The translations under genes were made by a program, and so were the position numbers. From a virus (Duplodnaviria > Caudoviricetes): 56,106 nucleotides of DNA. Location of the stretch: positions 1 through 56,106 of the IMG/VR virus record IMGVR_UViG_3300030106_002316. One strand, written 5' to 3'. Shown piece after piece: positions 1 to 56,106 of this stretch (positions are counted from its first letter, which is position 1; the number at the start of each line of letters is the position of its first letter). The notes beneath the pieces were generated by a model, which saw only the letters and a program-made list of their open reading frames with translations, was not told where the DNA came from and made no database searches.

Positions 1-98
1 CTGCTAAGAAAGTTGCTGAATTATTATCACCTAAAGCCAAGGTGATGCACCTTAACTTGAAAGATGCTAACGAGTATCTTATACAAGATAAGATTGAG
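1..98 (+). repeat. Terminal overlap, copy 1 (identical to 56008-56105)
   Basis: Direct comparison: 98 identical bases; the 99th differs (g vs a). Confidence 0.95.
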
Positions 99-1043
99 GA
101 GTTTACAAAGTTGTGGTGGGCCTCAGAAAGATACACGCCAGACGGTATCATTGCAGGTACAGAACTATGGGGTGTTCTAAAAGAAGGCCCGACTAAGACA
201 GCAATAGACTATCCTTATGGTGGCTTGAACTTTCTTACAAACGGTATTCGTATGGGTGAACTCATTACAGTATGTGCAGGGACAGGTATAGGTAAGAGCA
301 GTTTTCTAAGAGAGATCATTCATCACATATTCAAATACACTGACGACAATATCGGCATGATGTTTATGGAAGAGAGTGTTCGTAGTACGGCAGAAGCCAT
401 GATGAGTTTAGAAGTTGGTAAGCCATTACATCTCCCTACAGTAACAGGAGAGCCTGTTTGTTCAGAAGACAGATACTTACAAGCCTACCAAGACACTGTT
501 GGATCTGGTCGTTACTTCTTCTTTGATCATTTCGGTTCTAATTCAATAGATAACATACTTGCTCGTATTCGTTATTTTGCTAGGGCTGTTAAATGCAAAT
601 ACATTGTGTTGGATCACATAAGCATTATAGTCAGTTCTCAAGAACATTCGTTTGATGAACGTAGGACTATAGATGAATGCATGACCAAACTGCGTACAGC
701 CGTTCAAGAACTCGACATATGCCTAATAACTGTATCGCATTTACGGAGGCTTCAACATGGATCACACGAGGAAGGTTATGCAGTATCTTTGTCTGATCTA
801 AGAGGTTCCGCAAGCATTGCTCAATTGTCGGATATGGTGATAGGTCTGGAACGTAACAGTCAGTCGGATGATGAGGAGGAGCGTGATACAACGTATGTGA
901 GAGTCATTAAGAATAGATTCACAGGACGTACAGGTTTATGCACAAAACTGTTTTATAACTTTGCAGATGGTCGTATGGTGGAGAAAGAGCTAGACCCTGC
1001 TAACAAAGATGAGGATGATGACGATGATGAAAATAGCTTGTAG
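1..1043 (+). CDS. T7 gp4-like primase-helicase, C-terminal DnaB-like helicase part (gene starts at 55383 and crosses the junction, ~555 aa)
   Basis: Walker A AGTGIGKS, IVLDH, LRGS, VIKNRFTG, acidic tail; in frame with 55383 after removing the overlap. Confidence 0.93.
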   Translation, partial: AKKVAELLSPKAKVMHLNLKDANEYLIQDKIEEFTKLWWASERYTPDGIIAGTELWGVLKEGPTKTAIDYPYGGLNFLTNGIRMGELITVCAGTGIGKSSFLREIIHHIFKYTDDNIGMMFMEESVRSTAEAMMSLEVGKPLHLPTVTGEPVCSEDRYLQAYQDTVGSGRYFFFDHFGSNSIDNILARIRYFARAVKCKYIVLDHISIIVSSQEHSFDERRTIDECMTKLRTAVQELDICLITVSHLRRLQHGSHEEGYAVSLSDLRGSASIAQLSDMVIGLERNSQSDDEEERDTTYVRVIKNRFTGRTGLCTKLFYNFADGRMVEKELDPANKDEDDDDDENSL

Positions 1044-1302
1044 TATTGTAGCACTTGTAGTATTGTCTGCTTGTGGTCGAGGACATGATGGTGGAGATTA
1101 TGTGTGGATTGGTTGTCACGTAGTACACACTAACCCCGCTGATTGCGAACCTGGAACAGATCGTTGTGTTTACGCATTTGGCCCAGAAGGAGACAAGCTT
1201 GTAGGACAGAAGATTTACTGGAAGCAACTCAAGCTAGGACAAGATCGGTACGGCCCGATTGGTAAGATTGCAACAGCAAGACCCTGCAAGGAGGGAGAGT
1301 AG
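1027..1302 (+). CDS. Small putative lipoprotein
   Basis: MKIACSIVALVVLSAC: basic N-terminus, hydrophobic core, lipobox LSAC; four further Cys. Confidence 0.65.
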   Translation: MKIACSIVALVVLSACGRGHDGGDYVWIGCHVVHTNPADCEPGTDRCVYAFGPEGDKLVGQKIYWKQLKLGQDRYGPIGKIATARPCKEGE

Positions 1303-1730
1303 TGCCGTTAATATCAATCTTTAAGTTGAGTGATGCTGACCTAATGGAGAATAAGAACGTTCTGTTCGTATATGCAGACCACCGTAAACAGAACGGAAGC
1401 CCTGATGTTAACGATAGATTGAGAGCTTTACCAAACGGACTACCCCTCATTATTAAGAAACACGGAGGTATTGAACCTGATTCATTTTGGAAAGATGATG
1501 AAATAGATGCTTTTAAGAATGAGTTTACAGATTCCCTTGAAAAAATTACAAGTGCGCTGACTAATAATAATGAAAGAGTCTATGGTGTTCTTTGTCGAGA
1601 GTCCTTGGATCACGATGAGTTTTCCATTGATAGGATAAGAGAACATTCCGTGGAAGTGTTCAAGCATGTAGCTTTCACGTTGTCAAGATTTTACACACGA
1701 TATAGCCCTGTTGAACTGAAAGAGGTATAA
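1302..1730 (+). CDS. Hypothetical protein (resembles a degenerate phage family with a YVFGDN-type N-terminal motif)
   Basis: Coupled ORF with RBS GGAGGGAG; VLFVYADH...LPN..P..KK...FW.D pattern. Confidence 0.6.
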   Translation: MPLISIFKLSDADLMENKNVLFVYADHRKQNGSPDVNDRLRALPNGLPLIIKKHGGIEPDSFWKDDEIDAFKNEFTDSLEKITSALTNNNERVYGVLCRESLDHDEFSIDRIREHSVEVFKHVAFTLSRFYTRYSPVELKEV

Positions 1731-1732
1731 TT

Positions 1733-2179
1733 ATGTCTAATAAAAAATGGCGAGACAAAAATCCAAAAGCTTACAAGAAACAGAAGCTTGATGCTGCTGC
1801 AGCGAAACGAGATATGGATAACTTTCAATTTTTTAATCAAAAAATGTCAGGAATAAGAACACGTTCAAAACAAGAAAACAGAGAATGCAATGTTGATGCA
1901 GAATATTTAAAAAGTATTTTTCCGAAAGATAAGAGATGTCCTGTTTTTAAAACTTTATTTAAAGTGGGCGTAGAGGATCATAAACCAATACCCACCAATT
2001 TCTCCCCTAGCATTGACCGCATAGATAATGAACTAGGGTATATTAAAGGGAACATTCAGTGGGTTTCAATGAGAGCTAATCGTATTATGTATGATGCAAA
2101 CCCAGATGAGGTTATGGCAGTAGGCTTCTATCACTACCAAGCTTACAAGAAATCTAAGGAACAAAATGAAAATTCATAG
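1733..2179 (+). CDS. HNH-type endonuclease
   Basis: CPVF...SPSIDRIDNELGYIKGNIQWVSMRAN motif typical of phage HNH-like nucleases. Confidence 0.75.
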   Translation: MSNKKWRDKNPKAYKKQKLDAAAAKRDMDNFQFFNQKMSGIRTRSKQENRECNVDAEYLKSIFPKDKRCPVFKTLFKVGVEDHKPIPTNFSPSIDRIDNELGYIKGNIQWVSMRANRIMYDANPDEVMAVGFYHYQAYKKSKEQNENS

Positions 2180-2543
2180 ATCTAACTTTGAAGCTAACTT
2201 TGCAAGATTCTTAAAAGACAACAACATAAAATATGAGTACGAGACTAAGAAGATAAAGTATGTTCCGAAAGTAAAAACATATACTCCAGACTTCTATTTG
2301 AAAGATTACGACATTCTTATAGAAACAAAAGGTCGCTTTACTATAGCTGACAGAGTAAAACACAAGCTTATTAAAAAGCAACATCCTGATCTGGACATAC
2401 GATTTATTTTCCAAAGATGCAAAGAAAAGCTTTACACAGGCTCAAAAACAACGTATGCTGATTGGTGTGACAAAAATGATTTTAAGTATGCCGAAGGCGA
2501 AATCCCTGAAGCATGGTTGAGGGGTAAACGTGGACGAAGATAA
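2166..2543 (+). CDS. Endonuclease I / Holliday junction resolvase (T7 gp3-like)
   Basis: RSNFE, YTPDF, IETKGRF, DIRFIF, TYADWC motifs. Confidence 0.92.
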   Translation: MKIHRSNFEANFARFLKDNNIKYEYETKKIKYVPKVKTYTPDFYLKDYDILIETKGRFTIADRVKHKLIKKQHPDLDIRFIFQRCKEKLYTGSKTTYADWCDKNDFKYAEGEIPEAWLRGKRGRR

Positions 2544-2898
2544 AGTAAATGAGGTCGTAGAAGAAGAAAAAAGGCATCTTAAAGAAGACAGAGTGTATAT
2601 TGTTCTTCAGTTGGATAAAGAAGACAAAGAGCAATTTTCTATGCTTTGCCTAGATACAACAAAAGATGATGTAGATAAAAAACCTAACGTTGTACAAATT
2701 ATTGCTAGAGGTATAACGGATCTACTTAGTCACGATTTAGATGGACTATTAGATTTAGGCTTACAAGGCATAGAGAGAGATAAGCAAAAGAACAGTAATA
2801 TTGTATGGTTAGATAGCTATAGACCACCAGAGGAAGATGATCCTACAGTTATAACATTTGCTTTTGAAGATAAAGATGAGGAAGAAAAGGATGAATGA
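2530..2898 (+). CDS. Acidic hypothetical protein
   Basis: Overlap-coupled ORF in the operon. Confidence 0.7.
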   Translation: MDEDKVNEVVEEEKRHLKEDRVYIVLQLDKEDKEQFSMLCLDTTKDDVDKKPNVVQIIARGITDLLSHDLDGLLDLGLQGIERDKQKNSNIVWLDSYRPPEEDDPTVITFAFEDKDEEEKDE

Positions 2899-3133
2899 GT
2901 TAGAGGTAAAAAGAGTTGAAGATCCCGTTAACAGCCCATCACACTATAACAAGCTGGACGTTGAGGCTATAGATCTCATAGAGATGTCTATGACAAACAC
3001 AGAGTTTTTAGGATACCTGAAGGGCAATGCGTTAAAATATATCATACGTTACAAACACAAGGGCAACCCTAAACAGGATCTCAGCAAGGGTCTATGGTAT
3101 TTAAATAAATTAAAGGAAAAAGTTAATGTCTGA
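2891..3133 (+). CDS. DUF3310 protein (T7 gp1.7-like nucleotide kinase family)
   Basis: DPVNSPSHY, GNALKYIIR..HKG...DL.K..WYL. Confidence 0.85.
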   Translation: MNELEVKRVEDPVNSPSHYNKLDVEAIDLIEMSMTNTEFLGYLKGNALKYIIRYKHKGNPKQDLSKGLWYLNKLKEKVNV

Positions 3134-5042
3134 ATTACCTACAGATTATCAGGCGTTCATACACAAGAGTCGTTATGCACGTTGGTTAGATGAAGAGAAT
3201 AGAAGAGAGACATGGAATGAGACAGTCTCAAGGTTCTACGAGTTTATGTTGGAGCATGTTAAGCTAACGACAGATGTAGACTTATCGAAGAACGATACAG
3301 TGAAGCAGGTTAAACAAGCTGTTCTTAATCTAGATGTCATGCCGTCTATGAGATCCCTTATGACTGCAGGGCCAGCTTTAAGACGCGAGAACATTGCAGG
3401 ATACAACTGTTCATATATTCCTATTGACAATCCCCGTTCCTTTGATGAGGTCTTATACATACTGATGAATGGTACAGGTGTAGGTTTTTCAGTAGAAAGG
3501 CAATACATCAACAATCTTCCTACTATACCTGATCAACCATTTGAGGAGACAGAGGACGTTATAAGCGTAGCAGATTCTAAGGAAGGATGGGCGAGAAGCT
3601 TTAAAGATCTTATAAGCTTTCTCTATACGAACAGAGTTCCTAAATTGGATTACAATAAGGTGCGTCCTGCTGGTGCAAGGCTCAAGACATTTGGTGGTAG
3701 GGCATCTGGCCCAGAACCTCTACAAGATTTGTTTCAATTTACAATAGGAGTATTTAAGAATGCTGCGGGAAGGAAGCTTACGTCTATTGAATGTCACGAT
3801 ATTGTGTGTAAGACGGGTGAAGTCGTTGTTGTTGGAGGAGTTCGCCGTTCTGCTCTTCTCTCTCTTAGCAATCTTACTGATGATAGGATGCGTTCTGCTA
3901 AGTCTGGTGATTGGTGGCATATGTATCCTCATAGATCTTTGGCTAATAATTCTGTGGCATATACAGAAACTCCAGACACAGCTTCGTTTATGAAAGAGTG
4001 GCTTGCACTTTATGAAAGCAAATCTGGAGAACGAGGTATCTTTAATAGAGTGGCAGCTAACGCTAAAGCTATAAGCAATGGTCGTAGACAAGAACACAAC
4101 GACTTTGGAACGAACCCTTGTAGCGAAATCATACTGCGTCCTAATCAGTTTTGCAATCTGTCGGAAGTGGTTTGCAGGTCTACTGACACAATCAAAACAT
4201 TGCAAAAGAAAGCAGAGTTCGCTTCCATACTTGGAACACTGCAATCTACACTAACAGATTTTAAATATCTTAGAACACGCTGGCGAAGTAATACCGAAGA
4301 GGAACGGTTGCTTGGTGTGTCTTTGACAGGCATCATGGATTGTACTGCGTTACATGCTTCCGATGCTGACAAAAAGCTATCATTGTTACGGGATACAGTG
4401 GTAGAAACAAACAAGAAGTGGTCTAAGCTCCTTGGCATTCCTCAGTCAACATCCACGACTTGTGTTAAGCCTTCTGGAACTGTCAGTCAGCTAACTGATT
4501 CTTCCAGTGGTATTCATGCTCGACACGCTCCATACTATGTTCGTACAGTACGTGGAGATGTTAAAGATCCATTAACACAATTTTTAATGAATCAAAACAT
4601 TCCTAATGAGCCTGATTTTAACAGCCCAACAAATACGGTGGTTTTTTCCTTTCCTTTTAAATCACCTGATGGTGCTGTATGTCGCACAGACATGAAGGCT
4701 CTCGAACAATTGAGTGTGTGGAAACGTTTTAGTGATCATTGGTGTGAACATAAGCCCTCAGTCACAATCAGTGTGAAAGAGCATGAATGGATAGAAGTAG
4801 GAAACTGGTGTTATGAGAACTTCGATAGTTTGAGTGGCATCAGCTTCCTACCCTTTTCTGATCACAGTTATAGGCAAGCTCCTTATCAGGATGCTACCAA
4901 GAAGGAATACAACAAGCTTAGTGCTAGTATGCCAAAGACAATTGATTGGAAAGAGTTTGATGAATATGAGAAAGAGGATAACACAAAAGCCTCACAAGAA
5001 TTGGCTTGCAGTGCAGGGGTTTGTGAAATAGTAGATATATGA
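3126..5042 (+). CDS. nrdJ: Class II (adenosylcobalamin-dependent) ribonucleotide reductase, monomeric RTPR type
   Basis: YNCSY, TNPCSEI, CNLSEV, CVKPSGT, C-terminal CSAGVC; no small-subunit gene nearby. Confidence 0.92.
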   Translation: MSELPTDYQAFIHKSRYARWLDEENRRETWNETVSRFYEFMLEHVKLTTDVDLSKNDTVKQVKQAVLNLDVMPSMRSLMTAGPALRRENIAGYNCSYIPIDNPRSFDEVLYILMNGTGVGFSVERQYINNLPTIPDQPFEETEDVISVADSKEGWARSFKDLISFLYTNRVPKLDYNKVRPAGARLKTFGGRASGPEPLQDLFQFTIGVFKNAAGRKLTSIECHDIVCKTGEVVVVGGVRRSALLSLSNLTDDRMRSAKSGDWWHMYPHRSLANNSVAYTETPDTASFMKEWLALYESKSGERGIFNRVAANAKAISNGRRQEHNDFGTNPCSEIILRPNQFCNLSEVVCRSTDTIKTLQKKAEFASILGTLQSTLTDFKYLRTRWRSNTEEERLLGVSLTGIMDCTALHASDADKKLSLLRDTVVETNKKWSKLLGIPQSTSTTCVKPSGTVSQLTDSSSGIHARHAPYYVRTVRGDVKDPLTQFLMNQNIPNEPDFNSPTNTVVFSFPFKSPDGAVCRTDMKALEQLSVWKRFSDHWCEHKPSVTISVKEHEWIEVGNWCYENFDSLSGISFLPFSDHSYRQAPYQDATKKEYNKLSASMPKTIDWKEFDEYEKEDNTKASQELACSAGVCEIVDI

Positions 5043-5263
5043 GTACCCAACCAAAATCAATAAAACTTTCGAGTGTAGATGTAGAGATAACAAAAAGCGG
5101 TAATATAGAACTGATATACAGCCATATTACCGCCGAAGAGTTTAAGAATACAATGGATTCCAAACTTCCTGAGTATGAAAACACAGAGCTTCTTTACGGG
5201 TTTATACAAAGATTACACAAAATTACTGCCATTTACCGAGAAGCAGTAAATAAACTGCTCTAA
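5039..5263 (+). CDS. Hypothetical protein, last gene of the plus-strand arm
   Basis: ATGA overlap with the nrdJ stop. Confidence 0.7.
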   Translation: MSTQPKSIKLSSVDVEITKSGNIELIYSHITAEEFKNTMDSKLPEYENTELLYGFIQRLHKITAIYREAVNKLL

Positions 5264-5374
5264 TAGGGGTGAAATATGCTAAATCCTTTGTACGGCATTT
5301 TAAGAGCGTTACAGAGGATTTAGGTATTCTCAGGTACATTGGGTTATAATACCCTATTACTTGCTCTGTAGCGT
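5261..5374. terminator. Structured convergent intergenic region, probable bidirectional terminator
   Basis: Long hairpin 5270-5332 (ctaaatcct/aggatttag core) between converging gene arms; no clear U-tract. Confidence 0.5.
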
Positions 5375-5404
5375 CAAATATGGAGGAGTTTTTCTTTCAA
5401 GACC

Positions 5405-5902
5405 CTATTTTTTCTTGTTTTTCTTACTGACTTTACCGCCTTTGTTAAAATTAGACGTAAAACCTAGTCTTGCTCCAACTTTTCTTTTACGGTTCGGCCC
5501 TCTTGGTGTTACATCTCCTGTGATGCCAAATGTTCCTTGTCCGACAGGGAAATTTACACCTGCTCTAAAATTTCTTACAGGCTTTCCTTTATCTTTAAAT
5601 ATTCCCCAAGGAGTGTCAGCTTGAAACTTGTCTCTTGATTCAGATGCACCTATACTAAAATCTGCTGGCCCGATAGGTACAGTTAAATCTATTCCTTTAC
5701 TTAAACTACCTTCTTTAATATCTACACTTTGTATTGGTCTGTTTTTAGTCCAGCCTCCGCCCACACCTAATTTAATTTTAGTTCTTCCTTTTTTAGCTTG
5801 TAATGTTGCAGAACCACCAAACTTCTTTTTACCACCGCCACCACCGCCTTTTAATTCCATGTTAGCGTAAGGCTTTCCTTTGCTCCTATACTTTCCCATC
5901 AT
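5405..5902 (-). CDS. Basic, Gly-rich beta-strand hypothetical protein
   Basis: ATGA coupled to the holin; alternating hydrophobic strands; C-terminal FNKGGKV. Confidence 0.7.
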   Translation of the reverse strand: MMGKYRSKGKPYANMELKGGGGGGKKKFGGSATLQAKKGRTKIKLGVGGGWTKNRPIQSVDIKEGSLSKGIDLTVPIGPADFSIGASESRDKFQADTPWGIFKDKGKPVRNFRAGVNFPVGQGTFGITGDVTPRGPNRKRKVGARLGFTSNFNKGGKVSKKNKKK

Positions 5903-6321
5903 TTAACCTTTTTCATATTATTACGCTGTACGCCCTTAGATTTCTCAAAACTACGCATTCCACCTAGTCCTAACAAGGCCATAGTGAGAGACATAAGACC
6001 TTCTGTTTCTATGATAGGCAACACTACGTCTACACCTGCCACAGCCATTCCCCATATAGCCACAGGCTGAAACACGAACTGCCAGCCTAACCCGAAGGCG
6101 CATATCCACATGATAGCTGGCCTAGCCCCTGCAACGAACAAACTAGGATGAGCAGCTTGAACCTTGTTTGTTTCTATTTGTGCAAGGTTGGCTTTGTTGA
6201 AAGCTGTTGTTAACTCCTTCTCCATCTCCAGCTTGGCTTTTTGAGCAGCGTTCTTGTCAGGTATAACACGATCAAGTATATTTGTAGCTACAGGAAGAAG
6301 GGAACTTAATACACCTATCAT
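5899..6321 (-). CDS. Holin (GTA-type 3TM holin family)
   Basis: LDRVIPD, QIETNK..A.HPSLFVAGARPAIMW, LLGLGGMRSFEK with hydrophobic segments. Confidence 0.85.
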   Translation of the reverse strand: MIGVLSSLLPVATNILDRVIPDKNAAQKAKLEMEKELTTAFNKANLAQIETNKVQAAHPSLFVAGARPAIMWICAFGLGWQFVFQPVAIWGMAVAGVDVVLPIIETEGLMSLTMALLGLGGMRSFEKSKGVQRNNMKKVK

Positions 6322-6323
6322 TT

Positions 6324-9300
6324 TTATAATCCTATTCTTTCAAATAATTCTGTTTCAGCGTCATTTGTTTGTTGATCAAGGCTAATAGAAGGATCTTGAC
6401 TGATAGTATCAATATCTATTTCGTCTTCTTCTAACACCTCTTGTCTTGTCAAACCGTATCCTCCGAAAAGGTTTTCATCTTCGACCAAAGATAACTCTCC
6501 TGCGACAATATCTTTAGGCTCATTAAATCCAAGAATAGGTACTGTCATATCTGTAAAAGGAATATCTAAACCTTTCTCTTGAAGATACCTAACGTTAAAA
6601 AAAGATCTTAAAAATTTTACAACTTCATTTGGAGTAGGATCGTAATTTCTAGACTCTTCTTTATCTGGATCATAAGTAACTGCTCTTGAAAAAGCAGGTT
6701 TTGCCATAATGTCAAGTATCTTTGAAACAAAATTTCTTTCATCTTTCACTGGTTTGTTGTCTATAATAAGTCCTAAATTTCTAACAAAATTTGGATCAGA
6801 CATGATTGTGTGCAACATTAAATGTTTTGCTCGTTGTTGTTCTCTCACAATTTGTTCTGTTGCCAAATATCTCCAACTAACAACTCCTCGCATACCAGAG
6901 TATATTCGTGATAGCGCTGCAGAGTATGTTAGCCCTCTAGGTATATTGCTAAATTCTCCAGAAGCAAGGTCAGGGACTAAGCCTTTTATTGCTATAACAT
7001 TATCGAATATCATTTCTAAGTCTTCAACAAATGATTGATTTGCTCCTACCGCTCTATCTATTTTCTTTAAACTTGTTCCCATGTTTTCATACATAGTCAT
7101 CATTTCAACTATATTTATGTCAGAATCTAGTTGAAAAGCTTTTGGAGTTGATATTACTCCTTCTGAAACAAGAGAATCGTTGATCCATTGTGTAGGACGA
7201 AACATTTCCTCTTGATTAACGCCTCTTATTTTGTCTATATCTTTTTTTGTACTAAGGTCTAGCATTGCTTTTCTAGTACTGGTTACGTTTTGAGATTTCT
7301 TAATTAGGGTACTTACTAAAACATCCCTAAAGCTTTGGAGTTGTTTTTTTTGAGTTTCGCTAACAGTTCTGTTATAAATATCTTGAGGCGTTACACCATA
7401 TAATTCTTTTATAAACACATCAAATCGTGATCCTGTTATTTGTTCTCTATCTCTAATAGGAAATTTCTCATCAAATGTTTTTTGTATGCTAGAGACATCT
7501 AATGCAGGTTCAAATCCTGCTTCTTTAATCTTTTCCGAACTTTCTTCTGCTAAAGTTTTTACTCTTCCAAAAATATCTGTTACTTCGTCACTTGCTCCTA
7601 CAGACTCCCTTGCATAAGTGTCTGCTCGTGATGCTGGAAATAAAAAGTCAAATAGCTGGTTGGTGTCTTTTATAGATTCGACCTCTGTACCAATAGATTT
7701 TTTTATGTTTTCTAATTGGGTACTGGTCATTCTTTTTAAAGCTGCATCCAAATCCTTAGTTGCGTTATCTATGTCTTCTGTTACATTTTTTACAGAATTT
7801 TTGTCTAACAAGTTAAGATATTCTTTTGCTCTATCTGCAGCTTTTTTAGATATTAACCTATTCTCTAATAGATTTGATATTGTGGATATGTTTGTTTCAT
7901 AATTGCCTCTAAGCAATCTTCCTTGTATTATTTCAAATCCAAAAGTTGAGTCTAAGTCATCTAAAATTTGTTTGCGAATATCTTTCATACTTATAATATT
8001 TTGGTTGCTGTCTTTAAAGTCTGAAAATAGTTCATCAAGAAGCTTTCTTGACTGAGCAGGATCTTTTGCTTTTAAAAATGGTGCGAGAAGATCTCTTGGT
8101 GAATCAATATTTCTTAAAAACTGCGTAACTCCTCCTTCAGCTTGTTCATCTATTGTTTGTAACAATCTTTTGCCCAAGTAGGATTCATGCCATGTTCTTC
8201 TAAAGTTAGTATACTCTTTATTTGCTTCGGCTACTTCGCTTATGTTGTGTCCTTCAAATATTTCGTCCAGATTTTTAGAAGAATTGTACACAGCTTGCGA
8301 TGCTTCAGGTTTAGTAAATTTGTTTCTCCAAGACCAATCAGCATGATTCTTACGAAGAGTGTGCATATCAGAAGCATTCATAGAATGTGTAAATTTAGAA
8401 TTTAATGCAGATCTATTTTGAGAAGTTAGGTTTGAAAGAAGTATTCTTAAATAATCTTCTTCAGACATTTTTAAACTTGCAGCGTGATCTGATAAATTCT
8501 CAAGTGTTAAAGACAGGTCGAAATCTCCTGTATCATCCTTTGAGTGTGGAATAGAACCCGACTTGCTTCCTTTTGCTAATGTAATACTTAAATTACTATC
8601 AATAATGTTTTCAGCTATATCAACCATCTCATCTTTTGAAGTATTCCCCAAGCCTTTATATCTAGCGAAACGAATAAAAGTATCAATATCATCAGAATAA
8701 CTTATAGGCTCTCCTTCAGCCCTCGTAAATTTTCCAAAAGCAAGATACTCATTTGGCTTTTTAAGAATTGCGTGTATTTCTCCAAAATCATCTATTTGCT
8801 GATTTCTTAATTTTTCTAACTCATCAATATAATTCTCTGCGTCCAAAGTTTTTCCTTGCAAGGCTTCGTCCATCTCATCAAATCTTGCATTTTTTGTTCT
8901 TATTGCTTGTTCGTAAGCGTTTGTAGCATAACCTTCTATCCTGTTTCCAAAAGCAGTCTCTGCTCTTGACAATGCTTGCATACCATTCGGACTTTCTTCT
9001 AAGCCAACACCATGCGTTCTTCGTAAACCGAGGCCATCTTCGTCCATCATTATTTTTCTTACTTGGCTATCTCTTAAAGTTCCTATTCTTTTAGTTTGTT
9101 GAGATAATGAATTTATTTGTTCAGAAAACTCACCTATGTTTGATTTAAGTTTGGCTACAATTTTATCTGCACCTATTTTCAAATCCTTAAATTCACCCGA
9201 AGTTTTTCCGAACCCTCCAACAAGATCTTCCATTGCGCCTTGTATGTATCCAACTTGATCCTGTAATTCCTGTTGGTGTGTTCTAAATATGTTTAAAATA

Positions 9301-11402
9301 TTATCAGCATCTCTCTTTCCAAGACCAAACATACTTTGACTGAAATCATCATTTTTATAAGCTTGGTTCAGTATTCCTCCAAACGCATTCATACGAACAC
9401 CCGCAGCTAACTGATCAAGAGCAATAACAAATTCACTTGTTTTGTCTCCGTATGGAGAGTTTCTTAGACGTTCTGCATTGTCTGTTCCAATTTTAACAAG
9501 TAACTCGTGACTTCTTATGTATTCTTCTGGTAAATTCTGCATTATTTGGTTAGAAAATTTTTCTAAAGATCTAAATTCCTTAGTACTATAGGTAGTTATA
9601 GCGTCTAATTGTGTCATCCCCTCAGCATTAATCTTAGTTTTGTCATCTATTCCTACGTCAAGACCTTTCTTTCCAAAAATTCTGTTTGTGTCTGAAAACA
9701 TAATTTTATAAAATGGAACGCCCATTGCCATAGCTCTAGCTTTTTTAGCGAAGGTAGCTGTATTTAGGTCTAATACCTCTCCTTCTTTAAGCCTATTTTC
9801 AGCTACAAATTTTCCTATTCCATGAATCAAAGAAGGAAGACTTAAAGCTCTATCTATTTCCATTCCTGCAGCGTCTGTTCCTTTACCCCAAGGAATTTTC
9901 CAATTCTGAACACCAATTTTGCTTGCAAAAGTTATGTGTCCGATGGCATCAATCAATCTCATAGTAGACGTAGGATTAGCGAAAATAGATGTAAGACCCA
10001 TAAGATAAGATAAGTCTCTGTATTCTGTTCCTTCAAAGTAAGAATCCCATGTACCAGCAATGGCCCCTGCACTTACAACAGCTTGCCCTTGCATCAGCTT
10101 TTGCCAAAATTGACTAAAAGCTTTTTGTTCTGGATTCCAAGTTTCAAATACAAGCCTGTCTGTTAACTGTGGTTTTGCGCCTTCTATTTCTTTTCCAACA
10201 CCGCCATAATATGTATCTTTTAAAGGTACTCTATAATCTGCTGTCATAACAGAACGTCTTGCACCCTTCGGAGTCGTTCTTATAAGACCTATATCATACC
10301 AACGAGCATCTTCACTAACTTTTCCAACCTTCCACGCTGGCCCTTTAGTTAACCCTTCGTCTATACCCTTTATATTTTTCATTGAATCTTTAAGAAGTGA
10401 AGCTCTTTGTTGTAATATTTTTTCATTAAGCTTAGTAGCTTGAGCATATTCTTTATTTACTTCAGCTTTTTTTAGAGCGTCTTTTAATGGGCCTACATTC
10501 TGATTTTCTCTTAAACTTTTTACTATAGGGTCAATAGGTTGGTATCCTGGAAGTTTCTGAAAATAAGGAGTGGTGGCAGTAAGAGCTTTGTAAGTATCAG
10601 AAGCAACATCGCCAATTATTTTAACTGCTTTAACTATTTTTCCTGGAATATTAATTGGAACAGCAAAATCTGTTACATACATAAGTATCTTTGCAGACGT
10701 ACCTAAGTCTTTAACATCTAATGCTGCATCAGAGCTTTTTATAAATTTTTCAGATGCTTCTGCGAGTGGTTTAGAGCTAGTATTTGCCATTATTAGTTTA
10801 TCGTAATCAACTACTCCGTCACCAACTAAACCAATTCCTCTAAGACCTTGTTCAATAGTTCCAAAACCATATTTGTTAACAGCATCAGCAATCTGAGGAA
10901 GAATAATAGAACCACGCACTGCACCTGCTTGCGCTGCTCTGTATGATTCTTCAAACCCTCTTGTCAAACCCTCCGATGTTTTTCTTTTAATACGTTCAAA
11001 AGTTGGGACATCTTTGGCTTTGTCAAGAGGAGATGTACCAAGAACAAATGATTCTATAGCAGATATAGGTTCAGCAGGTGCTTCTCTTTCATCCCTCTCC
11101 ATAATACGTAACGTAACAAGTTCAGGAGTATTGTTTTCTTTTACTTTTCTTTGCACTTCGGGATCTGTACTATTTGTTATAAGAGTCCCGTCTTCTAATT
11201 CAAAATATTCTCCTGCTCCTATCTTAGCAGCATCTTCTTGCCCCTGAGTTTTTGGTTTTTCCATTAACTCTTCGGGTATATCTCCCATAAACTTAGGAAC
11301 AAACTTTTCTTCCTTTTTTTCTTCTTTTTCTTTTTTATCGTCATCTGAAAATAACTCAAACAACGCTTTGTCAAAAGGTGTGAAATATTTACCGCTTGCC
11401 AT
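6324..11402 (-). CDS. Large internal virion / DNA ejection protein
   Basis: 1692 aa, apparently helical, distal in the late arm, as for podovirus core proteins. Confidence 0.6.
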   Translation of the reverse strand: MASGKYFTPFDKALFELFSDDDKKEKEEKKEEKFVPKFMGDIPEELMEKPKTQGQEDAAKIGAGEYFELEDGTLITNSTDPEVQRKVKENNTPELVTLRIMERDEREAPAEPISAIESFVLGTSPLDKAKDVPTFERIKRKTSEGLTRGFEESYRAAQAGAVRGSIILPQIADAVNKYGFGTIEQGLRGIGLVGDGVVDYDKLIMANTSSKPLAEASEKFIKSSDAALDVKDLGTSAKILMYVTDFAVPINIPGKIVKAVKIIGDVASDTYKALTATTPYFQKLPGYQPIDPIVKSLRENQNVGPLKDALKKAEVNKEYAQATKLNEKILQQRASLLKDSMKNIKGIDEGLTKGPAWKVGKVSEDARWYDIGLIRTTPKGARRSVMTADYRVPLKDTYYGGVGKEIEGAKPQLTDRLVFETWNPEQKAFSQFWQKLMQGQAVVSAGAIAGTWDSYFEGTEYRDLSYLMGLTSIFANPTSTMRLIDAIGHITFASKIGVQNWKIPWGKGTDAAGMEIDRALSLPSLIHGIGKFVAENRLKEGEVLDLNTATFAKKARAMAMGVPFYKIMFSDTNRIFGKKGLDVGIDDKTKINAEGMTQLDAITTYSTKEFRSLEKFSNQIMQNLPEEYIRSHELLVKIGTDNAERLRNSPYGDKTSEFVIALDQLAAGVRMNAFGGILNQAYKNDDFSQSMFGLGKRDADNILNIFRTHQQELQDQVGYIQGAMEDLVGGFGKTSGEFKDLKIGADKIVAKLKSNIGEFSEQINSLSQQTKRIGTLRDSQVRKIMMDEDGLGLRRTHGVGLEESPNGMQALSRAETAFGNRIEGYATNAYEQAIRTKNARFDEMDEALQGKTLDAENYIDELEKLRNQQIDDFGEIHAILKKPNEYLAFGKFTRAEGEPISYSDDIDTFIRFARYKGLGNTSKDEMVDIAENIIDSNLSITLAKGSKSGSIPHSKDDTGDFDLSLTLENLSDHAASLKMSEEDYLRILLSNLTSQNRSALNSKFTHSMNASDMHTLRKNHADWSWRNKFTKPEASQAVYNSSKNLDEIFEGHNISEVAEANKEYTNFRRTWHESYLGKRLLQTIDEQAEGGVTQFLRNIDSPRDLLAPFLKAKDPAQSRKLLDELFSDFKDSNQNIISMKDIRKQILDDLDSTFGFEIIQGRLLRGNYETNISTISNLLENRLISKKAADRAKEYLNLLDKNSVKNVTEDIDNATKDLDAALKRMTSTQLENIKKSIGTEVESIKDTNQLFDFLFPASRADTYARESVGASDEVTDIFGRVKTLAEESSEKIKEAGFEPALDVSSIQKTFDEKFPIRDREQITGSRFDVFIKELYGVTPQDIYNRTVSETQKKQLQSFRDVLVSTLIKKSQNVTSTRKAMLDLSTKKDIDKIRGVNQEEMFRPTQWINDSLVSEGVISTPKAFQLDSDINIVEMMTMYENMGTSLKKIDRAVGANQSFVEDLEMIFDNVIAIKGLVPDLASGEFSNIPRGLTYSAALSRIYSGMRGVVSWRYLATEQIVREQQRAKHLMLHTIMSDPNFVRNLGLIIDNKPVKDERNFVSKILDIMAKPAFSRAVTYDPDKEESRNYDPTPNEVVKFLRSFFNVRYLQEKGLDIPFTDMTVPILGFNEPKDIVAGELSLVEDENLFGGYGLTRQEVLEEDEIDIDTISQDPSISLDQQTNDAETELFERIGL

Positions 11403-11410
11403 GTGTATTC

Positions 11411-14400
11411 CTATCTCTTAGTATTGTATAAATGAATTATGAGATTAAGTATTAATCTTTTTTCAGGCGCTGCGCCTATATTTAATTTCTTCAAACTTTC
11501 TTGTGCCTGTGCTTTTTCTGCAGAATCTTTTGTATTTCGTATAGCTTCTTGCAACCCATATCTTCGAGAAGCCCTGCTCAAAACATCACCAAGTTTCAAT
11601 CCATTTTGACCGTATCTGTTCAATCTAGAAACAATTTTTGGTGTGTTTCCAAATCTTCTTAACATTGAGACTCCTCTTCCTAAAACTTTCTGTTTTTCTT
11701 CCTTGCTTAAATTATTGTAAGATGCAATATTACCTCCTATTACAGTTGTTCCGTACTGCGTTTTTTCTAATCTTTTTCTTGGTGGGAGGTTTTTTGAAAC
11801 TTGTGAAAATGTATTAGCAAATATATTTGATTCTCTTGCTAAATTAGCTGAATCTAACTTTATATCTCTTCCGTCAAGTTGAGTTATTATGCTCTGAGGA
11901 AAAACATTAGAAGCTTCGTTTGTTTGTTGTTGTGGCAATCCTGCTTCATGTCTTAATAAATTGAAATTCTTAGATTCATTATAGAGCCGTCTAAATTTAG
12001 CTCTTCCAACGGATCTACTTACTTCAAGCATTTTTCTTTCTATAAGAGAACCATTTTTTATTCTTGCATACTTAGCATCATTCTCTGCTCTCACACCTAA
12101 AAAGTTTACTATGTCTTCTACTCTATCAAAGGAACCTTCTCCAGTTTCTGATCCAGCACCGCCCCATATGGCTCTATAAAGTATAGCAAAGTCTTCGTTT
12201 GAAATAGCACGACCACCGTTTTGTCCTTGTACCATTCCCGCATAAGTGTACGTCATACTTACTTTAGTCATAGCATTTTGAGCTAATAGGTAGGCTTGAT
12301 AAGCTATTACTTGCTGCCTTAAAGCCACCTTCATATGCCTTTCTCTATCTTCTGGATTCCCTGCATTTGATGCTTTATCTAAAGCTTCTTTTGCAGCTTC
12401 TGAAGCTACAGAGATAGTAGATTTCCACTCTTTTGATTTTGCTTTTGCCCACTGTTCTACGTGGGCAAGTCTGGATTTAACAAACCCGTCATTTTCAGGA
12501 TTCGAGGATTTATAAGAATCTGCGCTAAATTTAAACTTTTCTTTTAAAAAATCTGGAGTAACTTGAGCAATAATTAATGGAGCAGCGTTAACGTAGTCTC
12601 TAATCTTTTGAAGAAAAACTACTGTTGATGATGCAGCTTCAGTTCCAATCTTAAAACCTTTTCTTCCTACTCTTTTTTCTTGTACTTTTAATGCTTCCAT
12701 TAACTCCTTATTTTTAATAAAGTTTGGATCTTCCTTCAGCAAATTAAAAAGATTTGTGGCATCCGATGAAGTTATATTTCCGTCACCACTCAAGCTCTTA
12801 AGAAGCGTATCTGTTGCACTTAACTTTAACTGATTATTTTTAAAACTACGTATATTTTCTTTAGTTTCACCAAGTTTGTTTATTGTTTCTTTGAGATCTT
12901 TTATTTTTGTATTTAAAGGTGGGTCCTTATAAATTTCCGCTTCAGTGTAGTGCATAGGTCTGCTTGTAGTTATCGCCCTCTCTCCACCCGCCATCAAAGA
13001 CACGGTAGGAGGGGGAACTATTTCAGAAAACGCTTGTTTTTGAGACAGTATTTCTACTGATTTTTCCAAAGCTTCTTGGTTTATCTTACCCTCGGATGTT
13101 TTAAATTCAAACGTCTTTTGAAGCTGCTCTTTTACAACTTCTAAATTACTATCTGTAGGATTATCTATAAATTCGTTTAGAGAAGTATATACGCTTGATA
13201 ATCTTAAAAACTCATCTAATTCTGTAGCTTTGTCAGGACTCTCAAAGTATTTCGGATCAGCTCTAAGAAGATCGTCATAATACATAAGCTTGCTCACCCT
13301 TCCATCTGTCATATCTAATGGGCTACCAAACTTTTGTACTTCCTCATTTCCAAGATAATCTACGGTTATAATAGGTTCAGAAGTTACGTTTGTCACATTA
13401 AGATCGTTTGGAGTTTGTTTTTTTGTTGTCCTCTTTATTGGTGTATTTATTCTTCTTTCTATAATCACCGTGCCTTCATCATCTCTGTGACTATTTTTTA
13501 TAGGAGAAGTCGGCATTCCTAAATTTGTCCCCCCTGTATGTATGACCGCAACCTCGCCTGACTTTATCTGCGCTAATGCGTCTTCATAATTTATTTTTCC
13601 TTTACTATTTTCAACAACCATGTTTGCTTGTTCTTCAATGGTTCTTAATGAAGAACTGGTTTTTCTTTCTGGTATTAGTACGTTTGATTTTTTATTTTCG
13701 GTAAACAAATTATGAATATTGGGCATTGACTTTTTTGTAGTAGTATTCGTTATAGATCTTTCAATCTCCCCGTTAGATGAAGTATACTCTATTCCTGTAC
13801 TTTCTAAAGCTGCCTTAACATTTAAAAAAGCCGTTTTATATCCTTTATTCTTACTAACATGCTTTATAATAGCATCTTTTTCAGCCCCTTGCTTACTTTG
13901 AATAAGACTATCAAAGTTTTGTAACATAGTATAATTCCATAGGTTGTTATTTGGTGAGCTTGAAAGAACTTTTGCCCTTTGTGTATCAGTCAAATGTGCA
14001 AATATATTAGAAGATATTAGTACGTCTGTTTTATTAGGTATCGGAGTAAACTTTACGTTTTTATCTTTGTCTGTATAAGGTATAATTTCATTATCAGGAT
14101 AAACTTTTTTAGCGTTTATTTTAAGTCGTATCTTTTCACTAGTATCCCACTTTTTTTGTAAACTTTTTAAATAATTGACGGTGGTTTTATTGTCTTTGGT
14201 CTTATTGACTTTTGAATCGCCTTGTGGACTCATAAGTTTTCTAACTTGAGCCAATATTTTTTTATTTGATGCATACGGAGATGGATTTGTCGTCCCGTTA
14301 ACGATATTTGTTGCTATCTTTTTTTGAAGAGCGTTGTCTTCTTTAGCCTCTATAGCCTGTCTTAGAGGGAGTAAATTATACTCACCACCAACTGGTTTTA

Positions 14401-14746
14401 TTCCGTAAGTACTTTCAAGAGCCTCTTGTTGCTCTTTAGAAAAAGTATTAACTGGCAATTTGTTGTTATATTGTGCGTACTGATTCATTAAAGCAAAAGT
14501 AGCATTTCCTACCTTAATGCTTTGGTTCTTTTTTGCGTTTTTTTGTGTAGCAGCTAAGTTTTTTTCTGCAATGTCTAATTGTGTTTGTCGGCCTAAAGCT
14601 GCTATGCTTTCTCTTGATTCTCTCCCCAATCTTGCCTCTTTTCGTTGAGCAGCAAGTTTAGCGGTATCAGCTTCTGCTGCTGCTCTTTCTTGTTGAGCCT
14701 GTATGAATCCTGTGGCTATCCCGCCAGCTAATGCTGAAAATCCCAT
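11411..14746 (-). CDS. Internal virion / ejection protein
   Basis: 1111 aa, N-terminal GFSALAGGIATGF followed by coiled coil. Confidence 0.6.
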   Translation of the reverse strand: MGFSALAGGIATGFIQAQQERAAAEADTAKLAAQRKEARLGRESRESIAALGRQTQLDIAEKNLAATQKNAKKNQSIKVGNATFALMNQYAQYNNKLPVNTFSKEQQEALESTYGIKPVGGEYNLLPLRQAIEAKEDNALQKKIATNIVNGTTNPSPYASNKKILAQVRKLMSPQGDSKVNKTKDNKTTVNYLKSLQKKWDTSEKIRLKINAKKVYPDNEIIPYTDKDKNVKFTPIPNKTDVLISSNIFAHLTDTQRAKVLSSSPNNNLWNYTMLQNFDSLIQSKQGAEKDAIIKHVSKNKGYKTAFLNVKAALESTGIEYTSSNGEIERSITNTTTKKSMPNIHNLFTENKKSNVLIPERKTSSSLRTIEEQANMVVENSKGKINYEDALAQIKSGEVAVIHTGGTNLGMPTSPIKNSHRDDEGTVIIERRINTPIKRTTKKQTPNDLNVTNVTSEPIITVDYLGNEEVQKFGSPLDMTDGRVSKLMYYDDLLRADPKYFESPDKATELDEFLRLSSVYTSLNEFIDNPTDSNLEVVKEQLQKTFEFKTSEGKINQEALEKSVEILSQKQAFSEIVPPPTVSLMAGGERAITTSRPMHYTEAEIYKDPPLNTKIKDLKETINKLGETKENIRSFKNNQLKLSATDTLLKSLSGDGNITSSDATNLFNLLKEDPNFIKNKELMEALKVQEKRVGRKGFKIGTEAASSTVVFLQKIRDYVNAAPLIIAQVTPDFLKEKFKFSADSYKSSNPENDGFVKSRLAHVEQWAKAKSKEWKSTISVASEAAKEALDKASNAGNPEDRERHMKVALRQQVIAYQAYLLAQNAMTKVSMTYTYAGMVQGQNGGRAISNEDFAILYRAIWGGAGSETGEGSFDRVEDIVNFLGVRAENDAKYARIKNGSLIERKMLEVSRSVGRAKFRRLYNESKNFNLLRHEAGLPQQQTNEASNVFPQSIITQLDGRDIKLDSANLARESNIFANTFSQVSKNLPPRKRLEKTQYGTTVIGGNIASYNNLSKEEKQKVLGRGVSMLRRFGNTPKIVSRLNRYGQNGLKLGDVLSRASRRYGLQEAIRNTKDSAEKAQAQESLKKLNIGAAPEKRLILNLIIHLYNTKR

Positions 14747-14747
14747 T

Positions 14748-15305
14748 TTATTGTACCTCCATATCTAAGAAGCTTTCCCTAGAAGGCTCTTGCATACCCT
14801 CGTTAGGATTCTCTAAATTTAATAACATATCTTGTATTTCTTCTTCTTCTACTGTAGCTCTTAACTTTTGTCCAAACTTTTCAGGATTTATACGTTGCAT
14901 CATCTCCAAATCATTTTCGGGATCTATGTCCTCGTCTGGAATCTCATTAACAACTCTTAGGTCTTCAATACCTTCCTCTACACCTATGTCAGTTATACGG
15001 GCTGTTAAAGGAGGTTTTATAATTTCTGCAATGTCTGGTGTAAACACACCTTCTGAAAACATTTTTAAAGTGACGGCAGAAGCCAGTGTTTCAGCAGATA
15101 TACCAGCATCTAATAAGCTTACTATGTTTTGGTAAGCAGCAGGTTCCTCTAATGATTCAGAAACTAAGTCAAACGCTTGTCTTGGAGAAACAATAGAAGG
15201 TGGTTTTTCATAAGGTTTTTCTCCTGCAGTGTCAGTTAAAGACTGTCCAGGAATAGGTCTTGATAGAATGTCAATGTCTGTCGGATTATGAGTTTTTACA
15301 ACCAT
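14748..15305 (-). CDS. Acidic virion-associated hypothetical protein
   Basis: PIPGQSLT...PYEKPP motif; operon context. Confidence 0.6.
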   Translation of the reverse strand: MVVKTHNPTDIDILSRPIPGQSLTDTAGEKPYEKPPSIVSPRQAFDLVSESLEEPAAYQNIVSLLDAGISAETLASAVTLKMFSEGVFTPDIAEIIKPPLTARITDIGVEEGIEDLRVVNEIPDEDIDPENDLEMMQRINPEKFGQKLRATVEEEEIQDMLLNLENPNEGMQEPSRESFLDMEVQ

Positions 15306-15706
15306 TATGCTGTTCCAATTTGTTGAGGAGCTATTTTTGTGTCTGTGTCAGTAGATTTAGAGTTAAGAGTTTGCTTTAATATGGCAGAGTGATCTATCTT
15401 TCCTTGTTTTATGGCTTGTTGTACAATTGCCTCTCTAACTTTTGTATCTTCTATGCCACGTAAAAGATCTACAACCTCTTTTTGAAGTTTTCGTTGTCTT
15501 TCAGAACGATTTTCTTTTGCATTTTTGCTTCTAGTATTTGTCAGATTAATAGCATCTCTTGCTGCTGTCATAGCTGTTTGTCTTTCAGCAGCAAAACCAA
15601 TCTTTTCAGAAGCAGGGTCATACATCTGTCCACCACCGCTTTTTTCGCTACCACCAATAATTTCACCTAAAGCACTCTTTCCTAAGTCCATAAGTATATC
15701 AAACAT
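15305..15706 (-). CDS. Putative small internal virion protein
   Basis: Strong RBS GAGGAG; amphipathic N-terminus; context. Confidence 0.55.
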   Translation of the reverse strand: MFDILMDLGKSALGEIIGGSEKSGGGQMYDPASEKIGFAAERQTAMTAARDAINLTNTRSKNAKENRSERQRKLQKEVVDLLRGIEDTKVREAIVQQAIKQGKIDHSAILKQTLNSKSTDTDTKIAPQQIGTA

Positions 15707-15722
15707 TTTTTATCTCCTCTTA

Positions 15723-17237
15723 TTAAAAGTCTTCAAACTCTGGAGCTAACATTTCTCCTTCAGCATATGGTGTTATCGGACTTTCATTCATTTTGAGTAA
15801 ACCTTTAGTTACACCAACAAATGATTTTTCTAACAATCTTCCTAAAAACGACCCAACAGCTTTTTGAGAATCAGCGTCCACTTGAGCTTCAAACATTTCT
15901 TGTGCAAATTGATTAGCTATAGCAGTTAACGCTAACTGTTGGTTTCTCTGAATAGAATTTTCTGTTGCTGTGAAAGCAAAAGAAACTTCATCTCTATACT
16001 CTTGCCAGAGAGCATCTAAGGCAGAAGCTTGAATGCCTAACACTGCAGAAGCGTTGATTCTGTTAGCGCTGTTTTGTTCTGCTGTGTTAGCAGTATTAAT
16101 TGACCTTCTCCACAAAGCGTTAGACTGTTCGATAGCTGACGACATAGTTGCGTTAAATTGATCTCTAGAATCTGCTAATTTAGCATTATATTTTTTTATA
16201 GAATTTGCCTGATCAACGTTAAATTGATCCATAGCTGCTTGCCTATTAGCATTTGCAGCAGAGGCGCTAATAGCTAATTGATCGTAAAATTTGTTAACTT
16301 CTGTTTGTGTCTTAGCGTTGATATTTATACGAGCATTTTCTGCAGCCGTATCGGTAAACAAAGCCTGTTTACGAGCTTCGTAACTTATCAAGTCTGCTTG
16401 TTGTTCGAGGTCTGCGTTTTTTGTATCTATAGCGAGAAAGGTTTGAGCATTTTGTTGTGCTGCTTTCATACGATTATCGAGATTTTGTCTATCCATTGCA
16501 GCCAGTGTTGCAGCATTAGATAAAGCTGTTTGTTGTTGGTTATTTAAATTTTGTAGTTGTATGGCTGCAAACTTATTAGCATCTTGTACTGCAATAGGCA
16601 ACGCACTTTCTGCAATAGCTTGTACCATTGCTGCTGCTGCAACACTAGAAGTTCCGAGTCCTCTTGCGTTCATTATCTCTTGTACTTTTCTTACGTTCTT
16701 CGAGGCCCAAGCTGGAAGTGGCTTTCCTTCTTCTAATGATTCATAAAGAGATTCAATCTGATACTTTGTTGTAGCCTGTAATGCTAGTTCTTGTGTTTTA
16801 GCTTCTGCAAGACTACCTCTTTCTAGCATTTGCTGTTTTGTTCGTTCATCCACTATCTGCGATGTATCTACAACAGAGTTTGCCCTTTCTGTTATTTGCG
16901 CTCCTTGAACATCTGTAGGAATATTTGTTAAATTACGATCTATAGCTTCAATATTGCCCAATCCTTCTTGGGCTTGAGGAGCAGTAACAGTAGGCGTTGC
17001 AGCGACTTGAGTGGAAGATATGTCTCTAGCAGCAGGGTCTACTAACGTTGTGTCTGTTGTTAAAAATTCGTCTGGCTGAACAGCTTGTGATGTAGGCTGA
17101 AAAGCTCCTTGACCTAACTCGACTACTCCAGTTGCTTGTTCCCCCATAATGTTGCGAACAGGACTAAAAGCTTCTTCAGTTGTTAGCTCCCGTGTTTCTT
17201 GTGGTTGCTCTTCTGTTACAATTTCTTCATCTGCCAT
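15723..17237 (-). CDS. Ala/Gln/Asn-rich coiled-coil internal virion (pilot/ejection) protein
   Basis: Composition, heptad-like repeats, position before the core genes. Confidence 0.6.
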   Translation of the reverse strand: MADEEIVTEEQPQETRELTTEEAFSPVRNIMGEQATGVVELGQGAFQPTSQAVQPDEFLTTDTTLVDPAARDISSTQVAATPTVTAPQAQEGLGNIEAIDRNLTNIPTDVQGAQITERANSVVDTSQIVDERTKQQMLERGSLAEAKTQELALQATTKYQIESLYESLEEGKPLPAWASKNVRKVQEIMNARGLGTSSVAAAAMVQAIAESALPIAVQDANKFAAIQLQNLNNQQQTALSNAATLAAMDRQNLDNRMKAAQQNAQTFLAIDTKNADLEQQADLISYEARKQALFTDTAAENARININAKTQTEVNKFYDQLAISASAANANRQAAMDQFNVDQANSIKKYNAKLADSRDQFNATMSSAIEQSNALWRRSINTANTAEQNSANRINASAVLGIQASALDALWQEYRDEVSFAFTATENSIQRNQQLALTAIANQFAQEMFEAQVDADSQKAVGSFLGRLLEKSFVGVTKGLLKMNESPITPYAEGEMLAPEFEDF

Positions 17238-17646
17238 TGTAGTTCACCTTTATTTCTTCGGCCTTTACTTTTTCTACAGCTTCCGCTATATAGAAATATT
17301 TAAGTTCGTTATTCTCATCACGCTCATCGCTAAATATTATTTTCCATACTTCAAGATCGAATTTATCATTTATGGGTTTCTTGAATACAATATTAAGCTT
17401 CTTAGCAAGAACATTTGTTCCAAAATTAACACATTTTTTTTCAAATAGGAGTTTGTGGTAAAGCTGATTCCCTTTTTCTATGCTCTCTTTGTAAGCATAA
17501 TAAAGATCTTTATGAACTTCTAAGGTTGTGCATACTTCGTTTATAGCTACAACTTCACCTTTTAAGGCTTCCTCTGTTGTTTTACAGGATGTTAGCCATA
17601 AAGTCAAGAGAATAACTACAGTAATTAAACATACTTGCTTTAACAT
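17227..17646 (-). CDS. Putative lipoprotein
   Basis: Signal peptide ending in lipobox LTSC. Confidence 0.6.
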   Translation of the reverse strand: MLKQVCLITVVILLTLWLTSCKTTEEALKGEVVAINEVCTTLEVHKDLYYAYKESIEKGNQLYHKLLFEKKCVNFGTNVLAKKLNIVFKKPINDKFDLEVWKIIFSDERDENNELKYFYIAEAVEKVKAEEIKVNYNGR

Positions 17647-17648
17647 TG

Positions 17649-17990
17649 TCAGCCTTCAACTGGCGGGTGCTTTCCATTATGGGTCTTCATTAATACATCA
17701 ACATCGCGTCTTAACGAGTTGCACCTGTGTTTTAAGCCCTCTACTTCCCTTGCTTTATCTTCTTGGTTACTAGGAGATAACATCCCACCTAGTATCTGTA
17801 ATTGGTGGTTCATTACAGCACCACTAGCTTCCACTTGATCTAATCTTGTTTGTATTACAGCTAATTCTTCTTTAGTTGCTTTAAAGTCTTCCATTAAACG
17901 ACCAATTTGGCCTTTTACCATTCCCCACGTTGCTGCCAGACCTGCAAGCACTGTAGCAATGGTCATTAATTCTTTTGCGCCTAATTCCAT
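17649..17990 (-). CDS. Membrane-anchored coiled-coil protein
   Basis: N-terminal TM (LMTIATVLAGLAATWGMV) followed by coiled coil. Confidence 0.6.
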   Translation of the reverse strand: MELGAKELMTIATVLAGLAATWGMVKGQIGRLMEDFKATKEELAVIQTRLDQVEASGAVMNHQLQILGGMLSPSNQEDKAREVEGLKHRCNSLRRDVDVLMKTHNGKHPPVEG

Positions 17991-17991
17991 A

Positions 17992-18498
17992 TTATTTTTT
18001 TACCCAGTTTATGTACACGACAAGTGCGAGTAAGCTTCCTGCTAAAACCAAAATACCTAAAACCCATTCAAGTGCTTTGTATATTTTTCTTCTAAACTCG
18101 TCCTTTTCTTCTTGTTCTTCTTCGAGTTGTTTCTCATGTTCTATGATTCTTTTTCGGCGTTCCTCTAATATTGTGTCCCATGTACTAGCGCCAAATCTTA
18201 TATTTATTAATCTTTTTACTTTAAGCATCTGCTCTTCAGCTAGTTTCTCCTCAATTGTTTCTTTTGCTATTGCGCCTATGGAGAACTTGTCGGCTGTTGA
18301 TCCTAAAGTTTTATTAAGTAGGCTATTCCATTTGCCTATTATGGGATGGGCTTGTTGTTTTACTTCTTCTTTTCCTTTAAATAAATCGTCTATCTGATTT
18401 GCAATTTGTGATACGTCTTTTGCTGTACCTATTGCGCTTTTGATTCCTTTGACTGCGCTATTAACAAGGGCGAGTCCTGCTAATATTTCTGCAACCAT
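17992..18498 (-). CDS. Membrane protein
   Basis: Amphipathic N-terminus, coiled coil, C-terminal TM helix. Confidence 0.6.
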   Translation of the reverse strand: MVAEILAGLALVNSAVKGIKSAIGTAKDVSQIANQIDDLFKGKEEVKQQAHPIIGKWNSLLNKTLGSTADKFSIGAIAKETIEEKLAEEQMLKVKRLINIRFGASTWDTILEERRKRIIEHEKQLEEEQEEKDEFRRKIYKALEWVLGILVLAGSLLALVVYINWVKK

Positions 18499-18499
18499 A

Positions 18500-21400
18500 T
18501 CATCGACCTGCTATTATACGACCAGATGTATCTATAATGGGCGTTCCTATTGCCATGTATATTATTGTATTATTATTTACTACAAAGTTAGTACCACGCT
18601 GTTTTATACCACCTGTAACGAAATCCATATCACCCCAGTTACCTTCTGCTAAAGTTTGATCTGGCGATAGCACTTTATCCATCACATTCGTTGAACTTCT
18701 AGAGGTGTCTTCTTGACTCCAAGCACTGCCTGATGTGCCATTATCAATATTCTTAAAAAGCGCCCAAACTGGTTGTAGAGGAATACCAAGAGAATTAAGC
18801 AATGGTGCAAAAGCCCCATCAGCATTTCCGTTTCCTTCGTATGCTCCTATTGAAATAAATTGGCTAGGAGCAAAACAATAGGCTACATAGGTGTGACTTG
18901 ACTGATTTGTACTTTGAGTATCTCCAACTGAGAACACACTACTTGTTGGGGCGGTGTCGTTCCACATACCAGCTAAATCAGCAACAGCACCAGTTGTATC
19001 TAGTAAAAGATATTTATCTTCGGGCGCACTTGCATCTGAGTATTTGTGATAGATGGCCCAACTACTTGAAGAATCTCCTGCTCGTTTTTTCACGATAATC
19101 ATTTCTGGAACTACACCTAGCCCATGTCCGATAGTAGCTGCACTACCTGTTCCTGTGTAGGTTGAAATGCTTAATCCTAAAGTCGTATCAACTAATGTTG
19201 ATGTCGTATTGATAGACCCATCTTCATTAGATGATCCACTACCTGTAGCTTCCATCATCCAATTCCAAAGAACATAGCTTTCACTAGCTGTATTAACTTC
19301 AACATCTTCACCTATTTGAACTCCACCAGCTAAGAAACTTTTAAGTGTATTTTCATTCGTGACTTCCACTGTAGTATCATTACAATGTAAATCTTTCGTT
19401 ACACCACGCACACGATCAAACAACATATAATTATCTGTGGCATCTCTATTCTTAATCCAACTAAGGGCTGATATAAATTGATCTGAAGCTGTTATATTAT
19501 CTTGTGCAAGTTTAGAATATCCAGTTGGTATTGAGTAAGTAAAAGCACTTGCACCAAAATTTACTGTTGCATCATTAGCAGAACTTGCACCACCATTTCT
19601 AAAATAAAAATAATACGTGGTTCCTTTTGGTGTATTTAAATCTATTGTTGCTTTGGCAGTATCTGCTTGTCTAAATGTAACTTGATTATTATCAAGATCA
19701 AGCATGATAGCATTAACCTGATTATTAGCCATAGCAGAACCATAGCTGCCAATTAAAGTTGCATTATTTCTGTAAACAGTTCCACCATCCCATCCTATAC
19801 CATTCGCTGATTGACCTGGATATTGACTTGAATTTTTTTGATCAAAAGGCACAACACCTAACATTGGAGATCCAACAGTAGAACCACAAATTAGTTCGCA
19901 ATACCATTTTCCACTTGATACCCCGATTGTAGATACATTTGAAGAAGCACTGTTATATCCTGACATAGTTAAATTTCCGTTACTATATCCCGAATATTTA
20001 TAAGCACCGTCAAGAATAGAATAGTTTATCGTAGGTGAATCTGATGATTGAGTTACACTATTATTGTTAGTATAGTCATTAGAATTTCCAGATTCGTCAT
20101 CACCTAAGTTTCCACTATCTGCAAAGTCTAAGAAAAAAGTATTATTACCAGAACCAAATGAAAAGCTAGATAAATCTTTCGGAATCCATCTATTTGTAGT
20201 AGCATCAGTTTTTCCAAAGTTAGAAGCAGCGCTGGCAGTTCCGTCTAAGAATACGACCTGTGCCATATAACCAGTGAGAGAGATAGCATCACTACCACCT
20301 GACACATTATTTCCTATGATAATAGGTTCGCCATTATCACCAACACCCTCCAAAGCACCTGCTGAACTTCTATTATCGGTAGCCCAAGCTGTTACAAGAT
20401 TACCATTAATTGTTAACTTAACTTTATCTGTTCCAGATTCACCTGTATTATAAGCTACATGATAATGAAACCATTCACCCATGTTAGTCCATGCAGGAGT
20501 TGTTAGTCCAACTACCGTAGCTCCACTATATATATAAAATTGACCAGCAGCATTAAAACCTAATTGACCTTGTGCAGACTCATCAGAAAAGTTTGCATAT
20601 ACAGTATTTTTATCTTCACCTCTTTTTATCCATGCACTAAATGTCCATACTGTACCAGCACTTGTTCCTGTTGTTTGATTTCTACTTAATGACATATCTG
20701 TGCCATTAAATACAGCACTATTAGACACAGTAAAAGTATCACCAAATGGCTGGAGAGATCCAACTGTTTGACCAGTACCGTTTCCTTCATAGAGTATTGA
20801 CTGAAAGTATTTGTTTGTATCTGATGCTGTGCGAGTTGTAGCAGATGCTAAGTTAGTTGTTGTTAAGGCTTTAAAATCAGTCGTTGGCGTGTGGGCAAAA
20901 TCTGTTGCACCAAAGTTTACCGTAAAAGCTGACGTATCATCGTTATGAATAAACATTGATTTCCAAGTGACTCCAGCCGTTGGAGTAATACTTCCTTGGC
21001 TGGCATTGTTTTTGAAAAATTCTAGGGAGTTTCCTGCAGCGTTCCACTCCACTCGGATAACATCACCGTCAGTATAGGATGCACCATAAGATGAAGCTGT
21101 ACCGTCAATATCTTTTTGTCCAGTAGCCCTATAATAGACACCATCATCTGATAAAGATGAAGCAGATACGGTGGGATCAACCACGTTCTTTAATCCTATA
21201 TAAAATTGATCGACAACATTTGTAACAGTGACTTCCCAAACCCATTTGCCGACACTTTTAGGAAGAAATGTTCCAGAGACATAAGTGGTTCCACCACTTG
21301 ATTGCGTGGATGTAAGATTGCCATTTGATAAAGCAGTTGTTCCGCCAGACGTAAAGTGATCGAGAGGATTTAATAGTGCATATGTATTTGTAGGAGAGTT

Positions 21401-22150
21401 AGCATCTGTTGTAACTGTATTATTATTTGTAAAATCATTTCCTTCACTACTAGCATCTGTTTGAGCATTTGTAGTATTATCTAGGTAGAAACCATTCGTT
21501 CCAAATGTGAGAGCTTTAATTGTTGAAGAACTTTTAGGAGTCCAAAACAAACCAGTTGAGTCGTATTCTGCAAAACTTGTAGGATTTAATGCTGTCCCAT
21601 CTATAAAAACAAATTCAGATATGTAACCATCAAACCAGTTAGATGCTGCATTATATGCACCAACACTCATTGTAGCATCTGCGCCATTTACTGTAAGACC
21701 AGAAAGAACTATATTTCCATTGACAAATACAGTTCCTGATCCAGCAACTGATTTTACAACAAGATGATACCAACCAGTATCACGAAAAACTGCTGAAGTT
21801 GATGTGTAGCTCCCCGAATACCAAGACACGACATCAGCCGTAGTTCCATCTCCAAAGGAAAGTCCAGAATCAGTTGCGATGGTAAATACAAAATTGGCAG
21901 CAGTTGCTTCTAGTGCTGGTTCGGTGCGATATGCCCAACAGCTTGCCGTCCATGTAGTTGCTGTTCCACCCATACTTCCACGACTAAGTGATTCATTGTT
22001 TGCATTAATAAATAAAGCAGACTTACCAACAGATACGACTGCATCGGTAGCAATTGTACCAGCACCGAAACCTATGTATTGACCATAAAGATCACACAAA
22101 TGGTTAGGAAACCTCGCAGAAGGAAACATATCAGTAGATTTTTTACGCAT
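18500..22150 (-). CDS. Tail fibre / receptor-binding protein with two concanavalin A-like (LamG) plus SPRY-like modules
   Basis: WT.S.W..R, WYHLVV, FDGYISEF.FIDG, FGTNGFYL, GKW.WE motifs occur twice; C-terminal YVAYCFA-type repeats. Confidence 0.8.
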   Translation of the reverse strand: MRKKSTDMFPSARFPNHLCDLYGQYIGFGAGTIATDAVVSVGKSALFINANNESLSRGSMGGTATTWTASCWAYRTEPALEATAANFVFTIATDSGLSFGDGTTADVVSWYSGSYTSTSAVFRDTGWYHLVVKSVAGSGTVFVNGNIVLSGLTVNGADATMSVGAYNAASNWFDGYISEFVFIDGTALNPTSFAEYDSTGLFWTPKSSSTIKALTFGTNGFYLDNTTNAQTDASSEGNDFTNNNTVTTDANSPTNTYALLNPLDHFTSGGTTALSNGNLTSTQSSGGTTYVSGTFLPKSVGKWVWEVTVTNVVDQFYIGLKNVVDPTVSASSLSDDGVYYRATGQKDIDGTASSYGASYTDGDVIRVEWNAAGNSLEFFKNNASQGSITPTAGVTWKSMFIHNDDTSAFTVNFGATDFAHTPTTDFKALTTTNLASATTRTASDTNKYFQSILYEGNGTGQTVGSLQPFGDTFTVSNSAVFNGTDMSLSRNQTTGTSAGTVWTFSAWIKRGEDKNTVYANFSDESAQGQLGFNAAGQFYIYSGATVVGLTTPAWTNMGEWFHYHVAYNTGESGTDKVKLTINGNLVTAWATDNRSSAGALEGVGDNGEPIIIGNNVSGGSDAISLTGYMAQVVFLDGTASAASNFGKTDATTNRWIPKDLSSFSFGSGNNTFFLDFADSGNLGDDESGNSNDYTNNNSVTQSSDSPTINYSILDGAYKYSGYSNGNLTMSGYNSASSNVSTIGVSSGKWYCELICGSTVGSPMLGVVPFDQKNSSQYPGQSANGIGWDGGTVYRNNATLIGSYGSAMANNQVNAIMLDLDNNQVTFRQADTAKATIDLNTPKGTTYYFYFRNGGASSANDATVNFGASAFTYSIPTGYSKLAQDNITASDQFISALSWIKNRDATDNYMLFDRVRGVTKDLHCNDTTVEVTNENTLKSFLAGGVQIGEDVEVNTASESYVLWNWMMEATGSGSSNEDGSINTTSTLVDTTLGLSISTYTGTGSAATIGHGLGVVPEMIIVKKRAGDSSSSWAIYHKYSDASAPEDKYLLLDTTGAVADLAGMWNDTAPTSSVFSVGDTQSTNQSSHTYVAYCFAPSQFISIGAYEGNGNADGAFAPLLNSLGIPLQPVWALFKNIDNGTSGSAWSQEDTSRSSTNVMDKVLSPDQTLAEGNWGDMDFVTGGIKQRGTNFVVNNNTIIYMAIGTPIIDTSGRIIAGR

Positions 22151-24987
22151 TAGCTGTCATTTGCCTTATCAGTTGTAAAAAGGATACGCACACCAACTAA
22201 TCGTGCGTCACCAGACATATCATCATTAGCGTCACTTACATCCCTAAAGATCTGGCAAAACAACAAGTCATCTGCTGCACCGCTACACGCTATGTCACCA
22301 CTTTCAGGACTTATAAGTAACTCTGTAGCACTGCCCTGTGAGGAGTCATCTACGACTACTGCAGTGCCGTAAGCTACGTTTATGTCTTCGTTATCGTTTA
22401 GTGCTTTTACTTGTAATGCCCAAGAACATCCAGTAGTTGCTGCAATGCCAATCCAGTAGGCTTTAAAGGTAATGTTACCTCCGTCCCATTGTTTAGGCAT
22501 ACATATGCTGAACTGTGCGTGTTCATCGCTGTCCTTATCAAAGTCAAGAACTCTAAGGTCAGGTCCACTGTTCGTTCCAGAATCTACCGTAGTAATGTCA
22601 GCACAAGGATTTGTTGCAGCAGGAGTCATCGCTGTAGCTGGAACCCAGATTGTTTCCTTGCCGATTGTCTTAACAGAGTTGCCCTTTGATGTTACATCTC
22701 CTACGAAGGCTAACGTTGAACTAGCTGCTGTCGCGTTAGGTGTTGCTGTAAGTAACGTTGCGTGTGTTCCTGCACTGGCTATGTCGTTGCCTAATGTAAG
22801 TACACCGCCATTAGCTACATTCAGTTTCCATTCATCTCCTGCATCTGCTCCTGCGTCTGCTTGTAGTATAATACCGAGAGCAGCATCATTAACATTCTGA
22901 GAAACAACAAGAGCATCAGTTGTCGTTTCATCGTACCCAATAGAGACATCTTGATCGTTACCAAATTTAACGTATTTGTCATCTGCTACGAATACATCTC
23001 CCCACTCTGCGGAAGTTGATCCTATGTCAGCACCGCCGACAGTATCAGGAACAATCGAAGTAGCGACAGTCATTGTTGTACCGCTTACAGTACCGCCTTC
23101 AAAGTTAGCACTTATAGTACCTACAGATCCACTTACTACCTCGCTGGATAAACTAGCGTCAGGTATGAACTTTAGCTTGTAAGAATCATCGTCATCAATA
23201 CCAAGAAACGCTGTCTTTGCTGCAGATCCTGTGTGATACTGCATGGCGATACCTACGTCTTTGTTAGTGTCTGATCCTAACGCACCACCATCAGAAGCTG
23301 TCTGTAAGTGTATGATTGGATCAACCACAGCCAGTGTAGCAGTATCCAGTGTCGTAGTCGTACCGTTAACTGTAAGGTTTCCTGTTACTGTCAAATTCTG
23401 TGAAGCTGATACGTTCCCGCTTGCATCTATTGTTATAGCGTCTGCATCCGAAGCAGTTCCTATTGTACCGCCATCTTTTATCTTAATGTCGTCTTTAAAT
23501 GTTACTATACCGCCTGATGAGATTTGAATAGCATCTGTGGCACTTGCTGAACCAATATCACCATCGTCAGGAACAACCACTCCTCCCGCGCTCAGTGTCA
23601 GGACACCTGCGCCAGACAGTTGCATTTTGGAAGCAGGAACATCTGTCGCTGCAACCTTGGTTTTAAAGTCTATGAGTGATGTACCTGTTCCATCTCCACC
23701 GCCTGAAGACAATGTTAAGTTACCACCGTTTATGTTGGCAGATCCTGTAGCAGAGGAACCCGCAGCCACCGTCAGACCCTTACCTGCCGTAGTGCCTGAT
23801 GTTGCTGCTACTCCGACTTCCCAGTTGGCTCCGTTCGTGAATGTTATACCGCCATCGTCTATCTCAAAGATGTCTGTTCCATCTACGTCAAAACGGATAC
23901 TGGCTGCATCACCTCCGCTATCTGCCGTAGCTGTAGAAATTTCAAGATAATCGAGAGTCTGTGCGCCACTGTCAAAGACAGCTTGTATCATTCCTTTTTC
24001 AGCGTCTGCTCCACCTATTGATATAGATGGGTTTCCATCGTTTACGTCTTCTAATACTTTTAAGTCTGATCCATCAAATGTTAGATGGGCTTCGCCAGCA
24101 AGTGCATTCGCGCCTGTGACAGTAGCGATTGTGTTGTTTGTACTTCCACTCAATGATACAGAACTTACTGTTCCTGTAAAACCATCAAGAGCATTAAGTT
24201 CTGAAGCTGTTGCTGTTACAAGCGTTCCTCCTAATTTAAGACCGCCAGCAGTACCATCGTGAGTAGAGATGTCCACAGTAATGTCCCCATCACTACTCGC
24301 ACCCTGAATGGACATACCTTTCGTAAGCGTTCCATCATTTTCTGCAACATAAAAATCTATCCCTCCTTGTTCGCCTCCAGCCGTCACATCTACAATTGTA
24401 GATTGTATGCGCCCGTAGGTCGTTGCTACTGCTCCAGCGTCTTCACTCAAGAAATCTATGTTTCCTACAACGTCACTGGTTGCAGCACTTGTACCGTCTT
24501 TTTTAAATTTTAAAGTTGCTCCGTTTGCATCTGCGTTACTGTTGAATAGTGTCATAACAGGTTTAGCAGACGTAGCACTTTCAACGGATATGTCTGATCC
24601 TGTCAATACAAGGTCATCATCTCCACTCTCATCGTACTTTATCGTCCAATCTGAATCTGAGCCAAAGATAAGAGTCTCATTGTCAATGATCATAATGTCG
24701 TCATTGTATTTGAAATAATCTTCGTCTTCCATCCACAAGAATACGCCATCGTTGGTTTCGCCATCAAACGTTACAGTAATATCTGTACCTGCCGTAGCTG
24801 CACCAATTGTTATGGAGTTGCTTCCTGTTAGTTTTGATAATGCTCCACCATTACCTGCTGTGCCATCGTGGTTGTGACCACTTGTTCCGAAGGCAGTTAC
24901 AATCGCATCAAATTCATCATTGGAATGCGCTGCTGTAATTGTGTCGCCTGTTGTATAACTGCTTTGTCTTGATGAATAACCTGCCAT
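22150..24987 (-). CDS. Tail fibre / tail spike protein
   Basis: N-terminal RQSSY..GDTITAAHSNDEF...GHNHDG anchor, Gly/Thr/Asp-rich beta repeats. Confidence 0.8.
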   Translation of the reverse strand: MAGYSSRQSSYTTGDTITAAHSNDEFDAIVTAFGTSGHNHDGTAGNGGALSKLTGSNSITIGAATAGTDITVTFDGETNDGVFLWMEDEDYFKYNDDIMIIDNETLIFGSDSDWTIKYDESGDDDLVLTGSDISVESATSAKPVMTLFNSNADANGATLKFKKDGTSAATSDVVGNIDFLSEDAGAVATTYGRIQSTIVDVTAGGEQGGIDFYVAENDGTLTKGMSIQGASSDGDITVDISTHDGTAGGLKLGGTLVTATASELNALDGFTGTVSSVSLSGSTNNTIATVTGANALAGEAHLTFDGSDLKVLEDVNDGNPSISIGGADAEKGMIQAVFDSGAQTLDYLEISTATADSGGDAASIRFDVDGTDIFEIDDGGITFTNGANWEVGVAATSGTTAGKGLTVAAGSSATGSANINGGNLTLSSGGGDGTGTSLIDFKTKVAATDVPASKMQLSGAGVLTLSAGGVVVPDDGDIGSASATDAIQISSGGIVTFKDDIKIKDGGTIGTASDADAITIDASGNVSASQNLTVTGNLTVNGTTTTLDTATLAVVDPIIHLQTASDGGALGSDTNKDVGIAMQYHTGSAAKTAFLGIDDDDSYKLKFIPDASLSSEVVSGSVGTISANFEGGTVSGTTMTVATSIVPDTVGGADIGSTSAEWGDVFVADDKYVKFGNDQDVSIGYDETTTDALVVSQNVNDAALGIILQADAGADAGDEWKLNVANGGVLTLGNDIASAGTHATLLTATPNATAASSTLAFVGDVTSKGNSVKTIGKETIWVPATAMTPAATNPCADITTVDSGTNSGPDLRVLDFDKDSDEHAQFSICMPKQWDGGNITFKAYWIGIAATTGCSWALQVKALNDNEDINVAYGTAVVVDDSSQGSATELLISPESGDIACSGAADDLLFCQIFRDVSDANDDMSGDARLVGVRILFTTDKANDS

Positions 24988-26498
24988 TACATTCTAGCTC
25001 CTGGAGTAAACTCTAATTCAAATCCTTTTAGTGTTATAGGTGGATTGGATGATGTATCTTCCACTCTAATCACAACTGTAAAACCACTTCCTTCCACACT
25101 TTGTCGTACAATGGGGATACCTCTTGCTCCATATACGGATGTATCGTAAGTGCCTGAACCGTACACTGCTGCTGAACTTTGAGTTGTTAAACTGTAAGCT
25201 GCTGGTTGTGGAACGCTACTATCTTCAAAGTCATATTTTACAAAGAGAGAAGCGTCTACAGATCCTTCAGTATCGAAATTGAGGTTAATGCGCTGCATAT
25301 TTTTTCGTATGCCAGCGTCACCCATTGTAAGATCTGGTGAACGGTATATTGCATTAATATTAGTACCTGCGAAAGTGTTTCCTGAATCTTGTTGATATAC
25401 GTATCCATCGTAGCCCCCGTGTACAATTGTTTCTGTTGTTCCTATAAAATCGGAATCACAACAAGCAGCCTTAATGCCTTTTATGTCGGCATATTCCCAC
25501 CCAATTTGTCCTTGAGGGTTCGATTTAATAACTCCTATTATACCTTTAGCGCTTGCTTCAATTCCACCTGTCGTTGGAAAAAATAACCTATACTGACTCT
25601 TACTTCGTATTATCGTAGAAGATATATTGTCAAATCCAATAGCATTAATGCGCTCCTGTATTTGTTTAGAGACTGTTCCTAATTCAACGTCACCGATACG
25701 TGCCGTACCAGCAATTGTACGTAGACCGTCTGGTGCAAGAAAGATAATATCACCGCCAATCTCCTGTACGCTATTTCCGTCACTACACCCCACATTACGA
25801 GATATGGGTGTTATGGCGAAGTCTGAACTGGAACTCCCTGATAATTTGTATATACGATCCTTCCCAAAGACAATTAGATCATCACGGAAGGACTTTAAGG
25901 CTACAACCTCAGTATCAACTTTTACGTTACCTGATCCTGTACCTGTATAATCTGTGTCACTAAATGGAACAGTGTATTGTATCTGTTGTTTTGCTGCTGA
26001 AGCTCCTGCATAAAACAAGTGGTTTTTAAAAGCTGCTACAGATGTTGCATTAGCTGGTGCGCCTGTTCCGCTTAAAGCTGTTCCTGTTCCAGTACCTGTC
26101 CACTTCGTAGGTGTGTTTGCACCATCCACCCAAACTATTGTGTCAGTGCCACCAAAGTTATATTTCTCGAAACGTGGTCGGGATGGTGTACTGGATTGTG
26201 TCGCAACGGCTGACCACGATGATCCTGTTCCATGTTTTACTGCTGTTCCTGCTATGGCTATAACACCACTAGCAAATACAGCTACTCCTGTCACTTTAGC
26301 CGATCCATTGACTTGAGTAGTTGAGTATTTAGCTGTTCCATCAAGTCTTCTGTACCCGCCTTTAACAGAAGGCTCAAAGTTTTGTAGGATGGATGCTGCT
26401 CCTACGGGCATGGTGTACACATCTCTATCAAGAACTAGACCGCCTGATGTTGTTACAACGTATGGCGAGATATATTCTGGTTCTGTTACTTGAGCCAT
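24987..26498 (-). CDS. Tail nozzle / tubular protein B-like (beta-propeller)
   Basis: GGL..D, NFEPS..GGYRR, FLAPDGLR..AGT.RIGDVELG.VSK; position after the adaptor. Confidence 0.75.
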   Translation of the reverse strand: MAQVTEPEYISPYVVTTSGGLVLDRDVYTMPVGAASILQNFEPSVKGGYRRLDGTAKYSTTQVNGSAKVTGVAVFASGVIAIAGTAVKHGTGSSWSAVATQSSTPSRPRFEKYNFGGTDTIVWVDGANTPTKWTGTGTGTALSGTGAPANATSVAAFKNHLFYAGASAAKQQIQYTVPFSDTDYTGTGSGNVKVDTEVVALKSFRDDLIVFGKDRIYKLSGSSSSDFAITPISRNVGCSDGNSVQEIGGDIIFLAPDGLRTIAGTARIGDVELGTVSKQIQERINAIGFDNISSTIIRSKSQYRLFFPTTGGIEASAKGIIGVIKSNPQGQIGWEYADIKGIKAACCDSDFIGTTETIVHGGYDGYVYQQDSGNTFAGTNINAIYRSPDLTMGDAGIRKNMQRINLNFDTEGSVDASLFVKYDFEDSSVPQPAAYSLTTQSSAAVYGSGTYDTSVYGARGIPIVRQSVEGSGFTVVIRVEDTSSNPPITLKGFELEFTPGARM

Positions 26499-27589
26499 TA
26501 TGTGTTAACTTTCAATAGCCTTCCTGATGAACGAAGACCGCTAGGATACATGTAGTTCTTTTGATTCAAGAGTTCTATTCGCATTCTCTTTACACCATTT
26601 AAATAGTCATTCTCAGCTAACTTTGTTCCTGCTACATTCGCTCTCATCATATATGTGTAATACTTTGCACGATTGACTATGGTATCGTGAAATCTAACTG
26701 GCAATAAGGGTATGTCTGTGTACCCCGATAGGTCAGAGTGTGTCTTATAGTACTTGTAGGTTACGCTAAGAACCCTGTCAGGAATAGGTGATACACCGTA
26801 TTTGTCATCCGATGTTTCGTAAACGTATAAAGGCAGAGCAAACTGATTCTTAGAGGTCTGGTTGAGGTCTGTCTCAGAATATGTGTTAAACCACTCATCA
26901 TAAGACATGTATTGTAGCTTGCGTGGATGCTCGTTCTCTACAACTTCTATTGTGTCTACTTCTGCGTTGCTACCGCTTCCTTCCGCTAAACCAATATAGG
27001 TCGTTGTTGCTGTAGCTGTGAAAGAGTTGGTCTGCCACTCTCCATCACCTGTATTCGTTACACTTAACGTTGCACTAAGGTTTTGTGTTCCTCCTGAAGA
27101 TGTACCTACCTTCAATGAAACATCGTTAGAGAAAGTTCTTGTCCTTACTATGTATTCCTTATTAATAATAGTTTGAACAGTCTGAGTGACTTCGGCAGAA
27201 GTGAGGCGTAAAGCTCCTGTCACACTTGCTCCTGAGTTAGTTGTGTCCACTCGTAACGGGCTTCCTGATACTACTGTCCAATCTGCAATGCTTGCATTGA
27301 ATGTGCCGTTTGTTATTAAGTTCTTTGGCAGAAGCATAAAGGAGTCAAAGTCTATCTTTCTGAAGTCTGATGGAAAGTCATACTCTTGTGTACCTGCAAC
27401 CAAGTTGTCTGTTTGTGTACCTATGAGAAAAGGCCATTCTATCTCTGAGTTGTAAATGTCGTTGATTGATTTGTTGACTACATTCTTAACCATTGACTGT
27501 ACGCCCCTAGAAGATGAGAAGGTGCTAGATGTCAATTCTACTTCATTAAGTTCGCTGAGAACATTATTTACAAGTGTGAGATAATTCAT
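26498..27589 (-). CDS. Head-tail adaptor / tubular protein A-like with inserted carbohydrate-binding-like domain
   Basis: MNYLTLVNNVL.ELNEVEL N-terminus, WPF, P.PD..Y.YY C-terminus; NLITNGTF...W insertion. Confidence 0.75.
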   Translation of the reverse strand: MNYLTLVNNVLSELNEVELTSSTFSSSRGVQSMVKNVVNKSINDIYNSEIEWPFLIGTQTDNLVAGTQEYDFPSDFRKIDFDSFMLLPKNLITNGTFNASIADWTVVSGSPLRVDTTNSGASVTGALRLTSAEVTQTVQTIINKEYIVRTRTFSNDVSLKVGTSSGGTQNLSATLSVTNTGDGEWQTNSFTATATTTYIGLAEGSGSNAEVDTIEVVENEHPRKLQYMSYDEWFNTYSETDLNQTSKNQFALPLYVYETSDDKYGVSPIPDRVLSVTYKYYKTHSDLSGYTDIPLLPVRFHDTIVNRAKYYTYMMRANVAGTKLAENDYLNGVKRMRIELLNQKNYMYPSGLRSSGRLLKVNT

Positions 27590-27592
27590 TGT

Positions 27593-27874
27593 TTAACACT
27601 TCCATCTTTTACGTGCTTGTCTTAATCTGCTTTTAGGGTTCTTAGCAGCTTTAGGAAACTTCTTCATTTGTCCTGCAGATCTTGCACAGTAACTCTTACG
27701 TCTTTTAGCTGATTTACTGCCAGCTTTTACTTTACCTGTTACTGCACCTTTTAGCTTGGAACCTGGATTTGCTCTACGATGTGCTGCAATACCAGCCCTT
27801 GTCATACCTGCTCCACTTTTAGTCGAGCGATAGTTTTTCTTATTACGTGCTATAGGTTTCTGTCGTTTAGTCAT
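27593..27874 (-). CDS. Highly basic small phage protein (DUF6321-like)
   Basis: GAGMT.AG....RRANPGSKLK.AVTG...RRKSYCARS...R.WKC. Confidence 0.75.
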   Translation of the reverse strand: MTKRQKPIARNKKNYRSTKSGAGMTRAGIAAHRRANPGSKLKGAVTGKVKAGSKSAKRRKSYCARSAGQMKKFPKAAKNPKSRLRQARKRWKC

Positions 27875-27957
27875 ACTGACTAGCCTTTGTATATTGCTTT
27901 TCTTACATCATTAGAGTATGTTTTAGAACTAGAAGCTATTTTAGTTCCACCTTATTT

Positions 27958-28113
27958 TTATTCGCACTCAGAACATCTACAGTTCTTGCAAACCTCAACG
28001 TCCTGATCTCCAGTGTCATCTGCGTGGTTCCTGAAAGAACGCAATGTGTCAAGTTTCTTTGAGAGTGTGTTTCCACAGTGGGAGTCGTACCCACAGTTCG
28101 AGCATTTAGCCAT
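27958..28113 (-). CDS. 51-aa Cys-rich putative metal-binding protein (below the ORF-track cut-off)
   Basis: Manual translation MAKCSNCGYDSHCGNTLSKKLDTLRSFRNHADDTGDQDVEVCKNCRCSECE; overlaps the stop of the upstream gene. Confidence 0.7.
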   Translation of the reverse strand: MAKCSNCGYDSHCGNTLSKKLDTLRSFRNHADDTGDQDVEVCKNCRCSECE

Positions 28114-28414
28114 TATACTTTGCTACTCTGCCTCCACTGGCATACTTGCGACCACGATAGACTTTTCCACCGCCCATGTAGCTGCTAGAAGCTTTGCCAC
28201 CCATCTTTTTTTGAAATTTTTTAACAGGTGAATCTTTTCCTGAAGATGTTACTTTTTTGTGCATGTCAAGTATTTCTTTATCAGACATATCTACTGCCGT
28301 TTTTTCTCCAATATGTCCTTCGTCTATTAAAAAATCACGTTTAGATACAATACCTTTAGGATCTTTATTCAAACCTAAAGCTTCTCGCATAGCTTTTGTT
28401 ACTACTTCCATCAT
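28106..28414 (-). CDS. Hypothetical late protein with repeated GG motifs
   Basis: RBS AAGGA; KMGGKA, YMGGGKV, YASGGRV. Confidence 0.7.
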   Translation of the reverse strand: MMEVVTKAMREALGLNKDPKGIVSKRDFLIDEGHIGEKTAVDMSDKEILDMHKKVTSSGKDSPVKKFQKKMGGKASSSYMGGGKVYRGRKYASGGRVAKYNG

Positions 28415-28423
28415 TTTTTCCTT

Positions 28424-28915
28424 TTAAGTTGCAGCAAATACACGCACGTTGGCGGTACTGCCTGATCCGTTATAACATTCAATGCGGTCTATTGTATCCG
28501 CAGTCCAGTTTGTTTCCCAAGTATCATTCTCTGCAAGATAATTGCTTTCATTAAAGCTTCCTGTTACATCGCCTCTGTTACGGCTTGAGTCGTCAGCAAG
28601 ACAAAAAGGAATACCTGCAGCAAGTTTAACCACCCAAGCATTTTCTAGATCACTTCCTGAAACTGTTCCACCCTCATTACACATAAGCTGAATCTCTACA
28701 ACCTGATCTGATTCAATCCACAAGAAGTCAAAGTCTGAAAGCATCGTGTCGTTCCATACTTCTGCTAAGCTTCCATTCGTAATGCTGTAACGCTTATCAA
28801 AATAATGCGTTATAGTTATGGAATCAGTCGCAGTCGTGCTTCCTCCTGTGATTGTGTGGGTATCATCATCAGGAATATCCACAGTGAAATGAGTGGTATA
28901 GCTTAAAGTAGCCAT
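28424..28915 (-). CDS. Putative virion structural protein
   Basis: Acidic beta-rich protein in the structural operon. Confidence 0.55.
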   Translation of the reverse strand: MATLSYTTHFTVDIPDDDTHTITGGSTTATDSITITHYFDKRYSITNGSLAEVWNDTMLSDFDFLWIESDQVVEIQLMCNEGGTVSGSDLENAWVVKLAAGIPFCLADDSSRNRGDVTGSFNESNYLAENDTWETNWTADTIDRIECYNGSGSTANVRVFAAT

Positions 28916-29550
28916 TAGTTTTCCTCCATTTTAACGGAAACGTTCATACTAAAGGAACGCCTTTCTCCTTTGGTCTTAAACGGGTAAACCGTGTGCATAA
29001 GATACCGAGGGAATAAATAAAAATCTCCAACTTTAGGTTCAATAAGAAGAGTATGAGCATTAAAGTCTTGCGGTGTTCCATAAACAAACTCTATATGTCC
29101 TCTTGCACTTCTTGTTGTTTCTGATTCACTCTTAAACTCTTTCTCTATTCCTTTCGGAAGTTTTAGGTATCCTACTGAGGATAGAGAGCAGTATGTGTGA
29201 ATGTGTATTGGATTAAAGTCGTTCTCAAACTGTCTTACGTACCACGCTGTTCCAAGTTTGAATGGTCTTCCATCTTTGCTTTCTGTTACGTGCTTTACGT
29301 AAGCATCTACTAATGCTTCAAAGTAACCATCGTACTTTTTTCTTAGATTGTCAGGTACACGTAATTCGTGTTTTACTTTGCCAACTAAGTGTGGCGACCA
29401 ATCCAATTCTTTTACTCGTTTTTCGTCCTTTACTATCTTCTCAAGTTCCTCGTTATAATCATCCATAAGTTCTTGAGGAAGTTCCGACTTTACTATGAAT
29501 GGCCCGAAAGGACGAACAAGCATAAAAGGTATTTCTTGACCAGCTTTCAT
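28915..29550 (-). CDS. 2OG-Fe(II) oxygenase superfamily protein (TIGR02466-like)
   Basis: NPIHIH, LSSVGYL, FP.YL.HTVYPF, RRSFSMN. Confidence 0.8.
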   Translation of the reverse strand: MKAGQEIPFMLVRPFGPFIVKSELPQELMDDYNEELEKIVKDEKRVKELDWSPHLVGKVKHELRVPDNLRKKYDGYFEALVDAYVKHVTESKDGRPFKLGTAWYVRQFENDFNPIHIHTYCSLSSVGYLKLPKGIEKEFKSESETTRSARGHIEFVYGTPQDFNAHTLLIEPKVGDFYLFPRYLMHTVYPFKTKGERRSFSMNVSVKMEEN

Positions 29551-29551
29551 C

Positions 29552-30184
29552 CTATTTACCCCATTCTTTCTTAAGGTAGTTTTGTATAAGGACAGACTTT
29601 ACGAATATGCTGTTGCTGTCTTTGGATAGGTGCTGGTTTACCTCATATACATTCTTTAATATGAAGGATTGTTCGTAAGAAATATTTGAAGAAAACCATC
29701 CAAGTACATTTGTTCTCAAGCCTTTTGTTACTTCTTGTACCCCGTGTGTATAAGTTATGGGGAATATGGCAGCTTCTCCCGCCTTTAATTTTCGGCCTAT
29801 GGTTCCTACTTCAGTGTTAAAATATATTTCTCCACCTTCATAATCATCGTTTAGATTGATAGAAAAGCCGTAGTCAAAGTGTACATTGTTGGACTTAGGG
29901 TAGGCTTTGAAGTTATCAACATGAAGATTATAGTAATCTCCTTTTTTATATTGGTTGTAGTAGTTAACTGAGACTCTTGTTGGGCAGTACACGCTATCTA
30001 TGTAGTGAGCATCGTATATCTTGTTAATTATTATCTTACGAATGTCTTCAGGTACGCCTAATGATTCTTTATTCTTTTTTATGCCTTCTATTGGCTGTGA
30101 TTTAGCGCCATTTTTAAATGTATCTTTTGTAATACCGTCTAAACAAGTCTTAATTTCATCGTCAGTAAGTAATTTAATAAACAT
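29552..30184 (-). CDS. PKHD-type 2OG-Fe(II) hydroxylase
   Basis: HxD (YYNLHVDN), DYEGGE, HGVQEVTKGLR; start placed at MFIKLL behind RBS AAGGGG. Confidence 0.85.
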   Translation of the reverse strand: MFIKLLTDDEIKTCLDGITKDTFKNGAKSQPIEGIKKNKESLGVPEDIRKIIINKIYDAHYIDSVYCPTRVSVNYYNQYKKGDYYNLHVDNFKAYPKSNNVHFDYGFSINLNDDYEGGEIYFNTEVGTIGRKLKAGEAAIFPITYTHGVQEVTKGLRTNVLGWFSSNISYEQSFILKNVYEVNQHLSKDSNSIFVKSVLIQNYLKKEWGK

Positions 30185-30216
30185 GTTATATCCCCTTTCA
30201 TCAGGACAATTGAACA

Positions 30217-30253
30217 AAGCAAAGAAAGGTGTGGGATTTTTGCAGAACCCCAC
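30217..30253 (-). terminator. Intrinsic terminator downstream of the capsid genes
   Basis: GTGGGGTT-loop-AATCCCAC stem followed by a U-rich tract on the minus strand. Confidence 0.65.
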
Positions 30254-30274
30254 AAAACTGTTAGTTTGGTGTGA

Positions 30275-30751
30275 TTACGTACCAGAAGATACCGTAGCCG
30301 ACTCAGTTGGGTTTTTAGACACATCTGCCAACACAACATGAATACGGAAACGAAGTGCAGATTCACCAGTAGAGCCACCATCTAAGATGAGAGCGTCAAT
30401 AGTATCAGCACTTGTCAAGATACGAGCGTTAGAGCCAGATGCTCCAACAGCAGCTTCTAAGAATGGGGTGAAGCCAGCAGCGCAAGCAGAACCGTCTACA
30501 AAACAGTCTACGTCACCGCCAGTAACACCAACGTCCAAAGTGATCTGACCATTGCCTCGTGCTTCGAGAACTTCCAAGCACCCTGCAACAACCATTGTAT
30601 CCGCAGGAACGTCAATCAATTGAACAACGTCACCGCCAGTACCACCGTCAGCCGTATCCCATACAGGAGAAGTCATCACGTAAGGCACTGCAGCGTTAGC
30701 TGGATGTCCAGCAGTTCCACCACCAGTAGCCGTTCTATTATAAGTAGCCAT
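30275..30751 (-). CDS. Capsid decoration / minor capsid protein
   Basis: Directly follows the MCP with RBS GGAGG; GDVVQLI.VPA.T.V..G..V pattern. Confidence 0.65.
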   Translation of the reverse strand: MATYNRTATGGGTAGHPANAAVPYVMTSPVWDTADGGTGGDVVQLIDVPADTMVVAGCLEVLEARGNGQITLDVGVTGGDVDCFVDGSACAAGFTPFLEAAVGASGSNARILTSADTIDALILDGGSTGESALRFRIHVVLADVSKNPTESATVSSGT

Positions 30752-30765
30752 GATTCATACCCTCC

Positions 30766-31737
30766 TTACGAGCCAAGATCAACAACACCAGAGAACACGC
30801 CCTTGAAGCCCGTTCCACTGCCACGAAGTACTTTACGTCCGAAAACGTGAAGACCACGAACAATGTCTGCGAAACTGTCAGGGTCACGAATAACTTCCGT
30901 TTTCGCAATATGAGAAGCTGTAGCGACAGCGCTCATGTGACCGAATAGGAAGATATGCTCACCAGCATTTGTTGAAGAGAATGTATGACTTGCTGCTGCA
31001 CCATCACCACCATTAACAATAGAGTTGGTTTGATACAGTTTAAAGCCATGTATGATACGATCAGTTACTTGGCCGTTCATTAGAGCAGAACCTGACTCTC
31101 CAGTAACACTAGAATCCATCAGCTTTGCTGCTGCTGCACGTAGTACTTCATAGAACTCAGGGTCGGCTACTAGCCAACGGTTTTCGTAAGCGACATCGTT
31201 CTCATCCATTACTTTAGCTGCAGCGCTAATAACGTTAGCGAGTTCGTCACCAGTACACGCAGAACCAGTACCTGTCCCAGTGATAGGAGAGGCATCAGTA
31301 CCTGTGTCGCCAGCACTTGTTGCAGCGTTGTCATAAATGTTTTTGAGAACGTTATAGTCGTATGCTTTCTTCAAGGTGTAAGCACCAGAAGATGTAGCAA
31401 GCGACTCAAAGTTAAGGTGAGAATGACGCTCTTCAATGTCATCTACCTTAAAGGCAAAGTAGTTGCCTTGATCCACAGTGAGTTGGATCTGGTCATCTGC
31501 CAAATCTTGTGTGTTCACTGTAGAACCGCGAGTATAAGAAGAAACCGTAATGGTTGGTTCCTTGATGATATTCACGGTATCACCAAAGTTCTCAATTTCC
31601 CCAGTGTAATCGGTGTTGGTTATTGCTTCCGCTACCGAAGCTCTGCGAAAGAACTTGAGAACCTTTTGGCTGTAGATTACAGGTACGAAATTACCACTAG
31701 GTAGGTTTTCGTAACCTGCTGCAGTTGCATAAGCCAT
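30766..31737 (-). CDS. Major capsid protein (HK97 fold, P22-coat/HMO-2011-like)
   Basis: GY.NLPSGNF.P.IYS, ITNTDY.GEI.NFGDTV.IIKEP, FKVDDIE, SFADIVRGLH.FGRKVLR. Confidence 0.92.
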   Translation of the reverse strand: MAYATAAGYENLPSGNFVPVIYSQKVLKFFRRASVAEAITNTDYTGEIENFGDTVNIIKEPTITVSSYTRGSTVNTQDLADDQIQLTVDQGNYFAFKVDDIEERHSHLNFESLATSSGAYTLKKAYDYNVLKNIYDNAATSAGDTGTDASPITGTGTGSACTGDELANVISAAAKVMDENDVAYENRWLVADPEFYEVLRAAAAKLMDSSVTGESGSALMNGQVTDRIIHGFKLYQTNSIVNGGDGAAASHTFSSTNAGEHIFLFGHMSAVATASHIAKTEVIRDPDSFADIVRGLHVFGRKVLRGSGTGFKGVFSGVVDLGS

Positions 31738-31774
31738 AAGCTTAATCCTTTTCTACATCAAGGTTATTATTTAA

Positions 31775-32668
31775 CTAAAGAGAGTTCACCACTCTTCCCT
31801 CTTTTGCTGCTTTGTCGATGTCTTTTTCGACTTTTGCAAACTCGTGAGGTTTAAGTTTTGAAATCTCAGCAACAGTCCAAATCTTAGTATCGTCTTGAAG
31901 GTCGTCAAGGTAACGCCGTTGTTTAGTCTTTGTTACAGCTTCAGCAGCCTTCTTAGGCGCAGGTTTGGATTGTCGGTTCGACCTCGTTTTGGAAACGTTG
32001 CCAGTGTCTGCTTTGAATAAATCAATAACTCTCGCAGCCCATTTCGTATCAGTATTGTTTTTATATATCCCGTCAGATATATTAGTTGGTTGTGAATCAA
32101 GCCAATCAAGAAATCCTTGGTCTTCTTTCAAGTTAACAAAATCAGGATGCAAGCTTATAAGTTCTTGCTCTGCAGTCTGAATGATTGCTTCCTGTTCTTT
32201 TTGTTTTAACTCTTCAAGTCGTCCTTCAACTTCTTTGACTCTATCACTTGCTTTAAGAGATGAGATAGTTTCTACTACGTCATAAACATCTGGATACTTA
32301 GTGCGGAACTCTTCAAGTTCTTCTTCACTCTTCGGTAGCTCTGGTATGCCTTTCGACTTTTCTGCCATAGCTACTTCAGCCTGAAGAAGCTCTTGTTGTT
32401 GCTTCCACTCATTAAGTTTAGTATCATAGTGTTTCTTTAAGTCTGAGTATCGCTTCTTGTAATCATGCGAATCAGCCTCGTTTGTAGCATTCTTATCTAC
32501 AAGACCTTGTTTCTTACGCTTTGGAGTAGCCATATCTACGGGGTCTTCCACGTTATCCTCAAAGTCATCCTCTTCTAAGCTTCGCCTATACTGATTTTGG
32601 TATGGGGTAGGCTCAAGTTCTTCAGTATCCTCTACATCTACAGTTTCAGTTTCATTACGGACAGTCAT
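31775..32668 (-). CDS. Capsid scaffolding protein
   Basis: Acidic coiled coil with YKKRY.DL motif, immediately upstream of the MCP. Confidence 0.8.
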   Translation of the reverse strand: MTVRNETETVDVEDTEELEPTPYQNQYRRSLEEDDFEDNVEDPVDMATPKRKKQGLVDKNATNEADSHDYKKRYSDLKKHYDTKLNEWKQQQELLQAEVAMAEKSKGIPELPKSEEELEEFRTKYPDVYDVVETISSLKASDRVKEVEGRLEELKQKEQEAIIQTAEQELISLHPDFVNLKEDQGFLDWLDSQPTNISDGIYKNNTDTKWAARVIDLFKADTGNVSKTRSNRQSKPAPKKAAEAVTKTKQRRYLDDLQDDTKIWTVAEISKLKPHEFAKVEKDIDKAAKEGRVVNSL

Positions 32669-32684
32669 TTTTTACCTCTCTTTC

Positions 32685-32808
32685 TTGGGGCCACACGGAA
32701 CCTAAAAGAGCTAAATAGTAATGTCCAGCAAGTTAATGGTAACATATGGGTAGCCAACGGTAGGTTAGCAATGGGGCCGATAACACCATGTTAGTCGGGT
32801 AGCCATTG
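32685..32808 (-). promoter_or_regulatory. Tandem stem-loops with identical CUAC/CC internal loop in the scaffold 5' leader
   Basis: Two copies of UGG-CUAC-CC...GG-CC-CCA with different but complementary flanking stems. Confidence 0.6.
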
Positions 32809-32809
32809 A

Positions 32810-33292
32810 TTAAAAGAACATCTTTGCAAATTCTTCATTGCGATGTTCTAATTCTCTTAATTCGCCAGAACCAGTACGGTAATAGCGTTTGTATTCTTGG
32901 TGCATGACTTCAGTATCGCCATCAATGACAGCATTCACAAACTTAGGGAACTTTCGTAGACCATTCGATCCTAAGTTAAATACAAAGTCTGTAAACATTT
33001 CCTTGCAGTCTTGACTTAATGCCTCAAAGTTATCGCTGCCAAATTCTGATACAACATTGATTGCGCCTTCGGCTGCAATTTGCAAGTCTGATATAAGTAA
33101 GTTTTCTGCGTCACTGTCTGATATGCCGACTTTCATCCAAGTCTCATCATTCTTCAGTTTGTGACCATAAGCAATTGTGTCGTTACCGCCTTCAGGGGAT
33201 GGATGAGGAAACCAAGTCTCTCCATCAAATCCTACCTTCCCGCCGTTTTCCACAAGCTTCACGTATTCTATAAACTCTCCGCGCATTAACAT
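32810..33292 (-). CDS. Lysozyme (GH24/T4-like), probable endolysin
   Basis: E..., DTIAYGHKL, DFVFNLGS.GL.KFPKF. Confidence 0.8.
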   Translation of the reverse strand: MLMRGEFIEYVKLVENGGKVGFDGETWFPHPSPEGGNDTIAYGHKLKNDETWMKVGISDSDAENLLISDLQIAAEGAINVVSEFGSDNFEALSQDCKEMFTDFVFNLGSNGLRKFPKFVNAVIDGDTEVMHQEYKRYYRTGSGELRELEHRNEEFAKMFF

Positions 33293-33293
33293 T

Positions 33294-36065
33294 TTAAGCT
33301 GCTGTATCCCCTACTTTTTCAACAAACCCGCCTTGATGATAGAAATGGTGTTTACCTATTACTGTCTTTCTTTCCATTCCTCTAAGATGTTTTGGACGTT
33401 CTACTACTTCTGGATTATAGTAGTACAACGCACCATTTGTTATGTCGTCTATTTCATTATTCATTATCGCTCTGGCATCTTCCACCGCATCACGATAAGC
33501 GTTATCTTTTATAGAAACATTCATAAACTTAGCAAAATTCTTTTGGTGTTTTTCATCTTTAGTATTCCCTAACTCAAAACCTTTCAAAGCACTAAATGCG
33601 TTAGGATGTAAAATTACACTTCTAAAAGGATCGTTAGGAAATCTGTTTATTCCGAATTGAGGATCTTTAGAGTTAACTCTGTTCCTTATTACGTGCATTA
33701 CAGCTTGCATTCCTGCTCTATTTTCGCTTCGAGCCTCTCCTAATGCCGTTAAAGCCATAAGTTTCTCTATCTCTAATGTTTTTAACCTATTAAAGTTATC
33801 TTGGTCTTCCTTTCTAATTGTGCTATATTTTTGTCCTTTATGAATAAAAGATCTTTCACCTGCGTCAGAAGCCGTTTTGAATGCTTGATTAAATGAAGCA
33901 TCTGCAATTTGTGTTTCTCGGGGTTCAGGAGTCTGTACAGCAGATGTTTCCATTTGAGTTTGTGGAAGTGGTTCTTCTTGAACATTTTCTTCCTCCTCGA
34001 TAGGTGTCTCTACATTTCCTCCAAGTGCAAATCCTTGTGGTGCAGCAAATCCTTGTTGTACTACTTTACCTGTAGGATCGACCATTGGTGGTTGCTGGCT
34101 TTTTTGTCTCGCTTGTTCCAGAGCTTGTACTTGGTTGTAAGCTGATTGAGTAGGTTGTGACGTATCACTTGTTAAAGCTTGTTCTGCTGATTTTAAAGCT
34201 TTAACAGGATCATCAACAAAACCCCCTGTCTGCATCATTGGCGTTTGAGGGGCTGGTTGTGCATCTGCAACCATCTGTGGTTGTGGCGTTGGCTCTGGTG
34301 CAGCTTCCATAGGCTGTTGCTCTTTCATAGAAGGCTGTTTTTCTTCTTCCAAGCGTTTACGTAATGCAAGTCCTTCGTTACGAATCTTGTCAAGATACTT
34401 TTTGCCACCGCCAAAGTAAGGAACAAGACCTTTAGGAATGTGGTATTCGTAATTGCTTATTTTAATTGGAACATCGTCACTCGGATCAAGGTCTGTACCT
34501 TTCAAGTTAACGTTGTTCTTTATAGCAAGCTGTATAGCTTCTTTCGCGTAGCGGTTAAGCTGCTTTAAACCTACTTGTAAGACAGTCTCATATGGGAGGA
34601 TGTAATCACCTTCATCTGCTTCACGGGGTATGTCATCTTTCACTGATTGTTGACCGCCTTCTTGTGGAGGAGCAGCTTGCTCGTTGACCATGCCAAGGTT
34701 TGTCATCTCTGCTTCTTGACCTTCTTGAGGCATCTGTGGCATCTGTGGTGCTTCGCCACCTTCTTGCATTGCTATTTGACCACCTGATTCGTAGAAACTT
34801 CCTATATCTCCAGCACCAAGATCTTCTCCAAAACCACCTCCTGCAGAAGGATCTACTGAATCTTCACCGCCATCCTCTCCACCTTGTGTGGTTTCTACTG
34901 TGGGTTGTTCAGCTATCTTTTTTGCCAATGCCCTCTGTAGATCAGGAGAAATTGTTCTGATGCTAATTATCTCTTGAGCTAGTTTACGTCCTGCCTTTCC
35001 TGAATTTATAAGATCTAAAAAGTCCTGCTTTAAACCACCATGATGAACTTTTCCTCCTGCTGAGATAAAATCTCCTTTCTCCCATCGACCACCTTCATCC
35101 TTATTATGTTGGTATCCTGGAGTAAAACTTCCTCGAAGACCACCACCTCCAAAATCAAGACCTGTCCAGCTTTCAACCCTTTTTAAACCTTTTGTAAAAA
35201 TACTGTCATTTATACTCTTTTGTTCTGCATCACGGTACATTTTGTCATTGTCAGAGTACCAATATACGCCAGTGTTAGAGGCATATCTTGTTACAAAATC
35301 AGTCGAATCTTTCGGTAAGTCGGCATAATATTGCCCTTTCTCATTGACAGCGTTCCCGTTTATATCCATTCTGTCAATACCTGCCTGATAAGCTGAAGCT
35401 TGAGCCTCATTCATCTGTCCATTATCTATCATCTCTTGTATTTGATCCGAAGTAAATGTTCCAAAATCATAATAAGGATTTCCTTTGCTTTCTTCTGAAG
35501 AAGGATCAGACCCACCAAAAGCTCCCTCTAGAATTGTTGCCATTGGAGAAGCCATCATTTTTAATACATTTGTAATACCGTAATTTGGATCAATAGCAGG
35601 ATCTAAGTTCTCTAGACCCATCTGCTCCATATCAAGACTTGTCCATTCTTGCTCCTGTTTTTGTGGAGCAGACAGGGGAGCAACGACAGGTGCTGGTGCT
35701 GCAGATTGTTGTCCTGTCGTAGTGGCAGAATCCTGTTTTGTTCCTTGAGCAACGCCCATACGTCCTTGAAAAGACCCGAAAGGCGATGATGTAAATGTTG
35801 CAAGACCTTGTGGCAACAATCCTGACTTGACCCCTGTTCTATAAAAAGATTGTGCTGTTACACCTTTTGGTACGTCTGGTAAAAGCTCGTTTTTACCTAG
35901 TCCTGTGTTTTCTGCCATCTTTTGAACAACTTCAGGCCACGATAATTTCTTTTTACCTCCTGCTGTTACACCTACTGGAGCCACTGTTCCAGGAGATATC
36001 GTTGTACCTGTGTCTGTCTCAAGAGCATCTTCAAATTGTTGGGCTATTTCCTCTAATGTCGCCAT
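33294..36065 (-). CDS. Virion-associated protein with C-terminal SleB/CwlJ-like (Hydrolase_2) cell-wall hydrolase
   Basis: LTALGEARSE...AV.HVIRNRV...DITNGALYYYNP...IGKHHFY; central DDIP....EGDYI.P motif. Confidence 0.8.
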   Translation of the reverse strand: MATLEEIAQQFEDALETDTGTTISPGTVAPVGVTAGGKKKLSWPEVVQKMAENTGLGKNELLPDVPKGVTAQSFYRTGVKSGLLPQGLATFTSSPFGSFQGRMGVAQGTKQDSATTTGQQSAAPAPVVAPLSAPQKQEQEWTSLDMEQMGLENLDPAIDPNYGITNVLKMMASPMATILEGAFGGSDPSSEESKGNPYYDFGTFTSDQIQEMIDNGQMNEAQASAYQAGIDRMDINGNAVNEKGQYYADLPKDSTDFVTRYASNTGVYWYSDNDKMYRDAEQKSINDSIFTKGLKRVESWTGLDFGGGGLRGSFTPGYQHNKDEGGRWEKGDFISAGGKVHHGGLKQDFLDLINSGKAGRKLAQEIISIRTISPDLQRALAKKIAEQPTVETTQGGEDGGEDSVDPSAGGGFGEDLGAGDIGSFYESGGQIAMQEGGEAPQMPQMPQEGQEAEMTNLGMVNEQAAPPQEGGQQSVKDDIPREADEGDYILPYETVLQVGLKQLNRYAKEAIQLAIKNNVNLKGTDLDPSDDVPIKISNYEYHIPKGLVPYFGGGKKYLDKIRNEGLALRKRLEEEKQPSMKEQQPMEAAPEPTPQPQMVADAQPAPQTPMMQTGGFVDDPVKALKSAEQALTSDTSQPTQSAYNQVQALEQARQKSQQPPMVDPTGKVVQQGFAAPQGFALGGNVETPIEEEENVQEEPLPQTQMETSAVQTPEPRETQIADASFNQAFKTASDAGERSFIHKGQKYSTIRKEDQDNFNRLKTLEIEKLMALTALGEARSENRAGMQAVMHVIRNRVNSKDPQFGINRFPNDPFRSVILHPNAFSALKGFELGNTKDEKHQKNFAKFMNVSIKDNAYRDAVEDARAIMNNEIDDITNGALYYYNPEVVERPKHLRGMERKTVIGKHHFYHQGGFVEKVGDTAA

Positions 36066-36288
36066 CTTTTTGTGCCTTTATTGTATCTCTTGTTGAATCT
36101 TGTAATTTAATTAAGGTTTCCAGTAAAACCAGCTTCCCCTGCAGTCGGCGCACCTCCAACTCCGATTCCTCCACCATCAACCGATGGCGGTTTAGTTGGA
36201 TTAATTGGTTCAGGTACTCCTTTAGCCCCTCCCATACCTCCTGATTGTTGGCTAGGGGCAGTAGCATCTTCGCTTGTTCCTTGTTCAT
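36031..36288 (-). CDS. Small helical protein downstream of portal, overlapping the portal 3' end
   Basis: RBS-like AAGGG; W..L.EYL...E.RRLQG...L..L pattern. Confidence 0.65.
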   Translation of the reverse strand: MNKEQAKMLLPLANNQEVWEGLKEYLNQLIQLNRHRLMVEESELEVRRLQGKLVLLETLIKLQDSTRDTIKAQKDGDIRGNSPTI

Positions 36289-38233
36289 TTGGCATCAACC
36301 CTTTCAGTATCTCAGCGAATATCGCTGCATCATTTATATCATTCACCAACGCATCAGGATCAATGTCTTGGCTGATGGCTAACTCACGAATGAGATTTGG
36401 TATTTTTATGAATGGTGCAAGCATAGGATTAGCAACTGTTTGGAGTAAAGCTGTTAATCGTTGTGTACGTACTTCCTTTTGTATAACAGCGCTTGTTCCT
36501 TTAGGCTTAATCTCAAGGTCGCCTATCTTCTCAGGTGTACGCTCGTTAAACTGCATATTCCACTGAAAGAATGCTTCTCCCAATGGCTTCAATAAAAAGT
36601 CATCTACGTTCTTTATGACAGTCTTTATACTTAGACCCGCACTTGACATGAGCATACTGAGGCCAGCAGCAGTACGTCCTGTGCCTGTCACGCCTGTCTG
36701 TCCGTGTACGATAGATGGTATGCCTGTCTGTTCGTCAGCTAACTGTCTCGCCTTATCGAACATCTGGACATTTTCTCCAGCAGTGCTAGGAAACTTTATG
36801 CCATTCACTGCCGTACCTGTTACGCCAGACTGCCTTCTAAATATTTTTCCTGGAAATATATCCATTGTCTGTCCAGGAACGAGTTGTGTTTCATCAATGT
36901 CAAATACCAGATTGCCAGCTAATGCTAGGTTATCTATTGCCATACGGATGTGCCCGTTCATTAGCATTTGGCTATCTTCCATGTTCTCTGCAACACCTAC
37001 ACCAAATAACTGATAGGGATTGAGTTCATAGGGAAACGCTTGGTAAGGTATGCGTGTTGGTATAAAAGGATTTGCTACAAAGCGAAGTATCTCATTTCCT
37101 GAGATCCAGATATTTACTTGTACAGCGTCATTCCCTTTCACTTCTTTCGGAAAGTCGATTCCAATTTCTTCCGCAAACTTTGCGTCAAGTGTACCCCAAT
37201 ACTCCAACACTTCAAAACGACTTCCTTGGTAATTCGGATCATCGTCATTAGAATAGAGAGTATTTTCGTAATACTTTTCTTCATAATTTGGCCCACTTTG
37301 TAAAACATTGTCAATTGCCTCTCTGTTAAAGAATGGACGGTTAGTAAGATCACGTACTTGTTCCCTATTCATACGGTGTCGTTGAATCACATAGTCAGCA
37401 TCTTCAACACTTGTCGCACTAGGATCAGGGTAGAAATCCCAACAGCTAACGGCTTCAATACGTGGAACTGTACGATCCATTGGATTATATTGCCCACCTT
37501 CCCAATTGTGTACAGTCTTGTTATAATTAAATGGGCCTTTGATTATGCCTGTTCCAAGAAGTGAACACTCAAAGATTGCGTGTCGCAGAACTGTTACAGC
37601 ATTTGTGTCTAATAGCTGATCTTGTATGCACTTCTCCATCACTCTCGCTGATTCTGCTGCAGGACTTATTTGCGGTTCACCCATACGAGCAGGGCCAGAA
37701 GCAAGGTTCGCTCCTTCATACTTCTCCGCTAACCCACCAAGCTCTGCTGGTTCTGGGCCTTGTTGCTGCATAGGAGTCGCTTGTAAGGCTCCAGGAAGTA
37801 GCTCTTGTCCGTCACCTTCAAATCCGTAAGGATCAGATACTTCTGGAGTTACAGGAACTTTAGATAAGTGTGCGAACTCATCTATACCTACTGGCATAGG
37901 CGAGGATTCAACAGAAATAGGAAACTTGTTGTTTGCGAACAGGATGTCTATGATCTGTCCGTAAGCTGCAAGAACTTTAGTCTTTGTAATCTTTATGAAT
38001 ACTTGACTGCGCTCGTTGTCTCTATACTGTGTTGTTGAGTCGTAGATACCGCGATAGTTCTTGTAAGACTTTAACCATCGTGTTTCATCGTTTCTACGAC
38101 CTGTCTCAGCATCAGAAAAACGAGCCTTAACAGTACCAATGATGCTGTTAAAGTTCTCCCTGTCTCCATCCAGATCTATAAGACCTTCGGTTTCCGCTTC
38201 TTCCGATTCATCTAAGAATGATTGATCAGCCAT
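36107..38233 (-). CDS. Portal protein
   Basis: W...Y.NYRG.Y, F.KITKTKV.AAYGQI, WDFYPDP.A, YELNPY..FGVG; position after terL. Confidence 0.9.
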   Translation of the reverse strand: MADQSFLDESEEAETEGLIDLDGDRENFNSIIGTVKARFSDAETGRRNDETRWLKSYKNYRGIYDSTTQYRDNERSQVFIKITKTKVLAAYGQIIDILFANNKFPISVESSPMPVGIDEFAHLSKVPVTPEVSDPYGFEGDGQELLPGALQATPMQQQGPEPAELGGLAEKYEGANLASGPARMGEPQISPAAESARVMEKCIQDQLLDTNAVTVLRHAIFECSLLGTGIIKGPFNYNKTVHNWEGGQYNPMDRTVPRIEAVSCWDFYPDPSATSVEDADYVIQRHRMNREQVRDLTNRPFFNREAIDNVLQSGPNYEEKYYENTLYSNDDDPNYQGSRFEVLEYWGTLDAKFAEEIGIDFPKEVKGNDAVQVNIWISGNEILRFVANPFIPTRIPYQAFPYELNPYQLFGVGVAENMEDSQMLMNGHIRMAIDNLALAGNLVFDIDETQLVPGQTMDIFPGKIFRRQSGVTGTAVNGIKFPSTAGENVQMFDKARQLADEQTGIPSIVHGQTGVTGTGRTAAGLSMLMSSAGLSIKTVIKNVDDFLLKPLGEAFFQWNMQFNERTPEKIGDLEIKPKGTSAVIQKEVRTQRLTALLQTVANPMLAPFIKIPNLIRELAISQDIDPDALVNDINDAAIFAEILKGLMPNEQGTSEDATAPSQQSGGMGGAKGVPEPINPTKPPSVDGGGIGVGGAPTAGEAGFTGNLN

Positions 38234-38239
38234 TTAGCT

Positions 38240-38488
38240 TTACTTTGGTTCTAGTGAATTGATGCCTTGTTGCTTGTCAGCAGCCATGATCATACCGCTT
38301 TGACCCATGTGCTTACTTCCACTTTCTGAAGGGAAATCTTCTGTAAGGGAGCCTTGGTTGATTCCTGGGCCGAACTCGTTCTTCTCACGATAGAGTTGAG
38401 CTTCGTTCACTTCGGACACAGCCCCGTGTTTAGCCATCTGACCCATTATGTAGCCAGATTTGTATGCTTGTGGATTACCGTATGGCAT
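38240..38488 (-). CDS. Hypothetical protein
   Basis: RBS GAGG; operon context. Confidence 0.65.
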   Translation of the reverse strand: MPYGNPQAYKSGYIMGQMAKHGAVSEVNEAQLYREKNEFGPGINQGSLTEDFPSESGSKHMGQSGMIMAADKQQGINSLEPK

Positions 38489-38517
38489 AGTTTAGTTCCT
38501 CATTTGGTTGGTTAAAA

Positions 38518-40899
38518 TTAATTTTGTGGTCTATCTATAAAATACCCTGCATATCTTCGGTAAAAAGGAGAGTCTTCATATTCTCTTGTCGCTCTTGCAA
38601 ATCCTGTATCCATCTCTTTACCGAAAGATTCGTAAGCACTTGGAGGAGGAGCGCCATGCATTTGTGTATATTGTTGCGCTTCTTCAGCCATTGCTGCTCT
38701 TCTTTTAGCTCTCTCTCTATCTTGTAGTTCTCTTTCTATATTACGTTTTTCTTGACCTCTTAAATAAAGACTCGAAGATCCTTTTATTGGTTTTCCTGTT
38801 TCAAGAGCCGTCAGAAGTTCTTCATCTCGCACACTCTCATCTACAGTACCGCCCATAAGTGTCGGTGAAAGCGCAACATCTGCTATTGCTTCTGCAGCTT
38901 TAGCTCCTCCTGTGACACCTATACCTATCGCTGTTGTTGCTGCACCTATCGCTAGTTTTTTTGCAGCTTCTGTTATAGCTTTTCTTTCTATTAATTTAGA
39001 TTGGGCTGTTACTTTATCTAGTAGTTGTCTGTAAGACTCTAGATTTCCAGACTCACGTAAAGCTATTGCTTCATCAACTTCAGCTTGAGTCATTACTCCG
39101 TGTTTAAGTTCTTTAAGAAATTTGTACCCTCTCTCACGTACTTTTGCTTTAGGCTCTCCAAGTAATTCATCTGTTTGCGATGAAATTTCTGTAGTAGGAA
39201 TAGTAGTTTTTGTTTTGTCAGGGCCAAACCTTGTTTCTCTTTCTTCCTTTAACTCTGCTGCTTTTAGTTTGTTTTGTTCTGTTTCTATAGCTAACTCAGA
39301 AGCTGCTTTTTCAGATTGGGCTTTAGATAAAGTATTATCTGATTCTATCTTTTGATTAAGCTCTGGCGTTACAGTTTTTTCTTTTTCAGGTACTCCTTGA
39401 GAGATCTCTTCTGGTGTAGTAGGTTGTACTTGATATACTTTTGCTCCTACATTTGTCAATTCAGGTACGTTACCTAAACCAATCTTTGCTGGAATTTCGT
39501 TGAATGTATTTACACCTACAGCTTTGGCTTGCTCTCTTTGTAAAAACGTCTGTCCAACAACCTCACTCGCCGTATCCTCTCCTACCAATCCTAGCGTTAA
39601 ATAGTTTTGCCTTTGTGTAGCATCAAACAATTCAGAGGCTTCACCTAAACTGTCTCGTTGCTTACCCATCATATCATCTATTATTTGTGCTGATACTGAT
39701 GGTGGTAAACCTGATGAGTTAAGAATTAAAGACGTTGTTATTTTTCTGTTATCTTTTGCAGTAAGGTTTCTTCCCATTCCTTTTCTTACAGCACCTGTCT
39801 CATCTACTGTATCTTCAACTAAGTCTGCAAATTCGCCTTTTAAGTTTCCTTTTTCTAAAGCATCAGCTATATTAACATTAGGAAACAACTTAATAGCGTC
39901 AGGTGCATACTTTTCTTTTTTTACAAGACCAGATTGCACTGCTTCTAAAGTCTTTTTTATTCTTTCTCTTATTATGGCTTGAAGATATGGGCTTAAAGGA
40001 GTCGGTTTATATCCTTTTGCTCCTCCTACAAATTCTTCTGTTGGTATTAAAACTGTTGGATTAGTTGCATCTACGTATCCTGGAGATCTTCCTGCTCCTT
40101 TTATGTACTTTATAAACCCTTCCTTACCTCCTCTATCTGCCCATTCAGATGGAATGTACAGTCTTGTAGACACCATCTGCTCTAGTCTTTCTCCAAGAAA
40201 ACCCCACAGATTAACTACAGATCTTTCTGTATCTGCTTTAAATATTGCTTGAGGAGTATTAGCTGAAGGTCGTATATTTTGTATTACTCTTGCATGTCTT
40301 GAATAAAACTGCTCTGCTGTTGGTGATGCTTTAAGTTTAGCACCTTTACTTCTAGGAGCCTTTTTCTTTTTTAAACCTACTTGTAATAATGATAAAAAGT
40401 TAGATTCTTTACCACCAAGATCTAATACATCTTTTGTTCTGTTAAGAAGAAATCTTAAAGTTTCTCCTGCTTGTGTTCCTTTTGTTAAACCAAGAGACTC
40501 TACTCCTTTGTCTTTTGCTTCATCACTAAGAGTCAATAAAGTAGTATCTAGTCCTTTAGTAAAACCTGATTTTGTAAGTTTATTCTCTAGACCTCTTAAC
40601 GCATTGACTCTCTTAACTGATGGAGAAGCTTTGTGCGCCTCTCCTCCTGTATCGGACTGATATGGAAATAGATCTTGAAGTTTCTTTCCTAAAGGTTCTT
40701 TTATTTGTGCGCCATCAACGTTTATTCCTGTATCATACAAACGCAGGATGTTTCCTTCACGTATCGTTAGATCTTTAGGATCTTTAGCCAATAATGCTTC
40801 TCTTGAAGGAATAGAAAAATCTTCACTTGCTATTTGATCAGCAGTGAATAGTACATCTTTTATTTTTTCTAATTCTTTTAAAGGATCTGCTGTCGCCAT
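38518..40899 (-). CDS. 793-aa protein with a tyrosine recombinase / topoisomerase IB / protelomerase-like catalytic pattern
   Basis: Ordered R238 (LGER), K295 (FVGGAKG), K382xxR385 (TAKDNRK), MGK413, Y433; the CDS is secure, the function is tentative. Confidence 0.55.
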   Translation of the reverse strand: MATADPLKELEKIKDVLFTADQIASEDFSIPSREALLAKDPKDLTIREGNILRLYDTGINVDGAQIKEPLGKKLQDLFPYQSDTGGEAHKASPSVKRVNALRGLENKLTKSGFTKGLDTTLLTLSDEAKDKGVESLGLTKGTQAGETLRFLLNRTKDVLDLGGKESNFLSLLQVGLKKKKAPRSKGAKLKASPTAEQFYSRHARVIQNIRPSANTPQAIFKADTERSVVNLWGFLGERLEQMVSTRLYIPSEWADRGGKEGFIKYIKGAGRSPGYVDATNPTVLIPTEEFVGGAKGYKPTPLSPYLQAIIRERIKKTLEAVQSGLVKKEKYAPDAIKLFPNVNIADALEKGNLKGEFADLVEDTVDETGAVRKGMGRNLTAKDNRKITTSLILNSSGLPPSVSAQIIDDMMGKQRDSLGEASELFDATQRQNYLTLGLVGEDTASEVVGQTFLQREQAKAVGVNTFNEIPAKIGLGNVPELTNVGAKVYQVQPTTPEEISQGVPEKEKTVTPELNQKIESDNTLSKAQSEKAASELAIETEQNKLKAAELKEERETRFGPDKTKTTIPTTEISSQTDELLGEPKAKVRERGYKFLKELKHGVMTQAEVDEAIALRESGNLESYRQLLDKVTAQSKLIERKAITEAAKKLAIGAATTAIGIGVTGGAKAAEAIADVALSPTLMGGTVDESVRDEELLTALETGKPIKGSSSLYLRGQEKRNIERELQDRERAKRRAAMAEEAQQYTQMHGAPPPSAYESFGKEMDTGFARATREYEDSPFYRRYAGYFIDRPQN

Positions 40900-40901
40900 T
40901 A

Positions 40902-42545
40902 TTAATAACCGAATACACTGTCTGCGGGTTGAAAAGTATCTTTCTTAATCTGATTGAACAGGTTATTTTGTGGTAAACCTGTCGGCCTCGTCATGCACAT
41001 ATATCGAAGTGCATCGTAAGCGTGATCTTCTGCTTTCGTATCTACGTCCTCGCTGTTCGTCTTAGATAGCGGAATCGTAGGAAGTGTTCTTACTAGGTTG
41101 GTGCAGGTCGAGAACATCTTTAGCTTTGGTTCTTCTGTTCGTTCATTTATAGCTAATCGTCTGTGCAATTCTATTTTACCTGCTATGCGGTGCTTGTCTG
41201 CTGGTATAAACCTTACACCGTTCCGTATCATTGTCTCTGCTATACTTGGGCCTGTTCCATGCTTTGACCAACAGGCTCCGTCCAGTACGGATATTTGCAT
41301 CAAAGGATCGTCTTTCTCTAGGGCGTTGATTGTTTGTGCCAGCCTCTCGCCTGTATACCCTTTAACGTAAAGTTCTCTGTAGATCCATATGACTCCATCC
41401 CAATCTAAAGCACCCCATAAGATACAGCTAGGAGCAGAATAGCCATAGTCGGCTGCTCGTATTCTGGGCCAATTATACGGTACTTCAAATGGTTCAACAA
41501 CGTGTACGGATCTTTCAAATTCTGAAAATGCTGCACCATCTGCAACATCCCAATCACCTTCCAGCAGTCTGCGTCTTTCTACTTCAGGAAGGGAGAGAAG
41601 CATTGCTTCGTATTCTCCGCTTTCCATAAGATACGGGTTATCTGTTAGTCTCGCTGGTATGAATCTACGTTGATAAAGAGGTTCTCCAGCGTGTATAGGA
41701 TGGTTAGGCCCGTATCGCAGTATCTGCTTTGATTCGATGTCTGTGGCCCAAAACGGATCATTAGGAACAGCAGGGTCTATAAACATCTTTTTAATCCACC
41801 AGCCCCCTATACCTCCAGGGTTGGCGGATGCTCTCATATATGTCTCTATGTTTGGATCTGTTGTTCTTAATCGTGAACGAAGGTAGTTCCAAACGTAAGG
41901 AGTGGGGTATTGACCAAGCTCATCTATCCCAATCCACGTAAAACTTTGTCCTTGGTAGCGTGTAACGTCACTGTCTTTATCTACGTAGCTGAATAACGCT
42001 GTCGCTCCGCTTGGAAAAGACCAAGTATTCTTAGACTCTCGAAAGACTGCTCCAGGAAATGCTTTAGGATATAGCTTCCGAGATTGATCTATAAGTTCCG
42101 TTAGCTCCGAAAGTGTACGTCTTAATAATAAAGCTCTGTGATTACCATTTGAAGCGTAACGTAACAGATCGACCAACATGGCGAAGGACTTTCCTCCACC
42201 TGCAGCACCTCCATATAGGACTTCTTTCTCTGGTGCTGCTAAAAAGTCAACTTGTGGCCCCTTATTAGGAGTAAAGATGACTTCTGTATTATCTTTTATT
42301 GATTCCCTTATATCCTTCGGAAGTGATTCTACAAATTCTTTTGTTGTTGCTCCGCCACTTCCTGCTAAACTCTGCCCTTTCTTTTTGTTTGAGACTTGGT
42401 TATTTAGCTTTTTTAGTTTATTTACTACCCTGTTTTGTTTCTTTTTGGCTGCTTTAAGCTCTCGTTGTATCTCCCGTTTCTTTTGTTCTGCGCGAGATAT
42501 ATTGTAACGACCCTTTTCTCCAGGTTTTAGCTTTGGTCGGGCCAT
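40902..42545 (-). CDS. terL: Terminase large subunit
   Basis: Walker A YGGAAGGGKS, Walker B IGIDE, SANPGG, nuclease DYGY and EDHAYDALRY. Confidence 0.95.
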   Translation of the reverse strand: MARPKLKPGEKGRYNISRAEQKKREIQRELKAAKKKQNRVVNKLKKLNNQVSNKKKGQSLAGSGGATTKEFVESLPKDIRESIKDNTEVIFTPNKGPQVDFLAAPEKEVLYGGAAGGGKSFAMLVDLLRYASNGNHRALLLRRTLSELTELIDQSRKLYPKAFPGAVFRESKNTWSFPSGATALFSYVDKDSDVTRYQGQSFTWIGIDELGQYPTPYVWNYLRSRLRTTDPNIETYMRASANPGGIGGWWIKKMFIDPAVPNDPFWATDIESKQILRYGPNHPIHAGEPLYQRRFIPARLTDNPYLMESGEYEAMLLSLPEVERRRLLEGDWDVADGAAFSEFERSVHVVEPFEVPYNWPRIRAADYGYSAPSCILWGALDWDGVIWIYRELYVKGYTGERLAQTINALEKDDPLMQISVLDGACWSKHGTGPSIAETMIRNGVRFIPADKHRIAGKIELHRRLAINERTEEPKLKMFSTCTNLVRTLPTIPLSKTNSEDVDTKAEDHAYDALRYMCMTRPTGLPQNNLFNQIKKDTFQPADSVFGY

Positions 42546-42628
42546 CTATTAGTTCATTACCTTTGCAATGTCTATAATACTTACAGTTAATACAGTGTAT
42601 GCTATAATTGTGAATATAATCACTTGAT

Positions 42629-42907
42629 TTAGGACTTTCGTGATATACGTTTTATGTGTTTAGCTACCTTCTTTGACTGATTGGCGTGTAGCTTACTTGC
42701 TTTTTTGAGTTGTGCAGGTATCTTCTTAACACTTGCAGATACTTTTACTTTACCGCCTTTGTTCATCTTAGCTGTTTTAGCTGAACGTTTAAAGTTAGCA
42801 GCAGTAGGTGCGCCTTTAGCTCCAACCTTACGCATCTTCTCACCACTTCCTGCAGCGATACGTTTTCTCTTTGCGTGTATATTAGCGTATAATCCTCTTT
42901 TAGCCAT
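42629..42907 (-). CDS. Highly basic small late protein
   Basis: GLYANIHAKRKRI.AGSGEKMRK.G.KGAPT..NF..SAKTAK. Confidence 0.75.
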   Translation of the reverse strand: MAKRGLYANIHAKRKRIAAGSGEKMRKVGAKGAPTAANFKRSAKTAKMNKGGKVKVSASVKKIPAQLKKASKLHANQSKKVAKHIKRISRKS

Positions 42908-42909
42908 AT

Positions 42910-43392
42910 CTAATTATCCATAAACTTTGCTTTACGAACACCGCCACCGTTGGCGTAGTTCTTTACTGTGCCACCAGAAGCACGTTGTATGCCTTCCTTT
43001 TTAGCCCATTCTTCATTTCTTTTTCTAACTGCTTCATCTTCTCCTTTATTCAGTGTGGAAGGAGATAGAGCTGTTTCTATGGCTGCAAGATAAGGACTAC
43101 CAAGTGCTTTAAGACCAAATTTAGCAGCAGTTTTAATTGCTTTGTTCCTTGCAAGTTTCTTTGCCATAGCCTTATCAGTTTCTTTTTCGGCTAAAGATAT
43201 GGCATGTTTCTTAGACCGTTCCATGTGCTTATCAGTTGCAGGTTTACGACCCCTTATCTTTTGACTCTTGTTAAATTCTTTAGCAGCTTTCTTACTCTCT
43301 TTGACAGCAGTTTTCTTTTTCTTTTCTAGCAGCTTATTATACTTTTTCTTTTGTCTTGCAGTTAATTCGTCATAATTTATGGTTTCAGCCAT
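42910..43392 (-). CDS. Lys-rich late protein
   Basis: Coupled to terS; ends with RASGGTV and YANGGGV. Confidence 0.7.
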   Translation of the reverse strand: MAETINYDELTARQKKKYNKLLEKKKKTAVKESKKAAKEFNKSQKIRGRKPATDKHMERSKKHAISLAEKETDKAMAKKLARNKAIKTAAKFGLKALGSPYLAAIETALSPSTLNKGEDEAVRKRNEEWAKKEGIQRASGGTVKNYANGGGVRKAKFMDN

Positions 43393-43817
43393 TATACTTG
43401 TTCCTCTTGATCTATCACTATCTCTTTCGGTTTATCCTTGGAAGGAAGCATGATGATGCCATGCATGATATTGCCTTCCACTTCGACTTGTTGCTTCTTA
43501 CCCAAACCCACTCTATCGAGTATGGTTTCTGCGGTTTTAAGTCTGTGATCCATTTGATTAAGAGGGGTTGTACCATCTGCGTCCAGACCTTCTACTATGC
43601 GACTTGCAGCTTTAACAGAGTTAGTAGCAAGCATGTTGCGTGTTCGATCTATTATCTCGTCACGTAACGAGCGCGTTAACCAACTACGAGACTGCTCTTT
43701 GTAACCAGCAGCAGCAACAGCATTCTTAACGTGACCACCATTAGCCATAAGTTCGTTAAGGAACTTCTCTTGTTTCTCTGTCAGATTCTTCTTTTCTTTT
43801 ACTTGAGGTAGGCTCAT
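43392..43817 (-). CDS. terS: Terminase small subunit
   Basis: LTEKQEKFL...GG.V..A..AAGY HTH, ILDRVGLGK, ..LP.K; upstream of terL. Confidence 0.8.
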   Translation of the reverse strand: MSLPQVKEKKNLTEKQEKFLNELMANGGHVKNAVAAAGYKEQSRSWLTRSLRDEIIDRTRNMLATNSVKAASRIVEGLDADGTTPLNQMDHRLKTAETILDRVGLGKKQQVEVEGNIMHGIIMLPSKDKPKEIVIDQEEQV

Positions 43818-44197
43818 TATATAAACACGATAGATACGTGTTCGTTTTCTTTGAAACAGTTTCTACCGAACCTTCTCTTGCAGTAGTGTGTTGCTGCAGT
43901 CTTGTGTTTGAATACTTGTGTACATATCCAAGAAGGAAGCATATATGGCTTTCTCTTACCTTCCTCTATATCAGGATACATCTGCTCCCATACAGCATAC
44001 TTGTTGTCTAAGGAGCGTTGCGTTATATCTATGTGAATCTTGTCTTGTTTACTCATAACATAAAAAGTAGTATTATTAATAAATCTCCGAACCCACCTGC
44101 CATCTATTTTCCCCATTATTGTAAGGTTGCGTAGGTAACAAGGGAAAGGAATCTCTCTTAAACCCATAACGTAGAACGTCTTACGAACTGCATTCAT
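43817..44197 (-). CDS. Hypothetical protein, first gene of the late arm (start uncertain)
   Basis: TAATG coupling to terS; weak RBS at the annotated start. Confidence 0.55.
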   Translation of the reverse strand: MNAVRKTFYVMGLREIPFPCYLRNLTIMGKIDGRWVRRFINNTTFYVMSKQDKIHIDITQRSLDNKYAVWEQMYPDIEEGKRKPYMLPSWICTQVFKHKTAATHYCKRRFGRNCFKENEHVSIVFI

Positions 44198-44344
44198 TTT
44201 GTTATTTTGGGGAGATGTTTGCTACCTACGCAATCTCTAAAAATCTCGTTTAGCAGGAGATAGAAGTAATGTTCCTTATCCCAGATTTGTATGAACTTTA
44301 AGGTTTGTGTGAATATAGACTCTTTTCTACTCGTGCCACCTTCT

Positions 44345-44372
44345 ATTATACACCATATATCAATGTTGTCAA
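44345..44372 (-). promoter_or_regulatory. Sigma70-type promoter pointing into the late arm
   Basis: TTGACA-N16-TATAAT on the minus strand. Confidence 0.8.
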
Positions 44373-44411
44373 GTAAATAATGCTCTAATATGAAAAAAAA
44401 TTATTTTTTAC

Positions 44412-44439
44412 TTGACAGACTCGTAATACGGTGTATAAT
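44412..44439 (+). promoter_or_regulatory. Sigma70-type promoter pointing into non-coding DNA
   Basis: TTGACA-N16-TATAAT with an upstream A/T tract. Confidence 0.8.
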
Positions 44440-44474
44440 AGTGTATAACACTGCCGAGGGGTGCAATAGCAATA

Positions 44475-44492
44475 CTATATAGTACTATATAG
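44475..44492. repeat. Perfect 18-bp palindrome CTATATAGTACTATATAG
   Basis: Direct reading. Confidence 0.9.
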
Positions 44493-44903
44493 AACTGTGC
44501 TGCACTGTGATGAACTACGAGTCCACTCGCACCAAAAGGTTAACAAGACCAGAATAGCTTCAAAAAAATAAAATTAATAGGGGCCGTGAGTATACTATTA
44601 CGGGGGGGCGTAGTGGCCCATGCGCGGGTGTTCCTATTTTGTCCCGCACGAAACATCGCCGATCATTTAGCAATATTGATTATATAAGGAAAACCGCCAA
44701 AGCACTATTTATCCTTATTTTCTGCATTATTTCTTCACGTACACATACATGTGAGTAATCTTGAACTGACATTTTGTATTTATAGTTTTAAAAGTAGTGT
44801 ATAGGGGGCAGGGTGGCGCACATTTCAAACCCTACGCAATAACCCTACTATCCAGACATTACAAAGCTTTAAAGAGTTATGCGAGTTATTACAGCCTACA
44901 CAT

Positions 44904-44939
44904 AAAAAGAACCCTAGCATTCTATAAAGAACACTAGGG
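44904..44939 (-). terminator. Intrinsic terminator ending the minus-strand early cluster
   Basis: CCCUAGUGUUCU-UUAU-AGAAUGCUAGGG 12-bp stem followed by UUCUUUUU. Confidence 0.8.
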
Positions 44940-44964
44940 CCAAGTTAACAGGGAGGAATATACC

Positions 44965-45345
44965 TTATCTTATATATTCTATAAACGCTATCAGGAAGAC
45001 TACAACGCCGAACATGACCGCACCGCCAATTGTTATGCGGTCAAGTAGCTGGATTGCGTGGTCATAACGGTTGTTAAGCAAAGCAATGTCTCGCTGTCTT
45101 GTCATATCTATTGTTTTATTGATCTGCTTTAACTCTGGATCAATCCATTCTGCATTGTAAGCTTTAATAGCCTTATCAACATCCGCCTTATTCATTGTTG
45201 AGAGTGCCAAGCGGTTCATTTCATCCTTAACATCTGCACATTCAGCCAAAACGAACTCACTTGTTAAAACGGGAGATTTAGACGTACCAAGGTTTTCTAA
45301 TGCTTCCCGCATTAACTTGGTTGGATCAGTTACTTGTGTTTTCAT
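44965..45345 (-). CDS. Hypothetical protein with C-terminal TM helix
   Basis: RBS AAGGAG; ITIGGAVMFGVVVFLIAFI. Confidence 0.75.
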   Translation of the reverse strand: MKTQVTDPTKLMREALENLGTSKSPVLTSEFVLAECADVKDEMNRLALSTMNKADVDKAIKAYNAEWIDPELKQINKTIDMTRQRDIALLNNRYDHAIQLLDRITIGGAVMFGVVVFLIAFIEYIR

Positions 45346-45360
45346 CTATTCGCTCCTTCA

Positions 45361-45591
45361 TTAATAGTTAGTAAAACCGATGTGAACATCCTTAGAGAGA
45401 TCAACAGTTGATCCCTTGTAGACTGCGTTTTCGAATGTATCACGGTTAAAGTTTGGATTGTCTCGACCAAACAAGCATATGAAGTCATATATTAAAGGAT
45501 CAATACGGACTTTCGTTTCATCGTCCTTCACATAGTCATTAAGAAGTTTCGCAATGTCGATATAATGCCGTTTTTGATATTTACTAGCCAT
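45361..45591 (-). CDS. Small phage hypothetical protein
   Basis: HY..IA.LL...F..DNPNF....F..A pattern. Confidence 0.75.
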   Translation of the reverse strand: MASKYQKRHYIDIAKLLNDYVKDDETKVRIDPLIYDFICLFGRDNPNFNRDTFENAVYKGSTVDLSKDVHIGFTNY

Positions 45592-45901
45592 TGTGCTTAA
45601 TCTCCCATTCTAAAGGCTTATTTGTGCTGTTCTTTACATCCTCGCGCCTTCTCTGAATAACGCCTTTCGCTAGGCTATCAATTGTGACCCGTGTATCCCA
45701 ACGACTAATCACATCCAATTCATCGCGCATATTCATTTGTTTTAATCGCAAAGCAAGCACGTAACTGTTGCATTCATCACAGCATCGCCCGTCAATTATA
45801 GGCTGTGCATTATGTCCATCGCTCCAAATAACCTTGCCGTTCTTTTCATCACGAACGGGCTGGATATCACCTTTGCAAATATCGCATGTTTTCTTTTTCA
45901 T
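45584..45901 (-). CDS. Zinc-finger-like hypothetical protein
   Basis: CDIC...GHNAQP..DGRCCDECN. Confidence 0.75.
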   Translation of the reverse strand: MKKKTCDICKGDIQPVRDEKNGKVIWSDGHNAQPIIDGRCCDECNSYVLALRLKQMNMRDELDVISRWDTRVTIDSLAKGVIQRRREDVKNSTNKPLEWEIKHNG

Positions 45902-46042
45902 AATCTATAATCCTTCTCTGTTAAAGTTAGGGCGGAAACATCTCTGCAACCGCCCGTAAGTTTTAACCGAATACTAAAGATAATGCAACAATTATTGCTA
46001 TTATCACACCTATTTTATATAGGCCAATAATTGCTTCATACA

Positions 46043-47158
46043 TTACGCAACAAGCAATTCTTTTGCTTTGTTAAATGCTTTGGTTTTAATGTCAGTAGCA
46101 CCAGCACCATAGAAAGCTTTATCCAATCGATTATCCTGACCGTGATCTCTGACAGGCTTATGGTCTGACATATAAGTGACAGTATTAAACGCACCCCAGA
46201 GAGTACCTTGAGCGCTTGGCTTATCCCATCCCATATTGATAGCTGACGATTGCTTACTAACAATTTCACTTTCCTCTTGGATCTCATCGTGAGATTTACC
46301 AGACAACAAGCCGTCAATAATCTCCTGCTGCCTTCTGATCTGAGCATCCTTTGTTTCTTTTGATGAACTATTCGGAGCAAACTCTTGTCCTCTGAAATAT
46401 GCCATTGCTTTCCTGACACCTTCAGAGTGTATAAGCTTGCCTGATTTGTCCTCGCGTTCTTTACCGCCAAACACTGAACGGAAATACTCAATCTCCTCCT
46501 CACCTTGAAGAACACGTTGCGCCATCTGTTTGGCAAGTCCTTCCAACTTTCCAAAGTTCTTAGAACTGACACCAAGAGCAACTTTCAATGCGTCTGCATC
46601 GAACACGGCGCGGTGGTTATGAGTAACAATATCTTCCGCCCCGCCCATTGCTAAACGCATCGTATTAGCACACACGACACGAACTGGTGTATTCAAAGCA
46701 CTGTTTGCGTGTTTACCAGTATGTGAAATAGTGAATAACAAATTGTTGTGAACCCAGTCATCATCCCCGAGATCAAACCCCTCATTCGTGGTAGCCATAC
46801 ACCAAACTTTCTGACCACCAAACAACGAGCCAGCGGTGTGCAGATACATTGAACCATTGTTAACAAACTCAGAGAAGAACTCGAACAACTCTTTGTTCTG
46901 AACTGGCTTGTAGTCTCCTGCAACATAATGTCCTAATATCTGACCATCGCTGATACGTTCAATAAAGTTAGAGTTTTCAATTGGCTCTGATGGATAATAC
47001 TCGTGGTTTGCTGGATAACAGTTATTGTTTAACTTCACTTCCCAATCGCAACCTGCTTCCACCATCATTTGCTCTGGTGTCAGATCATTGCTAATTGGAT
47101 TACCTAACCCATGCCAAGGTGTTTCTCCTGCGAAGGCCATTGTTTCTACTTCATGCAT
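46043..47158 (-). CDS. DUF932 / TIGR03299 phage-plasmid family protein
   Basis: MHEVETMAF.GE.PWHGLG, Y.PVQN, TAGSL.GG.KVW, TPVRVVCANT, GTLWGAFN.VT. Confidence 0.9.
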   Translation of the reverse strand: MHEVETMAFAGETPWHGLGNPISNDLTPEQMMVEAGCDWEVKLNNNCYPANHEYYPSEPIENSNFIERISDGQILGHYVAGDYKPVQNKELFEFFSEFVNNGSMYLHTAGSLFGGQKVWCMATTNEGFDLGDDDWVHNNLLFTISHTGKHANSALNTPVRVVCANTMRLAMGGAEDIVTHNHRAVFDADALKVALGVSSKNFGKLEGLAKQMAQRVLQGEEEIEYFRSVFGGKEREDKSGKLIHSEGVRKAMAYFRGQEFAPNSSSKETKDAQIRRQQEIIDGLLSGKSHDEIQEESEIVSKQSSAINMGWDKPSAQGTLWGAFNTVTYMSDHKPVRDHGQDNRLDKAFYGAGATDIKTKAFNKAKELLVA

Positions 47159-47288
47159 AATCTTTCCTTTCTATGCTGTTAACTGCTCTGCGATATTGCG
47201 GAGCATACCCTACTTATAAATACTTGGCTGTTAATTGCAAGAACTTTTATTGCAACATAAGCTTGTAATAATCTTGGAACATAACGTG

Positions 47289-47372
47289 CTAATAAGACTG
47301 CAACACAAGACTCCAGTACAAGCAACAGACCGATCCCACCAAGAGTGAAACCATCACAATACCTTCGGTCAC
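47289..47372 (-). CDS. Possible 27-aa membrane peptide
   Basis: GTG start overlapping the upstream stop, RBS AGGAG; (M)TEGIVMVSLLVGSVCCLYWSLVLQSY. Confidence 0.4.
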   Translation of the reverse strand: MTEGIVMVSLLVGSVCCLYWSLVLQSY

Positions 47373-47752
47373 GATTTTGCTCCTTCCTCAATAAAAAAAA
47401 CCTTATCGACCATATCTTGTGCTGTCTCCTCGTTAGGGGCCGACAATTTTGTCTCGTCATCACTTTCAGGTCTGACAAGTTTATAGCTGACAATTTTATG
47501 GCTGACATTTAATTGGTTGACAAATTCCATGTTGGCTATCTGTATTGCATCCTTATAATCTTCCGCACAATCCCAAATACAAGAATAGTTTGTTACAATT
47601 TCCTCCGTCACTCCTGTCATCTCACAGTCCACGCAGTCACGTTCTGTGATATGCGCCCACTGTCCACTATCATCAACGCCATGCTCAGTAACCTCTTGCA
47701 TTCCAGTACCATTACATTCAGTGCAAGCCCACGTTACTTGAAAATCAGGCAT
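47369..47752 (-). CDS. Hypothetical protein with DnaJ-like zinc finger
   Basis: CTECNGTG and CVDCEMTG; RBS AGGAGG. Confidence 0.7.
   Translation of the reverse strand: MPDFQVTWACTECNGTGMQEVTEHGVDDSGQWAHITERDCVDCEMTGVTEEIVTNYSCIWDCAEDYKDAIQIANMEFVNQLNVSHKIVSYKLVRPESDDETKLSAPNEETAQDMVDKVFFIEEGAKS
47471..47527 (+). repeat. Degenerate 15-bp-period array of TGACA
   Basis: TGACA starts at 47473, 47488, 47503, 47518. Confidence 0.8.
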
Positions 47753-48050
47753 TACCTCCTCCAATCCAAGCTCCTAAGTCTAGGCCAACAAAGAATCCTC
47801 TGTCTTCCGCCTGTTCCTCGCTTAATACATCGGCATCAATAGCTAAGTCGCCTGTTTGACGTAAAGCGTCTGACATAAATGTTAGTGCCTTATCAATTGA
47901 AGCAAAGAGCATCACTTCTCCCGCATCATCCAAGAGATATTCCTTACCATTCAACGAGATACCTTCTGGATGCATATAAATATGGTACAGTGCATCTGGT
48001 GCATTCTCGTGTTGGTTCTCGCGTAACTCGTCATTAGCTTGGTGGCTCAT
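47745..48050 (-). CDS. Hypothetical protein
   Basis: EGISLNG.EYLLD..G.V..F motif; RBS AGGAG. Confidence 0.7.
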   Translation of the reverse strand: MSHQANDELRENQHENAPDALYHIYMHPEGISLNGKEYLLDDAGEVMLFASIDKALTFMSDALRQTGDLAIDADVLSEEQAEDRGFFVGLDLGAWIGGGNA

Positions 48051-48219
48051 TATTCAATCTCCTTACTTTTAGTGCTAAGTCTATGATCTCTTGGGCTGTC
48101 ATAATAAATGCCCAATCTTCTCCAATAGCATCATCAGCTATCTCTGTAGCTACTTGATAATCACCACAATTACCAAGAGGTAAACATTGTCCTAAATAAT
48201 CAAAAGCATACCAATTCAT
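48034..48219 (-). CDS. Hypothetical protein
   Basis: RBS GGAGG; operon packing. Confidence 0.7.
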   Translation of the reverse strand: MNWYAFDYLGQCLPLGNCGDYQVATEIADDAIGEDWAFIMTAQEIIDLALKVRRLNNEPPS

Positions 48220-48231
48220 TATTCAACCTCC

Positions 48232-48489
48232 TTATGTCTTCATACTGAATGGGTTATTGCTCCATAACGTACCAGCCTTAACACGCACCATTGCATGCTT
48301 CTTAGTATCTTTGCCAGTATTGTTTGGAACTGTAAGTACAACGTTGCGTCCTTCGCTGAAAGCACGTTGCTGGTCAAGTAGTCGTTGCATACTAGAACGT
48401 TGTCTTCTAACAGCCTTAGTAGTCTCTTTTGCAACACTACGTCTTTCACCTTTAGAGGTGTACTGAGGTCTGGATTTCTTTCTACCCAT
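48232..48489 (-). CDS. Basic hypothetical protein
   Basis: MGRKKSR..YTSKGERRSVA...AF..GRNVVLTVPN. Confidence 0.7.
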   Translation of the reverse strand: MGRKKSRPQYTSKGERRSVAKETTKAVRRQRSSMQRLLDQQRAFSEGRNVVLTVPNNTGKDTKKHAMVRVKAGTLWSNNPFSMKT

Positions 48490-48490
48490 G

Positions 48491-48724
48491 TTATATCCTA
48501 ACAAACTTAGGATTATTAACACGTTGGCTTGTAGGAGATAGATTCTTACAAGCTTTCAATGATCTCCAATAAGTTTCAGTGTCGGGACAATACCACAACC
48601 AACTCTTGCCGTTACGAACTTTATGCAACGGCGTTCTAACAAGCCTATGTTTATTAATATTGTCTGAACTGGCTAGTAAGTCATTGAAAAAGTCATTCAT
48701 AAATGCAATACTATTTTTTGACAT
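48491..48724 (-). CDS. Hypothetical protein
   Basis: RBS AAGGA; operon packing. Confidence 0.6.
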   Translation of the reverse strand: MSKNSIAFMNDFFNDLLASSDNINKHRLVRTPLHKVRNGKSWLWYCPDTETYWRSLKACKNLSPTSQRVNNPKFVRI

Positions 48725-48784
48725 ATTCTTTCCTTTTCAAAAATGTTGAAGATAGGGACAGAGTACACCACCTAAAAATCAGTG

Positions 48785-49018
48785 TCAAACTTTATTATTG
48801 CAGTCTTGTGTTCCATGCTCCTGCAACAGAAGATTGATTTCTTCCTCCGAAGCAACTCCAATGTAATATCTCAAGCGATCTTCAAATGCAAAGTTCATCA
48901 GGGTTTGAAGATCCCAACTGTCCACTAAGTTATCAACAGCATTTTCAATGCTGACAATTTTATTCGCTGACAATTTATTCGCTGACATTTTCATCGCTGA
49001 CATTTTCATCGCTGACAT
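48785..49018 (-). CDS. Hypothetical protein; start at one of the ATGs inside the tandem repeat
   Basis: VDNLVDSWDL..L..FA pattern; exact start ambiguous. Confidence 0.55.
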   Translation of the reverse strand: MSAMKMSAMKMSANKLSANKIVSIENAVDNLVDSWDLQTLMNFAFEDRLRYYIGVASEEEINLLLQEHGTQDCNNKV

Positions 49019-49022
49019 TTTC
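48950..49022 (+). repeat. Five-unit 15/16-bp tandem repeat (GCTGACA followed by an A/T-rich tail ending TTC or ATC)
   Basis: Units start at 48950, 48966, 48981, 48996, 49011. Confidence 0.92.
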
Positions 49023-49271
49023 TTTTCGTAAAGTAAATGGATCATCGTAACGAACTTCTGACATCGGGTACACCATCTCCACATAAATGTCTCTGTAGAC
49101 ATCGCCTGTCCAATCATCAAGAGCGTACACATCCTTATCCTCATAAGGGTTGACATTTTTAAGCATCTCTTGACCTTGCTGTTTTGCGTGAGCAATGTCA
49201 TTCGCTTTCACAATACATTCATACCATTGGGTACTAGCACGTTGTATTCTAATACAATATTCGTCAGCCAT
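48975..49271 (-). CDS. Hypothetical protein ending in repeat-encoded ENVSD x3
   Basis: Start MADEY behind RBS AGGAG. Confidence 0.65.
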   Translation of the reverse strand: MADEYCIRIQRASTQWYECIVKANDIAHAKQQGQEMLKNVNPYEDKDVYALDDWTGDVYRDIYVEMVYPMSEVRYDDPFTLRKENVSDENVSDENVSE

Positions 49272-49461
49272 TCTTCTCTCCTTTTTTCTCCTGTTCCCAA
49301 GCCTCATTGACATCTTTTGTTGCAGGATTATCTGCTTTGTACCTACCGCCTTTTGTTCTAGCACGTTTACGCTTACGTTTAGGTTTGTCTTCTGGTTCAA
49401 ACTCTAACACGAATATGCTGGAACACAAGTCTCTAAATGTTTTAACGTCACTCAGTTTCAT
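49264..49461 (-). CDS. Small phage protein with RAR..G.Y.ADNP.T.D.NEAW motif
   Basis: Motif and RBS. Confidence 0.7.
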   Translation of the reverse strand: MKLSDVKTFRDLCSSIFVLEFEPEDKPKRKRKRARTKGGRYKADNPATKDVNEAWEQEKKGEKNG

Positions 49462-49636
49462 CTTCTTTCTCCTCTTTCCAAGCCCATAGTCTCATACTGA
49501 AACCATTTTCTTCGGTTGACCACTTAAACTCCCAAGAACCACCAAAATGTCTTACAAGAATCTGTTGCAAGTCATTTCTAAATTCTTTGGGACACGGTGT
49601 TTCTTCTTCTTCTTCAATGCATTGTTTCATCATCAT
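49448..49636 (-). CDS. Hypothetical protein
   Basis: Operon packing, RBS AGGAG. Confidence 0.6.
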   Translation of the reverse strand: MMMKQCIEEEEETPCPKEFRNDLQQILVRHFGGSWEFKWSTEENGFSMRLWAWKEEKEDETE

Positions 49637-49895
49637 CTCCTATAACATCAACAACCCATTTGTCTGAATTATCAGTGTCCATAGAATCAGCAAAACGTGT
49701 TAATTCTTCTAATAGAAAAGCTACTGCAAGGATAGGTGAAGGTGCTTTCATCATAACACTGGTGTAGAGAGCGTGTATTGCTCCTGTAAGCATCGCTCTG
49801 GGATCGTTTGGATACCTGTTCTCCAAATCTCTCATTACTTCTGTGAGATTCTTAAAACTCTCTATCATTATGTCAGTATCTAATTTATCTGTCAT
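49614..49895 (-). CDS. Hypothetical protein
   Basis: ATGA coupling at MTDKLD. Confidence 0.6.
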   Translation of the reverse strand: MTDKLDTDIMIESFKNLTEVMRDLENRYPNDPRAMLTGAIHALYTSVMMKAPSPILAVAFLLEELTRFADSMDTDNSDKWVVDVIGDDDETMH

Positions 49896-50119
49896 ATTAC
49901 ACTCTTCTGTTTTAAGTCTTTCATAGCGTGGTATAAATGCCACTTTGCATCTGTAAGTTTTCTATAATCAGACATGTACATATCCCCATCCATCTCTGCA
50001 ATATTATCAAGAGGTTGGCTAATAAGATCATTAATTCTTACAAGAAACTCTGCTGGAGTAAGATACTCATTACCGTTCCAGTGTATAGGCGAAGTCTTAG
50101 TTTGTTTTGTTGTACTCAT
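49892..50119 (-). CDS. Hypothetical protein
   Basis: ATGA coupling at MSTTKQ. Confidence 0.6.
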   Translation of the reverse strand: MSTTKQTKTSPIHWNGNEYLTPAEFLVRINDLISQPLDNIAEMDGDMYMSDYRKLTDAKWHLYHAMKDLKQKSVI

Positions 50120-50424
50120 ATCGCTACATCCATTCTTACACCACGACACTTTATCCACTGCATTGTATCAAGATTAACATTGCGATACCCTCTTGTTGCA
50201 GGTTCCCACACAGTAATATATTCTGGTGCAGTAAAAGAGTTACCACCCTTGAAATGTTTTGTTACACCAAGCCGACAAGTCATTACTCTCTCGACACCAT
50301 TTAGTTTAATGAACTTAACAGTGAAGAAACGAGAACCCACCATTTCAGATATTTTTCTTTTGAAGTCCATGTGGTCTACTTGCTTTGTATAACGATTGTT
50401 AAAGTAGTATGGCCGATTTCGCAT
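50116..50424 (-). CDS. WYL-like/SH3-fold phage protein (DUF2693-like), first gene of the early cluster
   Basis: FFTVKF.K.NG.ER.M.CRLGV...ITVWE....GYR.VNL. Confidence 0.7.
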   Translation of the reverse strand: MRNRPYYFNNRYTKQVDHMDFKRKISEMVGSRFFTVKFIKLNGVERVMTCRLGVTKHFKGGNSFTAPEYITVWEPATRGYRNVNLDTMQWIKCRGVRMDVAI

Positions 50425-50452
50425 TAGATTTCCTTTCCTTTAAAAAAAATGC

Positions 50453-50482
50453 TTGACAAGTGAAATTTGGTCGGAGTATACA
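50453..50482 (+). promoter_or_regulatory. Possible promoter for the replication arm, overlapping the opposite promoter
   Basis: TTGACA-N18-TATACA with an upstream A tract; imperfect -10. Confidence 0.5.
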
Positions 50483-50503
50483 TAGTAACAATTTGCATGT
50501 CAA
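50475..50503 (-). promoter_or_regulatory. Sigma70-type promoter for the early cluster
   Basis: TTGACA-N17-TATACT on the minus strand. Confidence 0.8.
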
Positions 50504-50538
50504 CAGCTAATTTAGTTACTGACAAAAAGGGAAAGAAA

Positions 50539-51069
50539 ATGACAGAATTTAGCCAAACATTTGCAATGCCAAACAAGGATACACTGAGTATTAAACCCAT
50601 TAGAGAGTTTGCAGAAAAATGGGTAAACAAGTCACTTACACTTAACAAGCTTAAAGTTGTAATTGATCCATTTGCTAAAGATTGTGAATTGGGAACAATA
50701 ACAAATGACCTTAATCCTGACACAAAAGCACATTATAATATGAGGGCGGAGGTATTTTTAGATATGCTGTTAGATGATGGTGTGAGAGCAGACGTTGTTA
50801 TCTACGATCCACCTTACAGTGTTAGACAAATAAGCGAGTGTTATAGTGCAGTAGGAATTAAAACAACACAACAAGATACGCAGTCTAGTTTTTATACTAA
50901 GATTAAAGACAGAATAAGACCGCTGTTGAAACCCGATGGCATTGTGTTATCATTTGGTTGGAATAGTATGGGCGTGGGTAAGAAGGGTTTTGAGTACGAA
51001 GAGATCATGTTAGTGACACATGGTGGTGTACACAATGACACTATATGTGTAGCACAAAGGAAGGTATGA
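50539..51069 (+). CDS. Amino (N6-adenine/N4-cytosine) DNA methyltransferase
   Basis: Motif I IDPFA, catalytic DPPY, LKPDG.V.SFGWNS.G.GK. Confidence 0.8.
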   Translation: MTEFSQTFAMPNKDTLSIKPIREFAEKWVNKSLTLNKLKVVIDPFAKDCELGTITNDLNPDTKAHYNMRAEVFLDMLLDDGVRADVVIYDPPYSVRQISECYSAVGIKTTQQDTQSSFYTKIKDRIRPLLKPDGIVLSFGWNSMGVGKKGFEYEEIMLVTHGGVHNDTICVAQRKV

Positions 51070-52796
51070 TGACAACATATACACTAGATATAGAAACAGA
51101 CAGCCTTGAAGCACAAAGGATATGGTGTGTCTGTGTAAAAGCGTTGTATTCTGATGACTACATTGTTGCAACGAAAGCTGAAGATCTATCTTTTATAACA
51201 CAAGACGACACATTGATAACTCATAATGGTGTACAGTTTGACATTCCTATTCTTAATAGGTTATGGAATACTGGCATTAAACTGAATCAAGTTAGAGACA
51301 CTCTTATAATGTCGCGTTTGTTTAATCATAGTCGAGAAGGCGGTCACTCGTTAGGTCAATGGGGTAAGCGTCTTGCGTTTAAGAAGATGGATTTTGACAA
51401 TTTTAAAAGCTACTCTGACAAAATGGTTGAGTATTGCAAGCGTGATGTCGCCCTAACAGAAAAGATATATTTTTATTTGAAGCGTGAAGGTGAGAATTTT
51501 TCTGACAAATCTATTCAACTAGAGCATGAGATCGCTCATATTATAAGCTTACAAAGTAACAACGGTTTTTATTTGAATAGAAAAAAAGCTAATGATTTAT
51601 TTGAAGAAACGTTTACTAAGGCCAATCTCATAAAAGAGCAACTACAGAAGGAGTTTAAGCCGAAGCCCAAGCTTCTTAAAGAGGTGACACCAAAGATAAA
51701 GAAAGACGGAACACTATCTCCTGTAGGTTTAAATAAGATTAAAAATTGTCTTAAGACAGTAGGCGGTAAGTTCTCTTTAATTGAGTTCGTAGACTTCAAC
51801 TTAGGAAGCCCGAAGCAGATTATTGAAAGATTAGATTCTTGCGGATGGAAGCCCGTAGAGTTCACACCGAAAGGCTCCGCTAAGATATGTGAGAGGAATC
51901 TTGAAACTATCTCTGACACTGCACCACAGTCTGCTAAGAAGCTGGCAGAGTGGAAGATGCTGGAATCACGGTGGAAGACTGTAGAGAGTTGGCTGAAGTT
52001 TTGTGGCACTGACAATCGTATTCACGGTAAAGTGATGACGATGGGTGCTGTGACAGGACGTATGACACACTCGGACCCTAACATGGCGAATGTAGTGTCC
52101 TCTGAGAAGCCCTACGGACGCGAATGCCGTGAGTGTTTTACTGTTGAGGATGCTGACAATTACAGTATGGTGGGGATGGATGCTAAAGGGCTAGAACTAC
52201 GAATGTTAGCACATTACATGAATGACAAAGAGTATACTGACATTGTGTTGCATGGTGATCCTCACACTGCCAATCAAGAAGCGACAGGTTTGAGGACAAG
52301 ATCTCAAGCCAAGACTTTTATCTACGCATTTCTTTATGGTGCAGGAGCAGAAAGACTAGGTTCTGTGGTTAACGGCACAGCTAGGGATGGTGCGATGCTG
52401 AAGAAGAAATTTTTATATAACATGCCCTCTTTACAAAAGCTTTTGGATAAGGTACAAAGATTATCTAGCAATGGAAGTATTAAGGGTTTAGATGGACGAA
52501 GACTTATAATACGACATCAACATGCATCCTTGAACACACTATTACAAGGAGCAGGGGCAATAACCTGTAAGCAATGGAGTATTTGTATGCACCGTTACAT
52601 TAAAGACAACAAGCTTAATGCTAAGCTAGTGAACACTATACACGATGAGTTACAGTACGAAGTACATAACGATGATGTAGAGCAGATGATTATAGGTGCT
52701 GACAAAATGATGCAAGAGGCTGGAAAACTTCTTGGTGTAAGATTACAACTTAACGCAGACGCAAAGGTAGGTACGACATGGGCAGACACTCATTAG
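51066..52796 (+). CDS. Family A DNA polymerase with 3'-5' exonuclease (T7 gp5-like)
   Basis: Exo DIET, HNG..FD, YC.RDV; motif A DAKGLELR, motif B KTFIYAFLYG (Tyr at the Pol I 762-equivalent position), motif C IHDE. Confidence 0.96.
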   Translation: MMTTYTLDIETDSLEAQRIWCVCVKALYSDDYIVATKAEDLSFITQDDTLITHNGVQFDIPILNRLWNTGIKLNQVRDTLIMSRLFNHSREGGHSLGQWGKRLAFKKMDFDNFKSYSDKMVEYCKRDVALTEKIYFYLKREGENFSDKSIQLEHEIAHIISLQSNNGFYLNRKKANDLFEETFTKANLIKEQLQKEFKPKPKLLKEVTPKIKKDGTLSPVGLNKIKNCLKTVGGKFSLIEFVDFNLGSPKQIIERLDSCGWKPVEFTPKGSAKICERNLETISDTAPQSAKKLAEWKMLESRWKTVESWLKFCGTDNRIHGKVMTMGAVTGRMTHSDPNMANVVSSEKPYGRECRECFTVEDADNYSMVGMDAKGLELRMLAHYMNDKEYTDIVLHGDPHTANQEATGLRTRSQAKTFIYAFLYGAGAERLGSVVNGTARDGAMLKKKFLYNMPSLQKLLDKVQRLSSNGSIKGLDGRRLIIRHQHASLNTLLQGAGAITCKQWSICMHRYIKDNKLNAKLVNTIHDELQYEVHNDDVEQMIIGADKMMQEAGKLLGVRLQLNADAKVGTTWADTH

Positions 52797-53281
52797 AAAC
52801 AGAACACGGTGAAAAAGCAGAAAAGCTTTTTAGAGACATAGCGATACAAGAAGGATATTCTGTTAAGAAATCAACACGTTACAGTAACATAGCAGAACAC
52901 ATAGATTTTCATTTAACATCAAAAAGAGGGTTTGACAATTTTTCTGTTGATGTAAAAGCAAGGAAGAAACCATCAAGAGATGCAACGTGGTACGAAGATC
53001 AAGAAGTGTGGGTAGAGTTTCATAATGTTGCTGGCAAGAAAGGCTGGTTATATGGAGAAGCTGACAAAATAGTTTTTGAAAGAGAAGGAGATTTTGTCAT
53101 AGTCCCTAGAGCCGAATTGACAAAATTTTGTGAAAAATCTGTTTCACCTTGTTTTGTTAAAAGCGCAAATGAAGCTTTGTATAAAAGTTACAGACGCAAA
53201 AACCGAAAAGACGTTATTAGTAAAGTTTTAATGGCTGACATTGTTGAGAATGTAGAGAATATTATTTATTGGAAAAAATAA
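52778..53281 (+). CDS. PD-(D/E)XK-family nuclease-like protein
   Basis: G..AE..F, HIDF, VDVK, WVEF.NV.G..GWL.G.AD. Confidence 0.7.
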   Translation: MGRHSLETEHGEKAEKLFRDIAIQEGYSVKKSTRYSNIAEHIDFHLTSKRGFDNFSVDVKARKKPSRDATWYEDQEVWVEFHNVAGKKGWLYGEADKIVFEREGDFVIVPRAELTKFCEKSVSPCFVKSANEALYKSYRRKNRKDVISKVLMADIVENVENIIYWKK

Positions 53282-53590
53282 ATGAAGAAGTACAATCCAC
53301 TGCCAAAAATACTAACAATAAAACAAAGTAACATACACGGTTTAGGGTTGTTTGCTATTGTCAATATACCTAAAGGAACAGAACTTGGCATGTGCCATCT
53401 TAACATTAACAGTGTGCTAATAAGAACACCGTTAGGAGGTTTTTACAATCACAGCGACAATCCAAACTGTGTAAAATATGAGAAGCATAATAAAAAAGGT
53501 TACGCCAATACTTACTATTATTTAAAAACAATAAAAAATATTATGAAAGACGAAGAATTAACAGTTAAATATACTTTATATAAAATGTGA
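53282..53590 (+). CDS. Minimal SET-domain protein (putative protein lysine methyltransferase)
   Basis: S.IHGLGLFA...IPKG, F.NHS..PN, I...EELT..Y. Confidence 0.85.
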   Translation: MKKYNPLPKILTIKQSNIHGLGLFAIVNIPKGTELGMCHLNINSVLIRTPLGGFYNHSDNPNCVKYEKHNKKGYANTYYYLKTIKNIMKDEELTVKYTLYKM

Positions 53591-53599
53591 TTTTATCTG

Positions 53600-53628
53600 T
53601 TGACACGAATAAATAAATAATGTAAATT
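53600..53628 (+). promoter_or_regulatory. Sigma70-type promoter upstream of SSB
   Basis: TTGACA-N17-TAAATT. Confidence 0.7.
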
Positions 53629-53667
53629 AACAGACTTAGAAACCATAGATCGAAAAGGAGAATATCT

Positions 53668-54108
53668 ATGATAGTTAGAGGAACAGCTAAATGGGCTTCA
53701 GTTTTTGAACCAAATGTTATGTCTGGTAAGTATCAGGTTGACATTTGCAACTTAGACGACAAGACCATTAAAGAGCTAAAGAAGCATGGCCTTGATGTTA
53801 AGAAAGGCACTGACAAGAAAGAAGACCAAGGACACTACATAACGGCGAAAGCCAGCAAGTACGCTCCTAGAGTCTTAAATAATAAACGAGAAGTTATGGA
53901 CGGTTCCGATCTTATCGGTAACGGTTCTACTATTAAAGTATCTATCACACCGTTCAAATGGAATTTCCAAGGTAAGTCTGGTGTGAGTGCTGCTTTAAAT
54001 TCCCTTATGGTAGTCAAGCTTGAAGAATATGGTGGCGGTGATTATCTTGAAGCTGAACCAGACGATGACTTTTCGTTTGATTCGGATGGGGAGGGCGAAG
54101 AGCTTTAA
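53668..54108 (+). CDS. Single-stranded DNA-binding protein (T7 gp2.5-like)
   Basis: G.AKWA.V.EPN..SGKY.VD, IGNGS..KV, L....V..L.EY, acidic tail; RBS AAGGAG. Confidence 0.85.
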   Translation: MIVRGTAKWASVFEPNVMSGKYQVDICNLDDKTIKELKKHGLDVKKGTDKKEDQGHYITAKASKYAPRVLNNKREVMDGSDLIGNGSTIKVSITPFKWNFQGKSGVSAALNSLMVVKLEEYGGGDYLEAEPDDDFSFDSDGEGEEL

Positions 54109-54224
54109 TACGGGTTTATAAAGCTTACGCTCCAAGAGTAGGTAGGGATGACCAGTAGGAGTCATCGGTATTAGAGCGAGGGATCGGGGCTGCTAGTACA
54201 AAGTTCTTTCTGTTGTTGAAGTGA

Positions 54225-54280
54225 GAAATCCCGTACACCAAAGTTATGCTCCTTACTGAAGTGTGCGGGTTTTCTTTTTT
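54225..54280 (+). terminator. Intrinsic terminator-like hairpin after SSB
   Basis: GAAA-CCCGTACAC / GTGTGCGGG-TTTC stem with a large loop, followed by a T6 tract. Confidence 0.65.
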
Positions 54281-54294
54281 GCAAGGAATTTAAA

Positions 54295-55134
54295 TTGCCT
54301 AAAATTATTACGTTAATAGACGACATACACAAGCTTCTTGAAGATGGTAAAGAAGGCGTTAATGAGAAACACTTACAAGAATTTTTTAAGTTTTTACGTG
54401 AGGATATAAATGTATTTTTGTCAGGAGAAAAGAGAGGAAAACCTAGTTTACGAATGTCCTCAATTGGTAAAAAGGATCGTAAACTTTGGTATGAATTTAA
54501 TAGTAAGAAACCGCCAGAGGAGATAGACGGTAAGCTTAAACTTAGATTCTTCTTTGGGAATCTTGTTGAATCTTTTCTGTTATTGCTTGCACAAGAAGCA
54601 GGTCACAAAGTAACAGACAGACAAAAGGAAGTTATAGTGGAAGGTGTTAAAGGACACATAGACTGCAAAATAGATGGTGTGTTAGTAGATGTTAAGTCTG
54701 CTTCTGACTTTGGTTATAGAAAGTTTAAAGATAATAGCATATACCACGAAGATCCTTTTGGATACATTGCTCAGTTAAGTGGTTACGTTCAAGCGGAGGA
54801 AGGAGATGTTGGATACTTCTGGGCTTACAACAAAAATAACTCTGAGATGACACTTACAGAGCTAGACGAACTAACGATGATTGATACATCACAACGAGTT
54901 AAGCATCTCAAGAAGATGGTCAAAAATGGTAACATGCCAGAAAGATGCTACTCTGACATTCCACACGGTAAAATGGGTAACAGAGTTATTGACAAGAATT
55001 GTAATTATTGCGAGTATAAGATAGATTGTTGGAAAGACACAAACGATGGCGATGGGCTAAGAGTCTTTCAATACTCTTACGGTAAAGAATACTTTACTCA
55101 TGTTGAGAGGACACCAAAAGTTTTAGAATTGTAG
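54295..55134 (+). CDS. Cas4-like PD-(D/E)XK exonuclease
   Basis: LRMS.IG, GHID..IDG.LVDVKSAS, YIAQL..Y, CNYCEYK..CW; TTG start. Confidence 0.8.
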   Translation: MPKIITLIDDIHKLLEDGKEGVNEKHLQEFFKFLREDINVFLSGEKRGKPSLRMSSIGKKDRKLWYEFNSKKPPEEIDGKLKLRFFFGNLVESFLLLLAQEAGHKVTDRQKEVIVEGVKGHIDCKIDGVLVDVKSASDFGYRKFKDNSIYHEDPFGYIAQLSGYVQAEEGDVGYFWAYNKNNSEMTLTELDELTMIDTSQRVKHLKKMVKNGNMPERCYSDIPHGKMGNRVIDKNCNYCEYKIDCWKDTNDGDGLRVFQYSYGKEYFTHVERTPKVLEL

Positions 55135-55144
55135 ACGTACTGTA

Positions 55145-55396
55145 ATGAAAAGGAAAGGAAAAGGTACATGGCATATAAAGTGGTTTTCAACAATTTTGTT
55201 GATGCTTGGTATGACTTTGACAAGTCAAAATATTTTCCCATACAATTTATACCTTCACTTAGTAGGAACGTTAGGTTGGACATACGTTTCTATTGTGTGG
55301 AATGATAGAGCTTTGATTATTTTGAATAGCGTAGCTTTATCTATATTTATAAACGGAATAATAGCAGAAATGGTGAAAACAAATGGGATACCTTAA
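55145..55396 (+). CDS. Small membrane protein (DUF6552-like)
   Basis: KW.ST..L..GM.LTS.NI.PYNL......GW..V...W.DRAL..LN. Confidence 0.75.
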   Translation: MKRKGKGTWHIKWFSTILLMLGMTLTSQNIFPYNLYLHLVGTLGWTYVSIVWNDRALIILNSVALSIFINGIIAEMVKTNGIP

Positions 55397-56106
55397 AACA
55401 CATCAACCTTGTGATGACTGCGGGAGCAGTGATGCACTTGCAGTGAACGATGATGGAAGCTCGTTTTGCTTCTCTTGTGAAAGACATCGTAAATCTACGG
55501 ATGAACTCTTATTAGATGACGAAGAAGATGAAGAAGAAACAATGAAGCATAATCCCCGACACGCTTCTCATCTTAATGAAGGCGAGTTTATGGATTTGCC
55601 TGAACGTGGTATAACGAAAGAAACTTGTGAGGCTTACAATGTAACTATTGCGCCTAATGGTTATAAGCATTACTACCCTTATTATAATGAAGATAATGAG
55701 TTAATAGCGCAGAAACATAGGATATACACAAGCGACAATCAGAAAACATTTCAAACGATGGGAGATTGGGATCAAACTACGTTGTTTGGACAATCCATAT
55801 GCAGGAAAGGCGGTAAATACATTACATTATGCGAAGGCGAACTTGACGCTCTCGCTGCATATCAAATGCAAGGCTCCAAGTGGCCTGTTGTTTCTATAAA
55901 GAATGGTGCTGGAAATGCTGTTAAAGATGTACAAAGAGCTTTCGAGTTTCTCACTTCATATGATAACATTGTTGTATGTTTTGACAATGATAAGGCTGGT
56001 AAAAAAGCTGCTAAGAAAGTTGCTGAATTATTATCACCTAAAGCCAAGGTGATGCACCTTAACTTGAAAGATGCTAACGAGTATCTTATACAAGATAAGA
56101 TTGAGA
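55383..56106 (+). CDS. Primase-helicase N-terminal part (zinc finger plus TOPRIM), continues at position 1
   Basis: Manual translation MGYLKTHQPCDDCGSSDA...CFSC; EGELDALA; CFDND.AG; open to the window end. Confidence 0.92.
   Translation, partial: MGYLKTHQPCDDCGSSDALAVNDDGSSFCFSCERHRKSTDELLLDDEEDEEETMKHNPRHASHLNEGEFMDLPERGITKETCEAYNVTIAPNGYKHYYPYYNEDNELIAQKHRIYTSDNQKTFQTMGDWDQTTLFGQSICRKGGKYITLCEGELDALAAYQMQGSKWPVVSIKNGAGNAVKDVQRAFEFLTSYDNIVVCFDNDKAGKKAAKKVAELLSPKAKVMHLNLKDANEYLIQDKIE
56008..56105 (+). repeat. Terminal overlap, copy 2
   Basis: Identical to 1-98. Confidence 0.95.

What the first reader, a model, noticed from the sequence alone, without database searches (positions are those of the whole stretch)
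38518..40899. Late-arm protein with a tyrosine recombinase / TopIB / protelomerase-like active-site pattern between terL and portal
Seen: correctly ordered R238 (FLGERLEQM), K295 (FVGGAKG), K382-D-N-R385 (LTAKDNRK), MMGK413 and Y433, followed by a long charged tail and a Gly/Ala amphipathic segment like those of ejected proteins. Known: integrases use HxxR, whereas type IB topoisomerases and N15-type protelomerases have KDxR there; the second His position (LGH) here is Lys. No repressor or att context was recognised, and the polymerase is lytic-type. Inference: not an ordinary integrase; possibly a virion-packaged strand-transfer, topoisomerase or DNA-clamping protein acting on the genome during packaging or just after ejection (circularisation, end protection, concatemer resolution).
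Basis: partly seen in the sequence, partly recalled or inferred. Interest (0 to 1): 0.8.

Follow-up and report, generated by a model that had tools for sequence, protein, structure and literature searches.

The report
Recombinase-like gene between terminase and portal
A marine phage carries, wedged between its DNA-packaging and portal genes, a large protein whose core is a very divergent DNA-cutting-and-rejoining (tyrosine recombinase) enzyme joined to an unusual long tail; related phages carry very different versions of it in the same slot, and its job is unknown.

Summary
The named residues sit where stated. In 16 homologues down to about 20% identity, R238, R385 and Y433 are invariant and K295 is kept in 15 of 16. 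Four of the six named residues fall in the 11 best-conserved of 793 columns (P=3e-7). The protein itself hits no Pfam, PHROG or PDB sequence. Shorter relatives hit integrase models (phrog_1 E=4.9e-10; a profile hits XerA at E=7.5e-4), and they join to this protein at hhalign E=8e-11 over the catalytic domain. Fold evidence is mixed.

The phage is a complete HMO-2011-type marine podovirus with no ordinary integrase, tRNA or telomere-like palindrome. The gene is exchanged exactly at its ORF borders: terL and portal stay 86-90% identical in relatives whose slot protein is only 31-33% identical. Its N- and C-terminal modules are also shuffled independently.

It is a new, uncultured branch of the tyrosine recombinase superfamily with a roughly 350-aa C-terminal extension. 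It probably still cuts and rejoins DNA. A role at packaging or entry, or carriage in the virion, is inference only. The Topo IB and protelomerase readings are not supported.

The parts
38518..40899 (-). 793-aa ORF (P0001) with its stop codon: a divergent tyrosine-recombinase-superfamily protein with a long C-terminal extension
   Evidence: Contigs with 0-1 differences cover parts of it in runs of other studies; one 2122-nt contig covers its C-terminal part.
40345..40899 (-). aa 1-185: N-terminal helical region, variable between subfamilies; possibly a core-binding-like domain (inferred)
   Evidence: Model helices. Foldseek alignments to XerA and Cre span 350-450 columns. No family hit.
39565..40344 (-). 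aa 186-445: catalytic (DNA breaking-rejoining) domain. It begins at the invariant P193 and carries insertions relative to the shorter relatives.
   Evidence: hhalign of the catalytic domains of the two subfamilies: 97% probability, E=8.1e-11
40186..40188 (-). R238 codon, the Arg I position; R226 lies 12 residues before it, the same spacing as in P0008 and in XerA
   Evidence: 16 of 16 in A4. Box I pairing with XerA and XerD; spacings hand-counted.
40015..40017 (-). K295 codon, the beta-hairpin Lys position
   Evidence: 15 of 16 in A4
39742..39756 (-). K382-D-N-R385-K386. R385 is Arg II. R385 and K386 are invariant. K382 (the His I position) is not conserved.
   Evidence: R385 and K386 16 of 16; K382 9 of 16
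39661..39663 (-). K413 codon, the His II position (LGH in the shorter relatives)
   Evidence: K in 6 of 16, H in 10 of 16
39601..39603 (-). Y433 codon, the presumed nucleophile
   Evidence: 16 of 16. It lies in a low-confidence part of the model (residues 416-442, pLDDT below 50).
38521..39564 (-). aa 446-793: C-terminal extension. It holds the NEIPxKxG motif, a 47-residue helix (512-558), the GYKFLxEL/GVMTQxEV motif, the Gly/Ala-rich block and charged helices. It recombines independently of the N-terminal part.
38869..38955 (-). aa 649-677: the LAIGAATTAIGxGxTGGAKAAE...VAL block, the best-conserved stretch of the C-terminal half
   Evidence: Invariant run in A3. Hydropathy maximum 1.18. pLDDT below 50.
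40902..42545 (-). Terminase large subunit; its stop codon lies 2 nt before the start of the ORF
38240..38488 (-). Conserved 82-aa ORF of unknown function that accompanies the slot gene in 5 of 5 loci covering that position
   Evidence: absent from HTVC033P, HMO-2011 and CRP-3
36107..38233 (-). Portal protein (SU10-portal type)
44345..44372 (-). Perfect sigma-70 consensus promoter (12 of 12) facing terS, terL, this ORF and portal; probable operon promoter (inferred)
   Evidence: conserved in L008 and L004

Best explanation
The ORF is a real, intact gene for a very divergent member of the tyrosine recombinase (DNA breaking-rejoining) superfamily. I put that at about 0.9.

Its layout is:
- a helical N-terminal region (aa 1-185);
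- a catalytic domain (aa about 190-445) with Arg I (R238), the hairpin Lys (K295), Arg II (R385) and the nucleophile Tyr (Y433);
- a roughly 350-aa helical, charged extension that holds a conserved Gly/Ala-rich block.

His I is lost (K382 here, variable elsewhere). His II is Lys in this subgroup and His in the others.

Because the R-K-R-Y set stays fixed while almost everything else changes, the protein most likely still cleaves DNA through a 3'-phosphotyrosyl link and rejoins it. This is inferred; I put it at about 0.7.

The gene is co-transcribed with terS, terL and portal in a headful-type, terminally redundant phage that has no other recombinase of this kind. My best guess (about 0.4) is that it acts on the phage's own DNA at packaging or at entry. 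That could mean Cre-like cyclisation, resolution of the redundant or concatemeric genome, or relaxation or clamping of DNA. In this reading the C-terminal module ties it to the head and packaging machinery, possibly so that it travels in the particle.

Shown: gene, family, conserved residues, synteny, cassette exchange. Inferred: catalysis. Speculative: target, timing, virion carriage.
For: Family and active site:
- 4 homologues by word search and 10 by full HMMER scan, all rare and uncultured.
- In A4, R238, R385, K386 and Y433 are 16 of 16 and K295 is 15 of 16 (P=3e-7).
- The shorter relatives read PFRPGE...RGNKTR...DxRK...LGH...Y. In the PHROGs per-protein call, 4 of 9 proteins scanned hit phrog_1 integrase, the best being the L005 protein at E=4.9e-10 over residues 156-456 (in the scan of all A4 members, 4 of 16).
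- The same four proteins hit Pfam PF00589 at E=4.2e-5 to 5e-3, three of them in a call of 8 proteins and one in a call of 9; none of the other family members scanned there did. All four are below the gathering score.
- NCBIfam XerA at 1.6e-4 and 5.7e-4.
- The profile of the 8 shorter relatives puts XerA, XerD, XerD and XerA as the top 4 of 9 PDB hits, best E=7.5e-4, with box I, the Lys, Arg II and LGH aligned.
- All 4 of 4 weak tblastn hits among 50,697 phage records fall on annotated integrases.
- Link to this protein: hhalign of the two subfamilies gives E=1.1e-45 for the whole protein and 97% probability, E=8.1e-11, for the catalytic domains alone.

Fold: with the full-length model the best PDB hit is XerA (probability 0.92), followed by Cre and XerH. 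The best BFVD hits are Tyr recombinases and integrases (E=7.2e-4 and 1.6e-3, probability 1.00).

Context:
- terL -> member -> portal, or the parts of that order the contig covers, in all 5 related loci examined.
- 2-nt and 29-nt gaps to the neighbouring genes.
- A perfect sigma-70 promoter upstream.
- No PF00589 match anywhere else in the 100%-complete genome.
- The relative PhiM6 is pac-type and terminally redundant (PMC6256558, passages read).
- Modules are shuffled: P0003 is 98% identical in the N-terminal part and 32% in the C-terminal part; P0005 is 28-30% and 96%.
Against: - The protein itself matches no Pfam, PHROG, NCBIfam or PDB sequence model. The assignment is transitive.
- No Foldseek hit in PDB reaches E<=0.001.
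- The domain-only model (aa 186-500, pLDDT 72.6) does NOT recover recombinases at the top. XerA is rank 23 at E=0.89.
- hhalign against an alignment of CRP-3-type integrases gives below 1% probability.
- The N-terminal half of the catalytic domain taken alone links the two subfamilies only weakly (8% probability).
- Y433 lies in a low-confidence stretch of the model.
- His I is missing.
- No target site was found. The 18-bp palindrome at 44475-44492 is absent from L008, whose protein is 99% identical in the catalytic domain.
- Nothing shows that the protein is in virions.
Confidence: 0.45

Rival explanations
1. It is the phage's lysogeny integrase in an unconventional place. It would integrate the genome into a host chromosome, making this lineage temperate.
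For: It is the only tyrosine-recombinase-like gene in a complete genome. Other HMO-2011-type subgroups are temperate and use tyrosine integrases (PMC9038755, passages read). The shorter relatives hit integrase models.
Against: - The canonical int of this group lies upstream of the replication module, not in the structural operon.
- The gene is packed 2 nt after terL and 29 nt before the next ORF, leaving no room for attP.
- There is no tRNA in the genome.
- 0 of 170 pattern matches in one genome of each of 185,579 species encodes a relative. That scan used only two C-terminal peptide patterns.
- A roughly 350-aa extension is not needed for integration.
- No phage-host junction was seen in the laid contigs, which is a weak test.
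Confidence: 0.15
2. It is an injected or early-acting weapon in the phage-host conflict. The strand-transferase would act on host DNA or block a host defence, and diversifying selection would explain the hypervariable slot.
For: The ORF is replaced exactly at its borders while its flanks stay about 80% identical in nucleotides and 86-90% in protein. The alleles differ to 31-33% identity. In the laid metagenome contigs, summed depth is higher over terL and portal than over this ORF, as expected if relatives share the flanks and carry other alleles. From memory, packaged anti-restriction proteins (P1 Dar, T4 IPI*) are similarly variable.
Against: There is no match to any defence or anti-defence family, but PADLOC was not searched. 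No host target is known. The conserved active site fits any DNA substrate.
Confidence: 0.15
3. It is a non-catalytic DNA-binding or structural protein that merely keeps the recombinase fold, like the SPbeta repressor YopR/MrpR. It could serve, for example, as a DNA clamp or a head-assembly factor.
For: MrpR (8a0a) and YopR (8bj6) appear among the Foldseek hits (ranks 25 and 49). His I is lost and His II is replaced in this subgroup. Most of the protein is helical non-enzyme sequence.
Against: R238, R385 and Y433 are invariant and K295 nearly so across sequences sharing only 20-30% identity. That is hard to explain without catalysis.
Confidence: 0.12
4. It is a type IB topoisomerase-like relaxase or an N15-type protelomerase that makes hairpin ends.
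For: This protein has KxxR at the His I position and Lys at the His II position. Human Topo I appears once, at rank 20 with probability 0.08, for the domain-only model.
Against: - K382 is kept in only 9 of 16 relatives.
- No Topo IB or telomere-resolvase chain is among the 50 best PDB hits of the full-length model.
- No long perfect palindrome exists in 56 kb. The best is 18 bp and is not conserved.
- The record closes into a circle through the primase-helicase ORF.
- The terminase type points to headful packaging.
Confidence: 0.08

Closest known systems
Xer-type tyrosine recombinases (XerA, XerC, XerD; Pfam PF00589, PHROG phrog_1 integrases)
   Same: Best sequence and fold matches. Same order of Arg I, Lys, Arg II, His II and Tyr, and near-canonical spacing in the shorter relatives (27, 70, 24 residues). 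The box I pattern R-x11-R is shared with XerA (hand-counted).
   Different: There is no His I. An invariant Lys follows Arg II where Xer proteins have His. Large insertions expand the spacings to 57, 90, 28 and 20 residues here. A roughly 350-aa C-terminal extension is added. The gene lies in the terL-portal operon. The protein itself fails every curated model.
Phage P1 Cre (recalled, not tested here)
   Same: A phage tyrosine recombinase that cyclises terminally redundant, headful-packaged DNA and resolves dimers. Cre chains are among the Foldseek hits (ranks 3, 16 and 18).
   Different: Cre is 343 aa (recalled) without an extension, is not in the late operon, and has a defined lox site. No site was found here.
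Poxvirus type IB topoisomerase (recalled: it is packaged in the virion core)
   Same: An enzyme of the same superfamily with KxxR in place of HxxR that is carried inside a virus particle.
   Different: There is no specific sequence or fold match. The K is not conserved in the family (9 of 16). His II is Lys here.
Protelomerases TelN, TelK and ResT
   Same: Large phage or plasmid tyrosine-recombinase-fold enzymes with extra domains.
   Different: No telRL-type palindrome, no match among the top 50 PDB hits, and a circularly closing genome.
Podovirus ejection and internal virion proteins (T7 gp14-16, P22 gp7/16/20, N4 vRNAP)
   Same: A large, helical, mosaically conserved protein encoded in the structural arm.
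   Different: The review of ejection proteins (PMC8954989, term search) has 0 occurrences of recombinase, integrase or topoisomerase. This gene lies before the portal. The hydrophobic block is below the recalled transmembrane strength. There is no evidence that it is packaged.

Membership tests
Tyrosine recombinase / DNA breaking-rejoining superfamily | The protein itself gives a significant match to a curated family model | tested here: not met
   P0001 has no PF00589, PHROG, NCBIfam or PDB-sequence hit.
Tyrosine recombinase / DNA breaking-rejoining superfamily | Significant match through demonstrable homologues (transitive) | tested here: met
   L005 protein vs phrog_1 at E=4.9e-10. Profile of 8 relatives vs XerA at E=7.5e-4, with the top 4 of 9 hits all Xer proteins. 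The relatives link to P0001 at hhalign E=8.1e-11 (catalytic domain) and 1.1e-45 (whole protein). All Pfam hits are below the gathering score.
Tyrosine recombinase / DNA breaking-rejoining superfamily | Arg I, Lys, Arg II and the nucleophile Tyr present in order and conserved | tested here: met
   R238 16 of 16, K295 15 of 16, R385 16 of 16, Y433 16 of 16 in A4. The R238 column depends on the alignment.
Tyrosine recombinase / DNA breaking-rejoining superfamily | His I (HxxR) and His II/Trp | tested here: not met
   The His I position is K 9, S 3, G 3, A 1 of 16, never H. The His II position is K in P0001 and 5 others, and H in 10 of 16.
Tyrosine recombinase / DNA breaking-rejoining superfamily | Catalytic-domain fold | tested here: inconclusive
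   For the full-length model, XerA is the top PDB hit (E=0.048, probability 0.92), and BFVD Tyr recombinases reach E=7.2e-4 to 1.6e-3. The domain-only model fails, with XerA at rank 23. The alignment behind the models has only 16 rows.
Tyrosine recombinase / DNA breaking-rejoining superfamily | Forms a covalent 3'-phosphotyrosyl DNA intermediate | not testable with these tools
   Needs biochemistry with a Y433F control.
Type IB topoisomerase | KxxR plus His before the Tyr, and a Topo IB fold | tested here: not met
   KxxR is present here but in only 9 of 16 relatives. His II is Lys here. The only Topo I hit is rank 20 with probability 0.08, and there is none.
Protelomerase (TelN/TelK/ResT) | A large palindromic target site and hairpin-ended linear DNA | tested here: not met
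   The longest perfect palindrome is 18 bp and is not conserved. The record closes as a circle. No Tel chains are among the top hits.
Lysogeny integrase | attP or tRNA next to the gene, integrated copies in host genomes, and a position in the lysogeny module | tested here: not met
   No tRNA. No relative in the species-representative genomes, from a scan limited to two peptide patterns. The gene lies inside the terL-portal operon, whereas the group's int lies elsewhere.
Podovirus ejection / internal virion protein | Present in purified virions and released on infection | not testable with these tools
   No cultured phage carries the gene. Only its position in the structural operon and its module mosaicism are shown.

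The most novel reading that the evidence does not exclude
The slot between terL and portal holds a virion-borne 'pilot recombinase'. In this reading, an active tyrosine strand-transferase is loaded into the head through its exchangeable C-terminal module and injected with the DNA. It would then cyclise or protect the terminally redundant genome, or attack host DNA, before any phage gene is expressed. Arms-race pressure would explain the allelic replacement. As far as my searches went, this would be the first site-specific-recombinase-type enzyme known to be packaged by a tailed phage.
Probability: 0.2. Interest if true: 0.85.

Novelty: new variant of a known kind. Interest (0 to 1): 0.62.

Why it matters
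HMO-2011-type phages are described as a dominant and broadly distributed marine viral group (PMC9038755, abstract read). That paper finds no lysogeny-related genes in subgroups IV-X (passages read). I did not determine which subgroup this genome belongs to.

Here one sublineage of the group carries a strand-transferase-like gene with a conserved active site that standard annotation misses: the protein itself matches no Pfam or PHROG model.

If the enzyme is active, it bears on three questions. One is how headful-packaged marine phage genomes are cyclised or resolved. Another is whether supposedly lytic lineages can integrate. The third is what is being fought over at a hypervariable slot inside the otherwise conserved packaging module.

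It also adds a distinct architecture to the tyrosine recombinase superfamily: no His I, an invariant Arg-Lys pair, and a long coiled and Gly/Ala-rich extension.

Tried and rejected
- Plus-strand reading of the coordinates: full of stops.
- tblastn of P0001 against 50,697 phage records: no match.
- IMG/VR scans with the single proteins P0001 and P0008: 0 relatives among 44 and 18 pattern matches.
- Alignment A2 was too diverse to derive search patterns, so the smaller alignment A3 was used instead.
- A second word-based homologue search with a profile added only one protein.
- hhalign of the family against a single CRP-3 integrase and against about 120 CRP-3-type integrases: probability below 1%.
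- Foldseek with the domain-only model: top hits are unrelated helical proteins.
- ESM Atlas search with the C-terminal part: scores 0.77-0.78, below the level of a lead.
- Paralogue search within the genome: nothing. The best non-self E-value is 0.029.
- Complex prediction of portal with aa 560-793: no verdict (score 0.00).
- RNA runs: no RNA holder listed.
- Laid contigs: no phage-host junction was recognised. The one long joint (35200->40863) has only 21 letters on its shorter side, below the tool's 30-letter caution.
- Candidate target site: the 18-bp perfect palindrome at 44475-44492, with dif-like 11-6-11 symmetry by my own reading. It is rejected because L008, with a 99%-identical catalytic domain, lacks it.
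- The 39-nt inverted repeat at 44343-44441 is explained as two back-to-back consensus promoters.
- Rfam on 44.1-45.1 kb: nothing near a gathering score.
- Mobile-cassette reading: no room for flanking sites, given 2-nt and 29-nt gaps.
- Walker-A reading of GVTGGAKA: by eye it does not fit G-x4-G-K-[ST].
Full report
OBSERVATION

The coordinates 38518-40899 hold one intact ORF, but on the minus strand. The plus strand is full of stops. The ORF encodes 793 aa (P0001). The best 19-residue hydropathy mean is 1.18. By my recollection that is below the usual transmembrane cut-off of about 1.6, so the block is amphipathic rather than a clear membrane helix.

THE PHAGE

The window is a whole virus record (56,106 bp, 100% complete by CheckV). 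A 588-aa primase-helicase frame runs without a stop across the join of its two ends, so the assembly is circular or circularly permuted.

The portal is 46-52% identical to those of Pelagibacter, Roseobacter and Puniceispirillum phages of the HMO-2011 type. 34 phage records match it, all below 60% identity.

Gene order on the minus strand is:
- a perfect sigma-70 promoter (44372-44345, 12 of 12);
- small ORFs including a weak terS candidate;
- terL (40902-42545);
- P0001;
- an 82-aa ORF;
- portal (36107-38233);
- a 923-aa protein ending in a SleB-type cell-wall hydrolase domain;
- a protein of unknown function (phrog_13678) and the major head protein.

P0001 starts 2 nt after the terL stop and ends 29 nt before the next ORF. 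In HTVC033P, HMO-2011 and CRP-3, terL is followed directly by the portal or by four ORFs of 47-96 aa. Neither P0001 nor the 82-aa ORF has a relative in those stretches.

THE FAMILY

Homologues are rare. The word-based search found 4 proteins. A full HMMER scan of 1.84 billion representatives found 10 at E<=0.001, of which 5 are at E<=1e-30. All come from metagenomes. No cultured phage has a homologue.

Five related loci were examined: 3 found in IMG/VR and 2 of the 4 found in metagenome contigs. The other two metagenome loci were left aside. L009 is a 1.4-kb fragment. L011 has the same length, match position and identity as L003 and is probably the same contig. All 5 loci show the same order as far as each contig reaches:
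- terL -> member in L003;
- terL -> member -> small ORF -> portal in L004, L005 and L008;
- member -> small ORF -> portal in L010.

In the 16-sequence alignment A4 (identity to P0001 from 90% down to 20%) only six columns are invariant: P193, R238, F339, R385, K386 and Y433. K295 is kept in 15 of 16. K382 is K in 9 of 16. Position 413 is K in 6 and H in 10.

SUPERFAMILY ASSIGNMENT

P0001 itself hits nothing in Pfam, PHROGs, NCBIfam or PDB sequences. The shorter relatives read like textbook recombinases: PFRPGE ... RGNKTR ... DxRK ... LGH ... Y.

Evidence from those relatives:
- The L005 protein matches phrog_1 (integrase) at E=4.9e-10 over residues 156-456. Four of the 9 proteins scanned in that call match phrog_1, and in the scan of the alignment, 4 of the 16 A4 members do.
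- The same four proteins match PF00589 at 4.2e-5 to 5e-3, all below the gathering score.
- Two match NCBIfam XerA.
- A profile of the eight shorter relatives finds XerA (7.5e-4), XerD (0.022 and 0.03) and XerA (0.082) as the top four of nine PDB hits. Box I, the Lys, Arg II and LGH are aligned.
- The only 4 weak tblastn hits in the phage collection lie on annotated integrases.

The two subfamilies join at hhalign E=1.1e-45 (whole protein) and at 97% probability, E=8.1e-11 (catalytic domains alone). The N-terminal half of the domain alone gives only 8% probability.

R226 and R238 reproduce the R-x11-R spacing seen in P0008 and in XerA (hand-counted).

Spacings between the catalytic residues are near canonical in the short relatives (27, 70, 24). 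In P0001 insertions expand them to 57, 90, 28 and 20.

AGAINST

- hhalign to CRP-3-type integrases is below 1% probability.
- The full-length AlphaFold model is of moderate quality (pLDDT 67; residues 416-442, which include Y433, are below 50).
- That model's best PDB hit is XerA (E=0.048, probability 0.92), with Cre, XerA and XerH in the top ten. Nothing reaches E<=0.001.
- In BFVD the two best hits are an unnamed protein (7.2e-4) and a Tyr-recombinase-domain protein (1.6e-3). Every named hit with probability of 0.5 or more is an integrase or Tyr-recombinase-domain protein, apart from two listed as uncharacterised.
- The domain-only model (aa 186-500, pLDDT 72.6) does not recover recombinases. 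XerA is rank 23 at E=0.89.

I therefore count the fold test as inconclusive. The assignment rests on sequence profiles plus residue conservation.

A HYPERVARIABLE, MOSAIC SLOT

In L003, L004 and L010, terL and portal are 86-90% identical to the window's, but the slot protein is only 31-33% identical. Nucleotide similarity (about 80%) runs up to window position 40895-40902 and resumes at 38520-38523. The exchange therefore coincides with the ORF borders.

Modules also move independently. P0003 is 98% identical over aa 186-470 but 32% over 701-793. P0005 is 28-30% identical in the N-terminal 470 aa but 96% over 701-793.

Contigs of marine metagenome runs from other studies carry parts of this allele with 0-1 differences. 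The summed contig depth is higher over terL and portal than over the ORF, as expected if relatives share the flanks and carry other alleles (contigs only).

RIVAL FUNCTIONS

Ordinary integrase:
- No other PF00589 match in the genome.
- No tRNA and no room for attP.
- No relative in one genome of each of 185,579 species. That scan used two peptide patterns and is therefore limited.
- The group's known int genes lie upstream of the replication module (PMC9038755, passages read).

Protelomerase or Topo IB:
- No long palindrome. The best is 18 bp at 44475-44492, and it is absent from L008, whose catalytic domain is 99% identical.
- The genome is circular.
- There are no Tel or Topo IB fold hits of note.

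Non-catalytic fold: hard to square with the invariant R, R and Y.

MECHANISM

Shown:
- the gene and its family;
- the conserved active-site set;
- fixed synteny;
- cassette exchange.

Inferred: the protein still makes a phosphotyrosyl DNA intermediate (about 0.7).

Speculative (about 0.4): it works on the phage's own DNA at packaging or entry. A relative, PhiM6, is predicted to be pac-type and terminally redundant (PMC6256558, passages read). Such genomes must be cyclised after entry, as P1 does with Cre (recalled). The conserved but exchangeable C-terminal module could dock the enzyme to the head or packaging machinery. Poxvirus Topo IB is a recalled precedent for a packaged enzyme of this superfamily. 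Nothing here shows packaging.

NOVELTY

The full-text searches turned up no listed paper that, by title and abstract, describes such a protein; one search returned no paper at all. Passages of the HMO-2011-type paper place the int genes of this phage group elsewhere. A term search of the ejection-protein review found no mention of recombinase, integrase or topoisomerase. Supplements were closed and could not be checked.

I rate it a new variant of a known kind: a new, unannotated branch of the tyrosine recombinase superfamily with a new architecture and genomic setting.

Noticed in passing
window 55383-56106 joined to 1-1043: A single 588-aa primase-helicase frame (T7-type primase N-terminus, Toprim, DnaB C-terminal domain) runs across the ends of the record without a stop. 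The 'linear' record is therefore a circularly closed or permuted complete genome.
   Followed up: yes
window 44343-44441: Two perfect (12 of 12) sigma-70 consensus promoters lie back to back, one facing the terS-terL-portal operon and one facing the other way. They form the 39-nt imperfect inverted repeat and are conserved in L008 and L004.
   Followed up: partly
window about 44560-44690 (minus strand): A G+C-rich block with hairpin potential and a T-run, nearly identical in L008 but not in L004, lies inside the 770-bp non-coding stretch. It has no Rfam match. It could be a small RNA, a pac region or a regulatory site.
   Followed up: partly
window 44475-44492: An 18-bp perfect palindrome, CTATATAGTACTATATAG, with imperfect 11-6-11 symmetry around it. 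It is not conserved in L008 or L004.
   Followed up: yes
window 38240-38488 (-): A conserved 82-aa Gly/Met/Gln-rich ORF (74-79% identical in L004, L008 and L010; a 75-aa version in L005) always accompanies the slot gene. It is absent from HTVC033P, HMO-2011 and CRP-3 and has no family match.
   Followed up: partly
window 33294-36065 (-): The 923-aa protein after the portal ends in a SleB-type cell-wall hydrolase domain (PF07486, E=1.2e-13). It is itself variable between relatives (47-70% identity). It is a likely internal or ejected wall-degrading protein.
   Followed up: no
window 6324-14746 (-): Two very large ORFs (1692 and 1111 aa) have no PHROG match at E<=0.001.
   Followed up: no
window 46043-47158 (-) and 3126-5042 (+): A DUF932 protein (E=1.4e-36) and a class II-like ribonucleotide reductase are encoded in the replication and early arm.
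   Followed up: no

Follow-up and report, generated by a model that had tools for sequence, protein, structure and literature searches.

A one-way field of YTGACA sites across the early and DNA-polymerase genes of an uncultured marine phage

The early and DNA-polymerase genes of an uncultured marine phage carry a one-way field of about 50 copies of a short word, which belongs to a site family with the core YTGACA and with best copies that read GGCTGACAATTTT or YTGACAAAATAGTT. In the window, by which we mean the whole 56,106-nucleotide stretch analysed, the field runs through the minus-strand early genes and then through the plus-strand genes from the methyltransferase to DUF6552 (Table 1), and its 50 plus-strand TGACA include 27 CTGACA and 13 TTGACA. 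We tentatively read these copies as oriented sites to which a sequence-specific DNA-binding protein, probably encoded by the phage, attaches to act on a rightward-moving process, an explanation that we regard as possible rather than probable.

Table 1. Coordinates of the motif field and associated features in the window
Feature	Position	Strand	Basis or detail
Conserved non-coding element, left boundary of field	44198..44964	.	Sequence and relatives
Single conserved TGACA in element	44767..44771	+	156 nt right of conserved box
Motif field	46000..55300	+	Counts, dinucleotide shuffles, synonymous-codon shuffles
DUF932 gene, conserved neighbour of array 1	46043..47158	-	phrog_1221; PF06067, E 1.4e-36; synteny
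TGACA cluster, n = 3	46150..46181	+	46150, 46166, 46177; 3' part of DUF932 gene
Array 1	47436..47530	+	TGACA at 47473, 47488, 47503, 47518; 15-bp spacing
Array 2	48940..49025	+	Five units: 48952, 48968, 48983, 48998, 49013
Overlapping opposed promoters	50453..50503	.	At flip of gene direction
PolA-internal sites, n = 3	51395..51507	+	51395, 51416, 51503; 11.5-14.9 bits
High-scoring sites, n = 4	52700..53240	+	52700, 52933, 53062, 53236; 14.4-16.7 bits

The window as a whole holds 72 TGACA and 84 TGTCA on the plus strand. Between 44767 and 55982 there are 52 TGACA, 20 of them up to 49308 and 32 at or beyond 50454; the former include the copy at 44767 of the non-coding element, 16 copies within called minus-strand genes and 2 in the remainder of array 2. 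Seven more lie at 1-5.26 kb, and 46-56 kb holds 12 reverse-orientation copies. The approximate counts of the preliminary description (50, 20, 30, 7 and 10, in the same order) agree with these figures. In 500 dinucleotide-preserving shuffles of 46000-55300 the enrichment was retained, with 50 TGACA observed against 15.8±3.9 and 27 CTGACA against 3.3±1.8, values that 0/500 shuffles reached for either word, and the reverse word stood at expectation (TGTCA 12 versus 13.8; TGTCAG 4 versus 2.7). Codon effects were evaluated in 1000 synonymous-codon shuffles that held the protein and per-gene codon usage constant. The minus-strand genes at 46043-50424 have 17 copies against 5.8±1.9 expected and the plus-strand genes at 50467-55396 have 29 against 14.2±2.8 (0/1000 in each case), and with both arrays masked the minus-strand genes still have 10 against 4.4±1.7 (0/1000); control genes at 55383-5263 gave 8 versus 8.9 and control late genes 12 versus 17.5. 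As the excess survives these shuffles in both blocks and, in the minus-strand block, also with the arrays masked, codon usage does not explain it, in line with the preliminary description.

An unbiased scan of all 4-, 5- and 6-mers ranks plus-strand TGACA/CTGACA at the top of both oppositely oriented blocks, with CTGACA the top 6-mer of each block separately, and in neither of the two control blocks is it the top word. The same plus-strand word thus leads whichever way the genes point, bearing out the strand polarity first noticed by eye. Dissection by hexamer attributes the enrichment to CTGACA (12 versus 2.7 and 13 versus 3.3) and mildly to TTGACA, with no others enriched.

The best sites exceed five bases, as evidenced by GGCTGACAATTTT and TGACAAAATAGTT, and the examples quoted earlier (52154, 52700, 53062 and 53236) all read GCTGACA(A/T). 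With a site matrix built solely from the arrays of relatives and a threshold of at least 12 bits, the window gives 17 plus-strand matches, all at 46-54 kb, and the whole genome gives 2 on the minus strand. The high-scoring sites at 52700..53240 occupy the 3' end of PolA and the next gene, and site 53062 is TGACAAAATAGTT. About 35 scattered, weaker copies lie inside coding sequence and hold little information beyond the hexamer: C occupies position -1 in 19/41, the flank is weakly A/T-rich and G is not preferred at -2. Array 1, which also holds a CGACA variant at 47441, lies within the minus-strand ORF 47369-47764 and precedes the DUF932 start by about 283-315 bp. Array 2 has spacings of 16, 15, 15 and 15 and the consensus (T)CGCTGACA(A/T)TTT, and is reported by TRF with period 15, 5.5 copies and a score of 108. 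Independent assemblies from three other studies cover both arrays, and among the listed indel-table rows and contig pieces of those other-study contigs no indel falls inside either one.

Conservation of the field extends to phages with at least 68% polymerase identity, and in whole-genome relatives the motif is restricted to 7-8 kb of one strand. Across loci L001-L080 plus the window, some of these loci being near-duplicates, the extended words are nearly one-stranded (TGACAATTTT 48:0, GCTGACAATTT 67:1, TGACAAAATWGTT 17:0), and TGACAAAATWGTT, the counterpart of site 53062, is kept just downstream of PolA in L013, L014, L015, L018 and L021. In 7/7 genomes the DUF932 start is preceded, at 245-315 bp, by an array; the ~250 bp between array 1 and DUF932 cannot be aligned across lineages, yet the position of array 1 holds. 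The arrays have 3-7 copies at spacings of 12, 15, 19-25 and 21 bp and occur both in ORFs and in non-coding DNA (for example L017 1027-1070). With arrays masked, synonymous shuffles still leave an excess in L031 (22 versus 9.6, 0/1000) and L014 (7 versus 3.2, 16/1000). Within the polymerase block 81/208 sites (39%) are kept at aligned positions, compared with a median of 22% for 156 frequent 5-mers, and turnover in PolA is such that 47 distinct alignment columns contain a site. The load per PolA gene is lineage-specific (8-15 in this clade, 4-5 in L014, L017 and L018), as is the preferred hexamer, CTGACA or TTGACA, with TTGACA throughout the L031 lineage. The sites show no tracking of the methyltransferase.

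At the left boundary of the field, the non-coding element contains back-to-back sigma-70 promoters that match the consensus at 12/12 positions (44372 leftward, 44412 rightward) inside a 39-nt inverted repeat, a conserved A-rich block, a box TAGTGGCCC-N3-CGCG at 44611 and the terminator hairpin of the early operon at 44910-44941. The perfect promoter pair is conserved in the window, L014, L015 and L031, and relatives carry TGACAAAATAGTT at the place of the element's single TGACA. No ORF of at least 60 aa lies between the 44412 promoter and the early genes of the window, and L031 has a short insert there. The core of the element has neither conserved RNA structure nor RNA covariation, and Rfam gave no match. 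The field starts immediately to the right of this element in the window, L014 and L031; in the window the adjoining 1.5 kb holds one site, and the field fades by about 55 kb. The field of the preliminary description is real, albeit not uniform over ~11 kb, and it adjoins the element at 44.2-45.0 kb and not the presumed end. What had been taken for a genome end at 56.1 kb is an overlap in the assembly: the assembly is circular, the last ~97 nt of the window repeat the first ~97 nt, and the primase-helicase gene crosses the junction. Where gene direction flips, a leftward promoter (50503-50475, TTGACA-17-TATACT) overlaps a rightward one read by eye (TTGACA(50453)-18-TATACA), the -35 of the latter being a TTGACAA site, and the A-tract plus TTGACA is conserved in relatives.

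The genome encodes a T7-type replisome (PolA, a gp4-like primase-helicase, SSB and nucleases). Fifty PHROG and 30 Pfam queries, made partly with the same ORFs and covering a subset of ORFs, returned no recombinase, integrase or repressor family and no HTH or RHH family. The phage therefore looks lytic, and the link once drawn to a late recombinase-like protein finds no basis in these queries. The predicted structure of DUF932 is a confident model without a solved fold neighbour, and is thus neutral on DNA binding.

That these are oriented protein-binding sites had been suggested from the outset, and the long consensus and tandem arrays fit such sites. The binder would most likely be an early protein of the phage itself, recognizing sites of three forms: one in the element, two iteron-like arrays in the early operon, one of them keeping a constant distance to the DUF932 gene downstream of it, and the roughly 35 scattered in coding sequence. 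All strong copies point the same way and are co-directional with the conserved rightward consensus promoter of the element, from which we infer that the bound factor acts on, or permits, a rightward process. Starting at the element, this process would pass through the early genes and, in this clade, reach into those of the polymerase. Our first choice would be polar control of rightward transcription, by analogy with the repressor-bound stoperators of mycobacteriophage L5; such putative transcription would read the early genes in antisense and the replication genes in sense. Our second choice would be a replication fork that starts at an origin within the element and moves rightward. A coat formed by an ejected protein, as raised in the preliminary description, is a further candidate. 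Against a binding function, the hexamer-level information of the scattered sites is short for a specific double-stranded DNA binder, and strict polarity over 9 kb does not follow from a simple binding-site model on its own. As the spread into the polymerase genes is lineage-specific, scattered and arrayed copies may lack one common function and may differ in what they do.

The same polarity might instead mark a Chi-like or guide signal on one DNA strand, read by a translocating enzyme such as a host RecBCD/AddAB-type nuclease or another translocase, which we consider unlikely. The enzyme would, on this unlikely reading, enter at a putative DNA end near the element and move rightward, the dense sites switching it off or steering it and thereby protecting the first-entering or last-packaged ~10 kb. 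Chi and KOPS/SRS (FtsK/SpoIIIE) sequences are likewise short, in excess on one strand and recognized by a machine that moves directionally, such recognition being putative here, and strict polarity, one-strand enrichment and a reverse word that is not avoided all suit this explanation. Chi sequences typically span 5-8 nt, and the scattered sites, at just 6 nt, have a typical Chi length; different hosts might cause the lineage-dependent preference for CTGACA or TTGACA. The field also adjoins a conserved DNA-level element whose box lacks RNA covariation, and a weak small-terminase match 0.6 kb away (Pfam E 0.0017; PHROG 2.6e-5) means that packaging could start from the element, which would then mark a physical end. 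However, that end is putative, the assembly being circular and the box internal in most contigs. The best sites are conserved over at least 13 nt, in tandem arrays, with exact recurrence across lineages and places; moreover, an array 245-315 bp upstream of one gene has no reason in a Chi-like model, nor does the single site in the first 1.5 kb right of the element favour it. The field is local and not genome-wide, and its orientation flips nowhere, so the KOPS-like behaviour proposed earlier is not seen. Origin and priming functions, which we rate lower still as distinctly unlikely, would make the arrays origin iterons or priming zones and the scattered copies preferred start sites at which a T7 gp4-like primase-helicase begins on the lagging-strand template, with the fork crossing the region in one direction. 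The T7-type replisome is consistent with this, as are the further repeat families between array 1 and DUF932, and with no RNA polymerase family among the ORFs scanned another route to replication start would be needed. In its strong promoter and the conserved A-rich block behind it, the element is similar to the T7 primary origin, and the complementary strand TTGTCA includes the T7 primase core GTC (class 5'-KKGTC-3'). The T7 primase rule is nevertheless not followed by the sites: GACA without a preceding T is unenriched (11 versus 8.9; 24 versus 21.5), as are CTGAC plus a non-A base, GACCA and GACCC, and bases 3' of the cryptic C would need to be read. KKGTC is already present at ~3 per kb of either strand (179 and 153 genome-wide), which leaves no deficit to be made up, and the other side of the element lacks the mirror-image enrichment expected for a bidirectional origin; no initiator gene was recognized among the ORF matches.

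An RNA-level signal appears improbable: the rightward 44412 transcript and the replication-gene mRNAs would carry CUGACA and the leftward early mRNAs UGUCAG arrays, and these sets would, again improbably, pair or bind a common RNA-binding protein in an early-to-middle switch. Complementarity between opposite-strand transcripts would confine the motif to a single DNA strand irrespective of how the genes point, the arrays lie inside the transcribed early operon, and the perfect rightward promoter with no ORF of at least 60 aa behind it is conserved. Outside the arrays, however, pairing would extend over just 6-7 nt, the scattered sites show no preference for G at -2, and the element core has no RNA-level conservation. 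Host sigma-70 -35 elements or decoys, or activator-served middle promoters, are largely refuted and very improbable, even though TTGACA forms 13/50 field sites, prevails in the L031 lineage and is included in the real promoters 44412 and 50453. Among YTGACA sites of 11 genomes, TAnnnT at a 17-nt spacer follows 3% of 291 plus-strand sites versus 17% of 89 reverse-strand controls, and we therefore reject the promoter and decoy readings. In addition, promoter-like sites at 44-56 kb number 41 against 34.9±6.5 in shuffles, the enriched form is CTGACA rather than TTGACA, and five sites 15 bp apart cannot all be promoters. Scarcely credible, and contradicted by the data, is the absence of any DNA-level function, with the excess arising secondarily from repeated peptides (xVS repeats), local codon context or shared ancestry. 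The ORF array spacings of 12, 15 and 21 are multiples of three that give (I/N/L)-V-(S/R) in one frame, and simple homology explains part of the sharing among relatives, but non-coding arrays with 19- and 24-bp spacing also occur. The excess outlasts masking and synonymous shuffles in three lineages (window, L031, L014), one word tops both oppositely oriented blocks, sites turn over with density kept, and the extended words keep to one strand.

For oriented binding sites the closest known parallels are mycobacteriophage stoperators and iterons. The L5 stoperator consensus includes the -35-like word TGTCAAG/CTTGACA. Stoperators of cluster A mycobacteriophages, the sites of the L5 gp71 repressor, share with the present sites an asymmetric length of ~13 bp, more than 20 copies per genome and non-random orientation; according to PMC9283540, orientation correlates with transcription and is functional in L5, where a reversed site no longer represses. 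Unlike stoperators, which lie in short intergenic gaps, the sites here are mostly in coding sequence, form tandem arrays, are limited to about 9 of 56 kb and, in the early block, oppose gene direction, and neither repressor nor integrase was found among the queried subset of ORFs. Iterons of plasmid and phage origins (lambda ori in gene O, P4 ori/crr, P1 incC/incA) are likewise tandem direct repeats, with 3-7 copies at 12-24 bp, that may sit within coding sequence, in two separated same-orientation clusters with other repeats and A-rich DNA nearby; here, in contrast, about 35 extra single copies extend through neighbouring genes, and no initiator gene was recognized. In T7, SRL/SRR short-repeat arrays next to the terminal repeats were reportedly described by Dunn and Studier in 1983, and these too are short direct-repeat arrays in a T7-supergroup podovirus genome, outside its late part. 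In T7 they are non-coding and adjoin the physical ends, whereas those described here, accompanied by a scattered field, lie 2.9 and 4.4 kb away from the candidate end element.

The strand-polarised excess of TGACA claimed in the preliminary description is real. The window carries 72 copies on its plus strand, 50 of them within 46.0-55.3 kb, where dinucleotide-preserving shuffles yielded 15.8 ± 3.9 and none of 500 reached 50; CTGACA occurred 27 times in the same interval against 3.3 ± 1.8. The reverse words sat at expectation in these shuffles (TGTCA, 12 versus 13.8; TGTCAG, 4 versus 2.7). Synonymous codons were then shuffled 1000 times within each gene, a procedure that leaves each protein sequence and the codon usage unchanged. 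Even so, TGACA stayed in excess both in the minus-strand genes at 46043-50424 (17 versus 5.8 ± 1.9) and in the plus-strand genes at 50467-55396 (29 versus 14.2 ± 2.8), with 0 of 1000 shuffles reaching the observed value in either block. Thus codon usage does not explain it, and the orientation is independent of gene direction, as had been proposed. Nor is the density uniform around the genome, since the same shuffles gave no TGACA excess in the remaining plus-strand operon (8 versus 8.9) or in the late genes (12 versus 17.5).

When all 4-, 5- and 6-mers were tested, the top coding-strand word was TGTCA/TGTCAG in the minus-strand block and TGACA/CTGACA in the plus-strand block, so that an identical plus-strand word leads in both. 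Splitting by hexamer left CTGACA (12 versus 2.7; 13 versus 3.3) and, mildly, TTGACA as the only enriched forms; ATGACA, GTGACA, GACA without a preceding T and CTGAC without the final A showed no enrichment in this split. We also observed that GACT is missing from the plus strand of the early genes at 46000-50430 (0 observed, where synonymous shuffles predict 9.8; z = -4.0) and that GACG is scarce there (2 versus 7.7 expected); almost all GAC on this strand seems to be steered to GACA.

The window is one contig and a complete record of 56,106 bases, whose last ~97 nt (56009-56106) duplicate the first ~97 nt (1-98) with the final base differing. Both end pieces align to one 532-residue protein of a related IMG/VR locus (L014), sharing the peptide AKKVAELLSPKAK..., and one T7 gp4-like primase-helicase gene, running from 55383 to 1043, crosses the junction of the record ends. 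From the end repeat and this spanning gene we infer a circular assembly of ~56.0 kb, cut at an arbitrary point, and the presumed genome end at 56.1 kb that the sites had been thought to flank is accordingly not physical. Our gene sets (table) are our own ORF choices, with overlapping ORFs ambiguous at 47.2-47.8, 48.8-49.4 and 49.9-50.4 kb. None of the window ORFs queried against PHROG and Pfam matched a family of RNA polymerases, integrases or repressors; HTH, repressor and integrase families were absent from 50 PHROG and 30 Pfam queries, in which many small early ORFs gave no match of any kind. Rfam and tRNA scans of the window returned no match, and near-identical DNA was not found in the GenBank phage collection. 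By polymerase, the closest cultured phages are the pelagiphages HTVC103P, 104P and 115P at 40-42% identity; HTVC103P, the nearest of them, lacks the field and has a different gene layout.

Features of the record and of related loci, with coordinates in nucleotides
Feature	Coordinates	Strand	Remarks
Plus-strand genes	50467 through junction to 5263	+	Own ORF choices, PHROG/Pfam matches: methyltransferase, family-A DNA polymerase, 167-residue protein (nuclease-like by eye), SET-domain protein, Enc34-type SSB, PD-(D/E)XK-like protein, DUF6552, primase-helicase, endonucleases, ribonucleotide reductase
SET-domain protein	53282-53590	+	PF00856, E 4.3e-10; within replication module
Small DPPY methyltransferase	50467-51069	+	
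Minus-strand genes	50424 down to 5405	-	Small early genes including DUF932, then the 767-bp non-coding element; beyond it small genes, one weakly small-terminase-like; then large terminase, portal, major head protein, tail and lysis genes
Facing promoters	50453-50503		Leftward early TTGACA-17-TATACT; likely rightward TTGACA-18-TATACA
Array 2	48952-49013	+	Five units (TRF period 15, 5.5 copies)
Array 1	47473-47518	+	Four TGACA units, 15 bp spacing; CGACA variant ahead at 47441
Second repeat family	47250-47309		24-nt repeats; in L017, GC-rich decamers AGCGAGGCGG at 900-960
DUF932 gene	46043-47158	-	
Non-coding element	44198-44964		
Back-to-back sigma-70 promoters	within 44198-44964	both	Two 12/12 consensus promoters inside a 39-nt inverted repeat
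Rightward consensus promoter	44412	+	
Hairpin closing early operon	within 44198-44964		
Element in relatives	L014 3320-4020; L015 1360-2060; L031 1-700		Also in L084, L088, L091, L105, L092, L097, L102
Weak small-terminase match	43392-43817		0.6 kb from element
2OG-Fe(II) oxygenase-like genes	28915-30253	-	Two neighbouring genes, mid structural module
Huge virion-module proteins	6324-14746	-	Two (1692 and 1111 residues); no PHROG match at E ≤ 0.001

Conservation was followed in 80 fetched IMG/VR loci that encode a polymerase relative (L001-L080), which are not independent samples. Of the 14 loci of at least 9 kb with a polymerase at least 68% identical, most have (G)CTGACA(A) as their most over-represented 6-mer, with a polar distribution: a GCTGAC/CTGACA/TGACAA word leads in 11 of them, and in L005, the second row of L010 and L014 other words come first or nearly so. 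The word becomes TTGACA in L031 (polymerase 61% identical), and loci with a polymerase at most 47% identical have no comparable polar word. CTGACAA is limited to 7-8 kb on one strand in four near-complete genomes; G004, the TTGACA-bearing genome of L031, shows no CTGACAA concentration. The search for analogous fields in distant relatives gave ACGAGG, GCAGGT, CACTGG and CTATTG, scattered and without arrays, and an array in L040 was rejected as a TEEA coding repeat. Polymerase genes hold 8-15 sites in the close clade, 4-5 in L014, L017 and L018, and 0-3 in distant relatives; these sites fill 47 distinct alignment columns and have therefore been both retained and replaced. For sites of the window's polymerase block, 81 of 208 comparisons (39%) showed retention at the aligned position, against a median of 22% for 156 frequent 5-mers. 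Masking of the arrays left the antisense strand of the early genes enriched in three lineages, with 10 sites versus 4.4 in the window and 22 versus 9.6 in L031 (each 0 of 1000 shuffles), and 7 versus 3.2 in L014 (16 of 1000).

Arrays of the same kind recur in relatives, with spacings of 12, 15, 19-25 and 21 bp. The close clade has the consensus GGCTGACAATTTT, the lineage of L031 has GTTGACAAAATAGTT, and the site occurs with AATTTT or AAATAGTT as flank variants. Some arrays lie within ORFs and encode (I/N/L)-V-(S/R) repeats; others are non-coding with a spacing that is not a multiple of three (for example, L017 1027-1070), which marks the repeat as a DNA-level feature. A weight matrix built from the relatives' arrays alone found 17 window sites of at least 12 bits on the plus strand, all within 46-54 kb, and 2 on the minus strand of the whole genome. 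Across L001-L080 and the window, in counts that include some near-duplicate loci, exact extended words divided between the strands at 48:0 (TGACAATTTT), 67:1 (GCTGACAATTT) and 17:0 (TGACAAAATWGTT); the scattered sites hold little information beyond the hexamer. Called genes contain 46 of the 50 field sites. The others are at 48952, 48968, 50454 and 53601, the former two within the overlapping ORF 48785-49201, leaving 50454 and 53601 as the sole intergenic or promoter sites. The stretch of array 2 is covered by contigs from three other studies, with no indel within the array among those listed. A single 16-bp unit among its 15-bp units (48940-49025) changes the reading frame inside the array: ORF 48975-49400 terminates in ENVSD repeats and ORF 48785-49201 carries on in a different frame, a pattern that could stem from a pair of genes that overlap, from a frameshift in one gene or from programmed slippage.

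In all seven genomes with a DUF932 gene in view, an array lies 245-315 bp upstream of its start, and the DNA separating the two is not alignable across lineages. A lineage-specific second repeat family occupies part of this interval. No reverse-strand cluster of at least three sites occurs in the six loci of this array-DUF932 comparison, and the window holds one, distant, in the late genes at 35.2 kb. DUF932 is a large family (8392 cluster representatives at E ≤ 0.001). The AlphaFold model of the window protein is confident (pLDDT 86.1, pTM 0.84); its N-terminal part is rich in beta structure and its C-terminal part is helical. DUF932 was considered as binder or initiator, and structure lent this no support: its sequence matched no solved structure, and a Foldseek search of the PDB with the model returned 0 matches at E ≤ 0.001. 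The literature mentioning DUF932, as far as its excerpts go, apparently holds nothing on function. We rejected the field as a general DUF932 feature because upstream arrays are absent from the DUF932 genes of three distant phages (Melnitz-3, DSL-LC04 and phiM7); by eye, TTGAC-N17-TATAxT promoter-like pairs precede those of Melnitz-3 and phiM7. DUF932 homologues in Streptomyces phages and mycobacteriophages lie within 1-4 kb of a genome end.

On the left, the field is bounded by the conserved non-coding element: plus-strand TGACA is missing to the left of it and begins to its right in the window, L014 and L031. Its back-to-back promoter pair is also present in L014, L015 and L031. The rightward promoter is followed by a conserved A-rich block, then by an invariant box, TAGTGGCCC-N3-CGCG, and ~146-156 nt past the box by a TGACA site, often the full TGACAAAATAGTT, that is kept in eight related loci. 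The field is confined to the minus-strand early genes in L031 and extends into the polymerase genes in the window's clade alone, so what stays constant is a motif lying antisense to the early genes, on the sense strand of the conserved rightward promoter. The element is a candidate packaging or replication control site. A cohesive end at the box was considered and drew no support from contig ends, the box being internal in most contigs; the box is present also in GC-richer phage contigs. In metagenome contigs the 39-nt promoter piece at 44401-44439 has a depth several-fold above its surroundings and loose ends that lead into unrelated sequence on both sides, so the promoter cassette seems to be shared with further genomes present in these samples.

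Conserved words of 10-13 nt, arrays that keep their place amid changing surroundings, lineage-specific flanks round a common core and a copy in the conserved control element all fit a sequence-specific DNA-binding protein, and on these comparative grounds the field most likely comprises its binding sites. The lineage-specific flanks point to a phage-encoded rather than a host binder. Strict polarity across the flip in gene direction implies either that a one-way mover reads the orientation or that the orientation must not obstruct such a process, and at the left edge no conserved feature other than the consensus promoter is directed rightward. In systems of the L5 type the phage is temperate and the cognate repressor is a monomeric HTH protein. 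The L5 repressor, according to excerpts of one account, binds more than 20 asymmetric 13-mers whose orientation correlates with transcription and is required for silencing (PMC9283540). The field resembles these stoperators in its asymmetric site of ~13 bp and its many copies (the 17 on one strand). It differs in that its orientation stays constant through minus- and plus-strand genes and is co-directional solely with the rightward promoter, whereas L5 sites follow the transcription of the surrounding genes, and in that it lies largely inside called genes, whereas L5 stoperators occupy short intergenic spaces and promoters. The L5 precedent, the strict polarity and the rightward promoter therefore lead us to favour, tentatively, a set of oriented sites to which a protein binds and which either govern a rightward process or accommodate it. 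That process would in the first place be polar transcription control and, as a second choice, a rightward replication fork from the element.

A Chi-like or translocase-guide signal would account for the strand bias, and we consider it unlikely, if deserving of attention. Chi is a word of 5-8 nt that RecBCD/AddAB recognises and that the host chromosome carries in excess and with a strand skew, whereas the field conserves polar words of 10-13 nt. KOPS and SRS flip orientation at the origin or dif so as to point toward the terminus; no flip occurs in the window or in four whole-genome relatives, which weakens the KOPS-like option of the preliminary description. Origin or priming signals are improbable. 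The tandem arrays recall origin iterons, direct repeats bound by an initiator encoded nearby; no initiator family was found among the queried ORFs. Excerpts of the literature on TGACAA with phage repeats or origins offered nothing relevant. For priming, T7 gp4 accepts any template 5'-KKGTC-3' and does not read bases 3' of the C, whereas enrichment here is limited to the TGTCAR subset, with KKGTC common on both strands and TGTC without a following A, GACCA and GACCC not enriched. A switch acting at the RNA level is more doubtful still: the core and box of the element contain three invariant pairs with no RNA covariation, so its conservation resides in the DNA itself. Promoters or sigma -35 decoys, suggested earlier for TTGACA, are very improbable, because TAnnnT follows at a 17-nt spacer after 3% of 291 plus-strand sites versus 17% of 89 reverse-strand control sites, which include genuine early promoters, and promoter-like sites are not in excess (41 versus 34.9 ± 6.5 in shuffles). 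An artefact is hardly credible, and a repeated-peptide or codon artefact was rejected because the excess outlives synonymous shuffles and array masking and because non-coding arrays exist. Targets of the window's methyltransferase were rejected likewise: L001 and L002 keep the field with no match to the enzyme, their polymerase genes carrying 13 and 12 sites and their upstream sequence covering 4.9 and 3.2 kb, respectively. The leftover weight goes to an explanation we have not thought of.

A bolder version, which we regard as unlikely, would make the oriented sites a one-way system, guided by sequence, that acts on the ~10 kb nearest the packaging or control element. A translocase, nuclease or replisome would enter at the element and read YTGACA on one strand, and incoming DNA might be protected and pulled inward, or forks forced one way. 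Such a system would amount to a phage version of Chi/KOPS in which the tandem arrays serve as loading or switch points. We know of no comparable system described for podoviruses. With no RNA polymerase of its own among the matched families, this T7-supergroup phage has to rely on host enzymes both to schedule its genes and to initiate replication, two steps that, to our knowledge, are largely not understood in such phages. Conserved, strictly one-way sites under selection within essential genes, anchored to the element and to DUF932, offer a handle on this regulation. Finding the binder would reveal what one or more of the widespread 'unknown' early proteins do and would show if oriented stoperator-like control exists beyond temperate actinobacteriophages; if a translocase or nuclease does read the sites, they would be a new kind of viral polar genome signal.

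Two further observations concern the point where gene direction flips. The leftward early promoter and the likely rightward promoter there lie face to face and overlap, with their -10 region in common, and resemble a switch by which early and replication genes would exclude one another. The adjacent methyltransferase gene is also present in L003, L007, L008, L010-L012 and L033 and is missing from L001, whose polymerase is 98% identical, a distribution that points to its recent mosaic gain or loss.
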